Shown here: in pieces, positions 1-45,289 of the stretch
How positions within the stretch are numbered: the stretch's first letter is position 1
Layout: each line of letters begins with the position of its first letter
Virus record (IMG/VR): IMGVR_UViG_3300045988_109839
Coordinates: 1-45,289 of that record
Reading direction: 5' to 3' (one strand)
Origin: a virus
Length of the DNA stretch: 45,289 nucleotides
Translations under genes and position numbers: made by a program
Notes under the pieces: model-generated
What the model saw: the letters and a program-made list of their open reading frames with translations, nothing else
The model's database searches: none
What the model was told of the DNA's origin: nothing

Positions 1-75
1 AACTAATTCTAACATAGGATGTCCACTGTGGATTTTTTATTTTATTTTTTGTTCAAGTTGATTATACAATCTACC
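1..75. repeat. 75-bp terminal overlap, identical to 45215-45289 (circular closure of the contig)
   Basis: Direct comparison: bases 1-75 (aactaattctaacatagg...caatctacc) equal 45215-45289. The overlap lies inside the IS30-family element. Confidence 0.95.
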
Positions 76-78
76 CAT

Positions 79-3000
79 TTATTTAGGTGCTTGTATATAT
101 TTATAATTGAGATATTTCTTGTTAGCAGTTCTGAAAATACTATTCTGCTTCTTATTCAGCTCATCAAGTTTAGCACGTTTGGTGTCTGCATCCATATTTT
201 TGTCTGCATACAGCTCCCTGATAGCTTTGGACACCTTCATAGCATCTGCTTTAGCCTTACGCATACCTTTGAGTTCTTTGCTAACCTTAGCTTTTTTACC
301 TTCAAAAGAAGCATCAGCATATTTAGTCTCTAATTTATCAAGACCATTAAAGAAGACATCCTTGCTACGTGATGTACCTGTACCCTCAGTGTATGTAAAG
401 CGACTATATTCAGTCCACTTTCTACTAGGAGTGACCTCATCTTTAGCCATCATATTGACCGCACCCATAAGGGCATAACCCATAGAGCCTGTGAGACCAT
501 AGATTGTGTTGTCTATCTTGATAGGTGAGAGGTTAGTTGCCTGACCAATCCAACGTGCTGGCATAGAGGTATATTGATTGTATTGGTTCTTAGGACTAAG
601 CTTTTCAAGACGTTGGTCAACTAAAGGGCGATTACGATACATAGAGTGGTTTGTCTGCCATTCGTAGAATTTCTCAATGATAGGGGGAGCACCGGAAGGA
701 GCAAGGTCTTTGATGAGCTTATAGACAGCATCAGCAATAACCTGCTTATCTTCACCCTCAGACATAACATCTAATAACCTTTCAGGCATTGAACCAGCTA
801 GTTGCCCGATAAATTGTGGTTTAGGATAATCATAGATAGTGTCACCTATTTTTACATACCACGCTTTATTCTTCATTTCCATTGGCATGTCCTTATACCA
901 ATCCTCATCTTTATTCCAATACCACAGTAACAGAGTGGGGAACAGTACATGTTCTGTCATGGCAAGACCAACACTAAGAGGGTTTTTAGAAAGCTCTCTT
1001 GCTGCTTTTAAAGTACCCTGAATAGCTGCATTGGCAAAAGGAACATGACGATTAATTGATTTAACAGCAGTACCACTTTTCATAAAGTTTAAGGTGCTAT
1101 CAGAAGCAACCATAGCAGCTTCAATGGTAGAAGCACCACGTCCTTTAGCACGTCGATAGAGTGCCATACGTGGCAGTTGTTCTGCTGCTTCACCAAACAT
1201 TACATTCCAATGCCACAACATCCTAATAGGATATAAGGCTTTATCAAGAGCAGCGTTGCTGATTTTAGGGTCTACAATCTTTCTGAAGTCCTTATTAATC
1301 TCTTGAATAGAACCTAAGCGTGTAGTCATAGTAACACCATTAGACCTAAACTCTCTTTTGTATTGTCTAAGCAGAGCACGTTCTCTGTTGTTGCGGATGA
1401 TAAGTTTACCAAAAGCATTGTCACTATTGAGCATCTGTAATCCCTGCCAAAAGATTTTCATAGGAGCAACAAGGGGAATATGGGAGATGTTACGTCCATC
1501 AGCGTTCATAATGGTTGCTTCAAGAATATCTTTACAAAGGTTAGACATAGCGAACATAGGAGTACCTGTAGCACCAATACGTAAGCCTGTTGCAGCACCT
1601 CTTGATATTTTCTCAATAATACTGAGCTTAGCTGCACCCATATTACCATCTTCAGAAGTCATGGCTTCATAAAGACCCTTCATCATACATTGATAATATT
1701 TAGGCTTTCCTTTTTCATAGACAGTAATAATTTGAGTAGCATGTTTATACTTACCTTCTGCTACAGGCATCATAAGAAAATGACCGCTGTCACCCTTAGC
1801 TAAATCAGCAAGGGCAAGACCAACACGATTACGTTCCACTTTGAAGACAATACTTTGCATATTCTTCATAGCCTGTACCATAGGGTCTTTGATAATACGT
1901 TCAGAACCCTCAACAGTCATAGCCTTATGGGATGCAAAGAAGTCACTAGTACCCTCAATCTCAAATGAACGTGACATAGGGATATATTCAGGGTACTTCT
2001 TTAAGAAAGTGTTAGCAACCTTTGCAGGAATAATTTGTCCGGCAACAGCAATTCGTAACACATTCTCATTCCATTGTTTCCAAAGATTAGAAGCAACTTT
2101 CATCTCAGGCAGTTCCTCTGCTTTAGCAATGATTTTATTACATTCTTCCAAAGTGTGTGTTGTCTTACGTCCTATTGCCATAACTTCTAATTCATGTTTG
2201 GCAGTTTGATAGGTATTAAAGGCTTCATAAAAATCCTTATACTCAGTTTCTTTAAGCCACTTTTGAAGTTCAGCACCACGCTTACCTTGTGCATCCAAAG
2301 GTTTCAAGATGTCAGTAGCTACAACATTATTAAGTGCAATATTAAATTTTGTCTGCAGCATTTTAACAGCAGCTCTAGTGCCTAGATTATTACCATTCAG
2401 GAGACAGCCAACAGTATCATTACCAGCTTGCTTTGCATACTGTGCCAAGACAGCAGGGTCATTCTCCATAGCTATCTTTACACCTTGGTTGTCTTCATAG
2501 GCTCTTACACTCTCGTCAATGTCAGCATACTCCCATGCAAAACGCTTTTTAGTAGCTGTCCATGTGCCAACAAGCTTATCAATCTTTTTACCAAGTTTTT
2601 TGTCTGCCCAATGAAACATGCCAGCAGCTTTGCTAAAATCAGACTGCGAACCCCATCGGCGCACCTGTTGTCCTAAAAGGTTCATCTGTGCCTGATAGAA
2701 TCTATCACTTGCAATCGCTTTTTCAAACTCAGTATAGGCAAGAGGGAAGTGCTTTTTAGCCATCTCAGGGTTGACACAGTATTCATTCATAAAGGCTGCA
2801 CGTCCTTCTTCTACATAAGTAGCATAGTTTTCCGGGGCGTATTTATTACCATACTCTCCTCTCTGCCATATAGAAGTAGCACCATCATAGAGTTCTTTTT
2901 GAACTGTTGTATCTTTACCCCAACCGAATTTATCAGACAAACCATGTCCGATTTCGTGACAGATTACAGACCATGCACGGAAACCACGGATACGAATACC

Positions 3001-4275
3001 TTTACCATGGGGCATAAAGTAGCCTAAGGTTCTATCACTATCAGCTAAATCTAACCTACCGGGGCGAATAGGGAACATAGCTTTGGCTGTTTCCCATATA
3101 TCCTCTGCACTCACAGGATGAGGGTAAAGGTTATCTTTACTATATTCAAGCTTATCACCATGAGCACCCTGCATGATTTCAGGGGTTTGGCGAGCTTCGA
3201 GATGGTCTTTAGCTAACTGATTAGCAATAGCATCCTGTTGCATTTGCTGTTCAGGCATTTGCTCAGGATAAGCTTTTTCTGCGGTTGTCTTTGGTTCACG
3301 CTTTGTAACCTGAGCAGGTGTAACCATCTCCTCATAGTCATTATCAACATCCCATACATTCTCACGATGCTGCTTACGATGCTTACGTTTCCTTTTATTC
3401 TTCTCTTTAGTAGGAGAACCTAACTTTTTGTTTGTCTCATCAACCTTAGTCTTATCAGCCAAAGGCTCAGTAGCAGGGTTTGTCTTTTCAGTAATAACCT
3501 CTGTATTAGTAGTGGGGTTTGTCTTGATAGACCAATCCACTTTAGACAATTTTTTGACACCCAAAGCAGCATCTGTAGTAAAAGTGTTGACAGCAAAACG
3601 AGCAGGGTGTTCTTCTGCATACTTACGTACATTTTCATCCATAGCAAGAACTGTACCTGCTGCGATACCACTACCCACAAAAGGGGTAGTCATAACCTTA
3701 GAGACTTTAGGGGCAGCCTTAGATAAAAGACCACCCACGCCATGTGTCACAGAAGCTGCCACAGTACCTGCCAACATAGGGAGCAGGGATGCTTTGGCTT
3801 GGTCGGACATCTCAGGGGCATTTTCAATCTCCTGTGCTTTCTGCATCTCATGCAGCATGATAGGTACTTGAACAGCCAAAGGAATCCAAGGATTAGCAGC
3901 ACCTGCTACGTCCCCTATGAGAGTGAGGGGGTCTTTGGTAGCCACATAACGAGCATCATCCACAGCATCCTGTAAAGCAATAGCAGCCTTTTCCTGAGCA
4001 GGAGACACATACTGCTGTGGTAGTGCCATATCATCTATAGAATCAGGCAGGACACCTGCTTTATATGCTTCACCAGCAGTCACAGCAAGCTTCTGACCCG
4101 ATTTATTTATGTCTGCAATCCATTCGGTAACCGCTTCACCAAAATCATCAAAAGGATTATAGCCTTGGTGCTGTACCTTTTGGAGCTGTTCTTGTCCTTT
4201 GGCTTGTAAATCAACACCGCTGACATAATCATCATCCATCTTATGCCATGCCTTATACATATCAAATTTAGCCAT
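79..4275 (-). CDS. Large internal virion (core/ejection) protein, gp16-like by position; contains an HExxH zincin motif
   Basis: 1398-aa ORF with RBS taggagg upstream of the ATG. It is the last and largest ORF of the core-protein block after the tail tubular genes, as in T7. HEIGH is encoded at 2944-2958. A basic KRKRKHRK stretch is present. Confidence 0.6.
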   Translation of the reverse strand: MAKFDMYKAWHKMDDDYVSGVDLQAKGQEQLQKVQHQGYNPFDDFGEAVTEWIADINKSGQKLAVTAGEAYKAGVLPDSIDDMALPQQYVSPAQEKAAIALQDAVDDARYVATKDPLTLIGDVAGAANPWIPLAVQVPIMLHEMQKAQEIENAPEMSDQAKASLLPMLAGTVAASVTHGVGGLLSKAAPKVSKVMTTPFVGSGIAAGTVLAMDENVRKYAEEHPARFAVNTFTTDAALGVKKLSKVDWSIKTNPTTNTEVITEKTNPATEPLADKTKVDETNKKLGSPTKEKNKRKRKHRKQHRENVWDVDNDYEEMVTPAQVTKREPKTTAEKAYPEQMPEQQMQQDAIANQLAKDHLEARQTPEIMQGAHGDKLEYSKDNLYPHPVSAEDIWETAKAMFPIRPGRLDLADSDRTLGYFMPHGKGIRIRGFRAWSVICHEIGHGLSDKFGWGKDTTVQKELYDGATSIWQRGEYGNKYAPENYATYVEEGRAAFMNEYCVNPEMAKKHFPLAYTEFEKAIASDRFYQAQMNLLGQQVRRWGSQSDFSKAAGMFHWADKKLGKKIDKLVGTWTATKKRFAWEYADIDESVRAYEDNQGVKIAMENDPAVLAQYAKQAGNDTVGCLLNGNNLGTRAAVKMLQTKFNIALNNVVATDILKPLDAQGKRGAELQKWLKETEYKDFYEAFNTYQTAKHELEVMAIGRKTTHTLEECNKIIAKAEELPEMKVASNLWKQWNENVLRIAVAGQIIPAKVANTFLKKYPEYIPMSRSFEIEGTSDFFASHKAMTVEGSERIIKDPMVQAMKNMQSIVFKVERNRVGLALADLAKGDSGHFLMMPVAEGKYKHATQIITVYEKGKPKYYQCMMKGLYEAMTSEDGNMGAAKLSIIEKISRGAATGLRIGATGTPMFAMSNLCKDILEATIMNADGRNISHIPLVAPMKIFWQGLQMLNSDNAFGKLIIRNNRERALLRQYKREFRSNGVTMTTRLGSIQEINKDFRKIVDPKISNAALDKALYPIRMLWHWNVMFGEAAEQLPRMALYRRAKGRGASTIEAAMVASDSTLNFMKSGTAVKSINRHVPFANAAIQGTLKAARELSKNPLSVGLAMTEHVLFPTLLLWYWNKDEDWYKDMPMEMKNKAWYVKIGDTIYDYPKPQFIGQLAGSMPERLLDVMSEGEDKQVIADAVYKLIKDLAPSGAPPIIEKFYEWQTNHSMYRNRPLVDQRLEKLSPKNQYNQYTSMPARWIGQATNLSPIKIDNTIYGLTGSMGYALMGAVNMMAKDEVTPSRKWTEYSRFTYTEGTGTSRSKDVFFNGLDKLETKYADASFEGKKAKVSKELKGMRKAKADAMKVSKAIRELYADKNMDADTKRAKLDELNKKQNSIFRTANKKYLNYKYIQAPK

Positions 4276-4283
4276 AATTCCTC

Positions 4284-6437
4284 CTATTCCCCTCTAGCAT
4301 CTGCTAACATATCATTTATATTACCTTCAGCACCAAAGACATCACGTAAAACTTTGTTTACATCAAGACCTGCTTGTTGTGCAAGAACCTCAACTCTGCG
4401 GTGAATTTGGTCTTCATCTAAAGGAACACCTCTATCATCAGTGGGGTTACTATTGACTAAGATTTTTAATTGAGCTATCTGTTGGTCATAATCTGAAAGA
4501 GTGGGGGTATCATTCTCAGGGTTATAATTGGACTTAGACTGTGTTGTCTCAGCCTGTTCACCCGGAATCAGTCCACGCTTCTTTTTGAATTTTAAAAGCT
4601 TGTTCAATCTTGCTGTGGCTCTATTAGCTGCCTTCTGTAGCTTTATGTATGCATCAGATTCACCATCAACATTAGGGTCTTTATACGCTTTATACCATTC
4701 GGCATAGGTCTCTGTATCCTCAATATATTGATAGCCATTTTCATAATCCCAAAAGTGTTTAGCTTCTGCATCTCCTGCACCAAAGCCATAGTAATTAGCA
4801 GACCTACGTGTTTCACGTAAAATACTCCTACTCATCGTAGCCTTAGTTGTCTCCGGCAAGTTAGAGCTATTAATAATCTGCATCTGCTCACTAGGGTCAT
4901 TGGTCTGCAAAAGAGCCATATTGATTCTGTCTCTTTCCTCAGCATCACGTTGAGCCTTAACACGCTGAGCCTGTGCATGTGCTGCAAGGATAAGCTGACG
5001 TACTTTCTGTACACGTTGAGGACTATAGGCAGCAGCAGACTGCTCTTTAGGATTAGCAGCTTTCATACCACCATGGTAATCAGCAAGATGCAGATGTCTG
5101 CCTGTGCCAGCATCATGGAATAAGACCTCACCAAAATACTGCTTAAAATAAGACAATGCTTTATTAGCCTGTGCTTCGTCCACATTATCACCTAAATAAA
5201 TATCCACAGCATTACCTTTAGTATGCTCTGAGTTTGGTACGCCACCCACAGATGCATTATGCTCTGCTGTGCGGTAACCACTAGTAATCTGTGCATCCTT
5301 AAAGCCTAGCTGATAGATAGCACCACCAACCATAGGTAACACACTTTTCATAGTGGGGGACAGGTCTGCTAAGTCGGGGTTGTCTCCCTGCGAGATAGGC
5401 AGGTTAGCTTCAGGAATACCATCAGCATTTGTAGTTTCCGTAGGTAACTGAGACAACAATGCTTCAGCTTTTGAGAGGTCAACAGTGCCATCAGGACGTG
5501 TGCATTTAGACACAATATCATCGGTAACTCTCAGGTTGAAGTTGTCTGCAATCTTGGTGTAGGAGGGATAGAGGTTAACCATCTGCTTTAAAGACAAACC
5601 ATCTTCGTATTGATAGTCACCTAAGGCATCCAATCTTGCTGTATCAAAATCTTGGTCAGCAATCATCTGAGCAAGAGGGGCAACAGCTTTAATGAAGCCA
5701 TCTCTATCTCTAGCACCTAACTGAACCTTGCGTAACGCTTCATTACCACGAGTGAGGAAGTCTTCACCCTTAGCTCCACTATACACAAGGTCTTGAAACT
5801 CACTAGAACCTAACATGACCATCTTCTGACGTTTATCATCATTGATTCTCTTGTCAGCTTCATTAGCTATTTTTATTGTGTCTTGAACAGCACCCTCATA
5901 ATAGCCTTGGTCAAATGCTACCTTATTAGAGATACCATCATCACTGAAGTTAGCTCTGTTCTCCTGCAGATACTTATTGAAAAGACTAACCGCTTCAGAC
6001 ACACTCTTAGGCTTTTCAGAAGCAGGGTCATTCATCCATTGCTCTTTGGCATATTGGCTTGCCATTTTACCAATGCCTTTTTCAAGGACAGCCATAGCGT
6101 AGCGGTTATCTGTCAAGTCAAATTCATCACTAGAGTTCTGCAAAGCTGCCATGCGGTCAAACTTCTTCAGGTCTTCTTGTGTCTTACCTGCAAGGAGTTT
6201 GTCTGCATTGACCAATACTGCTTGGTCTTGGGTACGCTTCTCATCCGCAATACGCTCCTCCATGATATTCTTACCAAGGAGACCTAAAGATGATGCTAAG
6301 CGTTGCGCATCTAAATCTGTACGTTGTGAGATGCCTGCAGATGCACTGATTTTATTTAAGGACAGCGCATAGGGAATCTCCGGTTGTTTTGAAAACTGCC
6401 GTTGAGTACCTATCGCTGCCTGTACTTCTTTACTCAA
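4284..6437 (-). CDS. Internal core protein (gp15-like by position) with an embedded peptidase M15-type peptidoglycan hydrolase domain
   Basis: 717-aa ORF with a TTG start 8 nt after AGGAGG. The motif SGYRTAEHNASVGGVPNSEHTKGNAVD...HLHLA resembles the endolysin at 38071-38427 (GYRCPAHNAEVGGVSNSQH..GTAADV). Confidence 0.65.
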   Translation of the reverse strand: MSKEVQAAIGTQRQFSKQPEIPYALSLNKISASAGISQRTDLDAQRLASSLGLLGKNIMEERIADEKRTQDQAVLVNADKLLAGKTQEDLKKFDRMAALQNSSDEFDLTDNRYAMAVLEKGIGKMASQYAKEQWMNDPASEKPKSVSEAVSLFNKYLQENRANFSDDGISNKVAFDQGYYEGAVQDTIKIANEADKRINDDKRQKMVMLGSSEFQDLVYSGAKGEDFLTRGNEALRKVQLGARDRDGFIKAVAPLAQMIADQDFDTARLDALGDYQYEDGLSLKQMVNLYPSYTKIADNFNLRVTDDIVSKCTRPDGTVDLSKAEALLSQLPTETTNADGIPEANLPISQGDNPDLADLSPTMKSVLPMVGGAIYQLGFKDAQITSGYRTAEHNASVGGVPNSEHTKGNAVDIYLGDNVDEAQANKALSYFKQYFGEVLFHDAGTGRHLHLADYHGGMKAANPKEQSAAAYSPQRVQKVRQLILAAHAQAQRVKAQRDAEERDRINMALLQTNDPSEQMQIINSSNLPETTKATMSRSILRETRRSANYYGFGAGDAEAKHFWDYENGYQYIEDTETYAEWYKAYKDPNVDGESDAYIKLQKAANRATARLNKLLKFKKKRGLIPGEQAETTQSKSNYNPENDTPTLSDYDQQIAQLKILVNSNPTDDRGVPLDEDQIHRRVEVLAQQAGLDVNKVLRDVFGAEGNINDMLADARGE

Positions 6438-6442
6438 TCTTC

Positions 6443-7087
6443 TTACCTCCTGTAAATACCATTGCCAATACCTAGCTTCTCATGGACGCTACGTGGAGCG
6501 TTGCCTACCCATGTCTTAGTAGCAGTCTTGGCTGTCTTTCCAATGCCACCTGTAATCTTCTGCTGATTCATAATATTCTTGGCTTGTGTATAATTATTCA
6601 AACCTGTGGCAGCAGCAGACAACAAGTTAGTGAATCTGCTGGGCATCTTAGGTGCAGAAGCATTAAGGTTCTCTAAAAATTCGTGAGTAGATTTTACTTG
6701 ACGCTCACGATTCAGGTCAACCTCATTAGATTTACGTTTATAGTTGTCTTGAATAGAGGACACTGCACGAGCAGTATCTCCCTCAGCAGCACGTACAATG
6801 AGGTTAGCTGTACGTCCGCTCATGGTCTCATTCACAGCAGCTTTTACGCCACTATTGAGCTGCATAGAGTTTAACCTAGTGTTACTAATCTCTACAACAG
6901 CTTGGTCAAAAGCATCTGTGCGCTGCTGTTCTAAATCCATGATATTCCAATTCATCTCAGTAATAGCTGCCTTAGCCTGTGCGTTCATGGTAGCCTGTGC
7001 TGCCTTAGCTTGCGCACGTTGTCCCATGTAGTCACCTGCTACTTGCAAGCCTGTACTGATACCAGCAGCCACCATAGGACTGCACAT
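6443..7087 (-). CDS. Internal virion protein (gp14-like by position)
   Basis: 214-aa ORF with a good RBS. It is Ala/Gln-rich and helical and lies between the gp13-like and gp15-like genes. Confidence 0.45.
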   Translation of the reverse strand: MCSPMVAAGISTGLQVAGDYMGQRAQAKAAQATMNAQAKAAITEMNWNIMDLEQQRTDAFDQAVVEISNTRLNSMQLNSGVKAAVNETMSGRTANLIVRAAEGDTARAVSSIQDNYKRKSNEVDLNRERQVKSTHEFLENLNASAPKMPSRFTNLLSAAATGLNNYTQAKNIMNQQKITGGIGKTAKTATKTWVGNAPRSVHEKLGIGNGIYRR

Positions 7088-7093
7088 AAGACA

Positions 7094-7477
7094 TCACTCC
7101 TTTCCCTTATATAATGTAAATTTCTGAAATGGCTCACCATTGATATATTTATATTCACCAAATTCAGCTCCTAGCCATTTAAGCCATTGCACATGTCGCT
7201 CATTTTTGAGCCATACATAATTATGAACAGCAGAGCGTGTTTCCGTCCATTGCTTAAAGAAAGGCTTGCAGAAGCGTAGGAACTTGATAGGGTGCACATC
7301 TACCTCTTTAGTGCAGACAACCCATATCAAAGAAGAATCTTCTAGACCACCAATGGCATATACCCTGTGTGTCTCATCATCATAAAGACACAAAGCATTG
7401 AATAGCTCCTGCACTTCAGTGAGACCAAAGGATGTACCTGAAGCATAATACCATTCCAGCCTGTCTTCCTCACGCAT
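7094..7477 (-). CDS. Small virion/assembly protein (gp13-like by position)
   Basis: 127-aa ORF immediately downstream of tail tubular B, in the T7 gene 13 position. No motif recognised. Confidence 0.35.
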   Translation of the reverse strand: MREEDRLEWYYASGTSFGLTEVQELFNALCLYDDETHRVYAIGGLEDSSLIWVVCTKEVDVHPIKFLRFCKPFFKQWTETRSAVHNYVWLKNERHVQWLKWLGAEFGEYKYINGEPFQKFTLYKGKE

Positions 7478-7524
7478 GTTTTCTCTAAAGTCACAGAGCT
7501 GAACAATGTTTAATTTAGATACTT

Positions 7525-10251
7525 TTAAAATAGTCTTGTCCTCCTTTGGTAATTACCAATCCAACCTGCACCTACAAGAGATACAGGAAGTGGGGTGTCT
7601 GTTTCTAAACAAATGTTTACATTTTCATTTTTGGCTTGGATAGGGAACTTAAAAGAACCTGTGGTAAAAGGCATTGCACCTAAGATATTAAAACGAGTAC
7701 CTAAGAGCCTAGAGGTATACTCATAGACATAGGCTTGTTTGTCTTTAATATCTACAGTTACTTTGAAGTAACCACTATCAGCATAGTTAAACCACATCTG
7801 ACGCAGTTGTAATCTGCCCTCAATGAGAGCCTGAGTATTGCCATTATCAGACTGCTTAACCATAATAGTAGACATAACTATTTTAAAATCATAGTTGATA
7901 CCTACAGTAAGCATTTTGTTTGAATAGTCACCTATAAATACCAGCTTACCTTCTTTAGCCTTAGCATATGTACCATCAGAAGCCACAGCACTGTATTGTC
8001 TATCCTGCTCATATATAGTGCCAAAGATGTCACTTACACTTACTGTAGTTTCATCGTTAAGGGAATCATAGCAATCAGCAGGAATCTGATAGGTATGCTT
8101 ACAATCCAGCAGGGTACGATAAGCTTCACCATCAAAATCAGTAGTATTAAGGGTGAAGGAAATTTTCTCCAAACAGTAGCACCCATTGCGCTCTACTATC
8201 AGATAGAGATAGCTGTCAATAAACTGACCACCATAGACAACACCTTGCACGTCCCATTTAGACCATGCTGCCTGTACACGCTGGCTATCAATGAAGAGAT
8301 ACTTATAGACATAAATAGCAGTCTCGTCACCTTCGGTAAGATAGAGCATGACATTCTCAACAGTAGAGGGAATGATTTTATAGACACCATTAGGAATATA
8401 GTTAGGCACATGGGATGTTATGTCTTGAACATCCTTAGCATCTGTGTTGTCTGCTGCGGTGAAAAACTCACGCACAGTAGTATACTTAGCTCTTTCAGCC
8501 ACAAAGTAAACATTGCGCCCTGCATTAACAGGCTTAGCCTTAAGACTAGCTTCGTAGTGGGTGACAGCCGGGGACAGATTAGCACTTGTAGGCGTTAAGA
8601 TGCCATCAGCAGAGAGCATAAACTGTGCTTCACGGCTGAACAGAATAAGGTCTGTATCAAAAGTCACCGCATTGTAGAGGGTGCTAATAGTATTATCAGA
8701 GACTGCTAAGTCGATAGGGTCTGTATCCTGTACCTTGGTGGCACTTGTCATCCAAAAGTTGAAGAAGTTTGCACTTCTAGTGAGGATAACATTTTCACCG
8801 CTTAAGAAGCCTAAGCGGTTTCTATGATAGAAGACATCATTTATTGTCTGCCCTATGAAAGAGGGGATAGGGTTGCTTTCTTCATCACCAATATCCCTAG
8901 CTTCCCATTCAGCTCTACGGAAAGTAAAAGTACCATCTGCTTCACGCACAAGAACATGAGGTAGAGTAGAGGTATCAAAGTGGTTCTTCAGGTTAGGTCT
9001 AGCACATTCTTTCCATACCTTTTCTTCTGCACTGTACTTAACATAGTAATCATCAGTGTTGCTACCTTCTTCACCCACAATCTTTACAAGGTAACCATCA
9101 GGGGCAGTAGCAGGAAGGTTGGTGAATTTCTGCACAGACTTAAGGATACCAAAGGCAGCCTGATTGTTATAACCATCAAAGACTTCAGCAGAAGTGATAA
9201 GACTCTTAGCAATGCTGTAAGAGGGACTATTGGTATTCTCTGTATATTTAATAGTGTAAGTTTCTGCTTCAGTCTCACCCCACTCCTCATTATAATAGTA
9301 GTGAGTGAGTTTGCTATCAGCAGAGGTGACAGACCAACCATCAGAAGAGCATTTGTCAATTTCTGCTTTGACTTTATTATAGGCTTCTATATCCGCAGTC
9401 TTTGTTAGGACTTCTTTTTTAGGGATAGTCACAATAATTGTCCCTAAAGACCGTGTTACAGTAGAGGGAGTATAGAAATGTCTAGTTGCTAAATAATTAT
9501 AATTAAGTCCCTTGAAAATATCTTCCTGTTGAGCAGGGGTAGTGGGAGGTTGTATGTAAACAGTCTCCCCTGTTTCTGTTACAAAAGCACTCTTCTTTAG
9601 ATATAACCATGAAGAGCCTGTAGTAGTAACATAACCTTTATCAATACATTGAGAGGCTAACTTCTGCACGATAAAGTCGGTAGCTATCTGCTTAGTATGG
9701 GACTTATCACTGCCATCAGGGGTCTCATAGCTCGCCACAGTTTCATCATTTACTACAATCTTATATGTGCGACCATACTGACCACTTTTGATATTGACAA
9801 GTAAACCCTGTGTATTCCATGATATATCATCTATCTTATCTGTCATTTTGGTTTTTTGTGCTGTGTTACTAATGAATGTATAATCTGCAATAGTAATAGC
9901 CTTGATATTGCTACGTGGACGCTGTGTATAAATATACGAAGCATCTTCGTTTATATTCACAGTCTTCTTATTACCCTGTAGGTCAAAGACATCAACACCT
10001 GCACCTGTGAAGATAACAATATACTTTTCATCAGTATCCCTATCTATAAAGTGTATCAAAGGTTTATTGATAGCATTACCTCTCTTACCTAAATTAGCTT
10101 CAAAGATAGTAGGAGGACGCTTCTGTAAGCCACTTGCTTCAGTAGACAAACCATTCAACTGTTCCTCTAGCTGTTCAGGGTGTCTGAGGATAGGGGGTTG
10201 TTGAGATACACCACTAACAAGGTTCTTTATGTCTTGGTTAATCAATCCCAT
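7525..10251 (-). CDS. Tail tubular protein B (gp12-like)
   Basis: 908-aa ORF directly after the gp11 homologue. Size and synteny match T7 gp12. Confidence 0.8.
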   Translation of the reverse strand: MGLINQDIKNLVSGVSQQPPILRHPEQLEEQLNGLSTEASGLQKRPPTIFEANLGKRGNAINKPLIHFIDRDTDEKYIVIFTGAGVDVFDLQGNKKTVNINEDASYIYTQRPRSNIKAITIADYTFISNTAQKTKMTDKIDDISWNTQGLLVNIKSGQYGRTYKIVVNDETVASYETPDGSDKSHTKQIATDFIVQKLASQCIDKGYVTTTGSSWLYLKKSAFVTETGETVYIQPPTTPAQQEDIFKGLNYNYLATRHFYTPSTVTRSLGTIIVTIPKKEVLTKTADIEAYNKVKAEIDKCSSDGWSVTSADSKLTHYYYNEEWGETEAETYTIKYTENTNSPSYSIAKSLITSAEVFDGYNNQAAFGILKSVQKFTNLPATAPDGYLVKIVGEEGSNTDDYYVKYSAEEKVWKECARPNLKNHFDTSTLPHVLVREADGTFTFRRAEWEARDIGDEESNPIPSFIGQTINDVFYHRNRLGFLSGENVILTRSANFFNFWMTSATKVQDTDPIDLAVSDNTISTLYNAVTFDTDLILFSREAQFMLSADGILTPTSANLSPAVTHYEASLKAKPVNAGRNVYFVAERAKYTTVREFFTAADNTDAKDVQDITSHVPNYIPNGVYKIIPSTVENVMLYLTEGDETAIYVYKYLFIDSQRVQAAWSKWDVQGVVYGGQFIDSYLYLIVERNGCYCLEKISFTLNTTDFDGEAYRTLLDCKHTYQIPADCYDSLNDETTVSVSDIFGTIYEQDRQYSAVASDGTYAKAKEGKLVFIGDYSNKMLTVGINYDFKIVMSTIMVKQSDNGNTQALIEGRLQLRQMWFNYADSGYFKVTVDIKDKQAYVYEYTSRLLGTRFNILGAMPFTTGSFKFPIQAKNENVNICLETDTPLPVSLVGAGWIGNYQRRTRLF

Positions 10252-10255
10252 AATC

Positions 10256-10825
10256 TCACCTCAATCTCAGCTTATGAACATAGGTATGCTCCAACATAGA
10301 AAAGTTGTTATTGTCTACCTCAAATTCCATCAGGTGCTGCCATGCCTCTGCAATCTCCTGCTGGGTAATCTTGGTCAGACTATCATCACCAAAGTAGGAG
10401 CTTTGGAAGACAAAACATGCCTTAGCTAAGATATAGTTTCTCATCTGCTCCGGCAAATTCTCAAAGTCAAGATAAAGCACCATCTCTACATCTAAAGGGT
10501 GCTCAAATATCAGTGTGTCTTTGAACAGGTCTTTTACATAATCACCTTGTCTGACAAGCTTTACACCATGGTTATCCTTAAGATACAAGTAGTTACTGTT
10601 CCATGGAATCTTCTTTGTATCTACATCCGGGTTAAGGGTGAAGTGGGGCGTTTTGTTAAAAGTCCATCCTCGGGACTGCTCTTGTCTGCTGATATTCCGC
10701 AGGATACGAAGGGCATTGATAGCATCCACATCTGTCAGTTCTTCAAGACTGTTAATAGGAGCTTCACCAATAGTACCAATGATACTATTGACTGCATCAA
10801 GTTCAGTTAATGCTGTTAGTTGCAT
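10256..10825 (-). CDS. Tail tubular protein A (gp11-like)
   Basis: 189 aa. The N-terminus ELDAVNSIIGTIGEAPINSLE...ILRNISRQEQSRGWTFN parallels T7 gp11 ([21 protein letters not shown]...ILNKINRQIQSRGWTFN). Confidence 0.93.
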   Translation of the reverse strand: MQLTALTELDAVNSIIGTIGEAPINSLEELTDVDAINALRILRNISRQEQSRGWTFNKTPHFTLNPDVDTKKIPWNSNYLYLKDNHGVKLVRQGDYVKDLFKDTLIFEHPLDVEMVLYLDFENLPEQMRNYILAKACFVFQSSYFGDDSLTKITQQEIAEAWQHLMEFEVDNNNFSMLEHTYVHKLRLR

Positions 10826-10844
10826 TGGTATCTCCTTTCATTTT

Positions 10845-10878
10845 TAGAAAAAATAGGGGACAGCATACGCCATCCCCT
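10845..10878 (-). terminator. Intrinsic-type terminator after the capsid gene
   Basis: Minus strand: AGGGGA..(loop)..TCCCCT followed by ATTTTTTCT. The position is analogous to T7 Tphi. Confidence 0.6.
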
Positions 10879-10895
10879 AGTGTTAGTAGTTTAAA

Positions 10896-11909
10896 TTAAG
10901 CCTGAGTTACAACACCCATAAAGGCAGCTTCAGGACGCAGACCACCAAAACCTTTTGCATATTTAGCAATAATTTGGTCAGCCTGATATTCAGGACGGCG
11001 AGCATGTTCCATGCCAAGACCTTTGAGGGTCAGGATACCAGCAGAAGACGGATGTGCCACAATGAATTGGCAGGTGTCTTTGTAGGTAGTAGGGAACACA
11101 TGACCATCACCCTGCATAACATTCTCATTATCTACGCCACCCTCAGTCAGCAGAGGAGCTTCAATCAAATCGAAACCAATCAGTTTCGGGGGATTGTTAC
11201 CCTCAATGGTCATAGAAGCACCATACAGTTTATTGATGATGTCCTTGTTGGCGATAAGTGCGTTGAGTGCCATCGGTTTGATGTAGCAGTTGCGACCTGC
11301 CAGCGGAACATTATTCTCAGACATTTTGGTCTTGATTTTCAGCAGTTCCTTAAAGATAGCTACACCCATAGCTTCAGTTTCGCCATAGTCAGCAGTTGCT
11401 ACAGTCTCGGTGACAATCAGACCCTTGCCAGTGCCTTTGACACCAGTAGTAGCATTGGTAGGCAGGTTCTCTTTGTCTTCTACAATCATCTTAGCTACTT
11501 CAGCCAAGATAGCACAGTCCTGAGCAACAGCCAAAGCTTCACCCATTTCCTTAGAATACTTAGAACGCAGCTCAAAGTGGTTCATAGCTTCATCCAAATC
11601 AAAAATCATGCAGTCAGAGGTCAGCAGACCATCCAGCACAATAGTACGCTCATTGTGTTCAATGGGAGTACGCAGGTCATCCAAGTTCTTACCTGCTTTC
11701 AGGTATTTAGCTTTTGCTCGACCTACAATCGGGAAGATAGCAGATTTACCATGTTCGATAGTACGCTCAGAGAAGCGACCACCGGTAATAGTGGATTGAG
11801 AGAAGGCGGTGAGAACTTCACCGGTAAACATTTTCAGAAATAAACCTAAGCGGTCTTTGCCTTTATCAGATTGGGCAAGACCAGGGTTGGCAATAATCAT
11901 ATCAGCCAT
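10896..11909 (-). CDS. Major capsid protein (gp10-like)
   Basis: 337 aa. LGLFLKMFTGEVLTAFSQ...SAIFPIVGRAKAKYLKAGKNLDD...DGLLTSDCMIFDLDEAMNHFELRS closely parallels T7 gp10A. Confidence 0.95.
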   Translation of the reverse strand: MADMIIANPGLAQSDKGKDRLGLFLKMFTGEVLTAFSQSTITGGRFSERTIEHGKSAIFPIVGRAKAKYLKAGKNLDDLRTPIEHNERTIVLDGLLTSDCMIFDLDEAMNHFELRSKYSKEMGEALAVAQDCAILAEVAKMIVEDKENLPTNATTGVKGTGKGLIVTETVATADYGETEAMGVAIFKELLKIKTKMSENNVPLAGRNCYIKPMALNALIANKDIINKLYGASMTIEGNNPPKLIGFDLIEAPLLTEGGVDNENVMQGDGHVFPTTYKDTCQFIVAHPSSAGILTLKGLGMEHARRPEYQADQIIAKYAKGFGGLRPEAAFMGVVTQA

Positions 11910-11932
11910 TAAATCACTCCTTTAATAATTTT

Positions 11933-11968
11933 GAATAAAAAAAAATAACCCTCCGCTTATGGGAGGGG
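11933..11968 (-). terminator. Hairpin plus U-run between the scaffold and capsid genes
   Basis: Minus strand: CCCCTCCC-ataagc-GGAGGG followed by TTATTTTTTTTT. Confidence 0.5.
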
Positions 11969-11983
11969 ATTGACGTTTGTGTC

Positions 11984-12736
11984 TTAACCAAAGAATTTAG
12001 AAGCAGCGACTTTGCGCTCTACTTCCTGCATATAGTTAGGGTCTTTACCATAACGTGGGTCACTCATAGCTTTAATCATCTCATTGGCATCAGTATAGCC
12101 TTTGGATTTACCCACGTTACCACTACCACCTAAAGTAGGGTTAGCAGTGCCATGCTGCGCTACCATCTGTGCCTTTACACCTGCAATGTAAGCAGACACA
12201 ACAGACAAATCATCTTTATTTACAATAGCGTTGAAGGCACTGACAGCACCTGCACCTTGGGACTGCACGAATTTTTGGATACGTTTGTACTCGTTGATAC
12301 CACCAGCATCCTCAATAATCTTGTTAGCAAAAGCATCAGCCTTAGCTTGCCAACCAGCGAGAGCTGCTTCTACAAGAGCCTTAGGGTAGCCTTTTTCTTC
12401 CAACAGCTTATAGCTGTCTTCAGACAACTCACCTTTCTCATTGTATTCAGCCTCTAAGGCAGCATAGTCGATGCCTTTACCTTCCAGCTCAGTCTTGGCA
12501 GATTCAATTTCACCTTTAGCTTTTTGGTACTCCTCCTGCTCCTCAGCAGGTTTGTCTTCTTTTTCTTCTGTGGTGTCTTTTTCATCAGTGGGGGTTTCTT
12601 CCTCACCTTTGCCACCTTCATCTTTAGCAGTATCAATTACTTCACCATTGGACACAATAGTAGTATCGGTAATATCTACTTGTGTTTCCTTAGGTTCTTC
12701 ATTGACCTGTGTATTTTGATTTTCAGTATCAGCCAT
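11984..12736 (-). CDS. Scaffolding protein (gp9-like)
   Basis: Highly acidic, helical ORF between portal and capsid. Its ATG overlaps the end of the portal gene (AATGGCTGA). The ORF track starts 9 nt further upstream at a GTG. Confidence 0.75.
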   Translation of the reverse strand: MADTENQNTQVNEEPKETQVDITDTTIVSNGEVIDTAKDEGGKGEEETPTDEKDTTEEKEDKPAEEQEEYQKAKGEIESAKTELEGKGIDYAALEAEYNEKGELSEDSYKLLEEKGYPKALVEAALAGWQAKADAFANKIIEDAGGINEYKRIQKFVQSQGAGAVSAFNAIVNKDDLSVVSAYIAGVKAQMVAQHGTANPTLGGSGNVGKSKGYTDANEMIKAMSDPRYGKDPNYMQEVERKVAASKFFG

Positions 12737-14276
12737 TAGATTCACTACCTCCTTGTGTTTGCTGATTCATGGCATCCATAGCACCTTTGGTTGCATTAGG
12801 TACAGCAGCCTGTGCCATTGCCATCATTTGTGCCTGTTGTTGTTCCTGCTGAATTTGTTCGGCAGTCTTAATCAAACCTGTGGTATCAAGATTACAACTA
12901 TTTGCCCAAGCACGAGCAACGCCTTCCCAATTCACAACAGAAGCTGCATCAGGAATCTGAGCAATACCTTGAATAAAGACAGTAAGCTTCTGTTGGTCAT
13001 GTCCACGTCCAATAGCTTCCATGCCTGTAGTTACGGCAAGAGACACAATATCTTTGGGGACATCAGCAATTTCACCTTTTTTGGAAAGGATATTCAAAAG
13101 TGTGTTAGCCAAGGGGAGCTGCAATTCTTGGGACAGGATAGAATAGATACCACCTAGTGTATCTTCTAACTCATTAGCCACATAGCGGATTTCCTCAGCC
13201 GTTACACGTTCGCCACTACGTTGGACAGCAGAATTTAGCATGAACGCATAAGACAACCGGCTTTCAATAGCATCAGCAGTCATTTTAGAAATCTGCATGT
13301 CTTGTGTCTTGTCCAGCGACAGGCAAGTAACATCTTCCTTGTTACCTGTTACAAAGCCACCATTTTTTGTCTTCATAATCTTGCTAGGTTGTGTCACACC
13401 ATTAGGGCGCACAAGGTAAATTACAGAAGCAGCAATAGCAGACATCTCTGCAATGGCTTTAGAGAGACCTTCTAAGGTCTTTAAGTCACCAATATATTCC
13501 TCAACATATGAGCGACTATAATGTTCACCATCCATCTTAAAGAGACGGACAGGAATCCAAGGACAAACATCAGCAGGGAAAGACTGCTCATAGCCATCAA
13601 TCTGTTTACCCTCAATCTCTTGGTAACTATAATATCTGTTGTCTTTGGATGAATAGGTGATATGTGTATAGACCTCAACCAATTCATCACCACGTTTGGT
13701 AGACAAATCAATATCTAGTTGTCCTAAGACTTCATAGGGCAGGGTATTGATAGCAAGTTTGTCACAGGTAATCATCTGAATAGGGTGTCCTACAAAATCT
13801 CTTTGTACTACATAACTATTCAGCTTATAGACTTTAATGCCCCCCTCTTTAGGAGGGAAGAACAGTAAAGCATTGCCAGCTATAATAAGCTGTTTCAGAC
13901 ACACCTCCATGGAGACACGCATCTGCGAAGATTCAAAGTATTTCTGAGCCGTTTGTTCTCTTTGTACTAATGCTTGCTCTATCTCTTGTTTGTCTTCGGG
14001 TTTGCTCTCATAGTATTTGAGGACATCATCTCGGATGTCTTGTCTGAAAAAGGGCGTGTTTGGAGGGAACAGAGCTAATACCAGCTTTGAAGTGAGGTTA
14101 TTGACACCTCTCGCACCTACCGCTTGGTAAGGCGTAGGGTACTTAGTAGTACCATTAGCTTCTTTTTTAGGGAATAAAAAAGGGATTGTATATTTTGCAC
14201 AATCCTCAGCTCTATCAATATACACTTCACGCTCAATAGCCAATCGCTCATATAAAGCTTTTGCTGTCTCTGCCAT
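12729..14276 (-). CDS. Portal (head-tail connector) protein (gp8-like)
   Basis: 515 aa. Size and synteny fit (upstream of scaffold and capsid), and the N-terminal region has the character of T7-type portals. Confidence 0.9.
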   Translation of the reverse strand: MAETAKALYERLAIEREVYIDRAEDCAKYTIPFLFPKKEANGTTKYPTPYQAVGARGVNNLTSKLVLALFPPNTPFFRQDIRDDVLKYYESKPEDKQEIEQALVQREQTAQKYFESSQMRVSMEVCLKQLIIAGNALLFFPPKEGGIKVYKLNSYVVQRDFVGHPIQMITCDKLAINTLPYEVLGQLDIDLSTKRGDELVEVYTHITYSSKDNRYYSYQEIEGKQIDGYEQSFPADVCPWIPVRLFKMDGEHYSRSYVEEYIGDLKTLEGLSKAIAEMSAIAASVIYLVRPNGVTQPSKIMKTKNGGFVTGNKEDVTCLSLDKTQDMQISKMTADAIESRLSYAFMLNSAVQRSGERVTAEEIRYVANELEDTLGGIYSILSQELQLPLANTLLNILSKKGEIADVPKDIVSLAVTTGMEAIGRGHDQQKLTVFIQGIAQIPDAASVVNWEGVARAWANSCNLDTTGLIKTAEQIQQEQQQAQMMAMAQAAVPNATKGAMDAMNQQTQGGSESNG

Positions 14277-14455
14277 TAAAGGTTCACCCCTGTACCGCTA
14301 CCAATCTGAGTAATGGTAAGCTTTTTCTTGCCCTTGGTCTTAGCGTTCGGATTTTCCTTTTTGGTATCCTCAGCAACATTATCAATCTTCAAGGGTGCTG
14401 CAACAGGGGCAGCAGCAGGAGCAGCTTGTTGTACTTTTGGTTTTTTACCGCACAT
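14276..14455 (-). CDS. Small basic protein (59 aa, MCGKKPKVQQAAPAAAP...), hypothetical
   Basis: Not in the ORF track because it is under 60 aa. RBS gagaggag lies upstream, and the stop overlaps the portal ATG (TAATG). Confidence 0.4.
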   Translation of the reverse strand: MCGKKPKVQQAAPAAAPVAAPLKIDNVAEDTKKENPNAKTKGKKKLTITQIGSGTGVNL

Positions 14456-14467
14456 AGTTTCTCCTCT

Positions 14468-14656
14468 CTACAACTGAGTGGGATTGTACACGCCATTGCG
14501 AGCAATCGTCAGTTGTTGTCTACCTTTCTTCTTGTTAAAGGTATCAGTAGTACCACCATACTCAGGACTATCAGGGTCTTTTGCATTGGTTTCCGGTACT
14601 AAGGAGGATGCAGATACGTCAGTGTTTACGCTGGGTGTCTTAATCTTCCAGCACAT
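14468..14656 (-). CDS. Hypothetical small protein (62 aa, MCWKIKTP...)
   Basis: ATG lies 7 nt after AGGAG. This is the ORF-track ORF 14468-14677 trimmed to the RBS-supported start. Confidence 0.35.
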   Translation of the reverse strand: MCWKIKTPSVNTDVSASSLVPETNAKDPDSPEYGGTTDTFNKKKGRQQLTIARNGVYNPTQL

Positions 14657-14660
14657 CTTA

Positions 14661-14879
14661 TCACTCCTCATCATCATTTAGGTTAGCCATAGCCTTGATA
14701 TGCCCCAGCACATCCATAACGCCCCTAATATATCCAATAAGCTCGTCGTTGTTTTTGACGTTGTGTGTCATAAGGCTACCAAGACTGTAGGCTCTCTCTA
14801 AATGTTCATAAATTACAGGGTTTACATATGGTAGTTTTTCTCCATCATCCCCTTTATTAGATACAATATTAATATTCAT
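14661..14879 (-). CDS. Hypothetical protein (72 aa)
   Basis: ORF packed tightly in the minus-strand operon. No motif recognised. Confidence 0.4.
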   Translation of the reverse strand: MNINIVSNKGDDGEKLPYVNPVIYEHLERAYSLGSLMTHNVKNNDELIGYIRGVMDVLGHIKAMANLNDDEE

Positions 14880-14902
14880 TGTCGCTTATATGCCCCTTTA
14901 CT

Positions 14903-15676
14903 TTATTGTCTCTTTTGTGACCCTTTGGGTGTCCAAAGGATAGGCTTATAGTTTTTATCAATATCCTCATATCTGAGAATACGAGCAACCCTTGCCTGTG
15001 TCAGTGCTTCTTCCTCAGTCAAACCTGCTTTCTCATAGGCAGCCACCACAGCATCCCATGAACAGTCTTTGTCTAGGATTTTCTTTGCACCAACCTCACC
15101 AATCTTAGGGCAACCTTTGTAGTTATCAGTGGCATCACCGACAAGGGTCTGATATAAGAACTGATAATCAGCTTCTGCTTGTGTTGTCTTATGGAATGTA
15201 TCCTGAATAAAGTTGTAAAAAGGGCAGGGGATAGACCGCATATCCTTGTCACCGCTGATAATAACAGCAGATGTAGAGGGTATTGTTCCATAGATACCTA
15301 AAATATCATCAGCTTCAAGACTTGGGATAGACAACACATTATAGGATTTCTTTACCCACTCAACAGCAGAATGATAGGCAAGAGGTTTTCTCTTAGCTGC
15401 ACGATTGAGCTTATAGGGAGGATAGACTTTAGAGCGAAAGTAAGGGTAGCTGGAGAAGCACATGGTAATGTTATATGCTCCCTCATGTCCCATGTGACGC
15501 AGGACTTTATCAGTGATGCTGACAACCATTGTGTCAATGGCATCTTTTACTTCTGCTAAGTCAGAATGTAATGTCCACAGGTCACCATACCAATTAATTT
15601 CCTGCTCTGCTGCTGCACAGGTGCGAAAGACAATCATGTCAGCATCAAAGAGCAGATGTAAAGGTTTAGAAGCCAA
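14903..15676 (-). CDS. 5'-3' exonuclease / flap endonuclease (T7 gp6-like)
   Basis: 257 aa with a TTG start. The acidic N-terminal PIN-like motif (LLFDADMIVFR), SGDKDM and LVGDATDNYKG are typical of the 5'-3' exonuclease family. Confidence 0.85.
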   Translation of the reverse strand: MASKPLHLLFDADMIVFRTCAAAEQEINWYGDLWTLHSDLAEVKDAIDTMVVSITDKVLRHMGHEGAYNITMCFSSYPYFRSKVYPPYKLNRAAKRKPLAYHSAVEWVKKSYNVLSIPSLEADDILGIYGTIPSTSAVIISGDKDMRSIPCPFYNFIQDTFHKTTQAEADYQFLYQTLVGDATDNYKGCPKIGEVGAKKILDKDCSWDAVVAAYEKAGLTEEEALTQARVARILRYEDIDKNYKPILWTPKGSQKRQ

Positions 15677-15797
15677 GATTAAATACCCCCATCAACAGGT
15701 GGAGAAAACCAAGAATACCACCAATAATCAGACCATAGAAAACAACGCAAAACAGGATAACAAAGAGAACATAAATAGCGATAGCACTCCACTTCAT
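15666..15797 (-). CDS. Small hydrophobic protein (43 aa, MKWSAIAIYVLFVILFCVVFYGLIIGGILGF...)
   Basis: Not in the ORF track. Its ATG overlaps the thyX stop (ATGA). It has one or two predicted TM helices. Confidence 0.35.
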   Translation of the reverse strand: MKWSAIAIYVLFVILFCVVFYGLIIGGILGFLHLLMGVFNLGF

Positions 15798-16417
15798 TTA
15801 AAATCACAACTCCTTTCTGTACAGTTTTTACAGTTCATAAAGTTTTTATCAAAGATTTCAGGTGCAGCGTCAGCTAAGCGTTCCTGAATCATTTCAGCTA
15901 ATTTTCTATGCTCCGGCATGGCTCTCTTGCATAAACGCTTAGGCAAATATTCATACCATGCTCTAAAGTTGCCTGTCACTACCAAGGATGTCTCAACACC
16001 TTGGGGCAGGAAGTAGGCAGCATCCTGTTCTGCAAGACCATCAGCAATACATTCTTTATAATCGTGAACCATAGGAAGCTTATGAATCATAGAATCCACA
16101 ACTTCTTTAGGTGTTCCATGCTTTTTAGCAAAATCATAAAATCCATCAGGGATAACGAAGGTTTCAAAGACACTACCTCTAGCAGACTTACAGGTAAAGC
16201 TGAGATGGCGGTGTCTTGTGAGCTGTCCTAAAACACGCACAGAACATGTCACCAAAAAGGAAGCATAGCAGTGCTCCAAGACACTAAGATGTCCGCTCTC
16301 AATAATTTTCTTGATGGACTGCTCAGTAACATCCTTGCCATAAGGTTGACTACAGGCAATCTTCAGAACATCCATGTAGTTGGGGGTGATAGAAATAAGC
16401 TTAGCACTTACCATCAA
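15794..16417 (-). CDS. thyX: Flavin-dependent thymidylate synthase ThyX
   Basis: 207 aa with a ThyX signature (LTRHRHLSF, matching the RHRxxS motif) and SVLEH. Confidence 0.88.
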   Translation of the reverse strand: MMVSAKLISITPNYMDVLKIACSQPYGKDVTEQSIKKIIESGHLSVLEHCYASFLVTCSVRVLGQLTRHRHLSFTCKSARGSVFETFVIPDGFYDFAKKHGTPKEVVDSMIHKLPMVHDYKECIADGLAEQDAAYFLPQGVETSLVVTGNFRAWYEYLPKRLCKRAMPEHRKLAEMIQERLADAAPEIFDKNFMNCKNCTERSCDFK

Positions 16418-16629
16418 AACAGGTCACCTCCTGCTACAAGTCCTTTTGCTTTGGTCTCTAAGGTATGAGGTGAAGCTACAGTTCTGAAACTACCCTGCTT
16501 ACACTTAACTTCCACACGGATGCGAGTTACTATGCCTTCAAAATAGATAGGCTCTCCTAAGGAGTTCTGACGTTTGATATAGACCTTCTGACCAATCTTT
16601 GGTACAAAGGGTTGCTTTTGTTTCGACAT
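16414..16629 (-). CDS. Hypothetical protein (71 aa)
   Basis: ORF whose stop overlaps the thyX start. No motif recognised. Confidence 0.45.
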   Translation of the reverse strand: MSKQKQPFVPKIGQKVYIKRQNSLGEPIYFEGIVTRIRVEVKCKQGSFRTVASPHTLETKAKGLVAGGDLF

Positions 16630-16924
16630 AAGGCTTTACCTCCACAATTTTTGTTTGTCTTCCGAACCTAAAGGCTTCTGCTTTAGTATTCATAAAAATA
16701 TCAATTTTTGTCTTACCATAATCACCACCGAACCTGTCCTGAACGATATAACTATGCCCATCTATGACAACTTCAGTTCCTAACGGCAAGCCATCACACG
16801 CCACAGTCACCCCTTGGATGGCAGGGTGTCCGCTGGCGGTGATGCCATCTGTCTTGCCACATTCGTCAAAGGCAGGGGTATAGGCGGTGCATATGACTAA
16901 GAGTAGAGTAGGGATGTTAAACAT
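16538..16924 (-). CDS. 3D-domain (MltA/RlpA-like double-psi beta-barrel) protein
   Basis: CTAYTPAFDECGKTDGITASG...GTEVVIDGHSYIVQDRFGG...IDIFM is the 3D-domain pattern. The start is taken at MFNIPT, whose ATG lies just upstream of, and overlaps, the end of the upstream gene. The longer ORF-track N-terminus lies inside the neighbouring gene. Confidence 0.65.
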   Translation of the reverse strand: MFNIPTLLLVICTAYTPAFDECGKTDGITASGHPAIQGVTVACDGLPLGTEVVIDGHSYIVQDRFGGDYGKTKIDIFMNTKAEAFRFGRQTKIVEVKPYVETKATLCTKDWSEGLYQTSELLRRAYLF

Positions 16925-17540
16925 TTTTTCCTGCCCATTGCTCTGCCATAGCTCTAGCAATACCTTCAAAGGTCTTACTGCGCTCAATAGCAGTATGCTT
17001 AGTTCCTTTCTTTTTTCGATAATTTCCATTAGCATCTTTGCTACCAGCATTGACAAAAGGCTGAATATTTTCTTTAACAATATTAGTAGGCTTCAAAGGG
17101 GATAAGCCTTTCAACCAAAGGTAGGTTAACTTTGTATAAGGCTCACCGAACATCCATGGTTGAATACGTTGGGATTCTTTAGGTAATCCTACTACTCTTA
17201 ATGGACGTGGATTCTCTAAAGCAATTCTAGGACAATCTGCATTTAAAAGAGACAAAAAGAACGCCTTAGCTTCAAGTGCTAGTGCTAGGCGTTCTTTATC
17301 AATAACTCCTTTTTTCGGATACATTCTACATGCTCCTGCATTTGTCATATAGGTACAAGGTGGAAAAGCAATAATCATATCCCACTTCTCTTTCAACAAT
17401 GGGATAACATCCTGCTGCAAGTGCCATTCAGGATGCCCCCCACTACAGGGGATGATGTCACAACTATAGGCTTCATGCCCCAACTTACGTAACTCAATAG
17501 TTACACGTTGACTTTCTTCACATGCTACTAATATCTTTAT
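16917..17540 (-). CDS. Small C5-cytosine-methyltransferase-like protein; probable non-canonical ATA start
   Basis: FPPCTYMTNAG (motif IV-like PC) and ALENP (motif VI-like). The family-typical N-terminus IKILVACEESQ... continues in frame upstream of the track's TTG. No ATG, GTG or TTG lies between the upstream stop and that TTG. An ATA lies 8 nt after AGGAGG. Confidence 0.55.
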   Translation of the reverse strand: MKILVACEESQRVTIELRKLGHEAYSCDIIPCSGGHPEWHLQQDVIPLLKEKWDMIIAFPPCTYMTNAGACRMYPKKGVIDKERLALALEAKAFFLSLLNADCPRIALENPRPLRVVGLPKESQRIQPWMFGEPYTKLTYLWLKGLSPLKPTNIVKENIQPFVNAGSKDANGNYRKKKGTKHTAIERSKTFEGIARAMAEQWAGKNV

Positions 17541-17555
17541 TGTAATAACCTCCTA

Positions 17556-18081
17556 TTAATGGCAATCAAACCAATTCCTACCAATCTTTCCCTCGGTATC
17601 TAATTGGCATCTGATTCCATAATATTCTTGTGTCTGTCTCATAGATTCTTGGGCAATTCTCACAGCTTCTTCTGCTATTTGTCTAGTTCTACAAGACAGT
17701 TGCCCCTCATCATGCACCCATGCCATGAATTGAAAATCTTTTCCATGGTCATAGCCAGCTTTAAGCATATTTTCTTCCCATAGGCATATCCATTTTTTAC
17801 ATATCAATGCACCACAGGACTGTAAAAGCAAATTGAGAGCTGAATGTAGACTTCTCACATGGAGATGTCTGCCATCCAACCCTCTTAAGTATTTTCGTTT
17901 CCATTCTTTAATTTTTCCGTGGTACTCAACCACGAGCGTATTCTTGACAGCTTCACGCAGCATCTTGATAGCAGGGGTAGCCTTCAGAAACTTATTCTTT
18001 GCTTTCTTACCCATAGCTTCATCGCCACCGAGAAGCTTACCTAGATTTTTGTCTCCGCTGCCATAGAGAAATGCATAAATA
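17556..18081 (-). CDS. DNA polymerase (family A, T7 gp5-like), exon 2
   Basis: Begins IYAFLYGSGDKNLG, the second half of motif B. Later WVHDEGQ is motif C. The ORF-track start MEHFG lies in the intron. Confidence 0.85.
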
Positions 18082-18767
18082 CCAAAATGTTCCATAGGGT
18101 TCGCAACACCCTATGCGTCCATAAGGACAGCTCATAGTCACCTATGAGAGCAGACTATATCATCAATGCCCACCGCTTCCAGCACCATCAGCTTGTACTG
18201 TACTTCCTTCCGGAATAGTCGTTACACGTTCTAAATAGGAAATAGCTCTACGGAAATTATCTACATCATCGTGTAGTAACCCTAAGGCACGATTACAGTT
18301 ATGACAGACCAACCCACGCACTTTACCTGTCTCGTGGTCATGGTCAACAACAAGTACCCCTGAGTGACAATCATTCATAGCAAAGTTATCACCATGACAA
18401 ATAGCACAGACAAAATTTTGATTTTCTGCCATATCTAATACATCATCAAGGGTAAGACCATACACTCTTTTATAGTAAGCATTGGTGACACCATAATCTT
18501 TACAGAAGTCACAGCAGTAGTGCTCAGAAGGAGCTTTGGGAATAAAAATAGACCCACAATGCTTACATTTCTTTGCTTTGAAATAGCCTTGTGGGTACTT
18601 ACTTGGTTTTGCTGTCTGTAATTTCTTAGGTTTATTTCCTGCCACAATTTGCAGCATCTTTTGTAGATAATCTTCTCTAGTCATTCTTCTCCTTTTTAGC
18701 TTCGCACGGTATTGTCTCAGTGAGAGTTCCACCGTTTTCAATGGGTTTATAGACCTCTATTTAGTCA
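18082..18767 (-). mobile_element. Group I intron (about 686 nt) interrupting the DNA polymerase gene, carrying a homing-endonuclease ORF
   Basis: Read on the minus strand. The 5' exon AGACCUU pairs with intron GAGGUCU (P1, with U.G at the splice site). Intron UAAAUA, immediately 5' of that, pairs with 3' exon UAUUUA (P10). The intron ends in G. Hairpins CTCATAG-gtga-CTATGAG and CATAGGG-n9-CCCTATG follow the ORF. Joining the exons gives AKTF|IYAFLYG in frame (1857 nt, 618 aa). Confidence 0.8.
18163..18684 (-). CDS. Intron-encoded endonuclease (Endonuclease VII / HNH-type homing endonuclease)
   Basis: VCAICH...VVDHDHETGKVRGLVCHNCNRALGLL is the Endo VII-type H-N-H/zinc motif. The start is taken at MTREDY, which has AAGGAG 5 nt upstream; the track starts earlier at a TTG. 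Confidence 0.8.
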   Translation of the reverse strand: MTREDYLQKMLQIVAGNKPKKLQTAKPSKYPQGYFKAKKCKHCGSIFIPKAPSEHYCCDFCKDYGVTNAYYKRVYGLTLDDVLDMAENQNFVCAICHGDNFAMNDCHSGVLVVDHDHETGKVRGLVCHNCNRALGLLHDDVDNFRRAISYLERVTTIPEGSTVQADGAGSGGH

Positions 18768-20098
18768 AAGGTCTTCGCTTGGTTTCTCGTGGGTAACCCG
18801 GCAGCCTGTTGATTCAATGTATGAATATCTCCATTCAAGATAACATGGGCGTATGCCCCCTTATCATAGGGATAAAGATAGTGTGCGAGACACCTAAGCT
18901 CCAAGCCACAGGCATCTACACCTACCTCAAACCAACCATCAGGTGCTCTAAACAATTCCCTGCACTCTTGACCATAAGGACTACCAACATGGGGGACTTG
19001 GGCAACATTAGGATTCGCATGGGTAGCACGTCCTGTTACAGTACCACAAGGGTTTACGCTGCCATGGATTCTACCATCAGCCTTAACATGCTTCAGCCAC
19101 GCTTGGTTACCTGTAGCAAGCTGTCCAAGACGCTTAGCTACCATAAGATATTCTTCAAAGACAGCAGCTAAGTCTCTCAGTTTCTGTGGGGCATTTTCGT
19201 CACCCTTAATAAACTTAAAGGTATCACCATCAATCTTCAGACGTTCATCCTCATAGCAGTCTTCGTTTTCCGGCAAGTAGTTGAATTGATGCTCCAGCAC
19301 CCACGCCACTTGCTGTCTGCTGCTGGGGTTGAAGTCCTTATATCTTTGAATGGGAACACCCTTCTTATAGCCTAAGCGTTTGTTGTCTCTTTTAGGCACA
19401 AAGACCTTATCAGGTATCTGTGGCACAATCGCCACGAGCTGAGAAGACAACACAGCATAGCGCAATTCTAAGGTTTCCCTAAGTTTCTCTGCCTTTTCTA
19501 AGTCAAAGACAAAACCATTCCGCTCCTGCTTAGACATCAGCCATTGTGCTTGATGCTCCAGCTCTATAGCCTTAGCAGGTGCTCCAATCTTCATGAGGTA
19601 TGTATAGAGCTTCTTGGTGACAGTGACATCCTGCACACAGTAGGAAAGCATTTCCTCACTGAAAGAATCCCATGCATCCTCTTGCTCACCATACGTACCT
19701 TTAAGTTCCCCAAGGCGATAACCCCATGCCTTTAGTGATTGTCTACCAATCAATTTAGCAGGGAGTGTACCATTACGCACCCTAGCGTGGTCAGTATCTT
19801 CTATGTTGCCACAGATAAGACGTGCGAGAACAAGGGTATCTAAAACTTGGGGTCTCCATTCTCGTTTTATGCGAAACTCAGGATAGAGCTTAGCTAACAC
19901 AGCACAGTCATAGTTGATGATGTTATGCCCACAGATGCACTCTCCATCCCTCAGAGCAGCGATTAATTGCATAGCTCCTTTTTTAAAATCATCAGGTCTG
20001 TAAGCTGAGATGTTGTTCTGTTCGTCGATGATTACTAGACAATGCCCCTTAGTGACATTGTCCAGCAGACCATCAGTTTCAATATCAAAGTAGAGCAT
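18768..20098 (-). CDS. DNA polymerase (family A, T7 gp5-like), exon 1 (3'-5' exonuclease and N-terminal polymerase part)
   Basis: MLYFDIETDGL (Exo I), HNIINYD (Exo II), YCVQDV (Exo III), VGVDACGLELR (motif A). It ends with RNQAKTF, the first half of motif B. The in-frame D-stop after it belongs to the intron. Confidence 0.88.
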
Positions 20099-20101
20099 AG
20101 C

Positions 20102-20335
20102 TTACAGCTCCACAGTATCTTGCGACAGGAAGTATTCCATACGCTCACACTCATTTTCAAGAGCATTGATTGTCTTTTCATGCTTCTGCAGGTATACCAT
20201 CTTAGCTGCATTGGCATTATGAATCATTAGCTTGCAGTTCTTAATGCGAGCCTTAGCAGCTTCAACCTGCTTACGAGACAACCAAGACAGCAGGGAAGTA
20301 CACCAATCAATAAGCTTTTCTAAGATTTCAAACAT
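20102..20335 (-). CDS. Hypothetical coiled-coil protein (77 aa)
   Basis: ORF packed tightly between the primase-helicase and polymerase genes. Confidence 0.45.
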   Translation of the reverse strand: MFEILEKLIDWCTSLLSWLSRKQVEAAKARIKNCKLMIHNANAAKMVYLQKHEKTINALENECERMEYFLSQDTVEL

Positions 20336-21949
20336 CTAAAAATCTCCTTTCTCTTCTTCAGTATCAAAAGGACATGCAGGTGCTTCATACTCTGACAAGT
20401 CCTTTACAGCGTTTAAGATATTATGTTCCTTGTCATATGCAAGGTATCCGGCGATACCTGTATCACCGCTATATCTATTCTTCAGCACCCTTACACGTAC
20501 AAGGTTCTTCTTCATCCCCTCATCCTGCTGGTTTCTTTCAAGACCCCACACAGCATCAGAAAGCTGTGAGATAGCTTGTGAACCACGCAGGTGGGAGAGG
20601 GAGAGTGCGCCACCTTCTTCAGCCGGAGTACCCTCAGTTCTGCGCAGGTGAGAGACAACCAACATGCCTACGCCTGTTTCCTCTACAAGCGAACGTAGTT
20701 TCGTCATAAGTACATCGGTAGCCTTACGCTCATTTTCGATGTCAAGACCGCTGATAGCAATGGAGATGTGGTCTAAGACAACAAAATCCACCTGCTCACC
20801 TGTTACCATGTAACGGATGGTTTGCAAAAGGTCTTCACATTCAATAGAGCCAAAGTGATTGTAGAAGACAAAATTATCCATGATGTCTTCAAAGGCTTTC
20901 TTGTACTCACTATCAATAATAGGTCTATGGGCAGGTTTACCAAGCTTAAGACACACAAGACCATTGGCGGTATGCTTAACATTCTCTTCCAGCATCAGCA
21001 TCCCTACTTTGCAATAGCACTCAGTACCAAGATGATAGGCTAGTTGTCTAACGAACGTAGTTTTGCCTATACCTGTGCCTGCTGTGATAACAACAAGCTC
21101 ACCTTTTCGCAACCCATCAGTCATGTTTTGCAGTGGGATGTCCCAAGGTAAGGGGTAATTCAGTGATTCTTCATGCTTAGACAAAACCTCCCACAGTTCA
21201 TCACCTTTGATAATGTCAGCAGGGGTGTATGTTTTTGCTTCCCAAACAGCTTTTACAACAGCATCGCTCTTGCCCTCTTGCAAGCACTCATTAGGGTCTT
21301 TGCAGGGTAGCCATGCTATCTTAAGCTTATTAGGTGACAGGATACCGCTGACAGCCTTTACAGCTTTACGTCCGGCATCATCCATATCAAACATGACAAT
21401 GACTTCCTCAAAGCTCTCTAGCCAATTAAAGTTAGCTCTGAAGACCTTAGCAGCACTAGCAGCACCTGTAGGAATACTCACAACAGGATATTTGTTACCC
21501 TGTACCTGTGAGACTGTAAGACAATCAATCTCACCCTCGGTCACCACCAGCTTCTTACCGCCACCTTGGAACAGATGTTGTCCGAAGAACCGCTCACTAA
21601 AAGAACCTCTAGCTTCAAAGGTCTTATCCGCATATCTGATTTTCTGACCAAGCAGTTTATTATCATCATCATAGTAACAAGCTACCTGCACAGGCTGACC
21701 ATGCACCTTAGAGGTAAAGTAGCCATACTTAGCACAGGTTTGTTTTGTCAGTTTTCGCTTAGGCAAGGGGGAGACCACCATGTCCTGTAGGTCTATCAGA
21801 CCTTGTTTCTTTAATCCACTTGACAATTTTTTCTCCTCCTTGCTGCTGCGAAAGTAGGTGTTGCATGAGAAACAATAACTGTGCCCATCTTCATAGATGG
21901 TTAAGGCATCGTGGCTGCCACAAGCAGGGCAGGGTTGATGTGTCTCCAT
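20336..21949 (-). CDS. Bifunctional primase-helicase (T7 gp4-like)
   Basis: Zinc finger CPACGSHD...CFSC, a TOPRIM region (VVTEGEIDC...DMDDAG), Walker A (GTGIGKTT) and a DnaB-like helicase region. The C-terminus is acidic and ends in GDF. Confidence 0.93.
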   Translation of the reverse strand: METHQPCPACGSHDALTIYEDGHSYCFSCNTYFRSSKEEKKLSSGLKKQGLIDLQDMVVSPLPKRKLTKQTCAKYGYFTSKVHGQPVQVACYYDDDNKLLGQKIRYADKTFEARGSFSERFFGQHLFQGGGKKLVVTEGEIDCLTVSQVQGNKYPVVSIPTGAASAAKVFRANFNWLESFEEVIVMFDMDDAGRKAVKAVSGILSPNKLKIAWLPCKDPNECLQEGKSDAVVKAVWEAKTYTPADIIKGDELWEVLSKHEESLNYPLPWDIPLQNMTDGLRKGELVVITAGTGIGKTTFVRQLAYHLGTECYCKVGMLMLEENVKHTANGLVCLKLGKPAHRPIIDSEYKKAFEDIMDNFVFYNHFGSIECEDLLQTIRYMVTGEQVDFVVLDHISIAISGLDIENERKATDVLMTKLRSLVEETGVGMLVVSHLRRTEGTPAEEGGALSLSHLRGSQAISQLSDAVWGLERNQQDEGMKKNLVRVRVLKNRYSGDTGIAGYLAYDKEHNILNAVKDLSEYEAPACPFDTEEEKGDF

Positions 21950-21951
21950 AA

Positions 21952-22326
21952 TTACACCTCGTCAGTAATAAATTTTATAGGCACATCATACTGTACCTTT
22001 AGCTCATTCAGCACATACTGCTGAGCATCGGATATTTTCTTGTGTCCCAGCGTATCAGCTAAGACATACACAGAAGTCTCACATTCAGGCAGGTTATATC
22101 CGGCAACTGCCTTTATTTCTCTGTCGGTCTCAAAAAGACCATTATTGAAGACAATAAAGTGGAAGCCTGTGTCAACTTCACCTTGGCGGTAAGCTGCCCT
22201 AAACAGCTCACGTTTGCGCTTACCATTTAGGTTTCTTAAGACAACACATATCTGTGTGGTCTCAGTGCGCTCTTTGAATTTAAAGAGTGACAATACGCTC
22301 ACCTTTTCCACGCAGGACAAGACCAT
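21952..22326 (-). CDS. T7 lysozyme (gp3.5)-like protein lacking the amidase catalytic residues
   Basis: FKFKERTETTQICVV and DTGFHFIVFNNGLFETDREIKAVAG align with T7 FKQRESTDAIFVH and DVGYHFIIKRDGTVEAGRDEMAVG. The His17 and Tyr46 equivalents are V and F, and the protein ends before the K128/C130 region. The start is uncertain because the ORF overlaps endonuclease I by 47 nt. Confidence 0.6.
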   Translation of the reverse strand: MVLSCVEKVSVLSLFKFKERTETTQICVVLRNLNGKRKRELFRAAYRQGEVDTGFHFIVFNNGLFETDREIKAVAGYNLPECETSVYVLADTLGHKKISDAQQYVLNELKVQYDVPIKFITDEV

Positions 22327-22747
22327 TGGTGTCCTTCATGGTCTCTTTGAACCACCGAGAGGGAATCTCACGGCTGGCGTATTGGAATCCATGCTTCTCA
22401 CACCATTCAGCCACAGTAGTCTTAGCTCCTGTACCGATTCTTGTCTTAGCGTTGGAGAATACAAAGCGTATGTCTAAATTTGGGTATTGTTGTCTGATAA
22501 GCAGATGCTTCTTTCGGTCAGCAGCTTCAAAGATACCCTTGGCTTCGATGATAATACCATTAGGCAGGATGAAGTCAGGGGTATAGTGATGCTTCGTTGC
22601 AGGAATCTCATAGGCGATGGAGTATTTTTCATACACTTTAGGTACTCCGGCATTTTCTAGTTGCTGTGCAAGGCGGTCTTCTAACCCGCTGCGATAGGGT
22701 TTGTTGAGGGTGGAAAAGCCACCTCTGCGGTTAAATTTAATAGCCAT
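22280..22747 (-). CDS. Endonuclease I (T7 gp3-like Holliday-junction resolvase)
   Basis: RSGLEDRLAQQLE...HHYTPDFILPNGIIIEAKG...DRKKHLLIRQQYPNLDIRFVFS is nearly collinear with T7 gp3. Confidence 0.93.
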   Translation of the reverse strand: MAIKFNRRGGFSTLNKPYRSGLEDRLAQQLENAGVPKVYEKYSIAYEIPATKHHYTPDFILPNGIIIEAKGIFEAADRKKHLLIRQQYPNLDIRFVFSNAKTRIGTGAKTTVAEWCEKHGFQYASREIPSRWFKETMKDTNGLVLRGKGERIVTL

Positions 22748-22749
22748 GA

Positions 22750-23337
22750 TTAAAAGTCAAACGGGGGATTGTTTTCGTCAAACTCTGCCTCTTCGACAAC
22801 CTCAAAGCCACAATCATCAGCAGATACAGAGCCAGCAGCAGGCGCAACATAGTTCAGCACCTGAACAGCCTTCAGGAGCAGTTGGATGCCATAGACAGTA
22901 GCAGAAGCATAGAAGGGGCGCAGAAGCATACACAGACGGATGGTAGAGCCATTACCCACTTCCATCTCTTCATCCATAGGTTTGCCCTTCTTATCAAAGA
23001 CAGCCATGGTCTTCTCAATGACATCACCAGCTTTGGTCTTGATAACAGCATTGGTCTTAGCCTTAAAGACAATATCACCATCTTTGTCTTCATGGAAACC
23101 AAGGGCAGGGGCAGAGTTGCGACCATAGCGTTTGCCGTCAAAGTCAGGGGACTTCTTAGCCATCTCCCATTCATTTTCGATACGTTGAATCAGCTTATCA
23201 GTGTCTTCTTTAGACAATTTGATACCGCAGACATACTTTCCGGTATCCTCGCCATCAAAGACTTCAGTGCTGCGGAGCTTAGGGTACACCGCCTCACCAG
23301 CAGGGGTTGTTACTTGTGCAAAATCGTTCTTTGCCAT
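22750..23337 (-). CDS. Single-stranded DNA-binding protein (T7 gp2.5-like)
   Basis: 195 aa in the gp2.5 position. The N-terminus resembles gp2.5 (MAK...TPAGEAVYPKL). The C-terminal tail is acidic and ends in an aromatic residue (EEAEFDENNPPFDF). Confidence 0.75.
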   Translation of the reverse strand: MAKNDFAQVTTPAGEAVYPKLRSTEVFDGEDTGKYVCGIKLSKEDTDKLIQRIENEWEMAKKSPDFDGKRYGRNSAPALGFHEDKDGDIVFKAKTNAVIKTKAGDVIEKTMAVFDKKGKPMDEEMEVGNGSTIRLCMLLRPFYASATVYGIQLLLKAVQVLNYVAPAAGSVSADDCGFEVVEEAEFDENNPPFDF

Positions 23338-23341
23338 TTTG

Positions 23342-23806
23342 TTATTCTCCTTTTAATTTAAAATCAATAAATTTAATATTTTTAAGAGCAGGGAGTACCA
23401 ACTCTTTGTTCTGTGTCTTCAACATGCGGTGCAGAGCAATCTGTACACCTGTGAGGAAGTCAAAAGTATCGTCAGAATTACATGTTGCCTGTGTATGAGC
23501 CATCAAACCCTCAGCACTGAACAGCTTGCAGTGGACTGTGCAGTCTTTGGCATAGAATACAATTTTAGTGTCTTTGTCCTTAAGGGGACTTAATTCCTTA
23601 GTGATTGCTATAAAAGTGGAGCGTTTTCGCCCCAACTCATCTACAAAGGGTTTATCCATAATTATGGTATAAATACAATCAGACATAAGTTCATCAGTTG
23701 CCCTCACTGTACCACTACCCTCAACATGTATCCTTCCCTTTGGAGTGCCACATGCGGTGTAGCCATCAACATATACTTTGTCTCCAATCTTAAAATCGTT
23801 AGGCAT
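23342..23806 (-). CDS. Hypothetical protein (154 aa)
   Basis: ORF with an RBS. No motif recognised. Confidence 0.45.
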   Translation of the reverse strand: MPNDFKIGDKVYVDGYTACGTPKGRIHVEGSGTVRATDELMSDCIYTIIMDKPFVDELGRKRSTFIAITKELSPLKDKDTKIVFYAKDCTVHCKLFSAEGLMAHTQATCNSDDTFDFLTGVQIALHRMLKTQNKELVLPALKNIKFIDFKLKGE

Positions 23807-24299
23807 CTTCAGTTACCTCCTTGATTCTTCTAACCCTTCTTACAGCAGGTTTAGTACATGCACCTGTACTGCCACTTTCAAGACCTCTTTCAGTCTTAGA
23901 CAGCTCCTCAGTGGCTTCTTCAATCGCCACTTCTTCAATCTTGTGAATCAACAGTTGCGCAATTCTCTGACCAGCATCAATAATTTCAAGATGGTCACCT
24001 ACGTTCTCCACATACAACATGATTTCACCACGATAATCAGAATCGACAATACCGACCTGATTAGCTAATCTGAGTTTTGTGTCTCTGCCTGTAGAGGAGC
24101 GCAAGACAACCTCAGCATAATAGCCACTAGGCAGTTCCATAGCCAAGCCTGTACGGACGATAGCTGCCTTTGAAGACCAGCGGTTCGGTGTCACCGCAAT
24201 GCGGTTAAGACAAACCAAGTCAAGACCGGCAGCTCCACCTGTCATTGCTTGGGGGAGGGTGGCTTTAGGGTCAAGTTTTTTGAATTTAATGTTTACCAA
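23799..24299 (-). CDS. dut: dUTP diphosphatase (trimeric dUTPase)
   Basis: AAGLDL, the GIVDSDYRGEI motif and a C-terminal glycine-rich arm. TTG start 8 nt after GGAGG. Confidence 0.85.
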   Translation of the reverse strand: MVNIKFKKLDPKATLPQAMTGGAAGLDLVCLNRIAVTPNRWSSKAAIVRTGLAMELPSGYYAEVVLRSSTGRDTKLRLANQVGIVDSDYRGEIMLYVENVGDHLEIIDAGQRIAQLLIHKIEEVAIEEATEELSKTERGLESGSTGACTKPAVRRVRRIKEVTEDA

Positions 24300-24302
24300 A
24301 TT

Positions 24303-24791
24303 TTAGTCCTCCTTTGGATTGATTGGCATCTTATAGCCAAGTTTCATGAGCCATTCGATATAGCGTTTAGCCTTAGCTGCATCCTTTTCCGCAGCTTCAC
24401 CTTGCTTCTTGCCAGCTCGCATGGTGTATTTGATGATGTTACCTTTGAGGAAACCAACAAATTCAGGAAGAGACAACACAAGCTGCATCAGCTCAATAGG
24501 CTCTAAACCTACCATAGATGCATAGTGCTCATCATAATGTGCGGGGGCAGATAAGGTCACAACATCAGGGCAGGGAACAATGGGAGTAGGGTAAGGATGC
24601 TCAGCCTCCCATCTCAGATTGAAGGGTTCTAACTGCCCATATTCAAGACAAGCGGTAATGAGATATTCTTCATCTGTGAGCTGCACACACGCAAATTGTG
24701 TATGCATCCCCATAATGTAGCCTTTCTTGTCTTTGAATTCTCCACTCGTGACCTTAATCTTCTGTCCCTTAAAAGCTTCAGATTTTAACAT
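24303..24791 (-). CDS. DUF3310-family protein with an N-terminal SH3/KOW-like region
   Basis: C-terminal ...EFVGFLKGNIIKYTMRAGKK...KDAAKAKRYIEWL matches the DUF3310 pattern as I remember it. Confidence 0.55.
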   Translation of the reverse strand: MLKSEAFKGQKIKVTSGEFKDKKGYIMGMHTQFACVQLTDEEYLITACLEYGQLEPFNLRWEAEHPYPTPIVPCPDVVTLSAPAHYDEHYASMVGLEPIELMQLVLSLPEFVGFLKGNIIKYTMRAGKKQGEAAEKDAAKAKRYIEWLMKLGYKMPINPKED

Positions 24792-24884
24792 GAATAAACC
24801 TCCTTAAAATTTATTGAGAAAAGACAACACACAGAAAGGAAATAGAAACGACGCGATTTAGATTTTGAAAAGCGTGTTGTCTTT

Positions 24885-24909
24885 TCTTCATGTTTATGCC
24901 CCATTAGCA
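24885..24909 (-). promoter_or_regulatory. Candidate phage-RNAP promoter (conserved motif copy)
   Basis: Minus strand: TGCTAATGGGGCATAAACATGAAGA. One of 5 related copies, all on the coding strand. Confidence 0.45.
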
Positions 24910-24955
24910 TTTCCTTTAGTTACCTAAAGGATTTTAAAGGTACTATAAAGACAAT

Positions 24956-25028
24956 AGAGACCTTTAGTTACCTTAGGTAGGTTATTATTAATTATTAATA
25001 ACATAACCTTAGGCACTTAAAGGTCTCT
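24956..25028. repeat. 73-bp AT-rich imperfect palindrome between two promoter-like motifs (candidate origin element or RNA hairpin)
   Basis: agagacctttagttaccttaggtaggttattattaat | tattaataacataaccttaggcacttaaaggtctct. It is flanked by ccttagg and ctatag word repeats. Confidence 0.7.
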
Positions 25029-25067
25029 ATAGAATCTATAGGAAACTATAGTTATCTATTGTCTTCT

Positions 25068-25092
25068 TTTTCATGTTTGTGACCCATTAGCA
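25068..25092 (-). promoter_or_regulatory. Candidate phage-RNAP promoter (conserved motif copy), overlapping the RNAP stop codon
   Basis: Minus strand: TGCTAATGGGTCACAAACATGAAAA. Confidence 0.45.
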
Positions 25093-27684
25093 GAATATGT
25101 ACTTACTGTCCAATACACTATTCAGGTCTAAATTGCCCTTTTTAGGGGGAGCAGGTAACTCTTTATTTACCAATGGTTGCAGATATTGTCTAAACTCCTC
25201 CAAGACATCATGCTCTGTATACATATCTACAAATGCTTTACGCACAATATCATACATCAGCTTAGCTTGTGACATAGGGCAACCATAAGAATCATGCACC
25301 ATAGTAAAGTGATTGATTCCAGCATCCTTTGCTCTGCATACTGTCATTTGAAGATGACAAGCATCCATAGAGTGAATGAAATTTGGAGCGATACCATTAG
25401 CCTGTTTTGTCTTATCAATCACACCTGTTTGGTGAGGGATGTAAACCCTAAATCTCTTTCCAGCACAGCGTAACTTAATCACCTTAGATTCATACTTTAA
25501 ATAATTTTGTTGCAACAGTAAGCCTAAAGGTGTACACCAAGACACTACATTTGCATTTTTGGTGACAAGTTTGGAAACTTTATGTAACCAATCCATACCC
25601 TCAACAGCACGTACAACAGTAGCACCTACAGAGTTCCATATAAGCTCAGCCATATACATAGCACATTGGTAGGCATTAGTCTCTGTAAAACCACAAGCAG
25701 TCTTAGCATTTAAAGCAGGTTTGATTGTGTCTTCCATAATCTGTTCAGTGTAGCCACGCTTCTTAGCACCATAGGCAAGGGTCATGGTAGGTCTTTTAGT
25801 TACAGTGCGATTGACACCATAGTTTAACCAAATCTGCGCCATAGTCTTTGTTCCGAATTTTGTCTTCAGCTTTTCTTCGTCCCATTCGTCAATAGTGCCT
25901 GACATAGCATCCTGCTTCAAGACAACATTTACCTTGTCAGCCACCAAACGATAGATGTCATTGGGTTTGTCTTGGGGTACAAGGTTTACCGCAGTGCCAC
26001 CGATGGGGTCTCTAAGAATAGCAGAGAAGTGTTGCAGACCTGAGCATGTGCCATCCTGCGCATAGGGGAGACCTGTTACCCATCCGACAATAGAGCCATG
26101 CTCAGCTATCCATTGTTTCGCTTTCGCCCATTCAAGACACCATGCGAGAAGCTGTACAGGTTTTTTGTCTTTATGTAACCACCAAAGGTTACCCATAGGG
26201 TCTTTTGCTACATCAAGAATAACTTCTTCATTGTCATATACCCATTGGATGCGGTCAGCATAGCTGATTTTGTCTTCGCCGGAGAGGTTAGCTCCGGTAA
26301 TGGCGAGCCATTCAATATCTTTAGGGTCTTGACAAGGAGGTGTGTCTGAAAAGAGCAGCAATCCTTTGCAAATATCGTCACCTTGGGGACTGAAAGAGGG
26401 GATAGGATAGATGCGTCCTCTAAAATCCATGTTCCAAGGGAAATAGATGTTTTCATAAAGACTAAATTTATCAGCAACTGTAATCATAGCATTTGTACGA
26501 TTGATAATAGAAATTCGACGTTTTAAGCCTTTCCACCACGCTGCCTTATCTTTTTTATATTTTTTAATCTCTTCTGCTGTTGCCCCTTCAGGTAAGGTGG
26601 TAGGCTCAGATTCTTTTAAATCTGTACTCATGATGTGTGATTTTTCTTTACCGCAGGGGATATAGCCACGCTCCTTGCATTGCTTGATAACCTCTAAAAC
26701 ATCCTTATTGATATGCCATGGTGTTGCTTGAATAGCATTGACAGCCTTATAGACATCAGGTGTATCAAGCTGAGCAAGGCGTGCTTTATAGCCTTTACTG
26801 AAAGAGTTATGCACCCCTTTAAGACGTAAGAAAGTATAGAAAGCTGCAAGGTCTCCATAGTACCCACCCTCATCATATGCTACCCAAGGTTTTGGAGGGA
26901 TAATCATCGGATAACACTTATGTGCATAATAAAGCATATTCTCTTCATTACGTTGCCATGCATCCACGAATTGAGGGGTAGGAACAAGATGTGCTTGTGT
27001 GTAACTATCTGAATCCGACATCCAATAGCCTGTTGCTTCTTCTGTCAAAGTCAATAAGGCTACCCCTAAGTTGATAATACCTTCATTGTCTCCTTGTTCC
27101 CACGTGGGGCAGGTGTAACCACATTTCTTAATGGCTTGCTTCATATAGACATAGCGGTAATGAATACCTATACGCTTGTCAATACCTTGCATTGCTTTTT
27201 TGTTTTTGTCTTCTTTAGGTAATGTAGTAAGCCAATTTTCAAAACATTTTGCTTGATATTCATACATGAGACTAAAACCAACATGCAGTCCTACATTGTT
27301 CAGAAAGGCTGCCTTTGTATTCAAGCCTGTTGTGAGGGCATTTATAAGGCAGGAGAGTGTTACAGTTGTGCAGGTGTTAGCAATAGCATCCATATCCACA
27401 TTACCCTCTGCATCTGTGAACGCAGTCTTCAGGTCATCCAAGATATAGATAAAGTTAGGCTTAACACCAGCTTTGGGTTTCATGTTTTTAGTGAGCCATT
27501 GCAGCATAGCATCCTTTACAGCGAGTACCTTGTGGTTAAAAAAGGCTTGTCCAATAGGGAGGGCAGTATCAACCATGCCTTTTTCCTTTGCGATTCTGAG
27601 CGCTTCACATGTTGCTTCATAGCCATCTTGTCTAGCGGAAGATTCCAGCTTAAGCTGCTCTTCAAACAGTTCTTTTTTAGTCAT
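25087..27684 (-). CDS. Single-subunit DNA-directed RNA polymerase (T7 gp1-like)
   Basis: 865 aa. DGTCSGLQHFSAILRD, RTVTKRPTMTLAYGAKK, IAPNFIHSMDACHL and MVHDSYG correspond to T7 DGSCSGIQHFSAMLRD, RSVTKRSVMTLAYGSKE, IAPNFVHSQDGSHL and LIHDSFG. Confidence 0.97.
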   Translation of the reverse strand: MTKKELFEEQLKLESSARQDGYEATCEALRIAKEKGMVDTALPIGQAFFNHKVLAVKDAMLQWLTKNMKPKAGVKPNFIYILDDLKTAFTDAEGNVDMDAIANTCTTVTLSCLINALTTGLNTKAAFLNNVGLHVGFSLMYEYQAKCFENWLTTLPKEDKNKKAMQGIDKRIGIHYRYVYMKQAIKKCGYTCPTWEQGDNEGIINLGVALLTLTEEATGYWMSDSDSYTQAHLVPTPQFVDAWQRNEENMLYYAHKCYPMIIPPKPWVAYDEGGYYGDLAAFYTFLRLKGVHNSFSKGYKARLAQLDTPDVYKAVNAIQATPWHINKDVLEVIKQCKERGYIPCGKEKSHIMSTDLKESEPTTLPEGATAEEIKKYKKDKAAWWKGLKRRISIINRTNAMITVADKFSLYENIYFPWNMDFRGRIYPIPSFSPQGDDICKGLLLFSDTPPCQDPKDIEWLAITGANLSGEDKISYADRIQWVYDNEEVILDVAKDPMGNLWWLHKDKKPVQLLAWCLEWAKAKQWIAEHGSIVGWVTGLPYAQDGTCSGLQHFSAILRDPIGGTAVNLVPQDKPNDIYRLVADKVNVVLKQDAMSGTIDEWDEEKLKTKFGTKTMAQIWLNYGVNRTVTKRPTMTLAYGAKKRGYTEQIMEDTIKPALNAKTACGFTETNAYQCAMYMAELIWNSVGATVVRAVEGMDWLHKVSKLVTKNANVVSWCTPLGLLLQQNYLKYESKVIKLRCAGKRFRVYIPHQTGVIDKTKQANGIAPNFIHSMDACHLQMTVCRAKDAGINHFTMVHDSYGCPMSQAKLMYDIVRKAFVDMYTEHDVLEEFRQYLQPLVNKELPAPPKKGNLDLNSVLDSKYIFC

Positions 27685-27714
27685 TATAAATACCTCCTAG
27701 TTATAATGGGTCTT

Positions 27715-27739
27715 CTTCATGTTTGTGCCCCATTGGCAC
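27715..27739 (-). promoter_or_regulatory. Candidate phage-RNAP promoter (conserved motif copy) about 30 nt upstream of the RNAP start codon
   Basis: Minus strand: TGCCAATGGGGCACAAACATGAAGA, followed by AGACCCATTATAACTAGGAGGTATTTATAATG. Confidence 0.45.
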
Positions 27740-27935
27740 TTGCTTGGGTGTTTTTTGTCTTTGGCATCCTTTGGCTTGCCTTGCTTGCCCAAAAGTACCC
27801 TTGCTTGCCTTGGCAGCTTGGGTTGCCCCGGCATCCCTCGTTTCGTTTCACTCCGTGCGTCGCACAAGACAACACGTTTCGTTTCGCTCAGGTGAGCTTC
27901 GACAACCACGAACATCGTTTCGTTCCGTTCGGTTG
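27740..27935. repeat. Repeat-rich, relatively G+C-rich non-coding spacer upstream of the RNAP gene
   Basis: Three copies of cgtttcgtt(t/c)c at 27839, 27875 and 27916. Several copies of (c)ttgcttg(c/g) at 27741, 27781 and 27801. ggcatcc occurs twice. The palindrome gtgcgtcgcac is also present. Confidence 0.7.
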
Positions 27936-27954
27936 AGGGGCAGAAAAAGGGTGC

Positions 27955-27999
27955 AAAAAATTAGAGGTACAGTTTTGTCCGTACCTCTGTTCAGTTTTT
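27955..27999. terminator. Bidirectional-looking hairpin terminator at the end of the early gene block
   Basis: The 8-bp stem agaggtac/gtacctct has T-runs on both strands (gttcagttttt on plus, aattttttg on minus). Confidence 0.6.
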
Positions 28000-28001
28000 A
28001 G

Positions 28002-28217
28002 CTAGTCAAGTTTGAATTTTTCCAGCAGTTCCGGCAGCGTCAATCCCATTATTAAGGCAGCTTCTGCTTGTAAAATGCGCTCTGCTTTGCTCATTTGTAC
28101 CCCATCACAATAGCGAATACGGGTAAAATGCCCGCTGGGGCTGCGATGGATAGCAAGCTGGTTGCGCTTGTCTACAGTGACAAAAAATGTTTTGCCTTGC
28201 CTTTTATGCTCTCCCAT
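28002..28217 (-). CDS. Early hypothetical protein (71 aa)
   Basis: ORF whose ATG overlaps the upstream stop (TAATG). Confidence 0.5.
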   Translation of the reverse strand: MGEHKRQGKTFFVTVDKRNQLAIHRSPSGHFTRIRYCDGVQMSKAERILQAEAALIMGLTLPELLEKFKLD

Positions 28218-28459
28218 TACTCTTGTACCTCCTGTACATCCAATGCCACCTCTTGACAGCCGGGGCAGTGCTCCAGCCAGTCAAGGTCTACGCCTGCATT
28301 AAATGCGTCGCAGTCATCCTCCAGCCACTCGATGTCCTCCATCGTCTCAGGTTGCCACGCTGCCAACACATCCCCTGCAACGTCGGGTGACCAATTGTAG
28401 CCGTCCCATGTGCGTAGGGTAACTGTTAGGCGTGTGCCGTCTTTTAATGTTACAATCAT
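28217..28459 (-). CDS. Early acidic hypothetical protein (80 aa)
   Basis: ATG (MIVTLKDG) follows AGGAGG. The C-terminal half is rich in D, E and W. Local G+C looks higher than the genome average. Confidence 0.5.
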   Translation of the reverse strand: MIVTLKDGTRLTVTLRTWDGYNWSPDVAGDVLAAWQPETMEDIEWLEDDCDAFNAGVDLDWLEHCPGCQEVALDVQEVQE

Positions 28460-28540
28460 ACGTAACACCTCCTATAGTATTATTAAAGCTTTAAAAGCTT
28501 TATAAGGCACGCAGGCGTTGCCTGTATGCCCTAAAAACTC

Positions 28541-28771
28541 TTAAAAGGGTATAGGCTCAAAAATATTTAAAGCTGCTTCTAAGCCTATTATTTGCCCCTG
28601 CTGGCGGTATATCTCTGTTTTTAAAGCTCTAGCCATCCGGGTACGTTGCTTTTTACCCTTGACATACTTGTCAGCATATACAGCTTGCATTGCTTGTAAA
28701 TGTTGCTGCTGCTGCTCCAGCTCAAATTTTAACCAATCAAGGGGCGTGGTGTTTTTGTCAACTACTAGCAT
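28541..28771 (-). CDS. Early hypothetical protein (76 aa)
   Basis: ORF translationally coupled (TAATG) to the upstream small ORF. Confidence 0.45.
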   Translation of the reverse strand: MLVVDKNTTPLDWLKFELEQQQQHLQAMQAVYADKYVKGKKQRTRMARALKTEIYRQQGQIIGLEAALNIFEPIPF

Positions 28772-28932
28772 TACTTAAGCACCCCCATATTATCCAGCGT
28801 TGCGTCCCAATCGATGGACAAAAACAAGACAACAAACAAGGTTACTGCCCAGCGTGCAATTTCCTTAAGTACCTCATTTGTATGTTTGGATACCAAAAAG
28901 CACCCAATCAAATAAGACAAACATTTTTTCAC
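28771..28932 (-). CDS. Possible small membrane protein (53 aa, GTG start)
   Basis: Not in the ORF track. AGGAGG lies 12 nt upstream of the GTG. There are two hydrophobic stretches. The stop overlaps the next ATG. Confidence 0.3.
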   Translation of the reverse strand: MKKCLSYLIGCFLVSKHTNEVLKEIARWAVTLFVVLFLSIDWDATLDNMGVLK

Positions 28933-28960
28933 TTTTATTTTGTACCTCCTGAAATTAGAG

Positions 28961-29036
28961 TTTAAGGGTTATACAAATAACTCTTAATGAGATACACAGA
29001 TTATTACTAACCTGTGTATCCGATAAAAGTTTATTT
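28961..29036 (-). promoter_or_regulatory. Conserved early intergenic cassette, copy B (conserved flanks around a variable hairpin)
   Basis: Minus strand: AAATAAACTTTTATCGG + hairpin ATACACAG/CTGTGTAT + CTCATTAAGAG..TATAAC..CTTAAA. It shares both flanks with copy A, but the stem sequence differs. Confidence 0.55.
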
Positions 29037-29477
29037 TTCTTCTTTTTCCTCGTTGTAGTCGCTGGCAAGCTCTGTAAGCTCTTCCAACAAGCTCTCCTGC
29101 TCTTCTTCTTCCTTATCTTCTAACCAGCGTGCGATATCAGACAAATATATAAACTTGTCAATTAATCTGCTATTTGTGCAGGATACTATATGCATATATC
29201 CGTTTAGACTAATCCATGTATCATTTGGGCTATAATTGTCGCTGCTGGCTCTTCCATCGTAAAAGGCTTGCAATGGGTCAACGGGTAAAAGCAGTTCCAG
29301 CTCTTCTTCTGTATTCTGCATAATATAGTCATCTTGCAGGTTGCAGGCATTACAATAGGTATTGTGCAGCTTTACAAGGGCGTCCGCTGCTTCATCATGT
29401 TTATAATAAGGATAGTTATAATCATGCAATATATTTTCAATGGTAGACAATACAACCATGATTTCGTCATAGCTCAT
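29031..29477 (-). CDS. Early, strongly acidic protein (148 aa); candidate DNA-mimic/anti-restriction protein
   Basis: By my count, 34 of 148 residues are D or E and 9 are K or R. The C-terminal tail is acidic (EDKEEEEQESLLEELTELASDYNEEKEEK). The gene lies in the early region. Confidence 0.5.
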   Translation of the reverse strand: MSYDEIMVVLSTIENILHDYNYPYYKHDEAADALVKLHNTYCNACNLQDDYIMQNTEEELELLLPVDPLQAFYDGRASSDNYSPNDTWISLNGYMHIVSCTNSRLIDKFIYLSDIARWLEDKEEEEQESLLEELTELASDYNEEKEEK

Positions 29478-29707
29478 TTACTTGTCACCTCCTCAATCTG
29501 ATAAAGTACGTCAGCCAGGTCAAACATGCCCAGGTCAGCAGCAGCTCCACTCAGGCTGCCCATAGACAAATCACGGATAACAACTTGCAGGGTAGAGGGT
29601 TCACCCTTCAAGCAGCTTTCACACTCTCCAGCGGTTGTCACGTCGCAAGCGTCGCAACTCATATGCACCATGAGCAGCACTGCAAGGATAAGACACACAT
29701 TTTTCAT
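29474..29707 (-). CDS. Early small exported protein (77 aa; signal peptide, Cys-rich)
   Basis: N-terminus MKNVCLILAVLLMVHMSCDACD, then CESC. Good RBS. Confidence 0.5.
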   Translation of the reverse strand: MKNVCLILAVLLMVHMSCDACDVTTAGECESCLKGEPSTLQVVIRDLSMGSLSGAAADLGMFDLADVLYQIEEVTSK

Positions 29708-29733
29708 AATAATTTACCTCCTAAATCATTTAA

Positions 29734-29802
29734 TTTTAAGAGTTATAATAAGCTCTTAATGAGTACCACCGCCGGGGCGGTAGTACCGATAAAAGTTTAT
29801 TT
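29734..29802 (-). promoter_or_regulatory. Conserved early intergenic cassette, copy A
   Basis: Minus strand: AAATAAACTTTTATCGG + hairpin GTACTACCGCC/GGCGGTGGTAC + CTCATTAAGAGCTTATTATAACTCTTAAA. Confidence 0.55.
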
Positions 29803-30006
29803 GTCTCTGTAAAGCTCTATAGGCTCATGGTTTCCATACAAGACAGCCGACACCCCAAATCCCAAATCATCTACTATTAAGGTATAATCCCCCCAATAGA
29901 TATTGAATATTAACGTATAGTTTTTAATAACATACCCATTCAGCATTTTTTCCTTTTTATATCCAATTTGTTCGGGGTTATTGATATGTTTTTGTTGTCT
30001 TCTCAT
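29797..30006 (-). CDS. First early protein (69 aa), hypothetical
   Basis: ORF with a GGAGG RBS directly downstream of the divergent promoter region. Confidence 0.5.
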   Translation of the reverse strand: MRRQQKHINNPEQIGYKKEKMLNGYVIKNYTLIFNIYWGDYTLIVDDLGFGVSAVLYGNHEPIELYRDK

Positions 30007-30024
30007 TTGTTTTTGCCTCCATTC

Positions 30025-30074
30025 TGTTATACCATGTTATAACATAGTAGGTATGTTATACCTTGTTATAACAT
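30025..30074. promoter_or_regulatory. Two 21-bp direct repeats, each containing the palindrome atgttataacat (candidate operators)
   Basis: tgttataccatgttataacat at 30025-30045 and tgttataccttgttataacat at 30054-30074. They lie between the leftward promoter and the first early gene. Confidence 0.55.
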
Positions 30075-30087
30075 GTTCCATGGTTAT

Positions 30088-30116
30088 ATAATACCACATG
30101 TTGCAACAAATTGCAA
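30088..30116 (-). promoter_or_regulatory. Host sigma-70/sigmaA-type promoter for the early (minus-strand) genes
   Basis: Minus strand: TTGCAA-17 nt-TATTAT. The palindrome tgttgcaaca lies in the spacer. Confidence 0.5.
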
Positions 30117-30145
30117 TCCCTTTTAATCACTTTTTTAGATTTTTT

Positions 30146-30174
30146 TTGCAACATGTTGCCACATATGATATAAT
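30146..30174 (+). promoter_or_regulatory. Host sigma-70/sigmaA-type promoter for the RHH gene (extended -10)
   Basis: TTGCAA-17 nt-TATAAT with TGa immediately upstream of the -10. The palindrome gcaacatgttgc overlaps the -35. Confidence 0.6.
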
Positions 30175-30201
30175 GTAGACAAATAATAGGAGGTGCATAG
30201 T

Positions 30202-30390
30202 ATGCAACAAGATAAGCCACAAGATAGCTATATTAGATTAAGGATAGCAGCAGACACTAAGCAACAATTCCAACAACTATGTAAGCGCAAGGCTATTAAT
30301 AGTAGTGAGTTATTGCGTCAACTAATAACACAATGGATACATGAGCAACAGGATACTACAATCATGCACAAGCGCAGCAGCGATATATAA
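30202..30390 (+). CDS. Ribbon-helix-helix (Arc/CopG-like) DNA-binding protein; candidate lysogeny regulator
   Basis: SYIRLRIAADTKQQFQQLCKRKAINSSELLRQLITQWI fits a beta-strand plus two helices RHH pattern. ATG lies 8 nt after AGGAGG. It is one of only two credible plus-strand genes. Confidence 0.6.
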   Translation: MQQDKPQDSYIRLRIAADTKQQFQQLCKRKAINSSELLRQLITQWIHEQQDTTIMHKRSSDI

Positions 30391-30884
30391 TAGTAGCTGG
30401 TGACTGTATAATGGTAGTAGCAATAGCAACCAATGGTGACAATAGCCTTTATAGTAATACAACCAATAGCAGCTCATGGATATAATGGATGTAGTAGGGA
30501 TAGTAGATATAGTAGTTATGGTAGGTCTGATAGATACCTAGGGCATATATACAGATACATTTTATGCCTAATTTTTACCTAAATTGTACTATGTGTTCAT
30601 TATAATGTACATATGTTTGCAATATCCCCATAAAAACTAGATAGTTATATATACCTTGCTTGCTTATCTCAGGGCATAAACAAGGTAAATTTAACATAAC
30701 ATGTATTATCGGACGTAACTTGTACCCTTGGGCGCACTGATGTAGCATGCACTGTTTAGATGTAGTGTATACTATTTCGCTGGATGCCTGAAGACCCCGG
30801 GGCACGGGGGGAAACCAAGCAATCTCTATATTAAATATACCCTTTCACAATTTTTGGCAATTTTTGAAGTTAGGAGGTATTAAA

Positions 30885-32039
30885 ATGCCATCTAAACCCA
30901 CTCGTAGAAGACCTAAAGGCGAAGGGTCTATAATAACCCTCCCTAGTGGTAAAGTGCGTATCAGGGTAGAATTAGACCCTGTGGATGGCAAAAGGCGATG
31001 GCTATCAGCAACAGCAGACACAAAAAAGGAAGCTGTGGAGAAGCTGAAGAAGCTTCAGAGAGACAAAGAGGATAGAGGTCTGCAAGTAAAAGCAGAGGAA
31101 GACACAATAAAGTATCAAGGCGAGGTGTACCTTAAGCACCTAGAAGCTCAGCGGATGTCAGGGTCTGTAATATTGACCACGAGACGTGTCCTGAAGTTCC
31201 TAGACAACACCGCTAATGGCTTAGCGTTATCTAAGGTTACCACTCATACTATAGATACCATGCTCTTAGAATGGCAACAAAAGAACTATGCAACTAATAC
31301 CTATCTTAATTACATAGGACGCTTAAGGCTCTTTTTCAGATGGTGTGTGGAGCAAGACCTCATTGGAAAGTCACCTGTAACTTCGATGCAGAAGACACCA
31401 AAGAGTGATAAACCTAAGCATGAAGTGGTTGTCTTATCACAAGAGGAGCACGAGCGAATCAAAGCGTTCCTCCTGCCCCTATGGGAGCACAAGGAGAAAC
31501 CTATGCTGAAGTATCAGTTCTACGCTCTGTATTGTCTTGCCTACGAAACAGGCATGAGAGAAGGGGAGCTATTAGCTCTTACATGGGATTGTCTTGATGA
31601 TGCTGCTAATACAATATCTGTAAAAAGAACCTTAGCTAAGGATAAGAACAACAAGACTATAGTTACATACCCTAAGACACAAGCCGGGTATCGCACAATC
31701 AAAATATCTGAGAAGACAACACAGCTTCTTATGTCTTTAAAACCCCTTAGCTTTGACAAGTCACCATATATCTTCTATAATAGGAAAAGAGATAGCTTCT
31801 ATGTGGAGCGGTTGCTTATCCATGCATGGGATTTCACTAGGAAGGGCGCAGGTATCACTAGACCTTTCACGTTCCATGGGATAAGACACACAAACGCATC
31901 CAACATGATTTACAAGCATGTACCTATAGCTCTTATAACGGAACGCTTAGGACACACCAGCATAGCGGTCACCTATGCTATCTATGGGCACATCTTGCAG
32001 GAATGTTCGGAAAAACACGTTGCTGTGATAGAAGCTTAG
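30885..32039 (+). CDS. int: Tyrosine recombinase / phage integrase
   Basis: GMREGELLAL (Arg), HGIRHTNAS (H-x-x-R) and LGHTSIAVTYAIYGH (His and Tyr nucleophile). The N-terminal SAM-like region is present. RBS taggagg. Confidence 0.9.
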   Translation: MPSKPTRRRPKGEGSIITLPSGKVRIRVELDPVDGKRRWLSATADTKKEAVEKLKKLQRDKEDRGLQVKAEEDTIKYQGEVYLKHLEAQRMSGSVILTTRRVLKFLDNTANGLALSKVTTHTIDTMLLEWQQKNYATNTYLNYIGRLRLFFRWCVEQDLIGKSPVTSMQKTPKSDKPKHEVVVLSQEEHERIKAFLLPLWEHKEKPMLKYQFYALYCLAYETGMREGELLALTWDCLDDAANTISVKRTLAKDKNNKTIVTYPKTQAGYRTIKISEKTTQLLMSLKPLSFDKSPYIFYNRKRDSFYVERLLIHAWDFTRKGAGITRPFTFHGIRHTNASNMIYKHVPIALITERLGHTSIAVTYAIYGHILQECSEKHVAVIEA

Positions 32040-32241
32040 CATGTGACACTATAAAGTCACAAACAACAGGTTTTACAAGGGAATACATTGTCAAAATAAT
32101 ACAAGTTTATTACCTAGACAATATATTTCTTTATAATCTATTTGGTATAACCATATACGTGTATTGGTTAAAATATTTTCGTTAGAGCCTGTAAAGCTCA
32201 TGGTTAAGCCATTCTTGAAATAGTGGTCACTATTTTGGTCA

Positions 32242-32427
32242 CTATTGATTCAGAAGACACCTATTGATGTACTTATAGACACTATCCTCATCTATAAGCC
32301 ACCTTTTACCACATTTGAAACCCGACAAGCATTTTGACCTCACTAGCAGGTAAATCTTGTCGGGTTTATTTTGTCTTAGAATCTTAGCTGCTTCTTGGGC
32401 AGTTATAAGATTTACTTTATCAGCCAT
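32242..32427 (-). CDS. Excisionase-family / MerR-like HTH DNA-binding protein
   Basis: ITAQEAAKILRQNKPDKIYLLVRS..L.GFKCGKRWLIDEDSVYKYI fits the HTH_17/Xis pattern. It lies adjacent and convergent to int. Confidence 0.6.
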   Translation of the reverse strand: MADKVNLITAQEAAKILRQNKPDKIYLLVRSKCLSGFKCGKRWLIDEDSVYKYINRCLLNQ

Positions 32428-32966
32428 TTGTGTTGTACCATAGCACCCTTAGCTTTACCATCTGTATCTACAAGTACAGTAAGCTCTAGTGCTTTATCAG
32501 CCTGATAGTTCCTTTGGATAGAGATAGGAACATATGCATGTTCATTCACATAAGACACACCAGCACCCAGCTCCCAAGAGGGGCGCAGCTTAGACAACAC
32601 AGGAGTGAGGTCTACAGTCTGTTCTACAGTAGCCTTTACTCCCGGTGGTGCATCATTAGCAGAGCCACTAGTGCTATCAGGTTGATTAATAGTACCAGCA
32701 GTTCTTTTAACAATCGGCACACTCACTTTCTCGCCATTAATAACAGCGACGTATTTGTTAGACAACACCAAGTCCTCTTCTTTTGGGTTGTCTTTGGTCT
32801 CAGCATGGATTCCTGTGGTAGACAAAAGTCCACCCTTGGAATCTGAGCTGGGCATAGGGGGTTCTGAAGCTTTGTTGTCTCCTCTTAGATATAAGTAGCA
32901 GCACCCAGCTCCAATTGTAAAGCTCAGTAAAAGAGCGATTATATTCTTAGTTCTCGTGGTAATCAT
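32412..32966 (-). CDS. Membrane-anchored protein (184 aa), hypothetical
   Basis: N-terminal TM helix (IIALLLSFTIGAGCCYLYL), then a Ser/Pro-rich linker and a beta-rich domain. Confidence 0.5.
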   Translation of the reverse strand: MITTRTKNIIALLLSFTIGAGCCYLYLRGDNKASEPPMPSSDSKGGLLSTTGIHAETKDNPKEEDLVLSNKYVAVINGEKVSVPIVKRTAGTINQPDSTSGSANDAPPGVKATVEQTVDLTPVLSKLRPSWELGAGVSYVNEHAYVPISIQRNYQADKALELTVLVDTDGKAKGAMVQHKWLIK

Positions 32967-32970
32967 AGCA

Positions 32971-33153
32971 TTACATACCTATAATGGTTTGCAGCAGACT
33001 GTTTGCAATCTGCAAGAAACCAAGTAGCGGTCTATATTCGGGATTGAACGATGAGGATAGCGTATCCACGAACCACAAGAAGACAAACAGGGGGATGGAT
33101 ATTAAAAGACCATAGAGGAAGAAGGTCTTTAGTTTCATTAAGGTTTCTTTCAT
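32971..33153 (-). CDS. Small membrane protein (60 aa)
   Basis: One clear hydrophobic helix and possibly a second. RBS aaaggag. Confidence 0.5.
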   Translation of the reverse strand: MKETLMKLKTFFLYGLLISIPLFVFLWFVDTLSSSFNPEYRPLLGFLQIANSLLQTIIGM

Positions 33154-33169
33154 GGTATATAGTCTCCTT

Positions 33170-33420
33170 TAAGAAGGTTATTTAAGGTAATAATAAAAAA
33201 TACCCTAAGGAATCCTTAGGAGGTATAGGAAACCTTAGGGTATCTATAAGTATCTATTAATTAGGTTTATTAGTAATAATAACAATTACCCTTAGGTATC
33301 TATAGTCTCTATAGTACCAAGGGTATCTAAGGGTTACATATGGAATCATATAAGGTCATATGGTATCTATAGTAACTATAAGGTATCTATAGTTATCTAT
33401 AGGTATAATATAATGTCCCT
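33170..33420. repeat. Array of short repeats (ggtatctata(g), ccttagg, ctatag) and an AT-rich block; candidate genome-end or secondary-origin region
   Basis: At least 8 copies of tatcta(t/a)a(g). The palindrome cctaaggaatccttagg is present. The block accttaggg..attaattaggtttattagtaataataacaattacccttagg resembles 24970-25012. Confidence 0.7.
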
Positions 33421-33433
33421 TTCCTACTCTTAT

Positions 33434-33480
33434 CAAGTATGTGACCCATTAGTTTCACAGGTTTATATGACCCATTAGCT
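33434..33480 (-). promoter_or_regulatory. Two tandem degenerate copies of the promoter-like motif (core CTAATGGGTCA)
   Basis: Minus strand: CTAATGGGTCATATAAACC (overlaps the terminase stop codon) and CTAATGGGTCACATACTTG. Confidence 0.35.
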
Positions 33481-35214
33481 ATAAAAGTTATCAACCACAG
33501 TAGCACCCCCAAATTGTGGTTGTCTTTTTCTATAGCGTTCCGGAACAAGCTCAGGATTATATTCTTTGTGTAAGACACCAAAGTCAGAATCCCACCATTT
33601 CATAAGCTGTTCTTCTTCAAGTTCATCAATGCCCTGTTGAGCATCCCTGTCTAAGCTTTCTAACCAAAAGGCAACAGCCATGGTCACAGCATCAAGCCTA
33701 TCATCATGGGCAAGTGCACCTTTATCTCTAGTGAGCCTTGTGAGCTGATAGATTAAAGAGTACTTTTGGTCATTCTCATATACCTTATAATCATCATAGA
33801 TAACAGAGGTGTTTACAATGAGCTTATGGCGCATCATAACAGGTTCGAGGGTATCAATAATACGAGCTTCTTTCTGTTTGTTGTTCTTGACTTCTGTGTA
33901 GGTGCAAGGGTGAACCTTATTCAACACAGGTTTAAAGAGCTGCCCCCACATACCATCACCAAAGTTGGCTTCAGAGACAACATCATTCACACCCCAAAAC
34001 TTACACTTATTAGCTAGGATGTTGAGGGTATCATCACCATAGCCATCACGATAGCCACCAACTTCCATGAGGAAAAGGTAACCATTGAGAATCTTGATAA
34101 CAGCATAGGCAAGTTCATCCGCACCACGTCCGGAGGGGTCAATAGCCATTACAGTACCTGTATATTTAGCAGTTTCTTTAGACCTGTCAAAAGGGGCATA
34201 GAAGAAGTCACCTTTAAGGGCAGTACAGGGTACATCCTTTAGTCGCTGTTCATATCCACTTGCCCATGACCACTTCATAGATGCTTCTTCCATGTCTAGG
34301 TCAGCCACAATAAAGTCAGCTACTTTGAGCGGATACTTTTCAGCATCAGAGAGACTAGTGTCTAAAAGAAATTGTAAAGTAAAACCTGCTTTACCATAGG
34401 ACAGTCTACGCTTAAAAATCTCTTCTTCGTTGAAGCGTAAGGGGTCAGTGGGTTTACCTGCTAATGAGGGGTCTTTATCAAGTGCATCAGCAATAAAGGG
34501 ATGTAGACGCTTCCCATAGTTATCCCTCATTTTTTGATTTTCCGGATAGACAACAGGGAAGATGACACAACTATATCCACGATTCTGTAATTCGTTGTAT
34601 AAGGACTGTTCAGACTGTGGAGTACCTAAATAAATAATTAGTCCATTGGGTTTGATGATAGAATCAAATTCCTTTACAGCTTCGCTAAGTTTGTCACGCT
34701 GCACCTGTGTACCTGAATTAGATGGAATCTCAATATCATCTGCAATCAGCAGGTCAGCACGAGAGCCTGTAATCTGACCATAGATACCTACAGACTTTAC
34801 AGAAGGTGAGATGTCAGGAACAGCAGGAGCAACATCAAACAAGTTCATTGTGTCTCTGTTGCCCTTGCTGGTATTAGGTTTAAGATGTGCAAGAAAAGGC
34901 AGTGTCATAATGATACGCTTTACGAAAATAGCGTTAGCATCAGCTCTATCTTTACCTGCGGAAACAATCTCTACTTTAATTTGAGGGTTACGCCACAGAG
35001 ACCACACGGCAAAGGCACAAGTGATAAAGCTTTTCGCTACACCACGAAACCCTTCTAAAATAGTACGGTCATTGGGACAATGTTGTAGATAATTCGCAAT
35101 AGCATATTGGATAGGGGTAGGGGACGGAAGACCAATCATTTTCCATACAATAAAAAGGAAGACCCTAAAGTCCTCCTTAGCTTTGTCAATCTGTTCATCT
35201 GTCCATTCAGGCAT
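33475..35214 (-). CDS. Terminase large subunit (T7 gp19-like)
   Basis: 579 aa. Walker A-like GFRGVAKS, Walker B LLIADDIE and a C-terminal nuclease region. It follows the small-subunit-like ORF with overlapping stop and start. Confidence 0.88.
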   Translation of the reverse strand: MPEWTDEQIDKAKEDFRVFLFIVWKMIGLPSPTPIQYAIANYLQHCPNDRTILEGFRGVAKSFITCAFAVWSLWRNPQIKVEIVSAGKDRADANAIFVKRIIMTLPFLAHLKPNTSKGNRDTMNLFDVAPAVPDISPSVKSVGIYGQITGSRADLLIADDIEIPSNSGTQVQRDKLSEAVKEFDSIIKPNGLIIYLGTPQSEQSLYNELQNRGYSCVIFPVVYPENQKMRDNYGKRLHPFIADALDKDPSLAGKPTDPLRFNEEEIFKRRLSYGKAGFTLQFLLDTSLSDAEKYPLKVADFIVADLDMEEASMKWSWASGYEQRLKDVPCTALKGDFFYAPFDRSKETAKYTGTVMAIDPSGRGADELAYAVIKILNGYLFLMEVGGYRDGYGDDTLNILANKCKFWGVNDVVSEANFGDGMWGQLFKPVLNKVHPCTYTEVKNNKQKEARIIDTLEPVMMRHKLIVNTSVIYDDYKVYENDQKYSLIYQLTRLTRDKGALAHDDRLDAVTMAVAFWLESLDRDAQQGIDELEEEQLMKWWDSDFGVLHKEYNPELVPERYRKRQPQFGGATVVDNFYS

Positions 35215-35444
35215 CAGCTCACCTGCCCATCCAAATCAAAGGTAGGAATCTCTTCCACTACCTTCTGAATCTTTTGTACCCCTTGGGTTTCGGGGGTAGT
35301 CTGTAATTTATTCTGCTTTAAGAACTCACGCACCTTAGCAAGAAAAGCAGGGTTGCGACGTAGCTCCGGGTCATCAAGACCCTCTAAAAGGGCATTGACC
35401 TCACCTATAGCAAGCTTATCAAGCAGTTTTTCATCTATCTGCAT
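35214..35444 (-). CDS. Probable terminase small subunit (gp18-like by position and size)
   Basis: 76-aa helical ORF translationally coupled to the large terminase. Confidence 0.5.
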   Translation of the reverse strand: MQIDEKLLDKLAIGEVNALLEGLDDPELRRNPAFLAKVREFLKQNKLQTTPETQGVQKIQKVVEEIPTFDLDGQVS

Positions 35445-35497
35445 AGTTTATCACTCCTTTATATTCATAAATCAATTCTCACATGATTGAGAGGGGC

Positions 35498-35529
35498 TGG
35501 GAGTGCCATTTGAGCAATGCAACACTCCC
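35498..35529 (-). other. Hairpin without a U-run upstream of the terminase genes (possible RNA processing or regulatory site)
   Basis: 7-bp stem gggagtg/cactccc with an 18-nt loop in a 140-nt intergenic gap. Confidence 0.35.
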
Positions 35530-35584
35530 ATAGGTATAATCACATAAGCAAGAAAATTAAAATGTTCAGATAGGCTCTCAGGCG

Positions 35585-35851
35585 TTACTGAGGACGTTTT
35601 AACTTCTTACCTTTTAATTCTTCAATGTAATCTGTTTTATTGGTATCCACAAGACATACATCATATGTCTTAGATAAGGTACGGATAGCAGCAGCAGTTC
35701 CTTTACCAAAACGGAAAGACCACAGAGGACACTTGCAGATATGACAATCACGGATGTTATCAGAAGTACCTGCACAGTCCATGCATTTTAAACGGATAGC
35801 ACGAGTGAGTGAGGGTTTCTTAATATCAGCGATATACACTTTTTTAGCCAT
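35585..35851 (-). CDS. Small Cys-rich (zinc-ribbon-like) protein
   Basis: CMDC..(10)..CHICKCPLWSFRFGK. ATG lies 6 nt after GGGGGTGA and overlaps the end of nrdD. Confidence 0.5.
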   Translation of the reverse strand: MAKKVYIADIKKPSLTRAIRLKCMDCAGTSDNIRDCHICKCPLWSFRFGKGTAAAIRTLSKTYDVCLVDTNKTDYIEELKGKKLKRPQ

Positions 35852-38012
35852 GGAAGTCACCCCCTAAATGAATAAAGCGGTCTCTAATCTCCTCAGTACG
35901 CCCCTGATTCCAAAACTGACTGCCTAAATATCCGCAGGTTCTACGTGTCACGTTCATCTTGGTTTTGTCTCTGTTACCACAATTTGGACACTCCCACTCC
36001 AATCTACCATTATCTGTGACAATCTTAATCTCACCATCATATCCACAGACCTGACAATAGTCACTCTTGGTGTTCAGCTCTGCATACATAATGTTGTCAT
36101 AGATAAATTGAATAACAGCCATAACTGCATCAATGTTTTTGGTCATATCAGCACACTCAATGTAACTGATAGCACCACCCGGACTGAGCAATTGAAACTC
36201 AGATTCAAATTGCAATTTGGTGAAGGGGTCAATAGGCTCACGTACATTCACATGATAGCTATTAGTGATATAGTCATGGTCAGTGACTTCTTTAATCACC
36301 CCAAAGCGTTCACGGAGACATTTAGCAAATTTATATGTGGTGGTTTCCATAGGAGTACCATAGACACTATAGCCTAAGTGCTCCTTAGCTTTCCATTCAG
36401 CACACTTGTCATTAAGGTGCTGCATGACAGAGAGAGCAAAGGTTTTCACAGCAGGGTCAGTATGGGATTTACCAAACATTGCCATGCAGCACTCATAGAG
36501 ACCTGCATAACCAAGGGAGATAGTGGAGTAGCCATTTTCCAGCAGCTTGTCAATCTTCTCACCTTTTTGCAGACGAGCAATAGCACCATACTGCCAATGA
36601 ATAGGGGAGACATTAGAGATTGTACCTTTAAGGTTTTGGTGTCTTACACGCAAGGCTTTGTGGCACAGTTCCAAACGCTCATCAAGAATAGACCAAAATT
36701 TGTTTTTGTCTTTGCCAGCAGACAGCGCAACATCCACAAGGTTGATGGAGACAACACCTTGGTTGAAGCGCCCATAGAATTTAGCTTTGCCATTTTCATC
36801 AAGATAGGGTGTCAAGAAGCTTCTGCATCCCATAGGTGGATAGCAATGCCCAACACCATCTTCAGTCTTCTTGTTCTTCAGCATAATCTTCTCAGACAAA
36901 TAATCAGGTTGCATACGCTTAGCAGTACATTTAGCACACATCTCTGTAAGGTAATAATAGGGAGTACCCTTACGGATGTTGTCTTCCTCTAAGACATAAA
37001 TCAGCTTAGGAAAGGCAGCAGCAATCCATGCACCCTTTTCATTCTTGACACCCTGATAGCGTTGACGAATGATTTCCTCAATAACCATAGCAAGGTCTTT
37101 CTTTTCCTGCTCATTCTTAGCTTCATTGAGATATAGAAATAAGGTAACGAAAGGTGTCTGACCATTGGAAGTCATAAGGGTGTTAATTTGATATTGCATG
37201 GTTTGAACACCTCTAGTGATTTCAGCTTTCAGTCGCTTTTCTGTGATACGCTTAATATCATCATAAGAATAGTCTCCTGCTCCAATAGCTTCTAGTTCTT
37301 GTGCAAATTCTTCTCTAATTTTTTGTCTAGAGATATTGACAAATGGAGCTAAATGTGCTACCGACACACTTTGACCACCATATTGATTAGAAGCAACCTG
37401 TGCCATAATCTGAGTAGCAATATTGCAAGCAGTAGCAAAGCTGTGTGGCTTCTCAATCAGCGTACCATTGATTACAGTGCCATTTTGAAGCATATCTTCC
37501 ATGTCTAACAGAGCGCAGTTGTACATCTTTTGGATAGCATAGTCCATATCATGTACATGGATGATACCTTCTTTATGTGCCTTCATTACATCCGGAGGGA
37601 ACAACAGCTTTTCAGAGAGTTCCTTAGAGACCATACCTGCCATATAGTCACGTTGGGTAGACAAAATAACAGGGTTCTTATTAGAGTTTTCCTCATTCAC
37701 ATCTTGGTTGCTGAGGTTGACAATATCAAGGACTTCACTCAAAGCACCTTTGGTATTACGAATAAGCTCACGTTTATAGCGGTAACGCACATACTCTCTA
37801 GCTACCTCAGGGTAGTAGTTAAGCATAAGCTCAGTTTCTACAAAATCTTGTATTTTCTCCACAGTTAGTGTTTCTTTTTTTGCTGCCATTTCGATGAGTG
37901 TAGCAATAGTCTTTTTCAGCTTTAATGGCACATAGCCAGCCTTAGATATAGCATTAATGATTTTGTCTTTATTAAAGTCTACGAGAGACCCATCACGTTT
38001 TTTAATTTTCAA
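35844..38012 (-). CDS. nrdD: Anaerobic ribonucleoside-triphosphate reductase (class III), NrdD
   Basis: 722 aa. N-terminal ATP-cone-like MKIKKRDGSLVDFNKDKI. C-terminal zinc site CQVC...CPNC. Glycyl-radical motif RRTCGYLGS. TTG start. Confidence 0.93.
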   Translation of the reverse strand: MKIKKRDGSLVDFNKDKIINAISKAGYVPLKLKKTIATLIEMAAKKETLTVEKIQDFVETELMLNYYPEVAREYVRYRYKRELIRNTKGALSEVLDIVNLSNQDVNEENSNKNPVILSTQRDYMAGMVSKELSEKLLFPPDVMKAHKEGIIHVHDMDYAIQKMYNCALLDMEDMLQNGTVINGTLIEKPHSFATACNIATQIMAQVASNQYGGQSVSVAHLAPFVNISRQKIREEFAQELEAIGAGDYSYDDIKRITEKRLKAEITRGVQTMQYQINTLMTSNGQTPFVTLFLYLNEAKNEQEKKDLAMVIEEIIRQRYQGVKNEKGAWIAAAFPKLIYVLEEDNIRKGTPYYYLTEMCAKCTAKRMQPDYLSEKIMLKNKKTEDGVGHCYPPMGCRSFLTPYLDENGKAKFYGRFNQGVVSINLVDVALSAGKDKNKFWSILDERLELCHKALRVRHQNLKGTISNVSPIHWQYGAIARLQKGEKIDKLLENGYSTISLGYAGLYECCMAMFGKSHTDPAVKTFALSVMQHLNDKCAEWKAKEHLGYSVYGTPMETTTYKFAKCLRERFGVIKEVTDHDYITNSYHVNVREPIDPFTKLQFESEFQLLSPGGAISYIECADMTKNIDAVMAVIQFIYDNIMYAELNTKSDYCQVCGYDGEIKIVTDNGRLEWECPNCGNRDKTKMNVTRRTCGYLGSQFWNQGRTEEIRDRFIHLGGDFHG

Positions 38013-38030
38013 ATTGATACAGACCTCCTT

Positions 38031-38063
38031 TAAAAAATAAAAAGAGGGAGACTAAGCTCCCTC
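38031..38063 (-). terminator. Intrinsic terminator after the endolysin gene
   Basis: Minus strand: GAGGGAG-cttagt-CTCCCTC followed by TTTTTATTTTTT. Confidence 0.65.
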
Positions 38064-38070
38064 GTAAATC

Positions 38071-38427
38071 TTACCAACGTGCAGTATAACCACGGACATC
38101 CACATGGACACCCCAGCTATAAATACCAATACCATCAGCACCAGCAGTTACCGCAGCATCATACAAAGACTGCAACATAACCCCATCAGGGCACTGCACA
38201 TCCGCAGCAGTACCATAGATATGCTGGCTGTTAGACACACCACCTACCTCAGCATTGTGGGCAGGGCAACGATAACCACAGGACAGCACTAAAGGCTTAC
38301 CGATGATAGCACGCATACGCTCTAATACCTGTACAAGCCGTGGGTTGATGTCAGCACCATTGTGGAGACCACCACAGCCACATTTGCAGGCAAATTCACT
38401 AGAATCAAAATGAGCAGATAATTTCAT
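38071..38427 (-). CDS. Endolysin, peptidase M15 family (zinc D-Ala-D-Ala carboxypeptidase-like / L-Ala-D-Glu peptidase type)
   Basis: FDSSEFACKCGCG..., GYRCPAHNAEVGGVSNSQHIYGTAADV and VHVDVR give an H..D..H zinc-site pattern. It lies next to the holin. Confidence 0.85.
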   Translation of the reverse strand: MKLSAHFDSSEFACKCGCGGLHNGADINPRLVQVLERMRAIIGKPLVLSCGYRCPAHNAEVGGVSNSQHIYGTAADVQCPDGVMLQSLYDAAVTAGADGIGIYSWGVHVDVRGYTARW

Positions 38428-38594
38428 TTATTACATTCCTCCTTTTTAAAAAAGGTCTTATACAGCAAGACCCAAATTTGAATCAAGACATACATAATGG
38501 TGACGATATACACCCAATCAGATAAGGGGATACCCATGAGGGATAGGGTGGAGACACCAATAGGAGGGGTTGTCTTTACAATTTCATTGTCCAT
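38424..38594 (-). CDS. Probable holin (56 aa)
   Basis: The start is taken at MDNEIV, 5 nt after GGAGG. A strong TM helix (WVYIVTIMYVLIQIWVLLY) is followed by a charged C-terminus (KKEECNK). The stop overlaps the endolysin start. Confidence 0.6.
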   Translation of the reverse strand: MDNEIVKTTPPIGVSTLSLMGIPLSDWVYIVTIMYVLIQIWVLLYKTFFKKEECNK

Positions 38595-38606
38595 AATATC
38601 CTCCAT

Positions 38607-38644
38607 AATAAAATAAAAGAGGGTCAGCTTCTCAGCCAACCCTC
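38607..38644 (-). terminator. Hairpin plus U-run upstream of the holin gene
   Basis: Minus strand: GAGGGT-n14-ACCCTC followed by TTTTATTTTATT. Confidence 0.45.
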
Positions 38645-38650
38645 GGTACA

Positions 38651-39187
38651 TTACGCAGCAGTAGTGGTAGTAGCAGGTACCTTAAGTTTCAGATAGAGCA
38701 GTTCTCTATCCTTATCTGCCAACTTATCACGCAGAGCTTGCATAGTGTTGCAGGTAATCAGAGCACGAGTTTTCTCACCTTCCTCATGGATAGCGGTGGT
38801 AACTTTACAGGTGTTTGCAGCACCCTCAAAGCGCAGGGCATCAATGTTACGATTGATACTTTCACCAACACTAGCTACTTTGTATCCGGTTTCTTTTTCA
38901 TTCATGCCAACAGTGTAGAAGCCGTCGCACATACCACTTTGGATACCACGCAGACTAGCTTTGATGTCTTGGTTGTCTAAGCCTTCAGACAACTCTGCAC
39001 GAGTTACAGTACCTTGGAAAGCAGAACCATTACCACCCCAACCACCGAAACCACCAAAGCCACCACCAAAGGCAGCTAAGAGGATAAGGTATACAAAGGG
39101 GTTATTCCACATCTCATTACCATTAGAACCTTGTTTGGCGAGCATCAGGGCATCACCGAGACCTACGCCAGCATTAGCCATTTCCAT
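38651..39187 (-). CDS. Gly-rich membrane-associated protein (178 aa), hypothetical (lysis-cassette neighbour)
   Basis: FVYLILLAAFGGGFGGFGGWGG is a hydrophobic Gly-rich segment, followed by a soluble domain. Confidence 0.5.
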   Translation of the reverse strand: MEMANAGVGLGDALMLAKQGSNGNEMWNNPFVYLILLAAFGGGFGGFGGWGGNGSAFQGTVTRAELSEGLDNQDIKASLRGIQSGMCDGFYTVGMNEKETGYKVASVGESINRNIDALRFEGAANTCKVTTAIHEEGEKTRALITCNTMQALRDKLADKDRELLYLKLKVPATTTTAA

Positions 39188-39369
39188 TACTTTTCAACTC
39201 CTTTTTGAACTTGGTTGATGTATGCTTTACCTGCATTGATGTCTTCATCCGACATACCACGCTTACGAGCTTCTTCCTCAACCATTGCTAACAGTTCAGG
39301 GGAAACCTGTTTTAAGGCTTGCATCATCATCATTTGCATAAGTTTGTTTTGGTTCATGTTATATTGCAT
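39187..39369 (-). CDS. Hypothetical Met/Gln-rich small protein (60 aa)
   Basis: ORF with an AGGAGG RBS. The palindrome gtgactagtcac overlaps the RBS region. Confidence 0.45.
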   Translation of the reverse strand: MQYNMNQNKLMQMMMMQALKQVSPELLAMVEEEARKRGMSDEDINAGKAYINQVQKGVEK

Positions 39370-39443
39370 AGTGACTAGTCACCTCCTGCTATTATGATAA
39401 CATGAATTTAGGAATTGAAAGTTGTAACTAAATGACTAAAAAG

Positions 39444-39680
39444 TTACTTGAAAAGGACAAGATATACTTTGTCATATATTTGTCTTAAGGCACGTTTGAT
39501 ACAAGACACATCCTCGTGGTACTCCATAGCAAGCTTTTGTTGGGAGTAGTCACTAATGATGATTTTGTCGAGTATGTCTTGTTGTCTTGGTGTGAGCTTG
39601 GCTTCGGTAGTAACAGACTTGTACTCAGTGAGAGTAGAGGACTTAAGCCAAGCACGAGCCTTTTTACGATTCTTTTCCAT
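39444..39680 (-). CDS. Small sigma-70 region-4-like / HTH protein (78 aa)
   Basis: LTPRQQDILDKIIISDYSQQKLAMEYHEDVSCIKRALRQIYDKV resembles the region 4 HTH of ECF-type sigma factors and LuxR-type proteins. ATG (MEKNRKK) lies 6 nt after AAAGGAG. Confidence 0.45.
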   Translation of the reverse strand: MEKNRKKARAWLKSSTLTEYKSVTTEAKLTPRQQDILDKIIISDYSQQKLAMEYHEDVSCIKRALRQIYDKVYLVLFK

Positions 39681-39743
39681 GATAACTCCTTTCTGCCCAC
39701 CCAAACCCCTAAGGGGAGACAACAACCCTGTCTTTTTACTCAA

Positions 39744-40241
39744 TTAAACTAAGGTAATAGCTTCTACTTCTTCTTTAGTTGAAGCAGTTGCCACTTTTTC
39801 TTTAGCTCTTCTATACGCACTGTGGAGCTTATCACTTCTCAATGCTACCTGTGCGATGATACCACGCAGGTCAGATGCAGTTACTTTCACATCCTTGTTA
39901 TCTGCTGTAGTCCATGTGAGGGTGGCAGAAGCACCTGCGACTTCAAGCGCAATTATGGCAGCATTGATACGCTCACGAGCCTTCTCATCATAGTCAAAAG
40001 AGTATCCTTGGTAGGTAATAGGCTCTACTTCTGCTTTATCACGTTGCATCTTTAAAGTTTCGATTTTGCGTTCTTTGAGATACTCAATCGGCTCTTCCTC
40101 GTGTGTCACTTCGACCCCTAAGTCTTTAAGGGCATCTTCAGAGATAGACAGGGGGATAAAGATACCTTCTTTACCTAAGGCTTCGGAAAGAGGATAGGTG
40201 TGAGTATATGTTTTGTCTTTGTATTTATATTTTGTCTGCAT
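39744..40241 (-). CDS. DUF4376-like tail-fibre-associated protein
   Basis: The segment ITYQGYSFDYDEKARERINAAI...TWTTADNKDVKVTASDLRGI matches the DUF4376 pattern as I remember it. The start is at MQTKYKYK, after AGGAGG. Confidence 0.45.
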   Translation of the reverse strand: MQTKYKYKDKTYTHTYPLSEALGKEGIFIPLSISEDALKDLGVEVTHEEEPIEYLKERKIETLKMQRDKAEVEPITYQGYSFDYDEKARERINAAIIALEVAGASATLTWTTADNKDVKVTASDLRGIIAQVALRSDKLHSAYRRAKEKVATASTKEEVEAITLV

Positions 40242-40257
40242 TTTGTTCCTCCTTTGC

Positions 40258-40662
40258 TTAATAATCTTCAACTGTAGGCTTCATGTCATTTATTGCTTTA
40301 CCCCATGAAAAAGTTACACCACTTGTAAGCCAACAATTAAAAAGCAATGTATAGGTTTTATTTGGGGTTACGCCTACAATGGAATCAATATCTTGATGCT
40401 CATAGAGTTCTCCGTTTTCATCAGAGCGTGAGAAACCTTCGCCCCATGTTTTATTAGTCATTTTATTTTCTATAGAAGCATCACTAGAATCGTGCGGGTT
40501 ACCTTCAGCCGAATCAACTTCTGCAAACACTTTGATTCTTTTAACCCCTGGTGGAACAGTAAAAGTTATTGTTTTATTATTTGCCTCCTCATAACTCCAC
40601 GTCTTGCTACCATCTTCAACCTTTACTGCACCATTTTTCATCATCATTCTATTAAGTCCCAT
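40258..40662 (-). CDS. Hypothetical beta-rich protein downstream of the tail fibre (134 aa)
   Basis: Translationally coupled (TAATG) to the end of the tail-fibre gene. Confidence 0.45.
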   Translation of the reverse strand: MGLNRMMMKNGAVKVEDGSKTWSYEEANNKTITFTVPPGVKRIKVFAEVDSAEGNPHDSSDASIENKMTNKTWGEGFSRSDENGELYEHQDIDSIVGVTPNKTYTLLFNCWLTSGVTFSWGKAINDMKPTVEDY

Positions 40663-42596
40663 TATGCACCACCTTCTAACTTAGAAGCTTGCACGATACT
40701 TGTTACAGTGTCACTAACATCTTTCATCATCAAAATGTTTAACAACAGACCTGCACTTGTAATAGCTACGTCAGACGCAGAACCTATGTATTTAATAGTT
40801 CCAGCGTTGGTGATGGTCAGAGGGTAGTCAGCAGATGATGCAATATACGCTGTAAAGACAGTGGATTCATTAATTTGTAATCCAGTCGAAAGGCTACTGA
40901 GGTCGAGCGTAAATGCCCCTGTTGCCTCATATTGCATTAGGGACACTGAGGGGTTACTACCTGTATTGCTTATCTTACGAGAAAGGTATTTTTCATATCC
41001 CAATTTCACTTCCTTAAAGTCTTGTTGCTCTTCCCATGTGTTAGCAGCAGAACTTTTTGCGTAGGTTATGGAGATTACATTTCCATCGCCATCTTGTGTA
41101 GCCTTAGTTGCAGTACCGATGAACGCTTTTGCTACAACCTCAGCCAAACCGGTCTTGCCAGAACCATTCAAGAAGTGATATTGTTTAATGGGGTTCTTAT
41201 AGTCCATAGTGCCATCAGAGAATCGCCAATTAAGGTAGATTACACCATCACCATTATTGTAATCAGCAGCCTCTTTAGGGACAAAATCAAATTCATTGTA
41301 GTTACTAATTAAGTTGGTAGCAGTCCCTTGTTTAACATATCCATCTAAGGCACTTTTAATAACCTTATTCTGCACAGGGTTAGTGCTAGTGTCAGACAGC
41401 GCAGTATCAATATCAATACCACCATCAGCACCCTTTTCGCCTCTTGGCAACGTAAAGTTAAACACAGCGTCATTAGCAGTACCAACATTAGTAACAATAG
41501 CCTCACTACCCGGAGCACCTGTAGTCACTGTACCGATTCTGATAGTAGCAGCAGCACCTGTTGCACCCCGGTCACCCTTTGCACCTGTATCACCTTTGAC
41601 ACCCTGTACGCCCTGTATGCCCTGCAAACCTTGGTCGCCTTTCTCACCCTTAATATTCACAGAGGGAGGGTTCGCAAGTCCTGCCTTATTAGTCCATGAT
41701 AAGACACCACTAGTAGACACACTAGGCGTAAACACATTGACATTCTCACTATAGTTCTTAGCATTATCCATGTAGGTTTTAGCATTATCCATGTAGGTTT
41801 TAGCGTTATCCCTGTAGGTCTTTGCTTCCCTTGCACTATTTTGCGCACCAGCAGCAAAGTTACTAGCAGTAGTAGCAGCAGATTGAGCTGCTTCTTGACT
41901 AGCACCTGCATTATCAGCAGAGGTCTTAGCGTTGGCAGCATAAAGGGACGCATCACTCTTAGCAGTTTCTGCTGCTGTTTTGTAACCTTCGGCTAACCTT
42001 GCGCTTTCCGCAGCACTTGCAGCAGATACACTAGCGGACTGTGCACTCTTATAGGCACTATCTTTGCTGTTACCTGCTGTGTTAGCAAATTGTTCAGTCT
42101 GTGTCTTGATAGCGTTCATGCGCTGAACAAAGGAATCCTCGGTGTTCTCTAAATAATTCTTGGTTACAACATCCTGTGCTTCTGTCGGGTCAGACACATT
42201 AGACACACGATAGTTGCGTCCTTGCCATACACCCCTTTCCTCATCAAAAACAATAGAATGAGTTTTAGACCAATCGTTTGCCTCCTCTAAGATGTGTAAC
42301 TGCTGTACCTCTGCAATTGTCATATCTATAGCCTTCAGGATACTTGCATCTGCCCAAGACACCAATCGAGTGGTAGGAGTGCTACGATAGATATATACCA
42401 CAGCATCTTTAGCTGGTGCAGAATCAAACATAACCATACGATTACTTATAGTGAATCCCTCGGAAACCTCTGCATCGTTAACAGCCACATGGACAAAGGA
42501 TGGACGCAAATAATCAAAGGGAACAGAGAAGTTTGTTTGAGAACCATCTGCTGTGTAAGTAATAGATGTAGCCAATTTAATAGCTATATTAATCAT
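40662..42596 (-). CDS. Tail fibre protein (gp17-like N-terminal adaptor, Ala-rich coiled coil, collagen-like Gly-X-Y tract, C-terminal receptor-binding part)
   Basis: ITYTADGSQTNFSVPFDYLRPSFVHV...RLVSWADASILKAIDMTIAEVQQLHILEEAND parallels the T7 gp17 N-terminus. GEKGDQGLQGIQGVQGVKGDTGAKGDRGATG is collagen-like. The start is taken at MINIAIK; the track's upstream extension is a terminator hairpin. Confidence 0.88.
   Translation of the reverse strand: MINIAIKLATSITYTADGSQTNFSVPFDYLRPSFVHVAVNDAEVSEGFTISNRMVMFDSAPAKDAVVYIYRSTPTTRLVSWADASILKAIDMTIAEVQQLHILEEANDWSKTHSIVFDEERGVWQGRNYRVSNVSDPTEAQDVVTKNYLENTEDSFVQRMNAIKTQTEQFANTAGNSKDSAYKSAQSASVSAASAAESARLAEGYKTAAETAKSDASLYAANAKTSADNAGASQEAAQSAATTASNFAAGAQNSAREAKTYRDNAKTYMDNAKTYMDNAKNYSENVNVFTPSVSTSGVLSWTNKAGLANPPSVNIKGEKGDQGLQGIQGVQGVKGDTGAKGDRGATGAAATIRIGTVTTGAPGSEAIVTNVGTANDAVFNFTLPRGEKGADGGIDIDTALSDTSTNPVQNKVIKSALDGYVKQGTATNLISNYNEFDFVPKEAADYNNGDGVIYLNWRFSDGTMDYKNPIKQYHFLNGSGKTGLAEVVAKAFIGTATKATQDGDGNVISITYAKSSAANTWEEQQDFKEVKLGYEKYLSRKISNTGSNPSVSLMQYEATGAFTLDLSSLSTGLQINESTVFTAYIASSADYPLTITNAGTIKYIGSASDVAITSAGLLLNILMMKDVSDTVTSIVQASKLEGGA
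41759..41821 (-). repeat. Three tandem 21-bp repeats inside the tail-fibre gene (encoding AKTY(M/R)DN heptads)
   Basis: tagcattatccatgtaggttt occurs twice, followed by tagcgttatccctgtaggtct. Confidence 0.9.
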
Positions 42597-42604
42597 CTCC
42601 TTTA

Positions 42605-42645
42605 CAAAAATAAAAAGACCACCAGCTCTAAAAGAGCCAGCGGTC
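42605..42645 (-). terminator. Strong intrinsic terminator between the GGDEF gene and the tail-fibre gene
   Basis: Minus strand: GACCGCTGGCTCT-ttt-AGAGCTGGTGGTC forms a 13-bp stem including G.U pairs, followed by TTTTTATTTTTG. Confidence 0.7.
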
Positions 42646-42659
42646 ACCAATTCAATTTA

Positions 42660-43211
42660 TTATCTCCTCATCTGAGGAAAATTAGCATAAAATTTTTGTT
42701 TGTCTGCATACATTGCTTTTTCGGCATATGCTGTGATTTCTGCAATATCCGAGAAGACACCAGCAGAGTAGCCTAAGGCAGCTAGGGGAGGGTTGTCTTT
42801 ATTCCATAGGGATTTATGGAAAGACAATACACTTCCAAGGAACTCATGAATTTTAATATCAAACCCAGCTACTATAAACTCATCACCTGATATATGATAA
42901 CAGTTATAAACAGGGGAGATAAAGGTCTCCTTAAGCTTAGCTGCAAAGTCCTTTATCAGCTTATCCCCTGCACTGTGTCCAAAGTGGTCATTGGTATATT
43001 TCAGACCATTGATGTCTGCGAAAAGGATACCAACGAAACCAAAGTGATTAGTGGTACTGTCACGCTCAAAGGCTTGCTTATTGTACAGTCCGGTGAGAGC
43101 ATCACGCATAGCGCCCTGCTCATAGATACGAGTTATGTCCGCTAAAAGTTGGGCATAGCTATTTTTAAACTGTTGCTGTATTTCACGTTGAATATCAGCA
43201 CTTAATTCCAT
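42660..43211 (-). CDS. Stand-alone GGDEF-domain nucleotide cyclase (putative diguanylate cyclase; SGDEF active-site variant, no I-site)
   Basis: DALTGLYNKQAF, FADINGLKYTNDHFGHSAGD, HISGDEFIV (encoded at 42877-42891) and AEKAMYADK are collinear with the GGDEF-domain consensus. Only about 35 aa of N-terminal helix are present, with no sensor domain. No RxxD lies 5 residues upstream of SGDEF. Confidence 0.8.
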   Translation of the reverse strand: MELSADIQREIQQQFKNSYAQLLADITRIYEQGAMRDALTGLYNKQAFERDSTTNHFGFVGILFADINGLKYTNDHFGHSAGDKLIKDFAAKLKETFISPVYNCYHISGDEFIVAGFDIKIHEFLGSVLSFHKSLWNKDNPPLAALGYSAGVFSDIAEITAYAEKAMYADKQKFYANFPQMRR

Positions 43212-43303
43212 GGGACAGAACTCCTTTCATTGTCCGTGCAAAGCAACAATGGATAGGTATGAAGTTAGTAGCTGTACATTGGAATCACCTTCTGAAAGTG
43301 GAA

Positions 43304-43696
43304 CTACTTAAACCAAGATTCAATAGGAGGTATAAGTATATAAATCAAGATAAGTAATAAGGTGGAGACATCCACAACATAGAAGCATTTTTGACGTTTC
43401 CATGTTCCATATTTCCAACAAGAATGAGTGAATGGTACCACAAGCTCATTTAATATGAAGTACAGGGGATAGGCGAGTATAGCATTAAAGTTACCAAAGA
43501 GGATACCACCCCATATAAGTAATGGGATTCTTTTTCGATACCTTTCAATGGCAAAAGCAAGCCCCTCACTAAATGTTTGCTGCTCAGGTGCTGCATACTT
43601 CCAACCATGTGCTTTTAAATGATTTTCAAGAGCAGTTTCGCCCCACAGTTCATCAAATGTTTTATGACCATTTGGTCTATCACTCATACACATCAC
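43304..43696 (-). CDS. Small membrane protein (about 127-130 aa), hypothetical; first gene of the moron cassette
   Basis: About 55 aa of soluble N-terminus, then two hydrophobic segments (IPLLIWGGILFGNFNAILAYPLYFIL and VSTLLLILIYILIPPI). The likely start is the third ATG, at 43687, 8 nt after GAGG. Confidence 0.5.
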   Translation of the reverse strand: MMCMSDRPNGHKTFDELWGETALENHLKAHGWKYAAPEQQTFSEGLAFAIERYRKRIPLLIWGGILFGNFNAILAYPLYFILNELVVPFTHSCWKYGTWKRQKCFYVVDVSTLLLILIYILIPPIESWFK

Positions 43697-43707
43697 CTCT
43701 TACCCTC

Positions 43708-43745
43708 ATTATATCATATTATTCAGATGCTTGTATATACTTCTG
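43708..43745 (-). promoter_or_regulatory. Candidate host-type promoter with an extended -10 (TGATATAAT) driving the membrane-protein/GGDEF cassette
   Basis: Minus strand: TATACA-18 nt-TATAAT, preceded by TGa. This is the same extended -10 sequence as the RHH promoter. It is embedded in the gp16-like remnant. Confidence 0.4.
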
Positions 43746-43850
43746 ATTAAGGTACTTTTTGTTAGGAGTTCTGTAAATATTGTTGCGCAGTTTTATGAGC
43801 TTATCAATATTAGCACGCTTCTCTGCACCATTGGTCGGAAGGTAGAAGGG
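43719..43850 (-). pseudogene. Remnant of a second copy of the gp16-like gene 3' end
   Basis: It translates as ...NGAEKRANIDKLIKLRNNIYRTPNKKYLNQKYIQASE*. The intact gene ends ...DADTKRAKLDELNKKQNSIFRTANKKYLNYKYIQAPK*. DNA similarity extends over about 43722-43830 versus about 84-195. Confidence 0.8.
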
Positions 43851-44018
43851 TTATTTTCCTTTTAAGCCTTTATACACCAAAAGAAGGAAGGTGACAATCA
43901 CAGCAAAGAAGCTCCACGTAACCTGTCCTGCGAAACCTCCTCCATTGATATAGCGACATATCATAGAAAATACTAACATAAACAAGCTTATTAGAAAAGC
44001 TTTTGTCATTGTTGACAT
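43851..44018 (-). CDS. Small membrane protein (55 aa)
   Basis: Not in the ORF track. RBS GGGAGGG lies upstream of the ATG. MSTMTKAFLISLFMLVFSMICRY...WSFFAVIVTFLLLVY contains two TM helices. Confidence 0.45.
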   Translation of the reverse strand: MSTMTKAFLISLFMLVFSMICRYINGGGFAGQVTWSFFAVIVTFLLLVYKGLKGK

Positions 44019-44064
44019 AATAAATACCCTCCCTTATCTTTGTATAAATTCACCTAAATTATAA

Positions 44065-44077
44065 CATTTATTTAGGT
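44065..44077. repeat. 13-bp target-site duplication of the IS element (second copy at 76-88)
   Basis: catttatttaggt directly abuts both inverted-repeat ends. Confidence 0.8.
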
Positions 44078-45289
44078 GGTAGATTGCAAGTGCAAATTGA
44101 ACAAGATTTATCAAGCAACTATATCAGTAGAATACACCTTATCAAGAAAAGTGTCGAACAGTTCATCAGGTCTGTAGTAGCCTAGAGATTTGCGTGGTCG
44201 AGCATTCATCTTATCGGCCATGCGCAGTATCTCGTCCGCTGAATATTCGTCAACAGATTTACCTTTCGGCAGGTACTGACGCAACATCTCGTTGTGACGT
44301 TCGTTCTGTGGGCGTTCCCATGAGGAGAACGGATGCGCAAAGTATATCTTCGTCCCGTAGCGTTCCTCGTACTTATTGAAGTCTTGAAACTCGGCACCAT
44401 TGTCAGCGGTAATGCTTTTAAATACAGCGCTAAACCGCTTGCCGTATAGCCGTCGTAGCTGTGCCATAGCCTCCTGTACTCCTTTTGTGGTGCGTCCGGA
44501 TATCTTTATGGCGATGTACTTATGCGTAACCATCTCTACTAGAGTGAATACGCATGATTCCTTGCCCTCACGGTGACCAATGACAGTGTCAGCTTCCCAG
44601 TGACCTATCTCGAGCCGCTCAGCGATTTTCTTTGGACGTTGGTCGATGCTAGTGCCGCGTAACCGCTTATGCTTGCGTGTCCAGTTGCGATGCTTCTTAC
44701 GGTTCAGCAGTTGTGGCACATCAAAGACGGTAAATGGTAGCTTGCTGCGATGTAGCATGTTGTAGATGCTCTTGGTGCATAGTATCTGATTAGGCGCATA
44801 GCGAGACTCCAACTTAACCCTGCCGATGAACTCATCAATAGAGGCGGTCTCATCCCTGACGGCGGTGCTCAACTCTTGGATGAACGCTTCGGCAACGGTA
44901 GTGGCTAACTTTAACGGCCTGCGGCAGTTCTTGCGATGCTCTTCATAAGCAGCTTGACCGCGCTTGGCGGTGTATACTGGCTGACGTCCTCTAGCGCTCT
45001 TCTTGACCGGTGTACCTCGGCGCAGCTCATAATATACCGTGGTATGAGCACAGCCTACGTACTCGGCAATAGCACGAAGCGTTAGACCTTGACTATGTAG
45101 CACTTGAATCATGCCACGTTCTTCTTGGATTAGATGTTTTCCTCGTTTACGTTTTTCTTGAATTGTGATAGAATTAGTTTGATCCATAGTAGGCTCCTTT
45201 GAATTATACTAGCAAACTAATTCTAACATAGGATGTCCACTGTGGATTTTTTATTTTATTTTTTGTTCAAGTTGATTATACAATCTACC
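44078..45289 (-). mobile_element. IS30-family insertion sequence (1212 bp)
   Basis: 27-bp imperfect terminal inverted repeats (ggtagattgcaagtgcaaattgaacaa versus ggtagattgtataatcaacttgaacaa, 21 of 27 identical). It holds a single DDE transposase ORF, is flanked by a 13-bp direct repeat, and looks visibly more G+C-rich than the flanking phage DNA. Confidence 0.88.
44111..45187 (-). CDS. IS30-family DDE transposase
   Basis: 358 aa. N-terminal HTH (GLTLRAIAEYVGCAHTTVYYELRRG). HWEADTV..., ITADNGAEF and ERPQNERHNEMLRQYLPKG are IS30-type D, D and E regions. tataat and AAAGGAG lie upstream. Confidence 0.92.
   Translation of the reverse strand: MDQTNSITIQEKRKRGKHLIQEERGMIQVLHSQGLTLRAIAEYVGCAHTTVYYELRRGTPVKKSARGRQPVYTAKRGQAAYEEHRKNCRRPLKLATTVAEAFIQELSTAVRDETASIDEFIGRVKLESRYAPNQILCTKSIYNMLHRSKLPFTVFDVPQLLNRKKHRNWTRKHKRLRGTSIDQRPKKIAERLEIGHWEADTVIGHREGKESCVFTLVEMVTHKYIAIKISGRTTKGVQEAMAQLRRLYGKRFSAVFKSITADNGAEFQDFNKYEERYGTKIYFAHPFSSWERPQNERHNEMLRQYLPKGKSVDEYSADEILRMADKMNARPRKSLGYYRPDELFDTFLDKVYSTDIVA

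Follow-up and report, generated by a model that had tools for sequence, protein, structure and literature searches.

The 45,289-nucleotide window analysed here (positions 1 to 45,289 of the IMG/VR record IMGVR_UViG_3300045988_109839) encodes a family A DNA polymerase as two open reading frames (ORFs), which raises the question of what separates them and how an intact enzyme could be produced. All features described below lie on the minus strand. The first ORF (20098..18761) has the C-terminus ...RNQAKTFD*, the second (18095..17556) has the N-terminus MEHFGIYAFLYGSG, and the two cover positions 28-189 and 215-380, respectively, of the Pfam DNA_pol_A profile. An earlier sequence-only reading had proposed that joining these ORFs restores motif B with the frame kept, and the join of 18768 to 18081 does exactly this: it is in frame and gives 1857 nt and 618 aa with the sequence ...NQAKTF|IYAFLYGSG. 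Exon 1 (18768..20098; Pfam DNA_pol_A, RNase_H_2 and DNA_pol_A_exo1) contains the 3'-5' exonuclease domain and the polymerase domain up to ...RNQAKT and the first 2 nt of the next F codon, whereas exon 2 (17556..18081; Pfam DNA_pol_A) contains the remainder of motif B (IYAFLYGSG), motif C and the stop codon. The insertion point is therefore the motif B codon for F in AKTF|IY, inside the O-helix. Many uninterrupted 618-aa homologues match the joined 618-aa polymerase at 94-97% identity along the entire protein. In agreement with the comparison that the earlier reading had suggested, the relative L003 carries an intron-less allele that lacks precisely 18767..18082 (686 nt), with a boundary ambiguous by one T, and is collinear with exons 1 and 2 on both sides of the insertion. 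The junction in L003 is GCTAAGACATTT^ATATATGCGTTC, within the uninterrupted site GCAGCTAAGACATTTATATATGCGTTCTTG, and the predicted ligated mRNA junction in the window is ...AAGACCUU|UAUUUAUGC..., also given as ...CAAGCGAAGACCTT|TATTTATGCATTTCTC.... From these and the following data, the insert is very probably an IA2-type group I intron within motif B of the family A polymerase that carries an ORF for an Endo VII-motif homing nuclease. In public collections, gene callers leave the polymerase split (one such fragment cluster, P0023 of 453 aa, contains 200 member sequences); in this phage group, the polymerase should be annotated as a single spliced gene of 618 aa rather than as two fragments and an "endonuclease VII".

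The boundaries of the 686-nt intron, from U18767 to the terminal G18082 (18082..18767), are based on the comparison with L003, a partial match to Rfam RF00028 and covariation. As read directly, the last 7 nt of exon 1, AGACCUU (18774-18768), form the 5' strand of P1. The internal guide sequence (18751..18763) consists of UAAAUA (18763-18758) followed by GAGGUCU (18757-18751). The latter pairs with the end of exon 1 over 7 bp to give P1, with the wobble pair U18768.G18757 at the splice site, and the former pairs over 6 bp with UAUUUA of exon 2 (18081-18076) to give P10. Inside the intron, the 5' strand of P3 (CCCAUUG, 18739..18745) pairs with the 3' strand CGGUGGG (18169..18175), as found both by RNAalifold and in the Rfam alignment of the ORF-less sibling L021. 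The P4-P5 domain (18706..18735) is composed of P4 (ACGGUG/UACCGU), P5 (UCUC/GAGA) and A-rich J4/5 and J5/4 segments, and compensatory changes are observed in both helices. The 5' strands of P6 (GC) and P6a (CUAAAAAGG) occupy 18691..18705 and include the nuclease Shine-Dalgarno sequence AAGGAG; the 3' strands of P6a (CCUAUUUAG, 18239-18231) and P6 (GU), which together lie at 18226..18239, are both within the nuclease ORF. The 5' strand of P7 (GACUA, 18216..18220) is part of a conserved AACGACUA and pairs with UAGUC (18157-18153) to form a pseudoknot with P3, matching the Rfam consensus GACUA ... AGAUAUAGUC. Between P7 and the 3' strand of P3 are two hairpins, P7.1 (UUCC-GGAA-GGAA, 18204..18215), for which two pairs are compensated in relatives, and P7.2 (CAGUAC-AAGCUGAUG-GUGCUG, 18180..18200), which is likewise compensated. 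Their connection by GUA assigns the intron to subgroup IA2, which is defined by P7.1 and P7.2 between P7 and P3' with a G-U-A link (PMC3428280). J8/7 (AUGAUA) and the 3' strand of P7 (UAGUC), at 18153..18163, fit the conserved group I element GAUAUAGUC and are the best-scoring part of the Rfam match. The intron ends with three hairpins supported by covariation (18093..18148): P9 (CUCAUAG-GUGA-CUAUGAG, 18148-18131), P9.1 (GUCC-UUAU-GGAC) and P9.2 (CAUAGGG-UGUUGCGAA-CCCUAUG, 18115-18093). P1 with its U.G pair, P10, the terminal G and the GUGA-loop and 7-bp hairpins downstream of the ORF had all been noted in the sequence-only reading, which would have been abandoned if a P3-P7 core could not be modelled; the pseudoknotted core can be modelled together with the J8/7-P7' element, and the assignment to group I introns is upheld.

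To a covariance model, this intron is a poor match. The gathering threshold of RF00028 is 50 bits, and a search of the whole window at this threshold gave no match; the observed score is 24.7 bits (E 6e-4), for a partial match in the J8/7-P7'-P9 region. The 445-nt ORF insert in P6a breaks the alignment and explains this low score, which nevertheless counts against the assignment; L021, which has the same core, scores 60.3 bits, and wider relatives score 72-91 bits. The Rfam search proposed in the earlier reading thus fails for the window at the threshold but supports the proposal through the partial match and the ORF-less sibling. In the RF00028 alignment at the E-value threshold, P1-P6 were misplaced inside the ORF, and that part was discarded.

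Among nine close relatives, 96% of cells are paired, compared with 86% after shuffling and 37-46% in slid controls, and 24 pairs are changed on both sides, a number reached in 0 of 500 shuffles. L051 and L075 were excluded from these counts due to MAFFT misalignment in the P7.2-P8 region (alignment A1). The P3-P7 core helices are 100% paired, as are P9, P9.1 and P9.2, which contain 4, 2 and 7 compensated pairs, respectively, and RNAalifold independently recovers P10, P3, P4, P5, P6a, P7.1, P7.2, P9, P9.1 and P9.2. P3 and P7 are invariant among the nine closest relatives, and covariation in P3 is seen in the wider family. P6a is fully compensated (CCAUCCAAU/AUUGGAUGG, AUUUUGGAGGA/UUCUUCAAAAU, CAAGUAGUC/GACUACUUG and CUACA/UGUAG), as is P7.2 (CACCAU/AUGGUG, CACCAG/CUGGUG and CAUUAC/GUAAUG), and the P7.1 loop varies among GGAA, GAAA, GCAA, GUAA and GAAU. 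The value of 81% paired for P1 is an underestimate, because MAFFT shifted P1 of introns at the +15 site described below by one column; by eye, every P1 has 6-7 bp.

Since these helices and the pairings between exon and guide are kept by compensatory change, a dead intron is not expected. The covariation consequently bears on a second reading of the locus, a decayed, non-splicing cassette in which the exon 1 ORF and an exon 2 ORF initiated at ATG 18095 yield two polypeptides that assemble. Both halves are indeed open and the second has an in-frame start (MEHFG...), but this ATG is located within the 3' strand of P9.2, has no upstream Shine-Dalgarno sequence and has no in-frame counterpart close upstream of exon 2 in L004, L077 and L079. 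The break would also fall inside the O-helix, and in phage Yep-phi, where a homologous intron splits this codon too, the annotation gives a joined coding sequence. Assembly from two polypeptides is thus highly improbable.

The ORF within the intron (18163..18684) encodes 173 aa from ATG 18684 to the tandem stops UGAUGA and lies in the P6a loop. The Endo VII/HNH assignment made in the earlier reading is confirmed by a match to Pfam PF02945 (Endonuclease_7; 1.9e-19, 69.8 bits, cut-off 23.6), by matches to PHROG endonuclease VII families and by PDB matches over the motif to Hpy99I and T4 Endo VII. Nucleases of the DHHRN/Endo VII type carry CX2-4C ... DHDH ... R ... CX2C-N in the C-terminal half (PMC6083498), and the corresponding residues here are CAIC93, DHDH114-117, R123 and CHNCN127-131. 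The protein is 50-57% identical to the intron ORFs of Yep-phi and other phage polymerases. Its last ~25 codons double as P6a', P6', J6/7, P7, P7.1, P7.2 and P3', and the C-terminal ~22 aa (TTIPEGSTVQADGAGSGGH) are specified by the ribozyme core. Counted from ATG 18684, the ORF leaves 164 nt of the intron uncovered, close to the ~165 nt noted previously, and part of the ribozyme core overlaps the ORF, as had been anticipated. Members of this nuclease family can be free-standing, for example F-CphI (PMC6083498), so that in principle the insert could be a homing endonuclease gene of that sort, or else an intein. An intein is excluded by the stop codon that is met directly when exon 1 is read into the intron (UU|U GAC UAA) and by the nuclease ORF being out of the polymerase frame. 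A complete group I core flanks and overlaps the nuclease ORF, and the same element is also known in a copy without the ORF; the likelihood of either form is close to negligible.

A group I intron at this position suggests the following course of events. In the pre-mRNA, P1 would form between the guide GAGGUCU and AGACCUU at the end of exon 1, placing U.G at the cleavage site. The pseudoknotted P3-P7 core would fold with P4-P6, supported by P7.1, P7.2 and P9-P9.2. A free guanosine docked at P7 would attack after U18768, exon 2 would be aligned by P10 (UAAAUA/UAUUUA) and the terminal G18082, and exon ligation would produce the mRNA for the intact 618-aa polymerase. From the P6a loop, the 173-aa DHHRN nuclease, a predicted His-Me finger enzyme, would be expressed from an mRNA with its ribosome-binding site buried in P6a and its 3' end serving as ribozyme core. 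By cutting or nicking intron-less polymerase alleles of co-infecting relatives, it may cause repair to copy the intron into them (homing); the candidate target is the uninterrupted site seen in L003.

This element is not of a new kind. Intron-encoded nucleases with the Endo VII motif are known from the polymerase genes of the Berlinvirus phages Berlin and YpP-G (PMC6083498). In Yersinia phage Yep-phi (NC_023715, Berlinvirus), whose RefSeq polymerase is a two-piece join, the same codon is interrupted by a homologous intron with a homologous nuclease. The insertion point is identical (AAG AC(N) UU | U AUx UAY, within the codon for F in AKTF|IY), the ribozyme is homologous, with AACGACUA, P7.1-GUA-P7.2, GAUAUAGUCUGCUCU and P9-P9.2 in common, the nuclease ORF is likewise in P6a with 56% aa identity, and the genome is T7-like. 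In contrast to the window, Yep-phi has P8 (CGC-UGAG-GCG), and its nuclease ends at a UAA in J6/7, whereas the ORF in the window is shifted by 1 nt and continues through P7-P3'. The two polymerases are just 38-52% identical, and the Yep-phi host is Yersinia, rather than, probably, Phascolarctobacterium, for a lytic Berlinvirus that has no integrase. A homologous core and nuclease ("endonuclease VII" ORF), again with the ORF in P6a, occur in the same motif B segment of Klebsiella phages IME184 and Kpp-61 (Molineuxvirinae), but the insertion is 11 nt downstream (IYA-F^), the guide is GGCGCAU and P8 (CACC-UACG-GGUG) is present. More distant counterparts include the polymerase intron of PhiI and W31, which encodes I-TslI; as relayed in PMC3428280, self-splicing and homing were shown experimentally (Bonocora & Shub 2004, 2009), and this intron is likewise of the IA2 type, interrupts a T7-like polymerase gene and has an HNH-superfamily nuclease in its P6a, but at site 881 (E. 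coli Pol I numbering, motif C) and with a nuclease of another family. The Pf-WMP3 intron (I-PfoP3I) is similarly an IA2 intron without P2 in a T7-like phage, with a stop codon directly after the 5' splice site and an ORF that begins in P6a and covers P6, P7, P7.1 and P7.2; it differs in its site (674), its conventional HNH nuclease and the presence of P8 (PMC3428280). A megablast search of the locus against GenBank phages returned only a 36-nt match, which led to the intron family in the K1E-type terminase (gene 40A/40B). The K1E intron, a bona fide group I intron at 63.6 bits on the Rfam model, shares the J8/7-P7'-P9 consensus and P4-P5, 97% identical over 36 nt, but it interrupts another gene, places the nuclease ORF downstream of P9 rather than in P6a, contains P8 and has P3, P6 and P7.1 unlike those of the window. 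These findings do not alter current understanding of how elements of this kind operate.

The genome in the window is complete and T7-like, encoding a single-subunit RNA polymerase (RNA_pol PF00940 at 5.6e-100), a T7-type helicase-primase, a T7 terminase, portal, gp10A-like capsid, nozzle and T7 tail fibre, and in relatives L003 and L004 the polymerase is flanked by T7 SSB, endo I and helicase-primase genes. It is thus an Autographiviridae-like podovirus, with an integrase that is atypical for the lytic type species. A polymerase with 98% identity is present on a 114-kb contig of Phascolarctobacterium, a Negativicute, which is probably the host of this gut phage. The "very different" lineage proposed in the sequence-only reading is therefore not supported, given the T7-like genome and the Yep-phi counterpart. 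A temperate lifestyle is plausible from the integrase and the contig match, and "Gram-positive" applies at the phylum level only, because Phascolarctobacterium is a Negativicute. Related introns thus share this O-helix homing site in phages that infect Enterobacteria and, probably, a gut Negativicute.

Three insertion points fall within a 15-nt stretch of motif B, each with a guide matched to its exon: AGACCUU/GAGGUCU at the site in the window (site 0), AUGCGUU/GGCGCAU at +11 (IME184) and GUUCCUU/GAGGAAC at +15. P10 is compensated at site +15 (AUGGUGC/GCACUAU versus AUGGUAG/CUACCAU) and is weak in the site-0 relatives L077 and L079. With its matched guides and swappable nuclease genes, motif B is a compact natural system in which intron and nuclease competition and recombination can be followed. 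A second insertion is found at the motif C site in L038 and L077, with none in the window; an Rfam search of the L038 motif C insertion gave no match.

The one unusual trait of the intron is the lack of P8, a helix that belongs to the consensus core but lies outside the catalytic site. The intron has only the 5-nt linker CAUUG (18164..18168) separating CGGUGGG from AUGAUAUAGUC, as seen in the Rfam alignment of L021 and in comparison with relatives; in the covariance model alignment of L021, the 59-position P8 segment is collapsed to 1 nt. The absence of P8 was not remarked on in the earlier reading. P8 is present in all other family members examined, such as IME184, Yep-phi and L051 (GGCUGU..ACAGUC), and is absent only in this gut-phage clade. 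It is treated here as a derived loss in an otherwise unambiguous homologue, and the element as a variant member of the group I introns. An alternative fold with P3' = UGAUGG and P8 = GUGCU..GGCAU was rejected: GUGCUG forms the 3' strand of P7.2, a helix with full compensation in L077, L079, L013 and L074, and L051 has the same P3 pairing, CCCAUUG/CGGUGGG, alongside a P8 of its own. Pairing of CAUUG in trans with an enlarged P7.2 loop, U(G/A)AUG, is not supported, as L077 and four other contigs have CAAAG with the loop unchanged, whereas the near-identical L106 has CAUUG. A metagenome scan for further P8-less variants returned mostly chance matches; the others were from the same human-gut lineages, and no further type of linker appeared. 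A literature search brought up no natural group I intron without P8, a weak result since the search was swamped by unrelated "p8/p85" papers.

In the P8-less clade, the intron occupies two insertion sites and has either no ORF or one of at least two unrelated nuclease ORFs, the polymerases are 63-98% identical to each other, and the helices are still changing by compensatory substitution, with P7.1, P7.2 and P9-P9.2 intact. This combination suggests that splicing and movement continued after the loss of P8. Whether the intron of this clade is a natural group I ribozyme that still functions after losing P8, with 5 nt linking P3' to J8/7, is evenly balanced in our assessment. With P8 absent, autonomous self-splicing is not to be taken for granted, and many organellar group I introns with weakened cores are protein-dependent. 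By this precedent, replacement of P8 by 5 nt in this clade alone could mean that the intron requires a protein helper, either a host or phage RNA chaperone or its own nuclease acting like a maturase. The nuclease cannot be a required helper, since the sibling L021/L062 lacks both the ORF and P8. The still-compensating peripheral helices and the occurrence of the same intron in polymerases with only 63-85% identity to each other also argue against such dependence, and no candidate cofactor was identified; a helper-dependent intron is accordingly considered improbable. If the P8-less core self-splices, P8 would be dispensable in an IA2 scaffold, and the element would be a very small natural group I ribozyme. 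The smallest P8-less form is the 233-nt intron of L021, which has neither P2 nor P8.

The family A DNA polymerase of the window is encoded on the minus strand by two ORFs. The first (445 aa, 20098..18761) ends in ...RNQAKTFD* and covers the 3'-5' exonuclease domain and positions 28-189 of the Pfam DNA_pol_A profile; the second (179 aa, 18095..17556) starts with MEHFGIYAFLYGSG and covers profile positions 215-380. Between them, on the same strand, lies an ORF (18741..18163) that matches Endonuclease_7 (PF02945, 1.9e-19). As proposed by the sequence-only reading, joining 18768 to 18081 gives an in-frame product of 1857 nt and 618 aa (...NQAKTF|IYAFLYGSG...). A protein search with this product returned thousands of homologues, the best of which (clusters P0001-P0008) lack any interruption, measure 618 aa and share 94-97% identity with it. 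One of these is encoded by contig L003, which provides the intron-less comparison that had been called for: by blastn, window 20200..18767 corresponds to L003 2899-4332 and window 18081..17530 to L003 4332-4878, and precisely the 686 intron nucleotides (18767..18082, minus strand) are missing. The boundary is uncertain by one T, an ambiguity settled by the U.G rule and the terminal-G rule. Production of the polymerase as two polypeptides is unlikely, since the ATG of 'MEHFG' falls within the P9.2 stem and lacks a ribosome-binding site, and contigs L004, L077 and L079 have no equivalent in-frame ATG ahead of exon 2. The stop codons and the frame, together with the ribozyme core, rule out both an intein and a free-standing nuclease gene.

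The splice-site pairings are legible in the window just as they had been described: P1 (AGACCUU/GAGGUCU, 7 bp, with U.G at the cleavage site), P10 (UAAAUA/UAUUUA, 6 bp), G18082 as the last intron base and, after the ORF, two 7-bp hairpins, the first with a GUGA loop. The Rfam search suggested at the same time gives the window only 24.7 bits against RF00028 (E 6e-4 in a 1-kb search), below the threshold of 50 bits; the signal comes from UGAUGAUAUAGUCUGCUCUCAUAGGUGACUAUGAG, comprising J8/7, P7' and P9. A 36-nt match of 97% identity, spanning P4-P5 (window 18699-18734, minus strand; K1E NC_007637 38590-38625), pointed to the terminase-gene intron of K1E-like phages, a bona fide Rfam match at 63.6 bits. 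The remainder of the two introns differs, and there is a hint here that ribozyme modules may be exchanged between introns of different genes and hosts. Pattern scans of viral contigs yielded 45 distinct sequences of the intron family, with the order AACGACUA (P7), P7.1, GUA, P7.2, P3', P8, GAUAUAGUCU (J8/7 and P7'), P9, P9.1 and P9.2. This layout contains the P7.1-GUA-P7.2 arrangement that is the hallmark of subgroup IA2 (PMC3428280). A second intron motif did not turn up elsewhere in the window.

In an alignment of nine relatives that lack P8, made after excising the ORF loop, the proposed structure pairs 96.0% of cells; shuffles give 86.0% (0/500 attain 96.0%), and sliding the partners by 1-3 columns gives 37-46%. 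Both sides change in 24 pairs (0/500 shuffles). P4, P5, P7.1, P7.2, P9, P9.1 and P9.2 are each 100% paired with compensated positions (7/7 pairs in P9.2), and RNAalifold, given no input structure, recovers P10, P3, P4, P5, P6a, P7.1, P7.2, P9, P9.1 and P9.2. P3 and P7 are invariant within this alignment; P3 covaries in the wider family (CCCUCU/AGAGGG in K1E, CUGGGUG/CGCCCAG in L053, CUCGGUG/UACCGAG in L061, CCCUUU/GGAGGG in IME184 and CCUAUC/GGUAGG in Yep-phi). On these comparisons the insert is a group I intron, and we infer that it is spliced. The most telling evidence is a guide that tracks the insertion site: opposite the window's AGACCUU it is GAGGUCU, 11 nt downstream (IME184) AUGCGUU faces GGCGCAU, and 15 nt downstream (+15) GUUCCUU faces GAGGAAC. 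At +15, P10 is likewise compensated (AUGGUGC/GCACUAU in L004 versus AUGGUAG/CUACCAU in L048).

After P3' (CGGUGGG), the window and all its close relatives have CAUUG (18164-18168, minus strand; CAAAG in L077), with AUGAUAUAGUC immediately adjoining; at this position every other family member examined has a 4-9-bp P8 hairpin. Because P8 is missing, protein-assisted rather than autonomous splicing was kept as a candidate, albeit an improbable one. Continued function of the intron after P8 loss is suggested by helices that go on compensating inside the P8-less clade, and by the spread of this clade, which occupies two insertion sites, carries at least two nuclease genes or lacks one, resides in polymerases with 63-98% mutual identity and recurs in many human-gut assemblies. 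In the Rfam alignment of the P8-less L021, a 59-position P8 segment is reduced to one base. The P7.2 loop (P7.2, 18180-18200, minus strand) is enlarged to 9 nt in this clade (AAGCU[G/A]AUG), as it also is in L013, L074 and L028, all of which retain P8; in L028, the P7.2 loop CUAUUG is complementary to the P8 loop CAAUAG.

By homology, the ORF is placed in the loop of P6a (CUAAAAAGG/CCUAUUUAG), which also buries its Shine-Dalgarno sequence. Relatives remake P6a from wholly different sequences (CCAUCCAAU/AUUGGAUGG, AUUUUGGAGGA/UUCUUCAAAAU, CAAGUAGUC/GACUACUUG and CUACA/UGUAG). The predicted overlap of ribozyme and ORF was found: the final ~25 codons double as P6a', P6', J6/7, P7, P7.1, P7.2 and P3', and the stop (UGAUGA) falls where J8/7 begins. 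Read from ATG 18684, the protein has 173 aa and carries CAIC93, DHDH114, R123 and CHNCN127. This full motif, together with the PF02945 match, upholds the assignment as an Endo VII/HNH endonuclease; the motif, known as Endo VII or 'DHHRN', is the one reported for F-CphI, and its position in the C-terminal half agrees with the endonuclease clade of that study (PMC6083498). Further matches are PHROG endonuclease VII families and, in the PDB, Hpy99I and T4 Endo VII. The nuclease would presumably cut or nick intron-less polymerase alleles. At 18163-18227 (minus strand), the ORF is 1 nt out of register with those of IME184 and Yep-phi, which end at the J6/7 UAA, and continues for ~22 codons (TTIPEGSTVQADGAGSGGH) coded by P7, P7.1, P7.2 and P3'; L079 and L033 have the same tail.

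Copies at the same site were found in L006, L017, L038 and L065, with diverged ones in L077 and L079. Copies at +15 occur in L004, L008, L048 and L081, and an ORF-less copy of 233 nt in L021/L062 (Rfam, 60.3 bits, E 8e-15). L004 carries an unrelated 139-aa HNH ORF in place of the Endo VII ORF. L048, L115 and L124 have the window-type Endo VII ORF together with the +15 guide and a P9.1 hairpin like that of L004, which indicates that introns at neighbouring sites recombine. L038 (8201-8831) and L077 (8379-9009) have a second polymerase insertion of ~630 nt after ...MAWVH| (motif C, PhiI/W31 site 881), absent from the window; that of L038 holds a 146-aa HNH ORF (8285-8725) and gave no match in an Rfam search.

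Using tblastn, ORFs 50-57% identical to the nuclease were located within polymerase genes of cultured phages. In Yep-phi (Yersinia, Berlinvirus, T7-like), for which RefSeq joins the polymerase CDS from two pieces, a homologous intron lies at the identical place (GCU AAG ACG UU | U AUC UAC); its P1 is AGACGUU/GGCGUCU, and its nuclease is housed in P6a, as in the window. The arrangement recurs in Klebsiella phage IME184, shifted 11 nt downstream. Intron-encoded Endo VII-motif nucleases are described in the polymerase genes of Berlin, YpP-G and LUZ24 (PMC6083498), and IA2 introns with P6a nucleases in the T7-like polymerase genes of PhiI/W31 (site 881) and Pf-WMP3 (site 674) have been shown to self-splice and home (PMC3428280). 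Given these precedents, the window intron is of a kind already known. The supposition of a very different lineage does not hold, as the homologous Yep-phi intron occupies the same codon in a T7-like phage and the window's genome itself carries T7-like modules.

These include a T7-type RNA polymerase, accompanied by terminase, portal, capsid, nozzle and tail fibre; in L003 and L004, the polymerase is adjoined by T7 SSB, endonuclease I and helicase-primase. Positions 1-75 and 45215-45289 are identical, and this 75-nt overlap indicates a circularly closed, complete genome of ~45.2 kb. Besides the T7-like set, the genome carries three atypical genes, encoding an integrase, NrdD and a transposase. 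A tyrosine integrase (30864-32039, plus strand, opposite to the polymerase; Phage_integrase, 7e-24) and a 98%-identical polymerase with a +15 intron on a 114-kb Phascolarctobacterium MAG contig (L081) are consistent with a temperate T7-like phage, and the earlier suggestion of temperateness is to that extent plausible. Phascolarctobacterium (Bacillota, class Negativicutes) is the likely host. NrdD, an anaerobic ribonucleotide reductase with ATP-cone and glycyl-radical domains (35844-38012, minus strand, 7e-189), would be fitting for an anaerobic gut host. Near the genome end, an IS30-like transposase (HTH_38 and rve; 44111-45187, minus strand) may represent an insertion sequence carried by the phage.

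Follow-up and report, generated by a model that had tools for sequence, protein, structure and literature searches.

Results

A lysogeny module in a T7-like genome

The 45,289-nt stretch of viral DNA analysed here (the window; IMG/VR record IMGVR_UViG_3300045988_109839) is the free, attP-intact form of a T7-like genome of ~45 kb. It has a T7-type gene set, comprising a single-subunit RNA polymerase (RNAP) and replication, tail and terminase genes, among which primase-helicase, SSB, endonuclease I, T7 tail fibre and T7 terminase were found (Pfam matches including PF22530 and PF03906), and its T7 core genes are collinear and all on one strand, in an Autographiviridae-type order. The RNAP gene (25087–27684, minus strand; Pfam RNA_pol PF00940, E = 5.6e-100; PHROG 414, E = 1e-227) encodes a protein 34–37% identical to T7-like RNAPs over 98% of its length, with a maximum of 37% against any cultured phage. 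A nucleotide search with the module described below returned zero matches among 50,697 GenBank phages, a cultured close relative being absent, and many early ORFs lack annotation in Pfam and PHROG. The host is Phascolarctobacterium (Negativicutes), an anaerobe of the human gut belonging to the Bacillota. This genus is diderm and stains Gram-negative, so that a preliminary description of this DNA, which guessed at an anaerobic Gram-positive host, was right about the anaerobe but not about a classical Gram-positive. The phage genome also contains an IS30-family element identical to a host copy, which is consistent with residence in the host chromosome.

Between the late and early genes lie, in order, xis (HTH_17), attP, the integrase gene, a 494-nt spacer, the RHH gene and two back-to-back sigma-70-type promoters. 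The preliminary description had proposed just such a lysogeny module in a T7-type genome, made up of an RHH regulator, a tyrosine integrase, an Xis-like HTH protein and divergent promoters with operators; all of its components were found, and every feature that it listed lay where it had been placed or a few bases off. As it also held, RHH and int are the sole credible plus-strand genes: the other plus-strand ORFs of at least 90 aa all overlap long minus-strand genes.

The RNAP gene would be the target downstream of the switch. The RNAP gene is separated from the last early ORF by an intrinsic-terminator-like hairpin (27963–27988, minus strand), whose 10-pair stem is followed by a T run and which presumably gates RNAP expression. 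A conserved 26-mer (27713–27738, minus strand) lies just ahead of the RNAP ribosome-binding site (RBS); three copies of it flank the RNAP gene against 0 expected, making it a candidate phage-RNAP promoter. As a genome-wide phage promoter consensus the 26-mer was rejected, there being only three copies even with three mismatches allowed.

Divergent promoters and putative operators

The RHH gene (62 aa, 30202–30390, plus strand) starts with an ATG that has AGGAGG 8 nt upstream; an alternative GTG start at 30193 overlaps this Shine-Dalgarno sequence. It diverges from the first early leftward gene (69 aa, 29797–30006, minus strand), in which a known domain is absent. The divergence had been described as spanning 185 bp, a length that becomes 195 bp if RHH starts at ATG 30202. 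Within this region, the two back-to-back promoters named earlier were both found, each with a TGn element: the leftward early-lytic promoter P_L (30088–30116, minus strand) has its -35 TTGCAA at 30116–30111, a 17-nt spacer and its -10 TATTAT at 30093–30088, and the rightward promoter P_R (30146–30174, plus strand), which would serve RHH and probably int, reads TTGCAA-17-TATAAT. A 32-nt inverted duplication contains both. Because promoter-like matches in the region are not enriched (12 found, 11 expected from shuffles), we discarded scan counts as evidence, and the credibility of P_L and P_R comes from their conservation in relatives. Across the immunity types A to D introduced below, the P_L -10 block GGTTATATAATACCA is kept in types A to C, with a few bases differing in the single type-D locus; the P_L -35 occupies the same position in all four types, as TTGCAA, TTGCAT, TTGACA or TTGACT; and the P_R -10 TATAAT is kept in all types, the P_R -35 being weak in types B and C.

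The previously reported 21-bp direct repeats, which are 95% identical, form the putative operators OL1 (30025–30045) and OL2 (30054–30074). OL1, in which the decamers TGTTATACCA and TGTTATAACA stand in tandem, adjoins the RBS within the leader of the leftward mRNA, and OL2 is the second copy of the repeat; OL1 is kept in type-A relatives, and types B, C and D have a type-specific palindrome instead. A third putative operator, OL3 (30096–30109), is the palindrome ACATGTTGCAACA within the P_L spacer, the equivalent position being occupied by TGTAGCTACA in type B and CACTACA in type C. The putative operator OR (30144–30164), with tandem decamers TTTTGCAACA and TGTTGCCACA, covers the P_R -35 and spacer, and its place is taken in types B, C and D by type-specific tandem motifs. 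Palindromes had been said to lie over both -35 elements; this is true of GCAACATGTTGC, which overlaps the rightward -35, but TGTTGCAACA (30099–30108) falls in the leftward spacer between -10 and -35. Four copies of the motif TGTTRYAACA were counted in the window, where 0.49 would be expected, and with three of the four exact copies inside the switch (30035–30108), a stoperator-like dispersal of operators over the genome was rejected.

A small regulator with a predicted RHH fold

Pfam matches of the regulator to RHH_9, RelB and RHH_1 (E = 1e-4 to 8e-4) fall just under the gathering scores (RHH_9, 22.4 against a threshold of 23.4; RHH_1, 19.7 against 20.5), many of its close homologues have precomputed PF10723, PF01402 or PF19839 matches, and it is matched by PHROG 876, 'transcriptional repressor'. 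No MarR match was returned by Pfam or PHROG, and the protein is without a protease, sensor or cleavage domain. Its family comprises 76 clusters and is confined to this phage group. An AF2 model (pLDDT 82 overall, averaging at least 90 for residues 11–50) has an extended N-terminal segment and helices at 17–29 and 34–58, DSSP assigning no strand in the monomer. Nearly all of the top ~30 Foldseek matches to this model are RHH proteins (probability 0.99), Arc, CopG, ParG and ParD among them, with target-normalised TM scores of 0.8–0.88 and an rmsd of about 1 Å for short DNA-binding-domain chains; with so tiny a domain, the E-values come to about 0.1. Less informative than the fold search was a family profile run against PDB sequences, which reached only ParG at E = 0.46 besides spurious RNase H matches. 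The predicted structure thus supports an RHH fold.

Putative operators change with the RHH N-terminus

Residues 23–62 of the RHH protein are conserved, and residues 1–22, the putative specificity module, fall into six or more types. The operator palindromes keep their places relative to the promoters, and their sequence follows the N-terminal type strictly: type-A loci hold 3+3 own-type sites (3–4 and 3), type-B loci 2–3 and type-C loci 2–4, and among 21 loci there were zero cross-type matches. R14 is invariant across types and the outer TGT/ACA is common to all sites, the variable strand residues pairing with the variable inner operator bases; these residues lie in the beta-strand that is predicted to read DNA. 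Because the palindromes covary so strictly with N-terminal type, binding of RHH to them is indirectly supported by comparison of the loci. A recombination breakpoint at ~30265 lies inside the RHH gene, and we infer that residues 1 to ~22 and the operators are exchanged together as an immunity cassette, of which the phage population would contain six or more specificities.

The first leftward gene was considered as a Cro analogue and rejected: it has no Pfam or PHROG match, to a DNA-binding family or otherwise, and it varies independently of immunity type, being swapped for unrelated genes among same-type relatives, so that one operator type can be accompanied by any of at least four such genes. 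For this reason no Cro partner is evident. The layout had been called a classic genetic switch, a label that fits the divergent promoters and operators but not the two-repressor CI/Cro form, there being no conserved Cro.

The integrase and the spacer that precedes it

The tyrosine integrase (384 aa, 30885–32039, plus strand; Pfam Phage_integrase PF00589, E = 6.6e-24; PHROG 1, E = 6.5e-58) is encoded 3.2 kb from the RNAP start. Alignment to solved integrases agreed with the earlier claim of an intact catalytic set, which is complete (R225, K264, H331, R334, H357 and Y367); residues 1–82, where an N-terminal arm-binding domain would be expected, have no Pfam match. Across backbones whose RNAPs are only 65% identical, int is 94–98% identical.

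The 494-nt spacer between RHH and int (30391–30884, plus strand) is conserved and non-coding, being 77–92% identical in 21 relatives with a conserved ORF absent; its two ORFs (49 aa on the plus strand, 76 aa on the minus strand) were rejected because they are not kept in relatives. It contains a 9-bp tandem array at 30479–30524 (TRF). RNAalifold gave 66 pairs (97.8% paired) with compensatory changes in four pairs only, and the shuffle controls (9–12 of 500) lie within the range arising without structure, so that support for structure, including the best-supported hairpin (30743–30782), is suggestive only. An Rfam scan of 29500–32600 gave nothing meaningful. The spacer could hold a separate int promoter or terminator.

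Integration between thiE and purL

The attP common core GTTAAAATA (9 bp, 32167–32175) is delimited by int-side junctions, which end at 32175, and xis-side junctions, which begin at 32167; read on its other strand, the 7 bp that every att site shares unchanged are TTTTAAC. The P arm on the int side (32040–32166), kept next to purL in integrated copies, has an inverted repeat TGTGAC..GTCACA at 32042–32061 and an outward-facing promoter-like site TTTACA-17-AATAAT at 32072–32100. The P' arm on the xis side (32176–32241) is kept in all xis-side junctions. Two direct repeats TGGTCACTATT in the P' arm region (32224–32234 and 32236–32246) are candidate arm-type or Xis sites, and we take the P' arm repeat GTCACTAT to resemble the lambda arm-type consensus. 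The Xis-like HTH_17 gene (61 aa, 32242–32427, minus strand; Pfam PF12728, 31.6 bits against a cut-off of 27; PHROG 66) ends 66 bp from the core. It is the last gene of the late operon, an unusual placement, and overlaps the preceding ORF by 16 nt; its product might act in regulation and not in excision.

We looked for integrated copies as a check that could refute the proposed module, and found them: matching att junctions are present in more than 12 independent assemblies, one of them from a Phascolarctobacterium MAG, and attL, attR, attP and the empty attB were resolved to the nucleotide. A 114-kb contig of that MAG (L056) has the order purL, core, int, RHH, early genes, RNAP, and four IMG/VR contigs share its int-side junction and host flank. 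Eight assemblies run xis, core, thiE, with 92–95% nucleotide identity to the window across the late region and a Xis protein exactly as in the window, this exact protein standing at the prophage end that adjoins host thiE in at least eight assemblies. The int-side and xis-side junctions come from different contigs. In the prophage, int and xis stand at opposite ends. The late genes of the integrated copies are full-length. The empty attB was recovered between thiE and purL in 38 human-gut metagenome contigs, where the two flanks are exactly 9 bp apart and the site lies about 40 bp upstream of purL, and free forms with intact attP comprise the window and three others (L020, L025 and L036). Read across these assemblies, the junctions show recombination through the 9-bp core at 32167–32175, between int and xis. 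A tRNA-based att site was rejected: there is no tRNA in the window, in L056 or at the junction.

Discussion

A proposed circuit for lysogeny

Comparative sequence evidence leads us to interpret this locus as a lysogeny module that is functional in a temperate, T7-like phage infecting Phascolarctobacterium, a reading to which we assign a probability of roughly 0.78: the phage would be temperate, not purely lytic, because its lysogeny module is intact and close relatives are integrated in host genomes. On infection, host RNA polymerase would use both back-to-back promoters, P_R yielding the RHH protein and then, by read-through across the 494-nt leader, Int, and P_L yielding the early genes and, beyond a terminator, the phage RNAP. 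An RHH dimer of dimers would occupy paired 10-bp sites in the P_L spacer, in the P_L leader (OL1 and OL2) and over the P_R -35 and spacer, and in doing so would close the sole host-dependent route to the phage RNAP and thereby, we propose, silence the whole genome. RHH would also autoregulate, and a Cro-like second repressor would play no part. Int in the absence of Xis would integrate the genome; as the product of the last late gene, Xis would be made only once the lytic programme runs, so that excision would follow derepression.

A bolder version is possible but doubtful, namely that a lone 62-residue RHH protein is the sole immunity repressor, silencing the whole genome by gating one host-dependent promoter, without Cro or an SOS-cleavable domain and with at least six interchangeable strand/operator cassettes, and that integration replaces the upstream half of the purL promoter. 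If so, the attB core would carry the TAAAAT -10 element of that promoter, and in the lysogen phage sequences would drive purine biosynthesis, through read-through from int or through the P-arm TTTACA-17-AATAAT site. The mapping of attB inside the purL promoter region suggests in this way that lysogeny may rewire a core metabolic gene.

Alternative explanations

The RHH protein might be merely accessory, an autoregulator of an RHH–int operon or an Arc/Mnt-like modulator, with lysogeny maintained by an unrecognised repressor or otherwise. In favour of this are its very small size, its lack of a sensor or cleavage domain, the many unannotated early ORFs and the secondary regulatory role of the RHH proteins Arc and Mnt in P22; but the plus strand offers no other regulator candidate, RHH being the sole one transcribed away from the lytic genes because only RHH and int lie on that strand. 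Moreover, type-specific operators are found in the P_L spacer and leader and not just at P_R, and the downstream early genes vary independently of immunity type, all of which makes an accessory role unlikely. That the binding partner of the repeats is not RHH but, for example, a host factor or an early Cro-like protein, the covariation with RHH reflecting only physical linkage in a recombining cassette, strikes us as very improbable. Since the RHH N-terminus adjoins the operators, linkage alone could give co-inheritance, and the position of OL1 and OL2 downstream of the promoter is uncommon for a simple repressor. However, the variable first leftward gene aside, the co-inherited block codes for the RHH N-terminus only, and that gene is itself swapped independently, with at least four unrelated genes per same operator type. 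The beta-strand predicted to read DNA is where the variable residues fall, the Arg that never varies has its match in the equally constant TGT/ACA, and the tandem 10-bp units fit binding by an RHH dimer of dimers, a mode established for Arc, CopG and omega.

Decay is the other concern, given that several integrase-bearing T7-like phages gave no stable lysogens (PMC10134795): the module could be a decaying remnant, its integrated copies cryptic and the free phage effectively virulent. Against this, int, xis and RHH are intact and 94–100% conserved across backbones down to 65% RNAP identity, and free attP, integrated and empty attB forms all occur in gut metagenomes, so that we give this explanation hardly any credence.

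Relation to known temperate phages

The functional module that we favour belongs to a lifestyle already on record. The preliminary description had regarded integrase-bearing T7-like phages as mainly marine, a view that is outdated, temperate T7-likes or T7-like prophages being documented in Pseudomonas, Agrobacterium, Pelagibacter and others (PMC10134795); a 2025 survey gives one line to Autographiviridae prophages mainly in Phascolarctobacterium (PMC12748750). What is known already is thus temperate T7-likes, but with MarR-type regulators and mostly tRNA sites. With phages of the Pasto, HTVC019P and LUZ100 type the present phage shares T7 gene order with a single-subunit RNAP, a co-oriented pair of regulator and tyrosine integrase just upstream of the early genes and RNAP, a regulator proposed to hold the phage RNAP off, and integrated copies with definable att sites, and with LUZ100 also a terminator and candidate phage promoter ahead of the RNAP gene. 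It differs in that its regulator is a 62-aa RHH protein rather than MarR, its module is divergent from the early genes rather than in line, its attP lies between int and xis, its attB is the thiE–purL intergenic promoter region rather than a tRNA gene, and its host is a gut Negativicute.

Like the lambdoid immunity regions (imm-lambda, imm434 and imm21), the switch has divergent promoters with a shared operator logic, and the recognition part of the repressor appears to be swapped with its operators as a cassette, giving heteroimmune types; unlike in lambdoids, the breakpoint falls within the gene for the repressor, since DNA reading would be confined to its first ~22 residues. The short common core (7–9 bp here), the arms with repeats and the small Xis recall lambda int-xis-attP, whereas here xis is the most distal gene of the late operon and attP intervenes between it and int. 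The phage also departs from lambda in having no Cro partner, CI-type HTH or LexA-like cleavage domain, one operator-linked DNA-binding protein in place of two antagonistic repressors, and one promoter that would control everything via the phage RNAP. The predicted beta-alpha-alpha fold, the operators of about 21 bp with two adjacent subsites suiting a dimer of dimers, and the overlap of sites with promoter elements are features in common with P22 Arc/Mnt and plasmid CopG/omega. Arc and Mnt, however, control the antirepressor region (immI) and not primary immunity, the ant gene and plasmid functions of these systems are absent here, and sequence similarity is marginal (PDB profile E = 0.46 to ParG). 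Marine cyanopodoviruses of the P-SSP7 group combine a T7-like backbone with a tyrosine integrase; to our knowledge an RHH switch is undescribed for them. They integrate at or carry tRNA-derived att sequences, unlike the phage studied here, for which all four att forms were recovered in silico.

Implications

T7-like phages are textbook virulent phages, and this phage would add a well-resolved temperate T7-like whose host is an abundant, succinate-consuming anaerobe of the human gut. Its circuit would be very small, with one tiny repressor, one early promoter and the phage RNAP as amplifier. The six RHH strand variants and their matched palindromes offer a ready-made resource for studying the RHH recognition code and orthogonal repressor–operator pairs. 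For phage therapy and for lifestyle calls in virome studies, these results counsel caution: strict lysis of T7-like gut phages should not be presumed.

A lysogeny module in a T7-type phage genome

Nearly all long ORFs of the window lie on the minus strand, among them genes for a T7-type single-subunit RNA polymerase (RNAP; 25087-27684; Pfam RNA_pol, E = 5.6e-100), a T7-type large terminase (33475-35214), the anaerobic ribonucleotide reductase NrdD (35844-38012) and a protein with a T7 tail-fibre N-domain; in an ENA assembly, the same genome further encodes a T7 primase-helicase, an SSB and an endonuclease I. Identity of the RNAP to those of cultured phages does not exceed 37%, and no GenBank phage matched the module at the nucleotide level. 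Because gene order wraps round its ends, the window represents a genome of about 45 kb assembled in circularly permuted form, and the contiguity of int, attP and xis identifies it as the free, non-integrated form.

Two other genes of this strand deserve mention. Immediately upstream of the tail fibre gene lies that of a 183-aa GGDEF-domain protein (42660-43211; Pfam E = 6.3e-14), which may be a phage-encoded diguanylate cyclase and is kept in integrated relatives. Between the tail-fibre region and the gene for a 1398-aa internal virion protein is an IS30-family transposase (HTH_38 + rve; 44111-45187), identical to a protein found in bacterial chromosomal contexts, where its neighbors include pyruvate:ferredoxin oxidoreductase genes and an SLH/YadA-anchor protein; the element looks like a host IS that jumped into the phage.

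A preliminary description had placed a lysogeny module at 30025-32427, and all of its features were found in place. The tyrosine integrase (30885-32039, +) has a strong PF00589 match and a complete catalytic set, the Xis-like gene (32242-32427, -) scores above the HTH_17 threshold, and the ribbon-helix-helix (RHH) ORF gave weak matches to RHH_9, RelB and RHH_1, slightly under threshold, together with PHROG 876, "transcriptional repressor". Between the RHH gene and the first leftward gene lies the putative switch, whose two promoters, P_R (TTGCAA-17-TATAAT, +) and P_L (TTGCAA-17-TATTAT, -), both carry a TGn and form a 32-nt inverted duplication. Its two 21-bp repeats are 95% identical to each other, and TGTTRYAACA, enriched about 8-fold in the window, clusters in the switch. 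Palindromes had been described over both -35 elements; the leftward one, TGTTGCAACA, sits instead in the promoter spacer, and the rest of the layout stands. The interpretation as a lysogeny module is supported, with corrections concerning the host envelope, prior art and the absence of Cro; all functional statements are inferred from comparative sequence analysis.

Integrated copies and attachment sites

The integrated copies that had been proposed as a check were searched for and found, and the att sites were mapped. One genome per species was scanned, and within a 114-kb contig (L056) of an uncultured Phascolarctobacterium MAG this revealed a relative whose RNAP and Int are 65% and 97% identical to those of the window, in the order host purL (FGAM synthase), int, RHH, early genes, RNAP. 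On this int side, similarity to the window ended at 32175 in L056 and at the same base in six IMG/VR contigs (L021, L023, L024, L026, L030 and L032), and two bases earlier in L027, where that contig itself ends; the purL-side flank of L056 recurs on L021, L023, L030 and L032. On the other side, the exact Xis protein of the window was read on 15 contigs, and in eight of the ten listed it closes a T7-like late region that borders on host thiE-thiM-thiD. Similarity on these xis-side contigs begins at 32167, and their late regions are 92-95% identical to that of the window. The two boundaries overlap at 32167-32175, making GTTAAAATA the common core, with 7 bp (TTTTAAC) identical across every att site.

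A 25-mer composed of the two host flanks and the core matched the empty site in 38 human-gut metagenome contigs, and where both flanks aligned to the junction, purL and thiE flanks were 9 bp apart. Junctions on two contigs, L026 (1-820) and L060 (10262-12400), have other host flanks (an Rpn/PDDEXK_2-like gene region and a GNAT acetyltransferase) and point to secondary sites or to other host species, although in L060 the flank on the xis side still begins with ACACAT after the core. The P' arm of attP contains a direct repeat, TGGTCACTATT, present twice at 32224-32246 and including GTCACTAT, which matches the core of the lambda Int arm-type site consensus, (C/A)AGTCACTAT, possibly by coincidence.

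Besides L056, one RHH homologue is labelled by NCBI as coming from an uncultured Phascolarctobacterium. Phascolarctobacterium is a member of the Negativicutes (Bacillota) and, like them, diderm, and the phage NrdD fits a strict anaerobe as host. In an empty attB (L071, 7830-7898), a promoter-like TGGATA-16-TAAAAT with a TGn comes after a thi-operon terminator; the -10-like TAAAAT of this site falls in the 9-bp core, some 40 bp ahead of the purL ATG, and integration therefore splits the likely purL promoter. After integration TAAAAT stays beside purL, and everything upstream is swapped for the phage P arm. Since int and purL are co-oriented, no terminator was detected downstream of int, and a P-arm TTTACA-17-AATAAT site (32072-32100) faces purL, phage-driven purL expression in lysogens is plausible.

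RHH types and their putative operators

The RHH family is very small, its 76 clusters being at least 61% identical and confined to this phage group. In an AF2 model based on the family alignment (core pLDDT >90), the N-terminal segment is extended and precedes helices at residues 17-29 and 34-58. Nearly all of the top ~30 Foldseek matches were RHH proteins, including CopA_SO, ParG, ParD, AtaR, CopG, Arc and PutA. Target-normalised TM-scores reached 0.8-0.88, with an rmsd of ~1 Å, against short DNA-binding-domain chains; E-values were only ~0.1 because the RHH domain is so small. The C-terminal 40 residues are nearly invariant, and the N-terminal ~22 residues fall into at least six types, with the strands DSYIRLRIAAD (type A, the window), DTVIRVRVPQ (B), DVFIQVRVPK (C), TAIIKLRVSQ (D), TTNIIIRVDR (E) and RIVLQIRLEK (F); one arginine, R14, is invariant across all of them. 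On L030 (~2390-2830), two RHH genes stand in tandem, one of type C and, upstream, a divergent copy (MQYYNAKDKDAIMQIRLPISLREDF...) sharing the same C-terminal tail.

When the switch was extracted from 24 relatives, promoter positions and RBSs were kept, as was the -10 sequence in types A to C, and the repeated palindromes varied with RHH type: TGTTATAACA and TGTTGCAACA in type A, TGTAGCTACA in type B, TGTAGTG..CACTACA in type C, and GTGTAC and TGTGGACACA in type D. The sites always occupy three places, namely the leader of the leftward transcript beside the first RBS, the P_L spacer, and the P_R -35/spacer. Across 21 loci of types A to C there were two to four own-type sites per locus and zero cross-type matches. 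The outer TGT/ACA is common to all types, paralleling the invariant arginine, and differences in the inner bases go with those in the variable strand residues. At least four unrelated genes occupy the position of the first leftward gene, independently of immunity type, and BLAST breakpoints at ~30265 and ~30077 show that RHH N-terminus and operators recombine as a cassette. Together these observations are the strongest available evidence for binding of RHH to the type-specific palindromes, and they also argue against a Cro-like partner.

Where type A has its second 21-bp leader operator, types B and C (e.g., L056, 6440-6500) have an inverted repeat with an 8-bp stem (ATAGAGAG..CTCTCTAT in B, TAGGGA..TCCCTA in C), followed on the leftward transcript by a T run; this looks like an attenuator.

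The 494-nt non-coding spacer between RHH and int (30391-30884) is 77-92% conserved in 21 relatives, among which no conserved ORF was found, and is probably an int leader. Within it lie a 9-bp tandem array rich in TAG (30479-30524), with a copy number that differs among relatives, and hairpins preserved mainly by G-U-compatible one-sided changes. In the best of these (30743-30782), variation affects 11 of the 13 pairs, with 95-98% of cells still paired; controls were only suggestive, and the spacer had no Rfam match.

Predicted control of lysogeny and comparison with known systems

No conserved sigma-70-type promoter other than P_L faces the early genes. The RNAP gene is preceded by a strong hairpin resembling a terminator (27988-27963, -), by ~230 nt in which GAAACGAAACG and GCAAGCAAGG repeats abound, and then by a 26-mer, TGCYAATGGGGCAYAAACATGAAGAA (within 27700-27990, -), which is conserved and has only three copies, all flanking the RNAP gene (the others at 25067 and 24884, just after it). 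Elsewhere in the early region, an intergenic element consisting of CTCTTAATGAG, a GC-rich hairpin and CCGATAAAAGTTTATTT is repeated at 29744-29806 and 28972-29040, and two to three times in early regions of relatives; it may serve for processing or termination, like the sites between T7 early genes.

RHH bound to the P_L spacer and leader would block all phage RNAP synthesis and leave the genome silent, and at P_R it would autoregulate RHH and int. Int would be produced together with RHH on infection and Xis, as the last late gene, only after derepression, an arrangement that would give directionality without extra regulators. RHH has no cleavage domain; its C-terminal tail HKRSSDI, conserved but of low confidence in the model, is a candidate partner or degron site.

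Temperate T7-like phages and T7-like prophages are established, namely the Pseudomonas putida KT2440 prophage, Pelagibacter HTVC019P, Agrobacterium Pasto and Pseudomonas LUZ100, for which a MarR-like regulator co-transcribed with int has been proposed and att sites are tRNA-linked (PMC10134795). The hairpin and 26-mer resemble the terminator and phage promoter proposed to gate RNAP in LUZ100 (PMC10134795). A single sentence in a 2025 gut prophage survey places Autographiviridae prophages mainly in Phascolarctobacterium (PMC12748750), so that such prophages were already known. For them, no description was found in the searchable literature of the RHH-based divergent switch, of its cassette-like immunity types, of an attP between int and xis, or of the purL-promoter attB. 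The switch would function much like a lambdoid immunity region, but without Cro and on an Arc/CopG-type fold.

Follow-up and report, generated by a model that had tools for sequence, protein, structure and literature searches.

A putative moron operon encoding a sensor-less GGDEF protein and exchangeable membrane proteins in a T7-like temperate phage of Phascolarctobacterium

An accessory island is located between the gp16-like and tail-fibre genes of a T7-like temperate phage that lysogenises Phascolarctobacterium, and its organization supports the view that it is a self-contained phage moron with its own putative promoter and terminator. The island encodes a stand-alone GGDEF protein together with small membrane proteins, and the reading developed here, in which we place about even confidence, is that of a moron operon read by the host RNA polymerase and specifying a sensor-less, constitutive c-di-GMP cyclase. 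In the window, which is the whole 45,289-nucleotide stretch of DNA analysed, the cargo is preceded by sequence features of a host-type promoter and followed by those of a terminator, and it is inserted between the gp16 and gp17 homologues, varies among relatives and is dispensable. Every island feature named in an earlier note on this DNA was found where that note had placed it, all on the minus strand (Table 1), and its description of a self-contained moron is borne out by the conservation of both promoter and terminator across relatives.

The phage encodes an integrase, and a near-identical copy, with a cyclase 96 % identical, resides on a 114-kb contig of a Phascolarctobacterium metagenome-assembled genome (MAG), which together uphold the earlier view of a T7-like, prophage-forming phage. 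Phascolarctobacterium is an abundant succinate consumer of the human gut and a poorly studied diderm Firmicute. A common layout was observed in 50 related loci, including the Phascolarctobacterium prophage, where gp16 is followed by a TATAAT box, variable small membrane ORFs, a leader, the GGDEF gene, a terminator and the tail fibre. The closest cyclase cluster comprises 962 member sequences and 44 IMG/VR contigs of the phage group were found, which indicates that this group is common in gut metagenomes. Among GenBank phages, a blastn search with positions 42400-45289 returned zero matches, and none of the phage records there encodes a protein with 60 % or more identity to the cyclase.

Positions 1-75 are identical to positions 45215-45289, identifying the window as a circular assembly, and the gp16-like gene therefore counts as upstream of the island. 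Pfam LPD38 was found in the gp16-like proteins of relatives, and the last ~60-100 nt of the gene, containing the -35-like hexamer TATACA, are kept among them. On the other side, the N-terminal domain of the tail fibre matches Phage_T7_tail (E=1.2e-28), and its gene in fact starts at the ATG at 42596. The island is separated from gp16 by an element of 1,212 bp that belongs to the IS30 family according to its transposase, inverted repeats and target-site duplication. The transposase ORF (44111-45187) matches NCBIfam transpos_IS30 (7.8e-69; NF033563, 232 bits, cutoff 80) as well as Pfam HTH_38 and rve, representing an N-terminal HTH and a DDE domain of the IS30 type. The imperfect terminal inverted repeats are GGTAGATTG...TTGAACAA, and the direct duplication ACCTAAATAAATG flanks the element at 76-88 and 44065-44077; target duplications of IS30 elements are typically 2-3 bp, and the 13 bp seen here is longer than that. 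The element is present only in this one of the 51 genomes compared, and the empty insertion site is visible in three relatives (L102, L012 and L126). Within the island, a non-coding stretch left over from another copy of the gp16 3' end is 75 % identical to positions 79-180; the homologous sequence is a genuine gp16 end in the relative L009, and the remnant is, by sequence comparison, a recombination scar. The position of the island between gp16 and gp17 had been recognized correctly in the earlier note, which mentioned neither the circular junction nor the IS30 insertion, and likewise contained neither the gp16 remnant nor the origin of the 183-aa protein by deletion from a PAS-GGDEF form, described below.

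Table 1. Features of the island and its boundaries, listed from the upstream to the downstream side.
Feature	Position	Strand	Remark
gp16-like internal virion (core) protein gene, 1398 aa	79..4275	-	phrog_9854, 2e-64
IS30-family insertion sequence, 1,212 bp, between gp16-like gene and island	44078..45289	-	
Putative promoter P1, extended -10 box TGTTATAAT, upstream of the 55-aa ORF	44058..44066	-	
Two-TM ORF, 55 aa (cassette c7)	43851..44018	-	
Non-coding remnant of a second gp16 3' end	43719..43820	-	repeat family D1, alignment
Putative promoter P2, extended -10 box TGATATAAT, candidate of the earlier note	43708..43716	-	
Two-TM membrane protein, 127 aa (cassette c9; 130 aa from GTG at 43696)	43304..43687	-	
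Conserved cassette/leader junction GAGGTGATTCCAATGTACA	43264..43291	-	GGTGATTCCAATGTACA core in 46 of 50 loci
Stand-alone GGDEF protein, 183 aa: N-terminal helix (residues 5-34) and catalytic domain	42660..43211	-	
Intrinsic terminator: 13-bp stem (42617-42645), 3-nt loop, T-run	42607..42645	-	
Tail-fibre gene with collagen-like repeat and N-terminal domain of the T7 gp17 type; bounds the island downstream	40662..42596	-	

The regulatory elements of the island are best assessed by comparison among relatives. In relatives without the insertion sequence, the P1 box lies a few nt past the gp16 stop codon, and at P2 the gp16 remnant supplies the -35-like TATACA (43732-43737), 18 nt upstream. In 49 of 49 junctions a TATAAT follows the gp16 stop by no more than 25 nt, and TGNTATAAT does so in 39 of the 49, regardless of the downstream cassette. 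The box reported earlier as a candidate promoter is present and conserved in relatives, while a single TGNTATAAT is at chance level (3 observed in the window against 3.2 expected), and it is the conservation across relatives, not the single occurrence, that lends the motif significance. Between cassette and leader, the conserved junction has the form of a Shine-Dalgarno sequence with a minimal reading frame behind it, an ATG followed by 2-4 codons and a stop, giving MYSY* in this phage. The strong terminator described earlier just before the tail fibre is likewise present, with a stem of 13 pairs and a T-run, and the hairpin is kept with compensatory substitutions in all relatives examined. 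It stands ~10 nt ahead of the tail-fibre ribosome-binding site, a gap too short for a new promoter, and tail-fibre expression thus needs read-through. No strong terminator was found between gp16 and the cassettes. A T7-type promoter for the phage polymerase was sought near the island and rejected, as CCTAAGGTAACTAAAGG and repeated 10-mers are confined to the early and middle regions and nothing usable lies near 42600-44100. Rfam returned zero matches for the whole window at gathering thresholds and for 42400-44200 at E<=1, and this search accordingly identified neither a c-di-GMP riboswitch nor any other receptor for c-di-GMP on the phage.

By profile, motif and predicted fold, the 183-aa protein is a canonical GGDEF protein and a predicted diguanylate cyclase. 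The assignment proposed in the earlier note holds in profile searches above the curated thresholds of both Pfam GGDEF (PF00990; E=6.3e-14, 52.5 bits against 23.8, profile positions 1-156 of 161) and TIGR00254 (54.6 bits, cutoff 37.4), and also in structure prediction, where the AF2 model adopts a GGDEF fold with a pLDDT of 89.5. The best Foldseek matches are SiaD, DgcR, the coiled-coil+GGDEF form of DgcB, WspR and PleD, and the best 50 PDB matches are all GGDEF-domain structures, nearly all of them diguanylate cyclases (E down to 3e-11). The predicted N-terminal helix, amphipathic and 30 residues long, resembles that of coiled-coil+GGDEF structures.

As described previously, the motifs LTGLYN, DINGLKYTND and SGDEF (residues 108-112) are retained, a sensor domain is lacking, and the RxxD of the I-site is absent from its place five residues ahead of SGDEF, where the sequence reads ...SPVYNCYHISGDEF. 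Residues D66, K71, N74, D83 and G109-F112 are invariant in 19 family members, and S108 is nearly so. The motif [G/A/S]G[D/E]EF is regarded as the active hairpin, and the roles of Asn and Asp in guanine binding have been defined (PMC6456294); enzymes with SGDEF can be active and make c-di-GMP (PMC3974145, PMC8079147), in agreement with the earlier note. In Hypr GGDEF enzymes, which produce cGAMP, a Ser replaces the Asp at the Watson-Crick-face position, nine residues past the sugar-face Asn (PMC6456294). This Ser is not found in the phage protein, which carries the invariant D83, within GHSAGD, nine residues past N74; the guanine-type, non-Hypr specificity argued for earlier is still predicted, but the Asp responsible is not that of '..TND..'.

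Three departures from the consensus near the active site are invariant or nearly so in the family, namely, when mapped by motif and PleD numbering, S108 in place of the first Gly, H106 where most diguanylate cyclases have the Arg of RxGGDEF, and F174-Y175 where the consensus is G-R, the equivalent of PleD R446. These residues could alter activity or product. On its own, a GGDEF domain usually shows no activity until it is brought into a dimer. On its sequence, the enzyme probably makes c-di-GMP. The cyclase has a dN/dS of 0.09-0.19 and, as judged from this ratio, is under purifying selection; natural deletions mark it as dispensable, since residues 1-141 are missing in the locus L132 and P0017 is a deletion fusion.

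Sequence alignment identifies the short cyclase as an internal-deletion derivative of a PAS-GGDEF family of 280-300 aa. Relative to these longer homologues, alignment A1 shows a clean internal deletion of ~110 residues, and short forms that now share only 69 % identity have the same boundaries. The long homologues fold as PAS+GGDEF, and their best matches are 8c05, a LOV-DGC, and 5xgb, a PAS-GGDEF-EAL protein. They are carried by other phages, whose gene content differs, and also by the host chromosome, where Phascolarctobacterium encodes a 296-aa homologue that is 49 % identical and has the same linker and C-terminal signatures. This homologue lies beside tmRNA and was considered as an integration remnant of this phage, a notion that was rejected, since the ssrA region has no attP-like match to the window and the host gene is not flanked by direct repeats.

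The membrane proteins present a different picture from the cyclase. Both two-TM proteins named in the earlier note are present, although the one described as 130 aa is likely to be 127 aa, as Shine-Dalgarno spacing and gene calls in relatives favour the ATG at 43687 as its start. It consists of a soluble N-terminal part of ~55 aa followed by two TM segments, and its dN/dS against the relative L009 is 0.09. Its family comprises a handful of homologues, all within this phage group; an HMMER search over 1.84 billion representatives recovered one real relative (P0038, 48 %), which occupies the same slot ahead of the same cyclase. A local match of 26 residues to a 4,318-aa protein was also noted. 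The 55-aa ORF is shared with L012, L102 and L126, and in the latter two it is the sole ORF between gp16 and the GGDEF gene. Other cassette proteins are 55-152 aa long and mostly hydrophobic, and several of 55-84 aa are nearly all membrane-embedded, with no nucleotide-binding soluble domain. No Pfam, PADLOC, NCBIfam or PHROG domain was found in the 127/130-aa and 55-aa proteins, no cassette protein reaches a curated threshold in PADLOC, Pfam or PHROGs, and a beta-barrel, CARF, SAVED or other nucleotide-binding domain is absent from them; the PADLOC models matched neither the cyclase nor the membrane proteins.

In 50 of 50 loci, the stretch from gp16 to the GGDEF sequence contains one membrane ORF or more, and at least six unrelated cassettes adjoin a cyclase that is 96-98 % identical. 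The conserved linkage between the cyclase and homologues of the 130-aa and 55-aa proteins, which the earlier note had set as a test of its proposal, was consequently not observed. Deep homology between the two largest families tested, c9 and c0, was rejected (BLASTP E=28; hhalign probability 0.6 %). A holin function was likewise discarded, as only the cassette of L013 matches Phage_holin_5_2, below threshold (26.5 bits against 29.2). The phage has a separate small ORF next to its endolysin, which is holin-like in the relative L009.

From these features, a course of events can be proposed. Transcription would start at a promoter of the sigma-A/sigma-70 type, with a perfect TATAAT, usually as TGnTATAAT, directly after the gp16 stop and a weak -35 inside the conserved gp16 3' end. 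The transcript would carry at least one interchangeable inner-membrane protein, a conserved leader of ~80 nt and the GGDEF gene, stopping at the intrinsic terminator before the tail fibre. The diguanylate cyclase would have lost its PAS domain by internal deletion, which fused its N-terminal helix to the linker helix, and it may dimerise through the resulting long helix; lacking an I-site, it would make c-di-GMP constitutively, free of product inhibition. In a lysogen, c-di-GMP would be raised, and envelope or surface traits under its control would shift. The small membrane proteins would be independent, exchangeable cargo, most likely acting in superinfection exclusion or envelope modification and not as receptors for the cyclase product. 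During lytic growth, the GGDEF gene is probably also transcribed by the phage RNA polymerase, and since the operon sits within the late transcription unit, possible lytic and lysogenic roles cannot be told apart.

This last point bears on an alternative that we regard as unlikely, in which the island is a lytic-cycle auxiliary gene carried on the late transcript of the phage RNA polymerase, so that a late burst of c-di-GMP manipulates the envelope, metabolism or lysis timing, with the hairpin serving mainly as a late-transcription attenuator like T7 T-phi. Auxiliary genes do occur within the late operons of T7-like cyanophages. Structural genes of the same strand flank the operon, no strong terminator was found between gp16 and the cassettes, and the read-through required for the tail fibre agrees with the suggestion that the primary role of the terminator may be attenuation of phage late transcription. 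However, a perfect host-type -10 box in all 49 junctions would be needless under phage polymerase alone, the phage is temperate, and a conserved promoter motif for its polymerase was not found near the island. The GGDEF protein might instead be a decoy or partner that heterodimerises with the host PAS-SGDEF/CGDEF enzyme of its own family or another host protein and so bypasses or poisons its regulation, or a degenerate domain with a non-catalytic or altered-product role, an explanation considered comparably improbable. GGDEF domains function in dimeric form, and of sensor and linker helix the phage protein retains only the latter; a host homologue of the same family exists, residues H106, S108 and F174-Y175 are non-canonical throughout the family, and other roles have been described for degenerate GGDEF domains (PMC3974145). 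Nevertheless, the metal, guanine and GDEF catalytic residues are invariant, which fits selection for catalysis, and the long, sensor-bearing versions in other phages are more in keeping with an enzyme that works by itself than with a decoy specific to one host.

The earlier note had also proposed a signal-plus-effector defence module. In such a module, the cyclic dinucleotide of the constitutive cyclase would control the adjacent membrane proteins, and these would kill or protect the cell on superinfection, as in CBASS/Pycsar with 2TM effectors or in Panoptes, whose effector is triggered when the signal is lost. A fixed prophage slot filled by varying cassettes is reminiscent of a defence hot spot, and a minimal cyclase is indeed encoded beside two-TM proteins in one operon of a prophage under a host-type promoter, with a membrane ORF in every locus; yet the partner changes among unrelated families beside a nearly constant cyclase, several of the short cassette proteins have no soluble domain with which to bind a nucleotide, and neither PADLOC matches nor beta-barrel, CARF or SAVED domains were found, so that this module appears very unlikely. 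The note's remark that it knew of no description of such a system is outdated by Panoptes, published in 2025, in which a constitutive mCpol cyclase and a 2TM effector form an immune system (PMC12657218). Its cyclase, OptS, is a minimal Cas10-like palm with the GGDEF motif nearly absent and makes 2',3'-c-di-AMP or cA3, while OptE carries two TM helices fused to an obligatory nucleotide-binding domain, a beta-barrel (S-2TM-beta), CARF (CARF-TM, type II) or SAVED (PMC12657218). The island shares with Panoptes a minimal palm-domain nucleotide cyclase beside a two-TM protein and lacks its defining features, as the phage enzyme is a canonical guanine-specific GGDEF protein, neither mCpol nor CD-NTase, with no OptS or Cas10 among its best 50 structural matches, its membrane proteins are interchangeable and have no domain of this kind, and its gene order is opposite to the synthase-then-effector order of optS-optE. 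A conserved synthase-effector pairing of the Panoptes or CBASS type was not found in the 50 loci. Even less credence is given to the idea that the operon acts as one unit, the constitutive, feedback-free cyclase keeping a c-di-GMP or related signal high in the lysogen and this signal gating interchangeable membrane outputs or anchors that kill or seal the cell once an incoming phage perturbs it; if true, it would represent a counterpart of Panoptes that is built on GGDEF and carried by a prophage, its modular effectors being swapped through conserved flanking linkers.

The moron reading has close parallels. Morons of HK97 and lambdoid phages consist of a promoter, a gene and a terminator between conserved genes, and gp15 of HK97 is a superinfection-exclusion membrane protein. 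The island resembles them as an autonomous, dispensable unit between structural genes that varies among close relatives and encodes small membrane proteins, but it differs in belonging to a T7-like phage with its own RNA polymerase, in including a second-messenger synthase and in being bounded by two conserved linkers, one at the 3' end of gp16 and one at the junction with GGTGATTCCAATGTACA, which appear to mediate cassette exchange. The locus offers a clean case of membrane-protein cassette swapping between conserved linkers under one conserved promoter.

Diguanylate cyclase genes on mobile elements are documented (PMC10672970), and those of SXT/R391 ICEs and genomic islands are likewise accessory GGDEF cargo expected to alter the c-di-GMP pool of the recipient. 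GGDEF genes are found in 114 GenBank phage records, with further matches in BFVD; annotated examples include Bacillus phage SP-15 (183 aa), gp350 of Bacillus phage G and Bordetella phages FP1/CN1, and short stand-alone GGDEF proteins of 146-183 aa are already in phage databases. Because such genes are widely annotated, the island is considered a documented example of known phage cargo and not a new class of immune system. It is distinguished from the other mobile-element cyclases by its carrier, a temperate T7-like podovirus of a gut Negativicute, its fixed gp16/gp17 slot, its conserved host-type promoter and terminator, and a demonstrable sensor deletion from PAS-GGDEF. No functional study of any phage GGDEF protein was found in the searchable literature, and the compact 183-aa enzyme would be a convenient first one to characterise.

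Among characterised enzymes, a long N-terminal helix followed by GGDEF is shared with Caulobacter DgcB (6ttr, TMq 0.71-0.74) and SiaD (7e6g, TMq 0.70-0.71), and the GCN4-WspR fusion (3i5c) gives a TMq of 0.59-0.63. DgcB, WspR and SiaD carry I-sites and/or upstream regulatory partners, whereas the phage cyclase has neither, and its helix, unlike theirs, would derive from the joining of two helices once the PAS core had been lost. Should the cyclase prove active, second-messenger signalling in Phascolarctobacterium would be rewired by a widespread prophage, and the sensor-bearing (282 aa) and sensor-deleted (183 aa) versions in otherwise similar phages provide a natural experiment.

By sequence criteria, the island is a textbook moron, and all of its features listed in an earlier note were found in the window. 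Judging from gene content, the phage is a temperate T7-like podovirus, with further PHROG matches to primase/helicase, portal, major capsid protein, tail protein, large terminase and anaerobic ribonucleotide reductase, and almost all long ORFs lie on the minus strand. Because bases 1-75 are an exact copy of 45215-45289 (repeat family D3), the assembly is circular (or circularly permuted), with a length of about 45.2 kb, owing to which the gp16-like gene, the upstream neighbour of the island, sits at the far end of the window. Across the junction, the minus-strand order is gp16-like gene, IS30 element, 55-aa ORF, 127/130-aa ORF, GGDEF gene and tail fibre.

Coordinates of the island, selected phage genes and the host homologues of the cyclase
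Feature	Position	Strand	Remark
gp16-like giant internal protein	79-4275	minus	PHROG match
Single-subunit RNA polymerase	25087-27684		PHROG match
Integrase	30864-32039	plus	PHROG match
Tail-fibre gene	start 42596	minus	T7 gp17 N-terminal domain (Pfam)
GGDEF protein, 183 aa	42660-43211	minus	Pfam GGDEF and TIGR00254
Block GAGGTGATTCCAATGTACA with GGTGATTCCAATGTACA core	43264-43291	minus	62-80 nt upstream of cyclase start
127-aa membrane ORF (c9)	likely start ATG 43687	minus	start as in relatives' gene calls; two hydrophobic segments
-10 box proposed earlier	43708-43716	minus	after gp16 remnant
55-aa ORF (c7)	43851-44018	minus	two TM helices
Original -10 box TGTTATAAT	44058-44066	minus	now directly after the IS, upstream of 55-aa ORF
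IS30-family insertion sequence	44078-45289	minus	1,212 bp; missed in the earlier note
Host 296-aa PAS-GGDEF homologue	L014 4285-5669; L004 4485-5871		directly downstream of tmRNA gene

The 358-aa ORF of the insertion sequence (44111-45187) encodes an IS30-family transposase (NF033563, 232 bits), its terminal inverted repeats are imperfect, and it is flanked by direct 13-bp copies of ACCTAAATAAATG at 76-88 and 44065-44077, a duplication unusually long for IS30. The target is a palindrome directly after the gp16 stop codon, seen uninterrupted in the relatives L102, L012 and L126. Among the 51 sequences compared, comprising the window and 50 related loci (metagenome contigs, one GTDB scan and one IMG/VR scan), the element is absent from all other 50, so the insertion is recent. 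The IS now lies between the -35-like element within gp16 and the 55-aa ORF's -10 box, and brings TGTATAAT at its own end.

The related loci share the layout of gp16-like gene, small ORF(s), GGDEF gene and T7-type tail fibre, in which the small ORFs, or cassettes, form groups that are unrelated to one another: c0 (23 loci; 114-125 aa with three TM), c2 (73 aa; 14 loci), the trio c5/c3/c4 (7-8 loci), c7, to which the 55-aa ORF belongs (4 loci), c9 (127-130 aa; found in the window, in L009 and, as a 48 % relative likewise preceding the cyclase, on a 677-bp contig) and c16 (118 aa; L013). No sequence or profile similarity was detected between c9 and c0, and no cassette protein reaches a curated threshold against Pfam, PHROGs, NCBIfam or PADLOC; beside these differing cassettes, the cyclase is 96-98 % identical. 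The dN/dS of 0.09 identifies c9 as a real gene. Between the two small ORFs of the window (43719-43820) lies a 75 %-identical non-coding copy of the final ~100 nt of gp16 (79-180; repeat D1), which also occurs in L012 (7419-7529). In L009 this remnant version is the true gp16 end, followed directly by the 127-aa gene, and the window therefore bears two tandem cassette units joined by a scar of recombination between phages with different cassettes. As separate observations, residues 32-57 of c9, in its soluble N-terminal part, match residues 3893-3918 of the 4,318-aa protein P0039 over 26 residues (42 % identity, E=6e-10), and the cassette protein of L013 (11-367) has a sub-threshold Phage_holin_5_2 match (26.5 bits vs 29.2). 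L013 itself is a 29-kb contig binned as Segatella copri with the same gp16-cassette-GGDEF-fibre layout, and is probably a mis-binned phage contig.

A perfect TATAAT occurs no more than 25 nt past the gp16 stop codon in 49/49 junctions, the one counted for the window belonging to the IS30 end, and takes the form TGNTATAAT in 39 of the 49 regardless of the cassette that follows. The whole window holds three TGNTATAAT sites, two of which are the original -10 box and the box after the gp16 remnant; the latter, proposed earlier as an extended -10 promoter, is indeed present, and a scan of 43737-43708 gave TATACA, an 18-nt spacer and TATAAT with a TG extension. Among relatives, the 3'-terminal 60-100 nt of gp16, including the -35-like TATACA, remain 84-87 % identical even where the gp16 C-terminal region is down to 43-50 % protein identity. 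At the opposite edge of the cassettes lies a 17-nt block, GGTGATTCCAATGTACA, found in 46 of 50 loci and kept even in lineages whose cyclase gene is only 69 % identical; it reads as a ribosome-binding site, ATG, 2-4 codons and a stop. The GAGGTGATTCCAATGTACA mini-ORFs of 3-4 codons read, after the Shine-Dalgarno sequence, MYSY, MYN or MYSH and a stop, and the role of the block may be that of a linker for recombination, a leader for translation or a site of regulation. Homologous recombination probably acts on the gp16 3' end and the GGTGATTCCAATGTACA block to exchange cassettes. The claimed terminator was recovered as a 13-bp hairpin with a T-run at 42645-42607; a GC-rich hairpin and T-run follow the cyclase in every relative, with compensatory stem changes.

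According to profile matches, the 183-aa protein is a canonical GGDEF domain (Pfam GGDEF, E=6.3e-14, profile positions 1-156 of 161; TIGR00254, 54.6 bits vs a cutoff of 37.4), in which the motifs LTGLYN, DINGLKYTND and SGDEF are present and the I-site is absent, with no RxxD five residues before SGDEF, as the earlier note had stated. In the family alignment, D66, K71, N74, D83, G109-F112 and K171 are invariant and S108 nearly so. The family-invariant oddities are H106, S108 and F174-Y175; by motif and PleD numbering, H106 replaces the Arg of most cyclases, and F174-Y175 a consensus Gly-Arg. These residues leave real doubt about rate or product. The predicted fold (pLDDT 89.5) consists of one 30-residue helix and the GGDEF domain, with structural matches to SiaD, DgcR, a coiled-coil+GGDEF fragment of DgcB, WspR and PleD, and no mCpol or Cas10 among the top 50. 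The GTP specificity proposed earlier stands, with a different residue responsible: the Asp specific for guanine is D83, nine positions past N74, rather than that of TND, and D83/N74 correspond to the Ser348/Asn339 pair defining Hypr enzymes (PMC6456294). The SGDEF enzymes ECA3270 and MbaA have activity (PMC3974145, PMC8079147).

Homologues found among 5.8 billion proteins include 183-aa forms (69-97 % identity) and, in greater number, 279-304-aa forms (41-63 % identity); from the latter the short form differs by an internal deletion of ~110 residues: its residues 1-23 align to the long-form N-terminus and the remainder from the linker helix on. The long form is predicted (pLDDT 87.5) to contain a five-stranded PAS-like domain, for which Pfam gives a weak PAS_9 match only, followed by the linker helix and the GGDEF domain, its best full-length structural matches being a LOV-activated cyclase and the PAS-GGDEF-EAL protein PA0861. 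Since the deletion boundaries are identical in two short-form lineages 69 % identical to each other, with dN/dS of 0.09-0.19, the sensor-less protein has long been kept by selection. It is dispensable for the phage, since natural deletions have hit it twice (L132 and the P0017 fusion).

A copy without the IS and with a 96 % identical cyclase (L012) lies on a 114-kb Phascolarctobacterium MAG contig; as the phage is far smaller than this contig and encodes an integrase, the copy fits a prophage. The 296-aa homologue (49 % identity) occupies two Phascolarctobacterium chromosomal loci between the tmRNA gene and recG, where a TM1266-like small gene comes after it; considered as an integration remnant, it showed no sign of this, att-like repeats being absent. 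Remoter long forms (41-48 %) are encoded by further phage-like contigs that differ in gene content, in two of which they adjoin giant polyvalent protein genes, making the PAS-SGDEF family a recurrent phage cargo in gut Firmicutes. In L003, a long-form locus, a reverse transcriptase (RVT_1; 5100-6155) directly follows the tail-fibre and DUF6273 genes and may belong to a diversity-generating retroelement that targets the fibre; none of this kind is found in the window.

The best-supported reading, to which we give an even chance, is that of a moron with a constitutive c-di-GMP cyclase. A host-polymerase promoter would drive exchangeable small inner-membrane proteins, best regarded as independent cargo that shares this slot, together with a diguanylate cyclase lacking sensor and I-site, which would dimerise via its fused N-terminal helix and make c-di-GMP constitutively in the lysogen, changing the surface or envelope and possibly excluding other phages. 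Two other readings are unlikely, and about equally so: the GGDEF protein could be a non-catalytic decoy pairing with the host homologue, or its gene could be auxiliary to the lytic cycle and transcribed by the phage polymerase, in which case the hairpin would attenuate late transcription.

The defence module suggested earlier, a signal-effector pair like Panoptes or CBASS, is less probable still, and the comparative data lend it no support. A minimal palm-domain cyclase and a 2TM effector can act as an immune system in Panoptes (PMC12657218), but the island fails every defining feature of Panoptes: its membrane partner is not conserved, no ligand-binding domain was found in the cassette proteins, and its cyclase is canonical GGDEF. 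Cyclases are documented on ICEs, islands, plasmids and phages (PMC10672970), GGDEF-like sequences occur in 114 GenBank phage records, some labelled diguanylate cyclase, stand-alone phage GGDEF proteins of 146-183 aa are present in BFVD, and PHROGs includes GGDEF families of 'unknown function'; the island's cyclase thus adds a well-resolved example to a known cargo type rather than a new kind. In the searchable literature, no phage GGDEF enzyme was found to have been studied functionally.

Elsewhere in the window, an ORF of 99 aa, lying downstream of the tail-fibre genes at 39444-39743, has a weak PADLOC CARF3 match (E=0.0033, 14.9 bits), probably noise. The decamer TGTGTTGTCT, a candidate core of a phage-specific promoter, has seven minus-strand copies (32601, 31723, 24831, 24480, 22248, 19454 and 15338), all in the early and middle genome, that at 24831 lying ~30 nt upstream of a gene start; none is near the island. 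Short direct and inverted repeats (ATAGATACC, CTATAGA, CCTAAGGTAAC and others) form dense arrays directly after the terminase and RNA polymerase genes (33150-33480 and 24930-25060), which may mark the ends of the genome, a site of packaging, an origin or promoters of the phage. A ~23-33-nt minus-strand element, CTAATGGGGCACAAACATGAAGAA, occurs in four copies (24884-24916, 25067-25099, 27713-27745 and 33430-33452), flanking the RNA polymerase gene and following the terminase gene.
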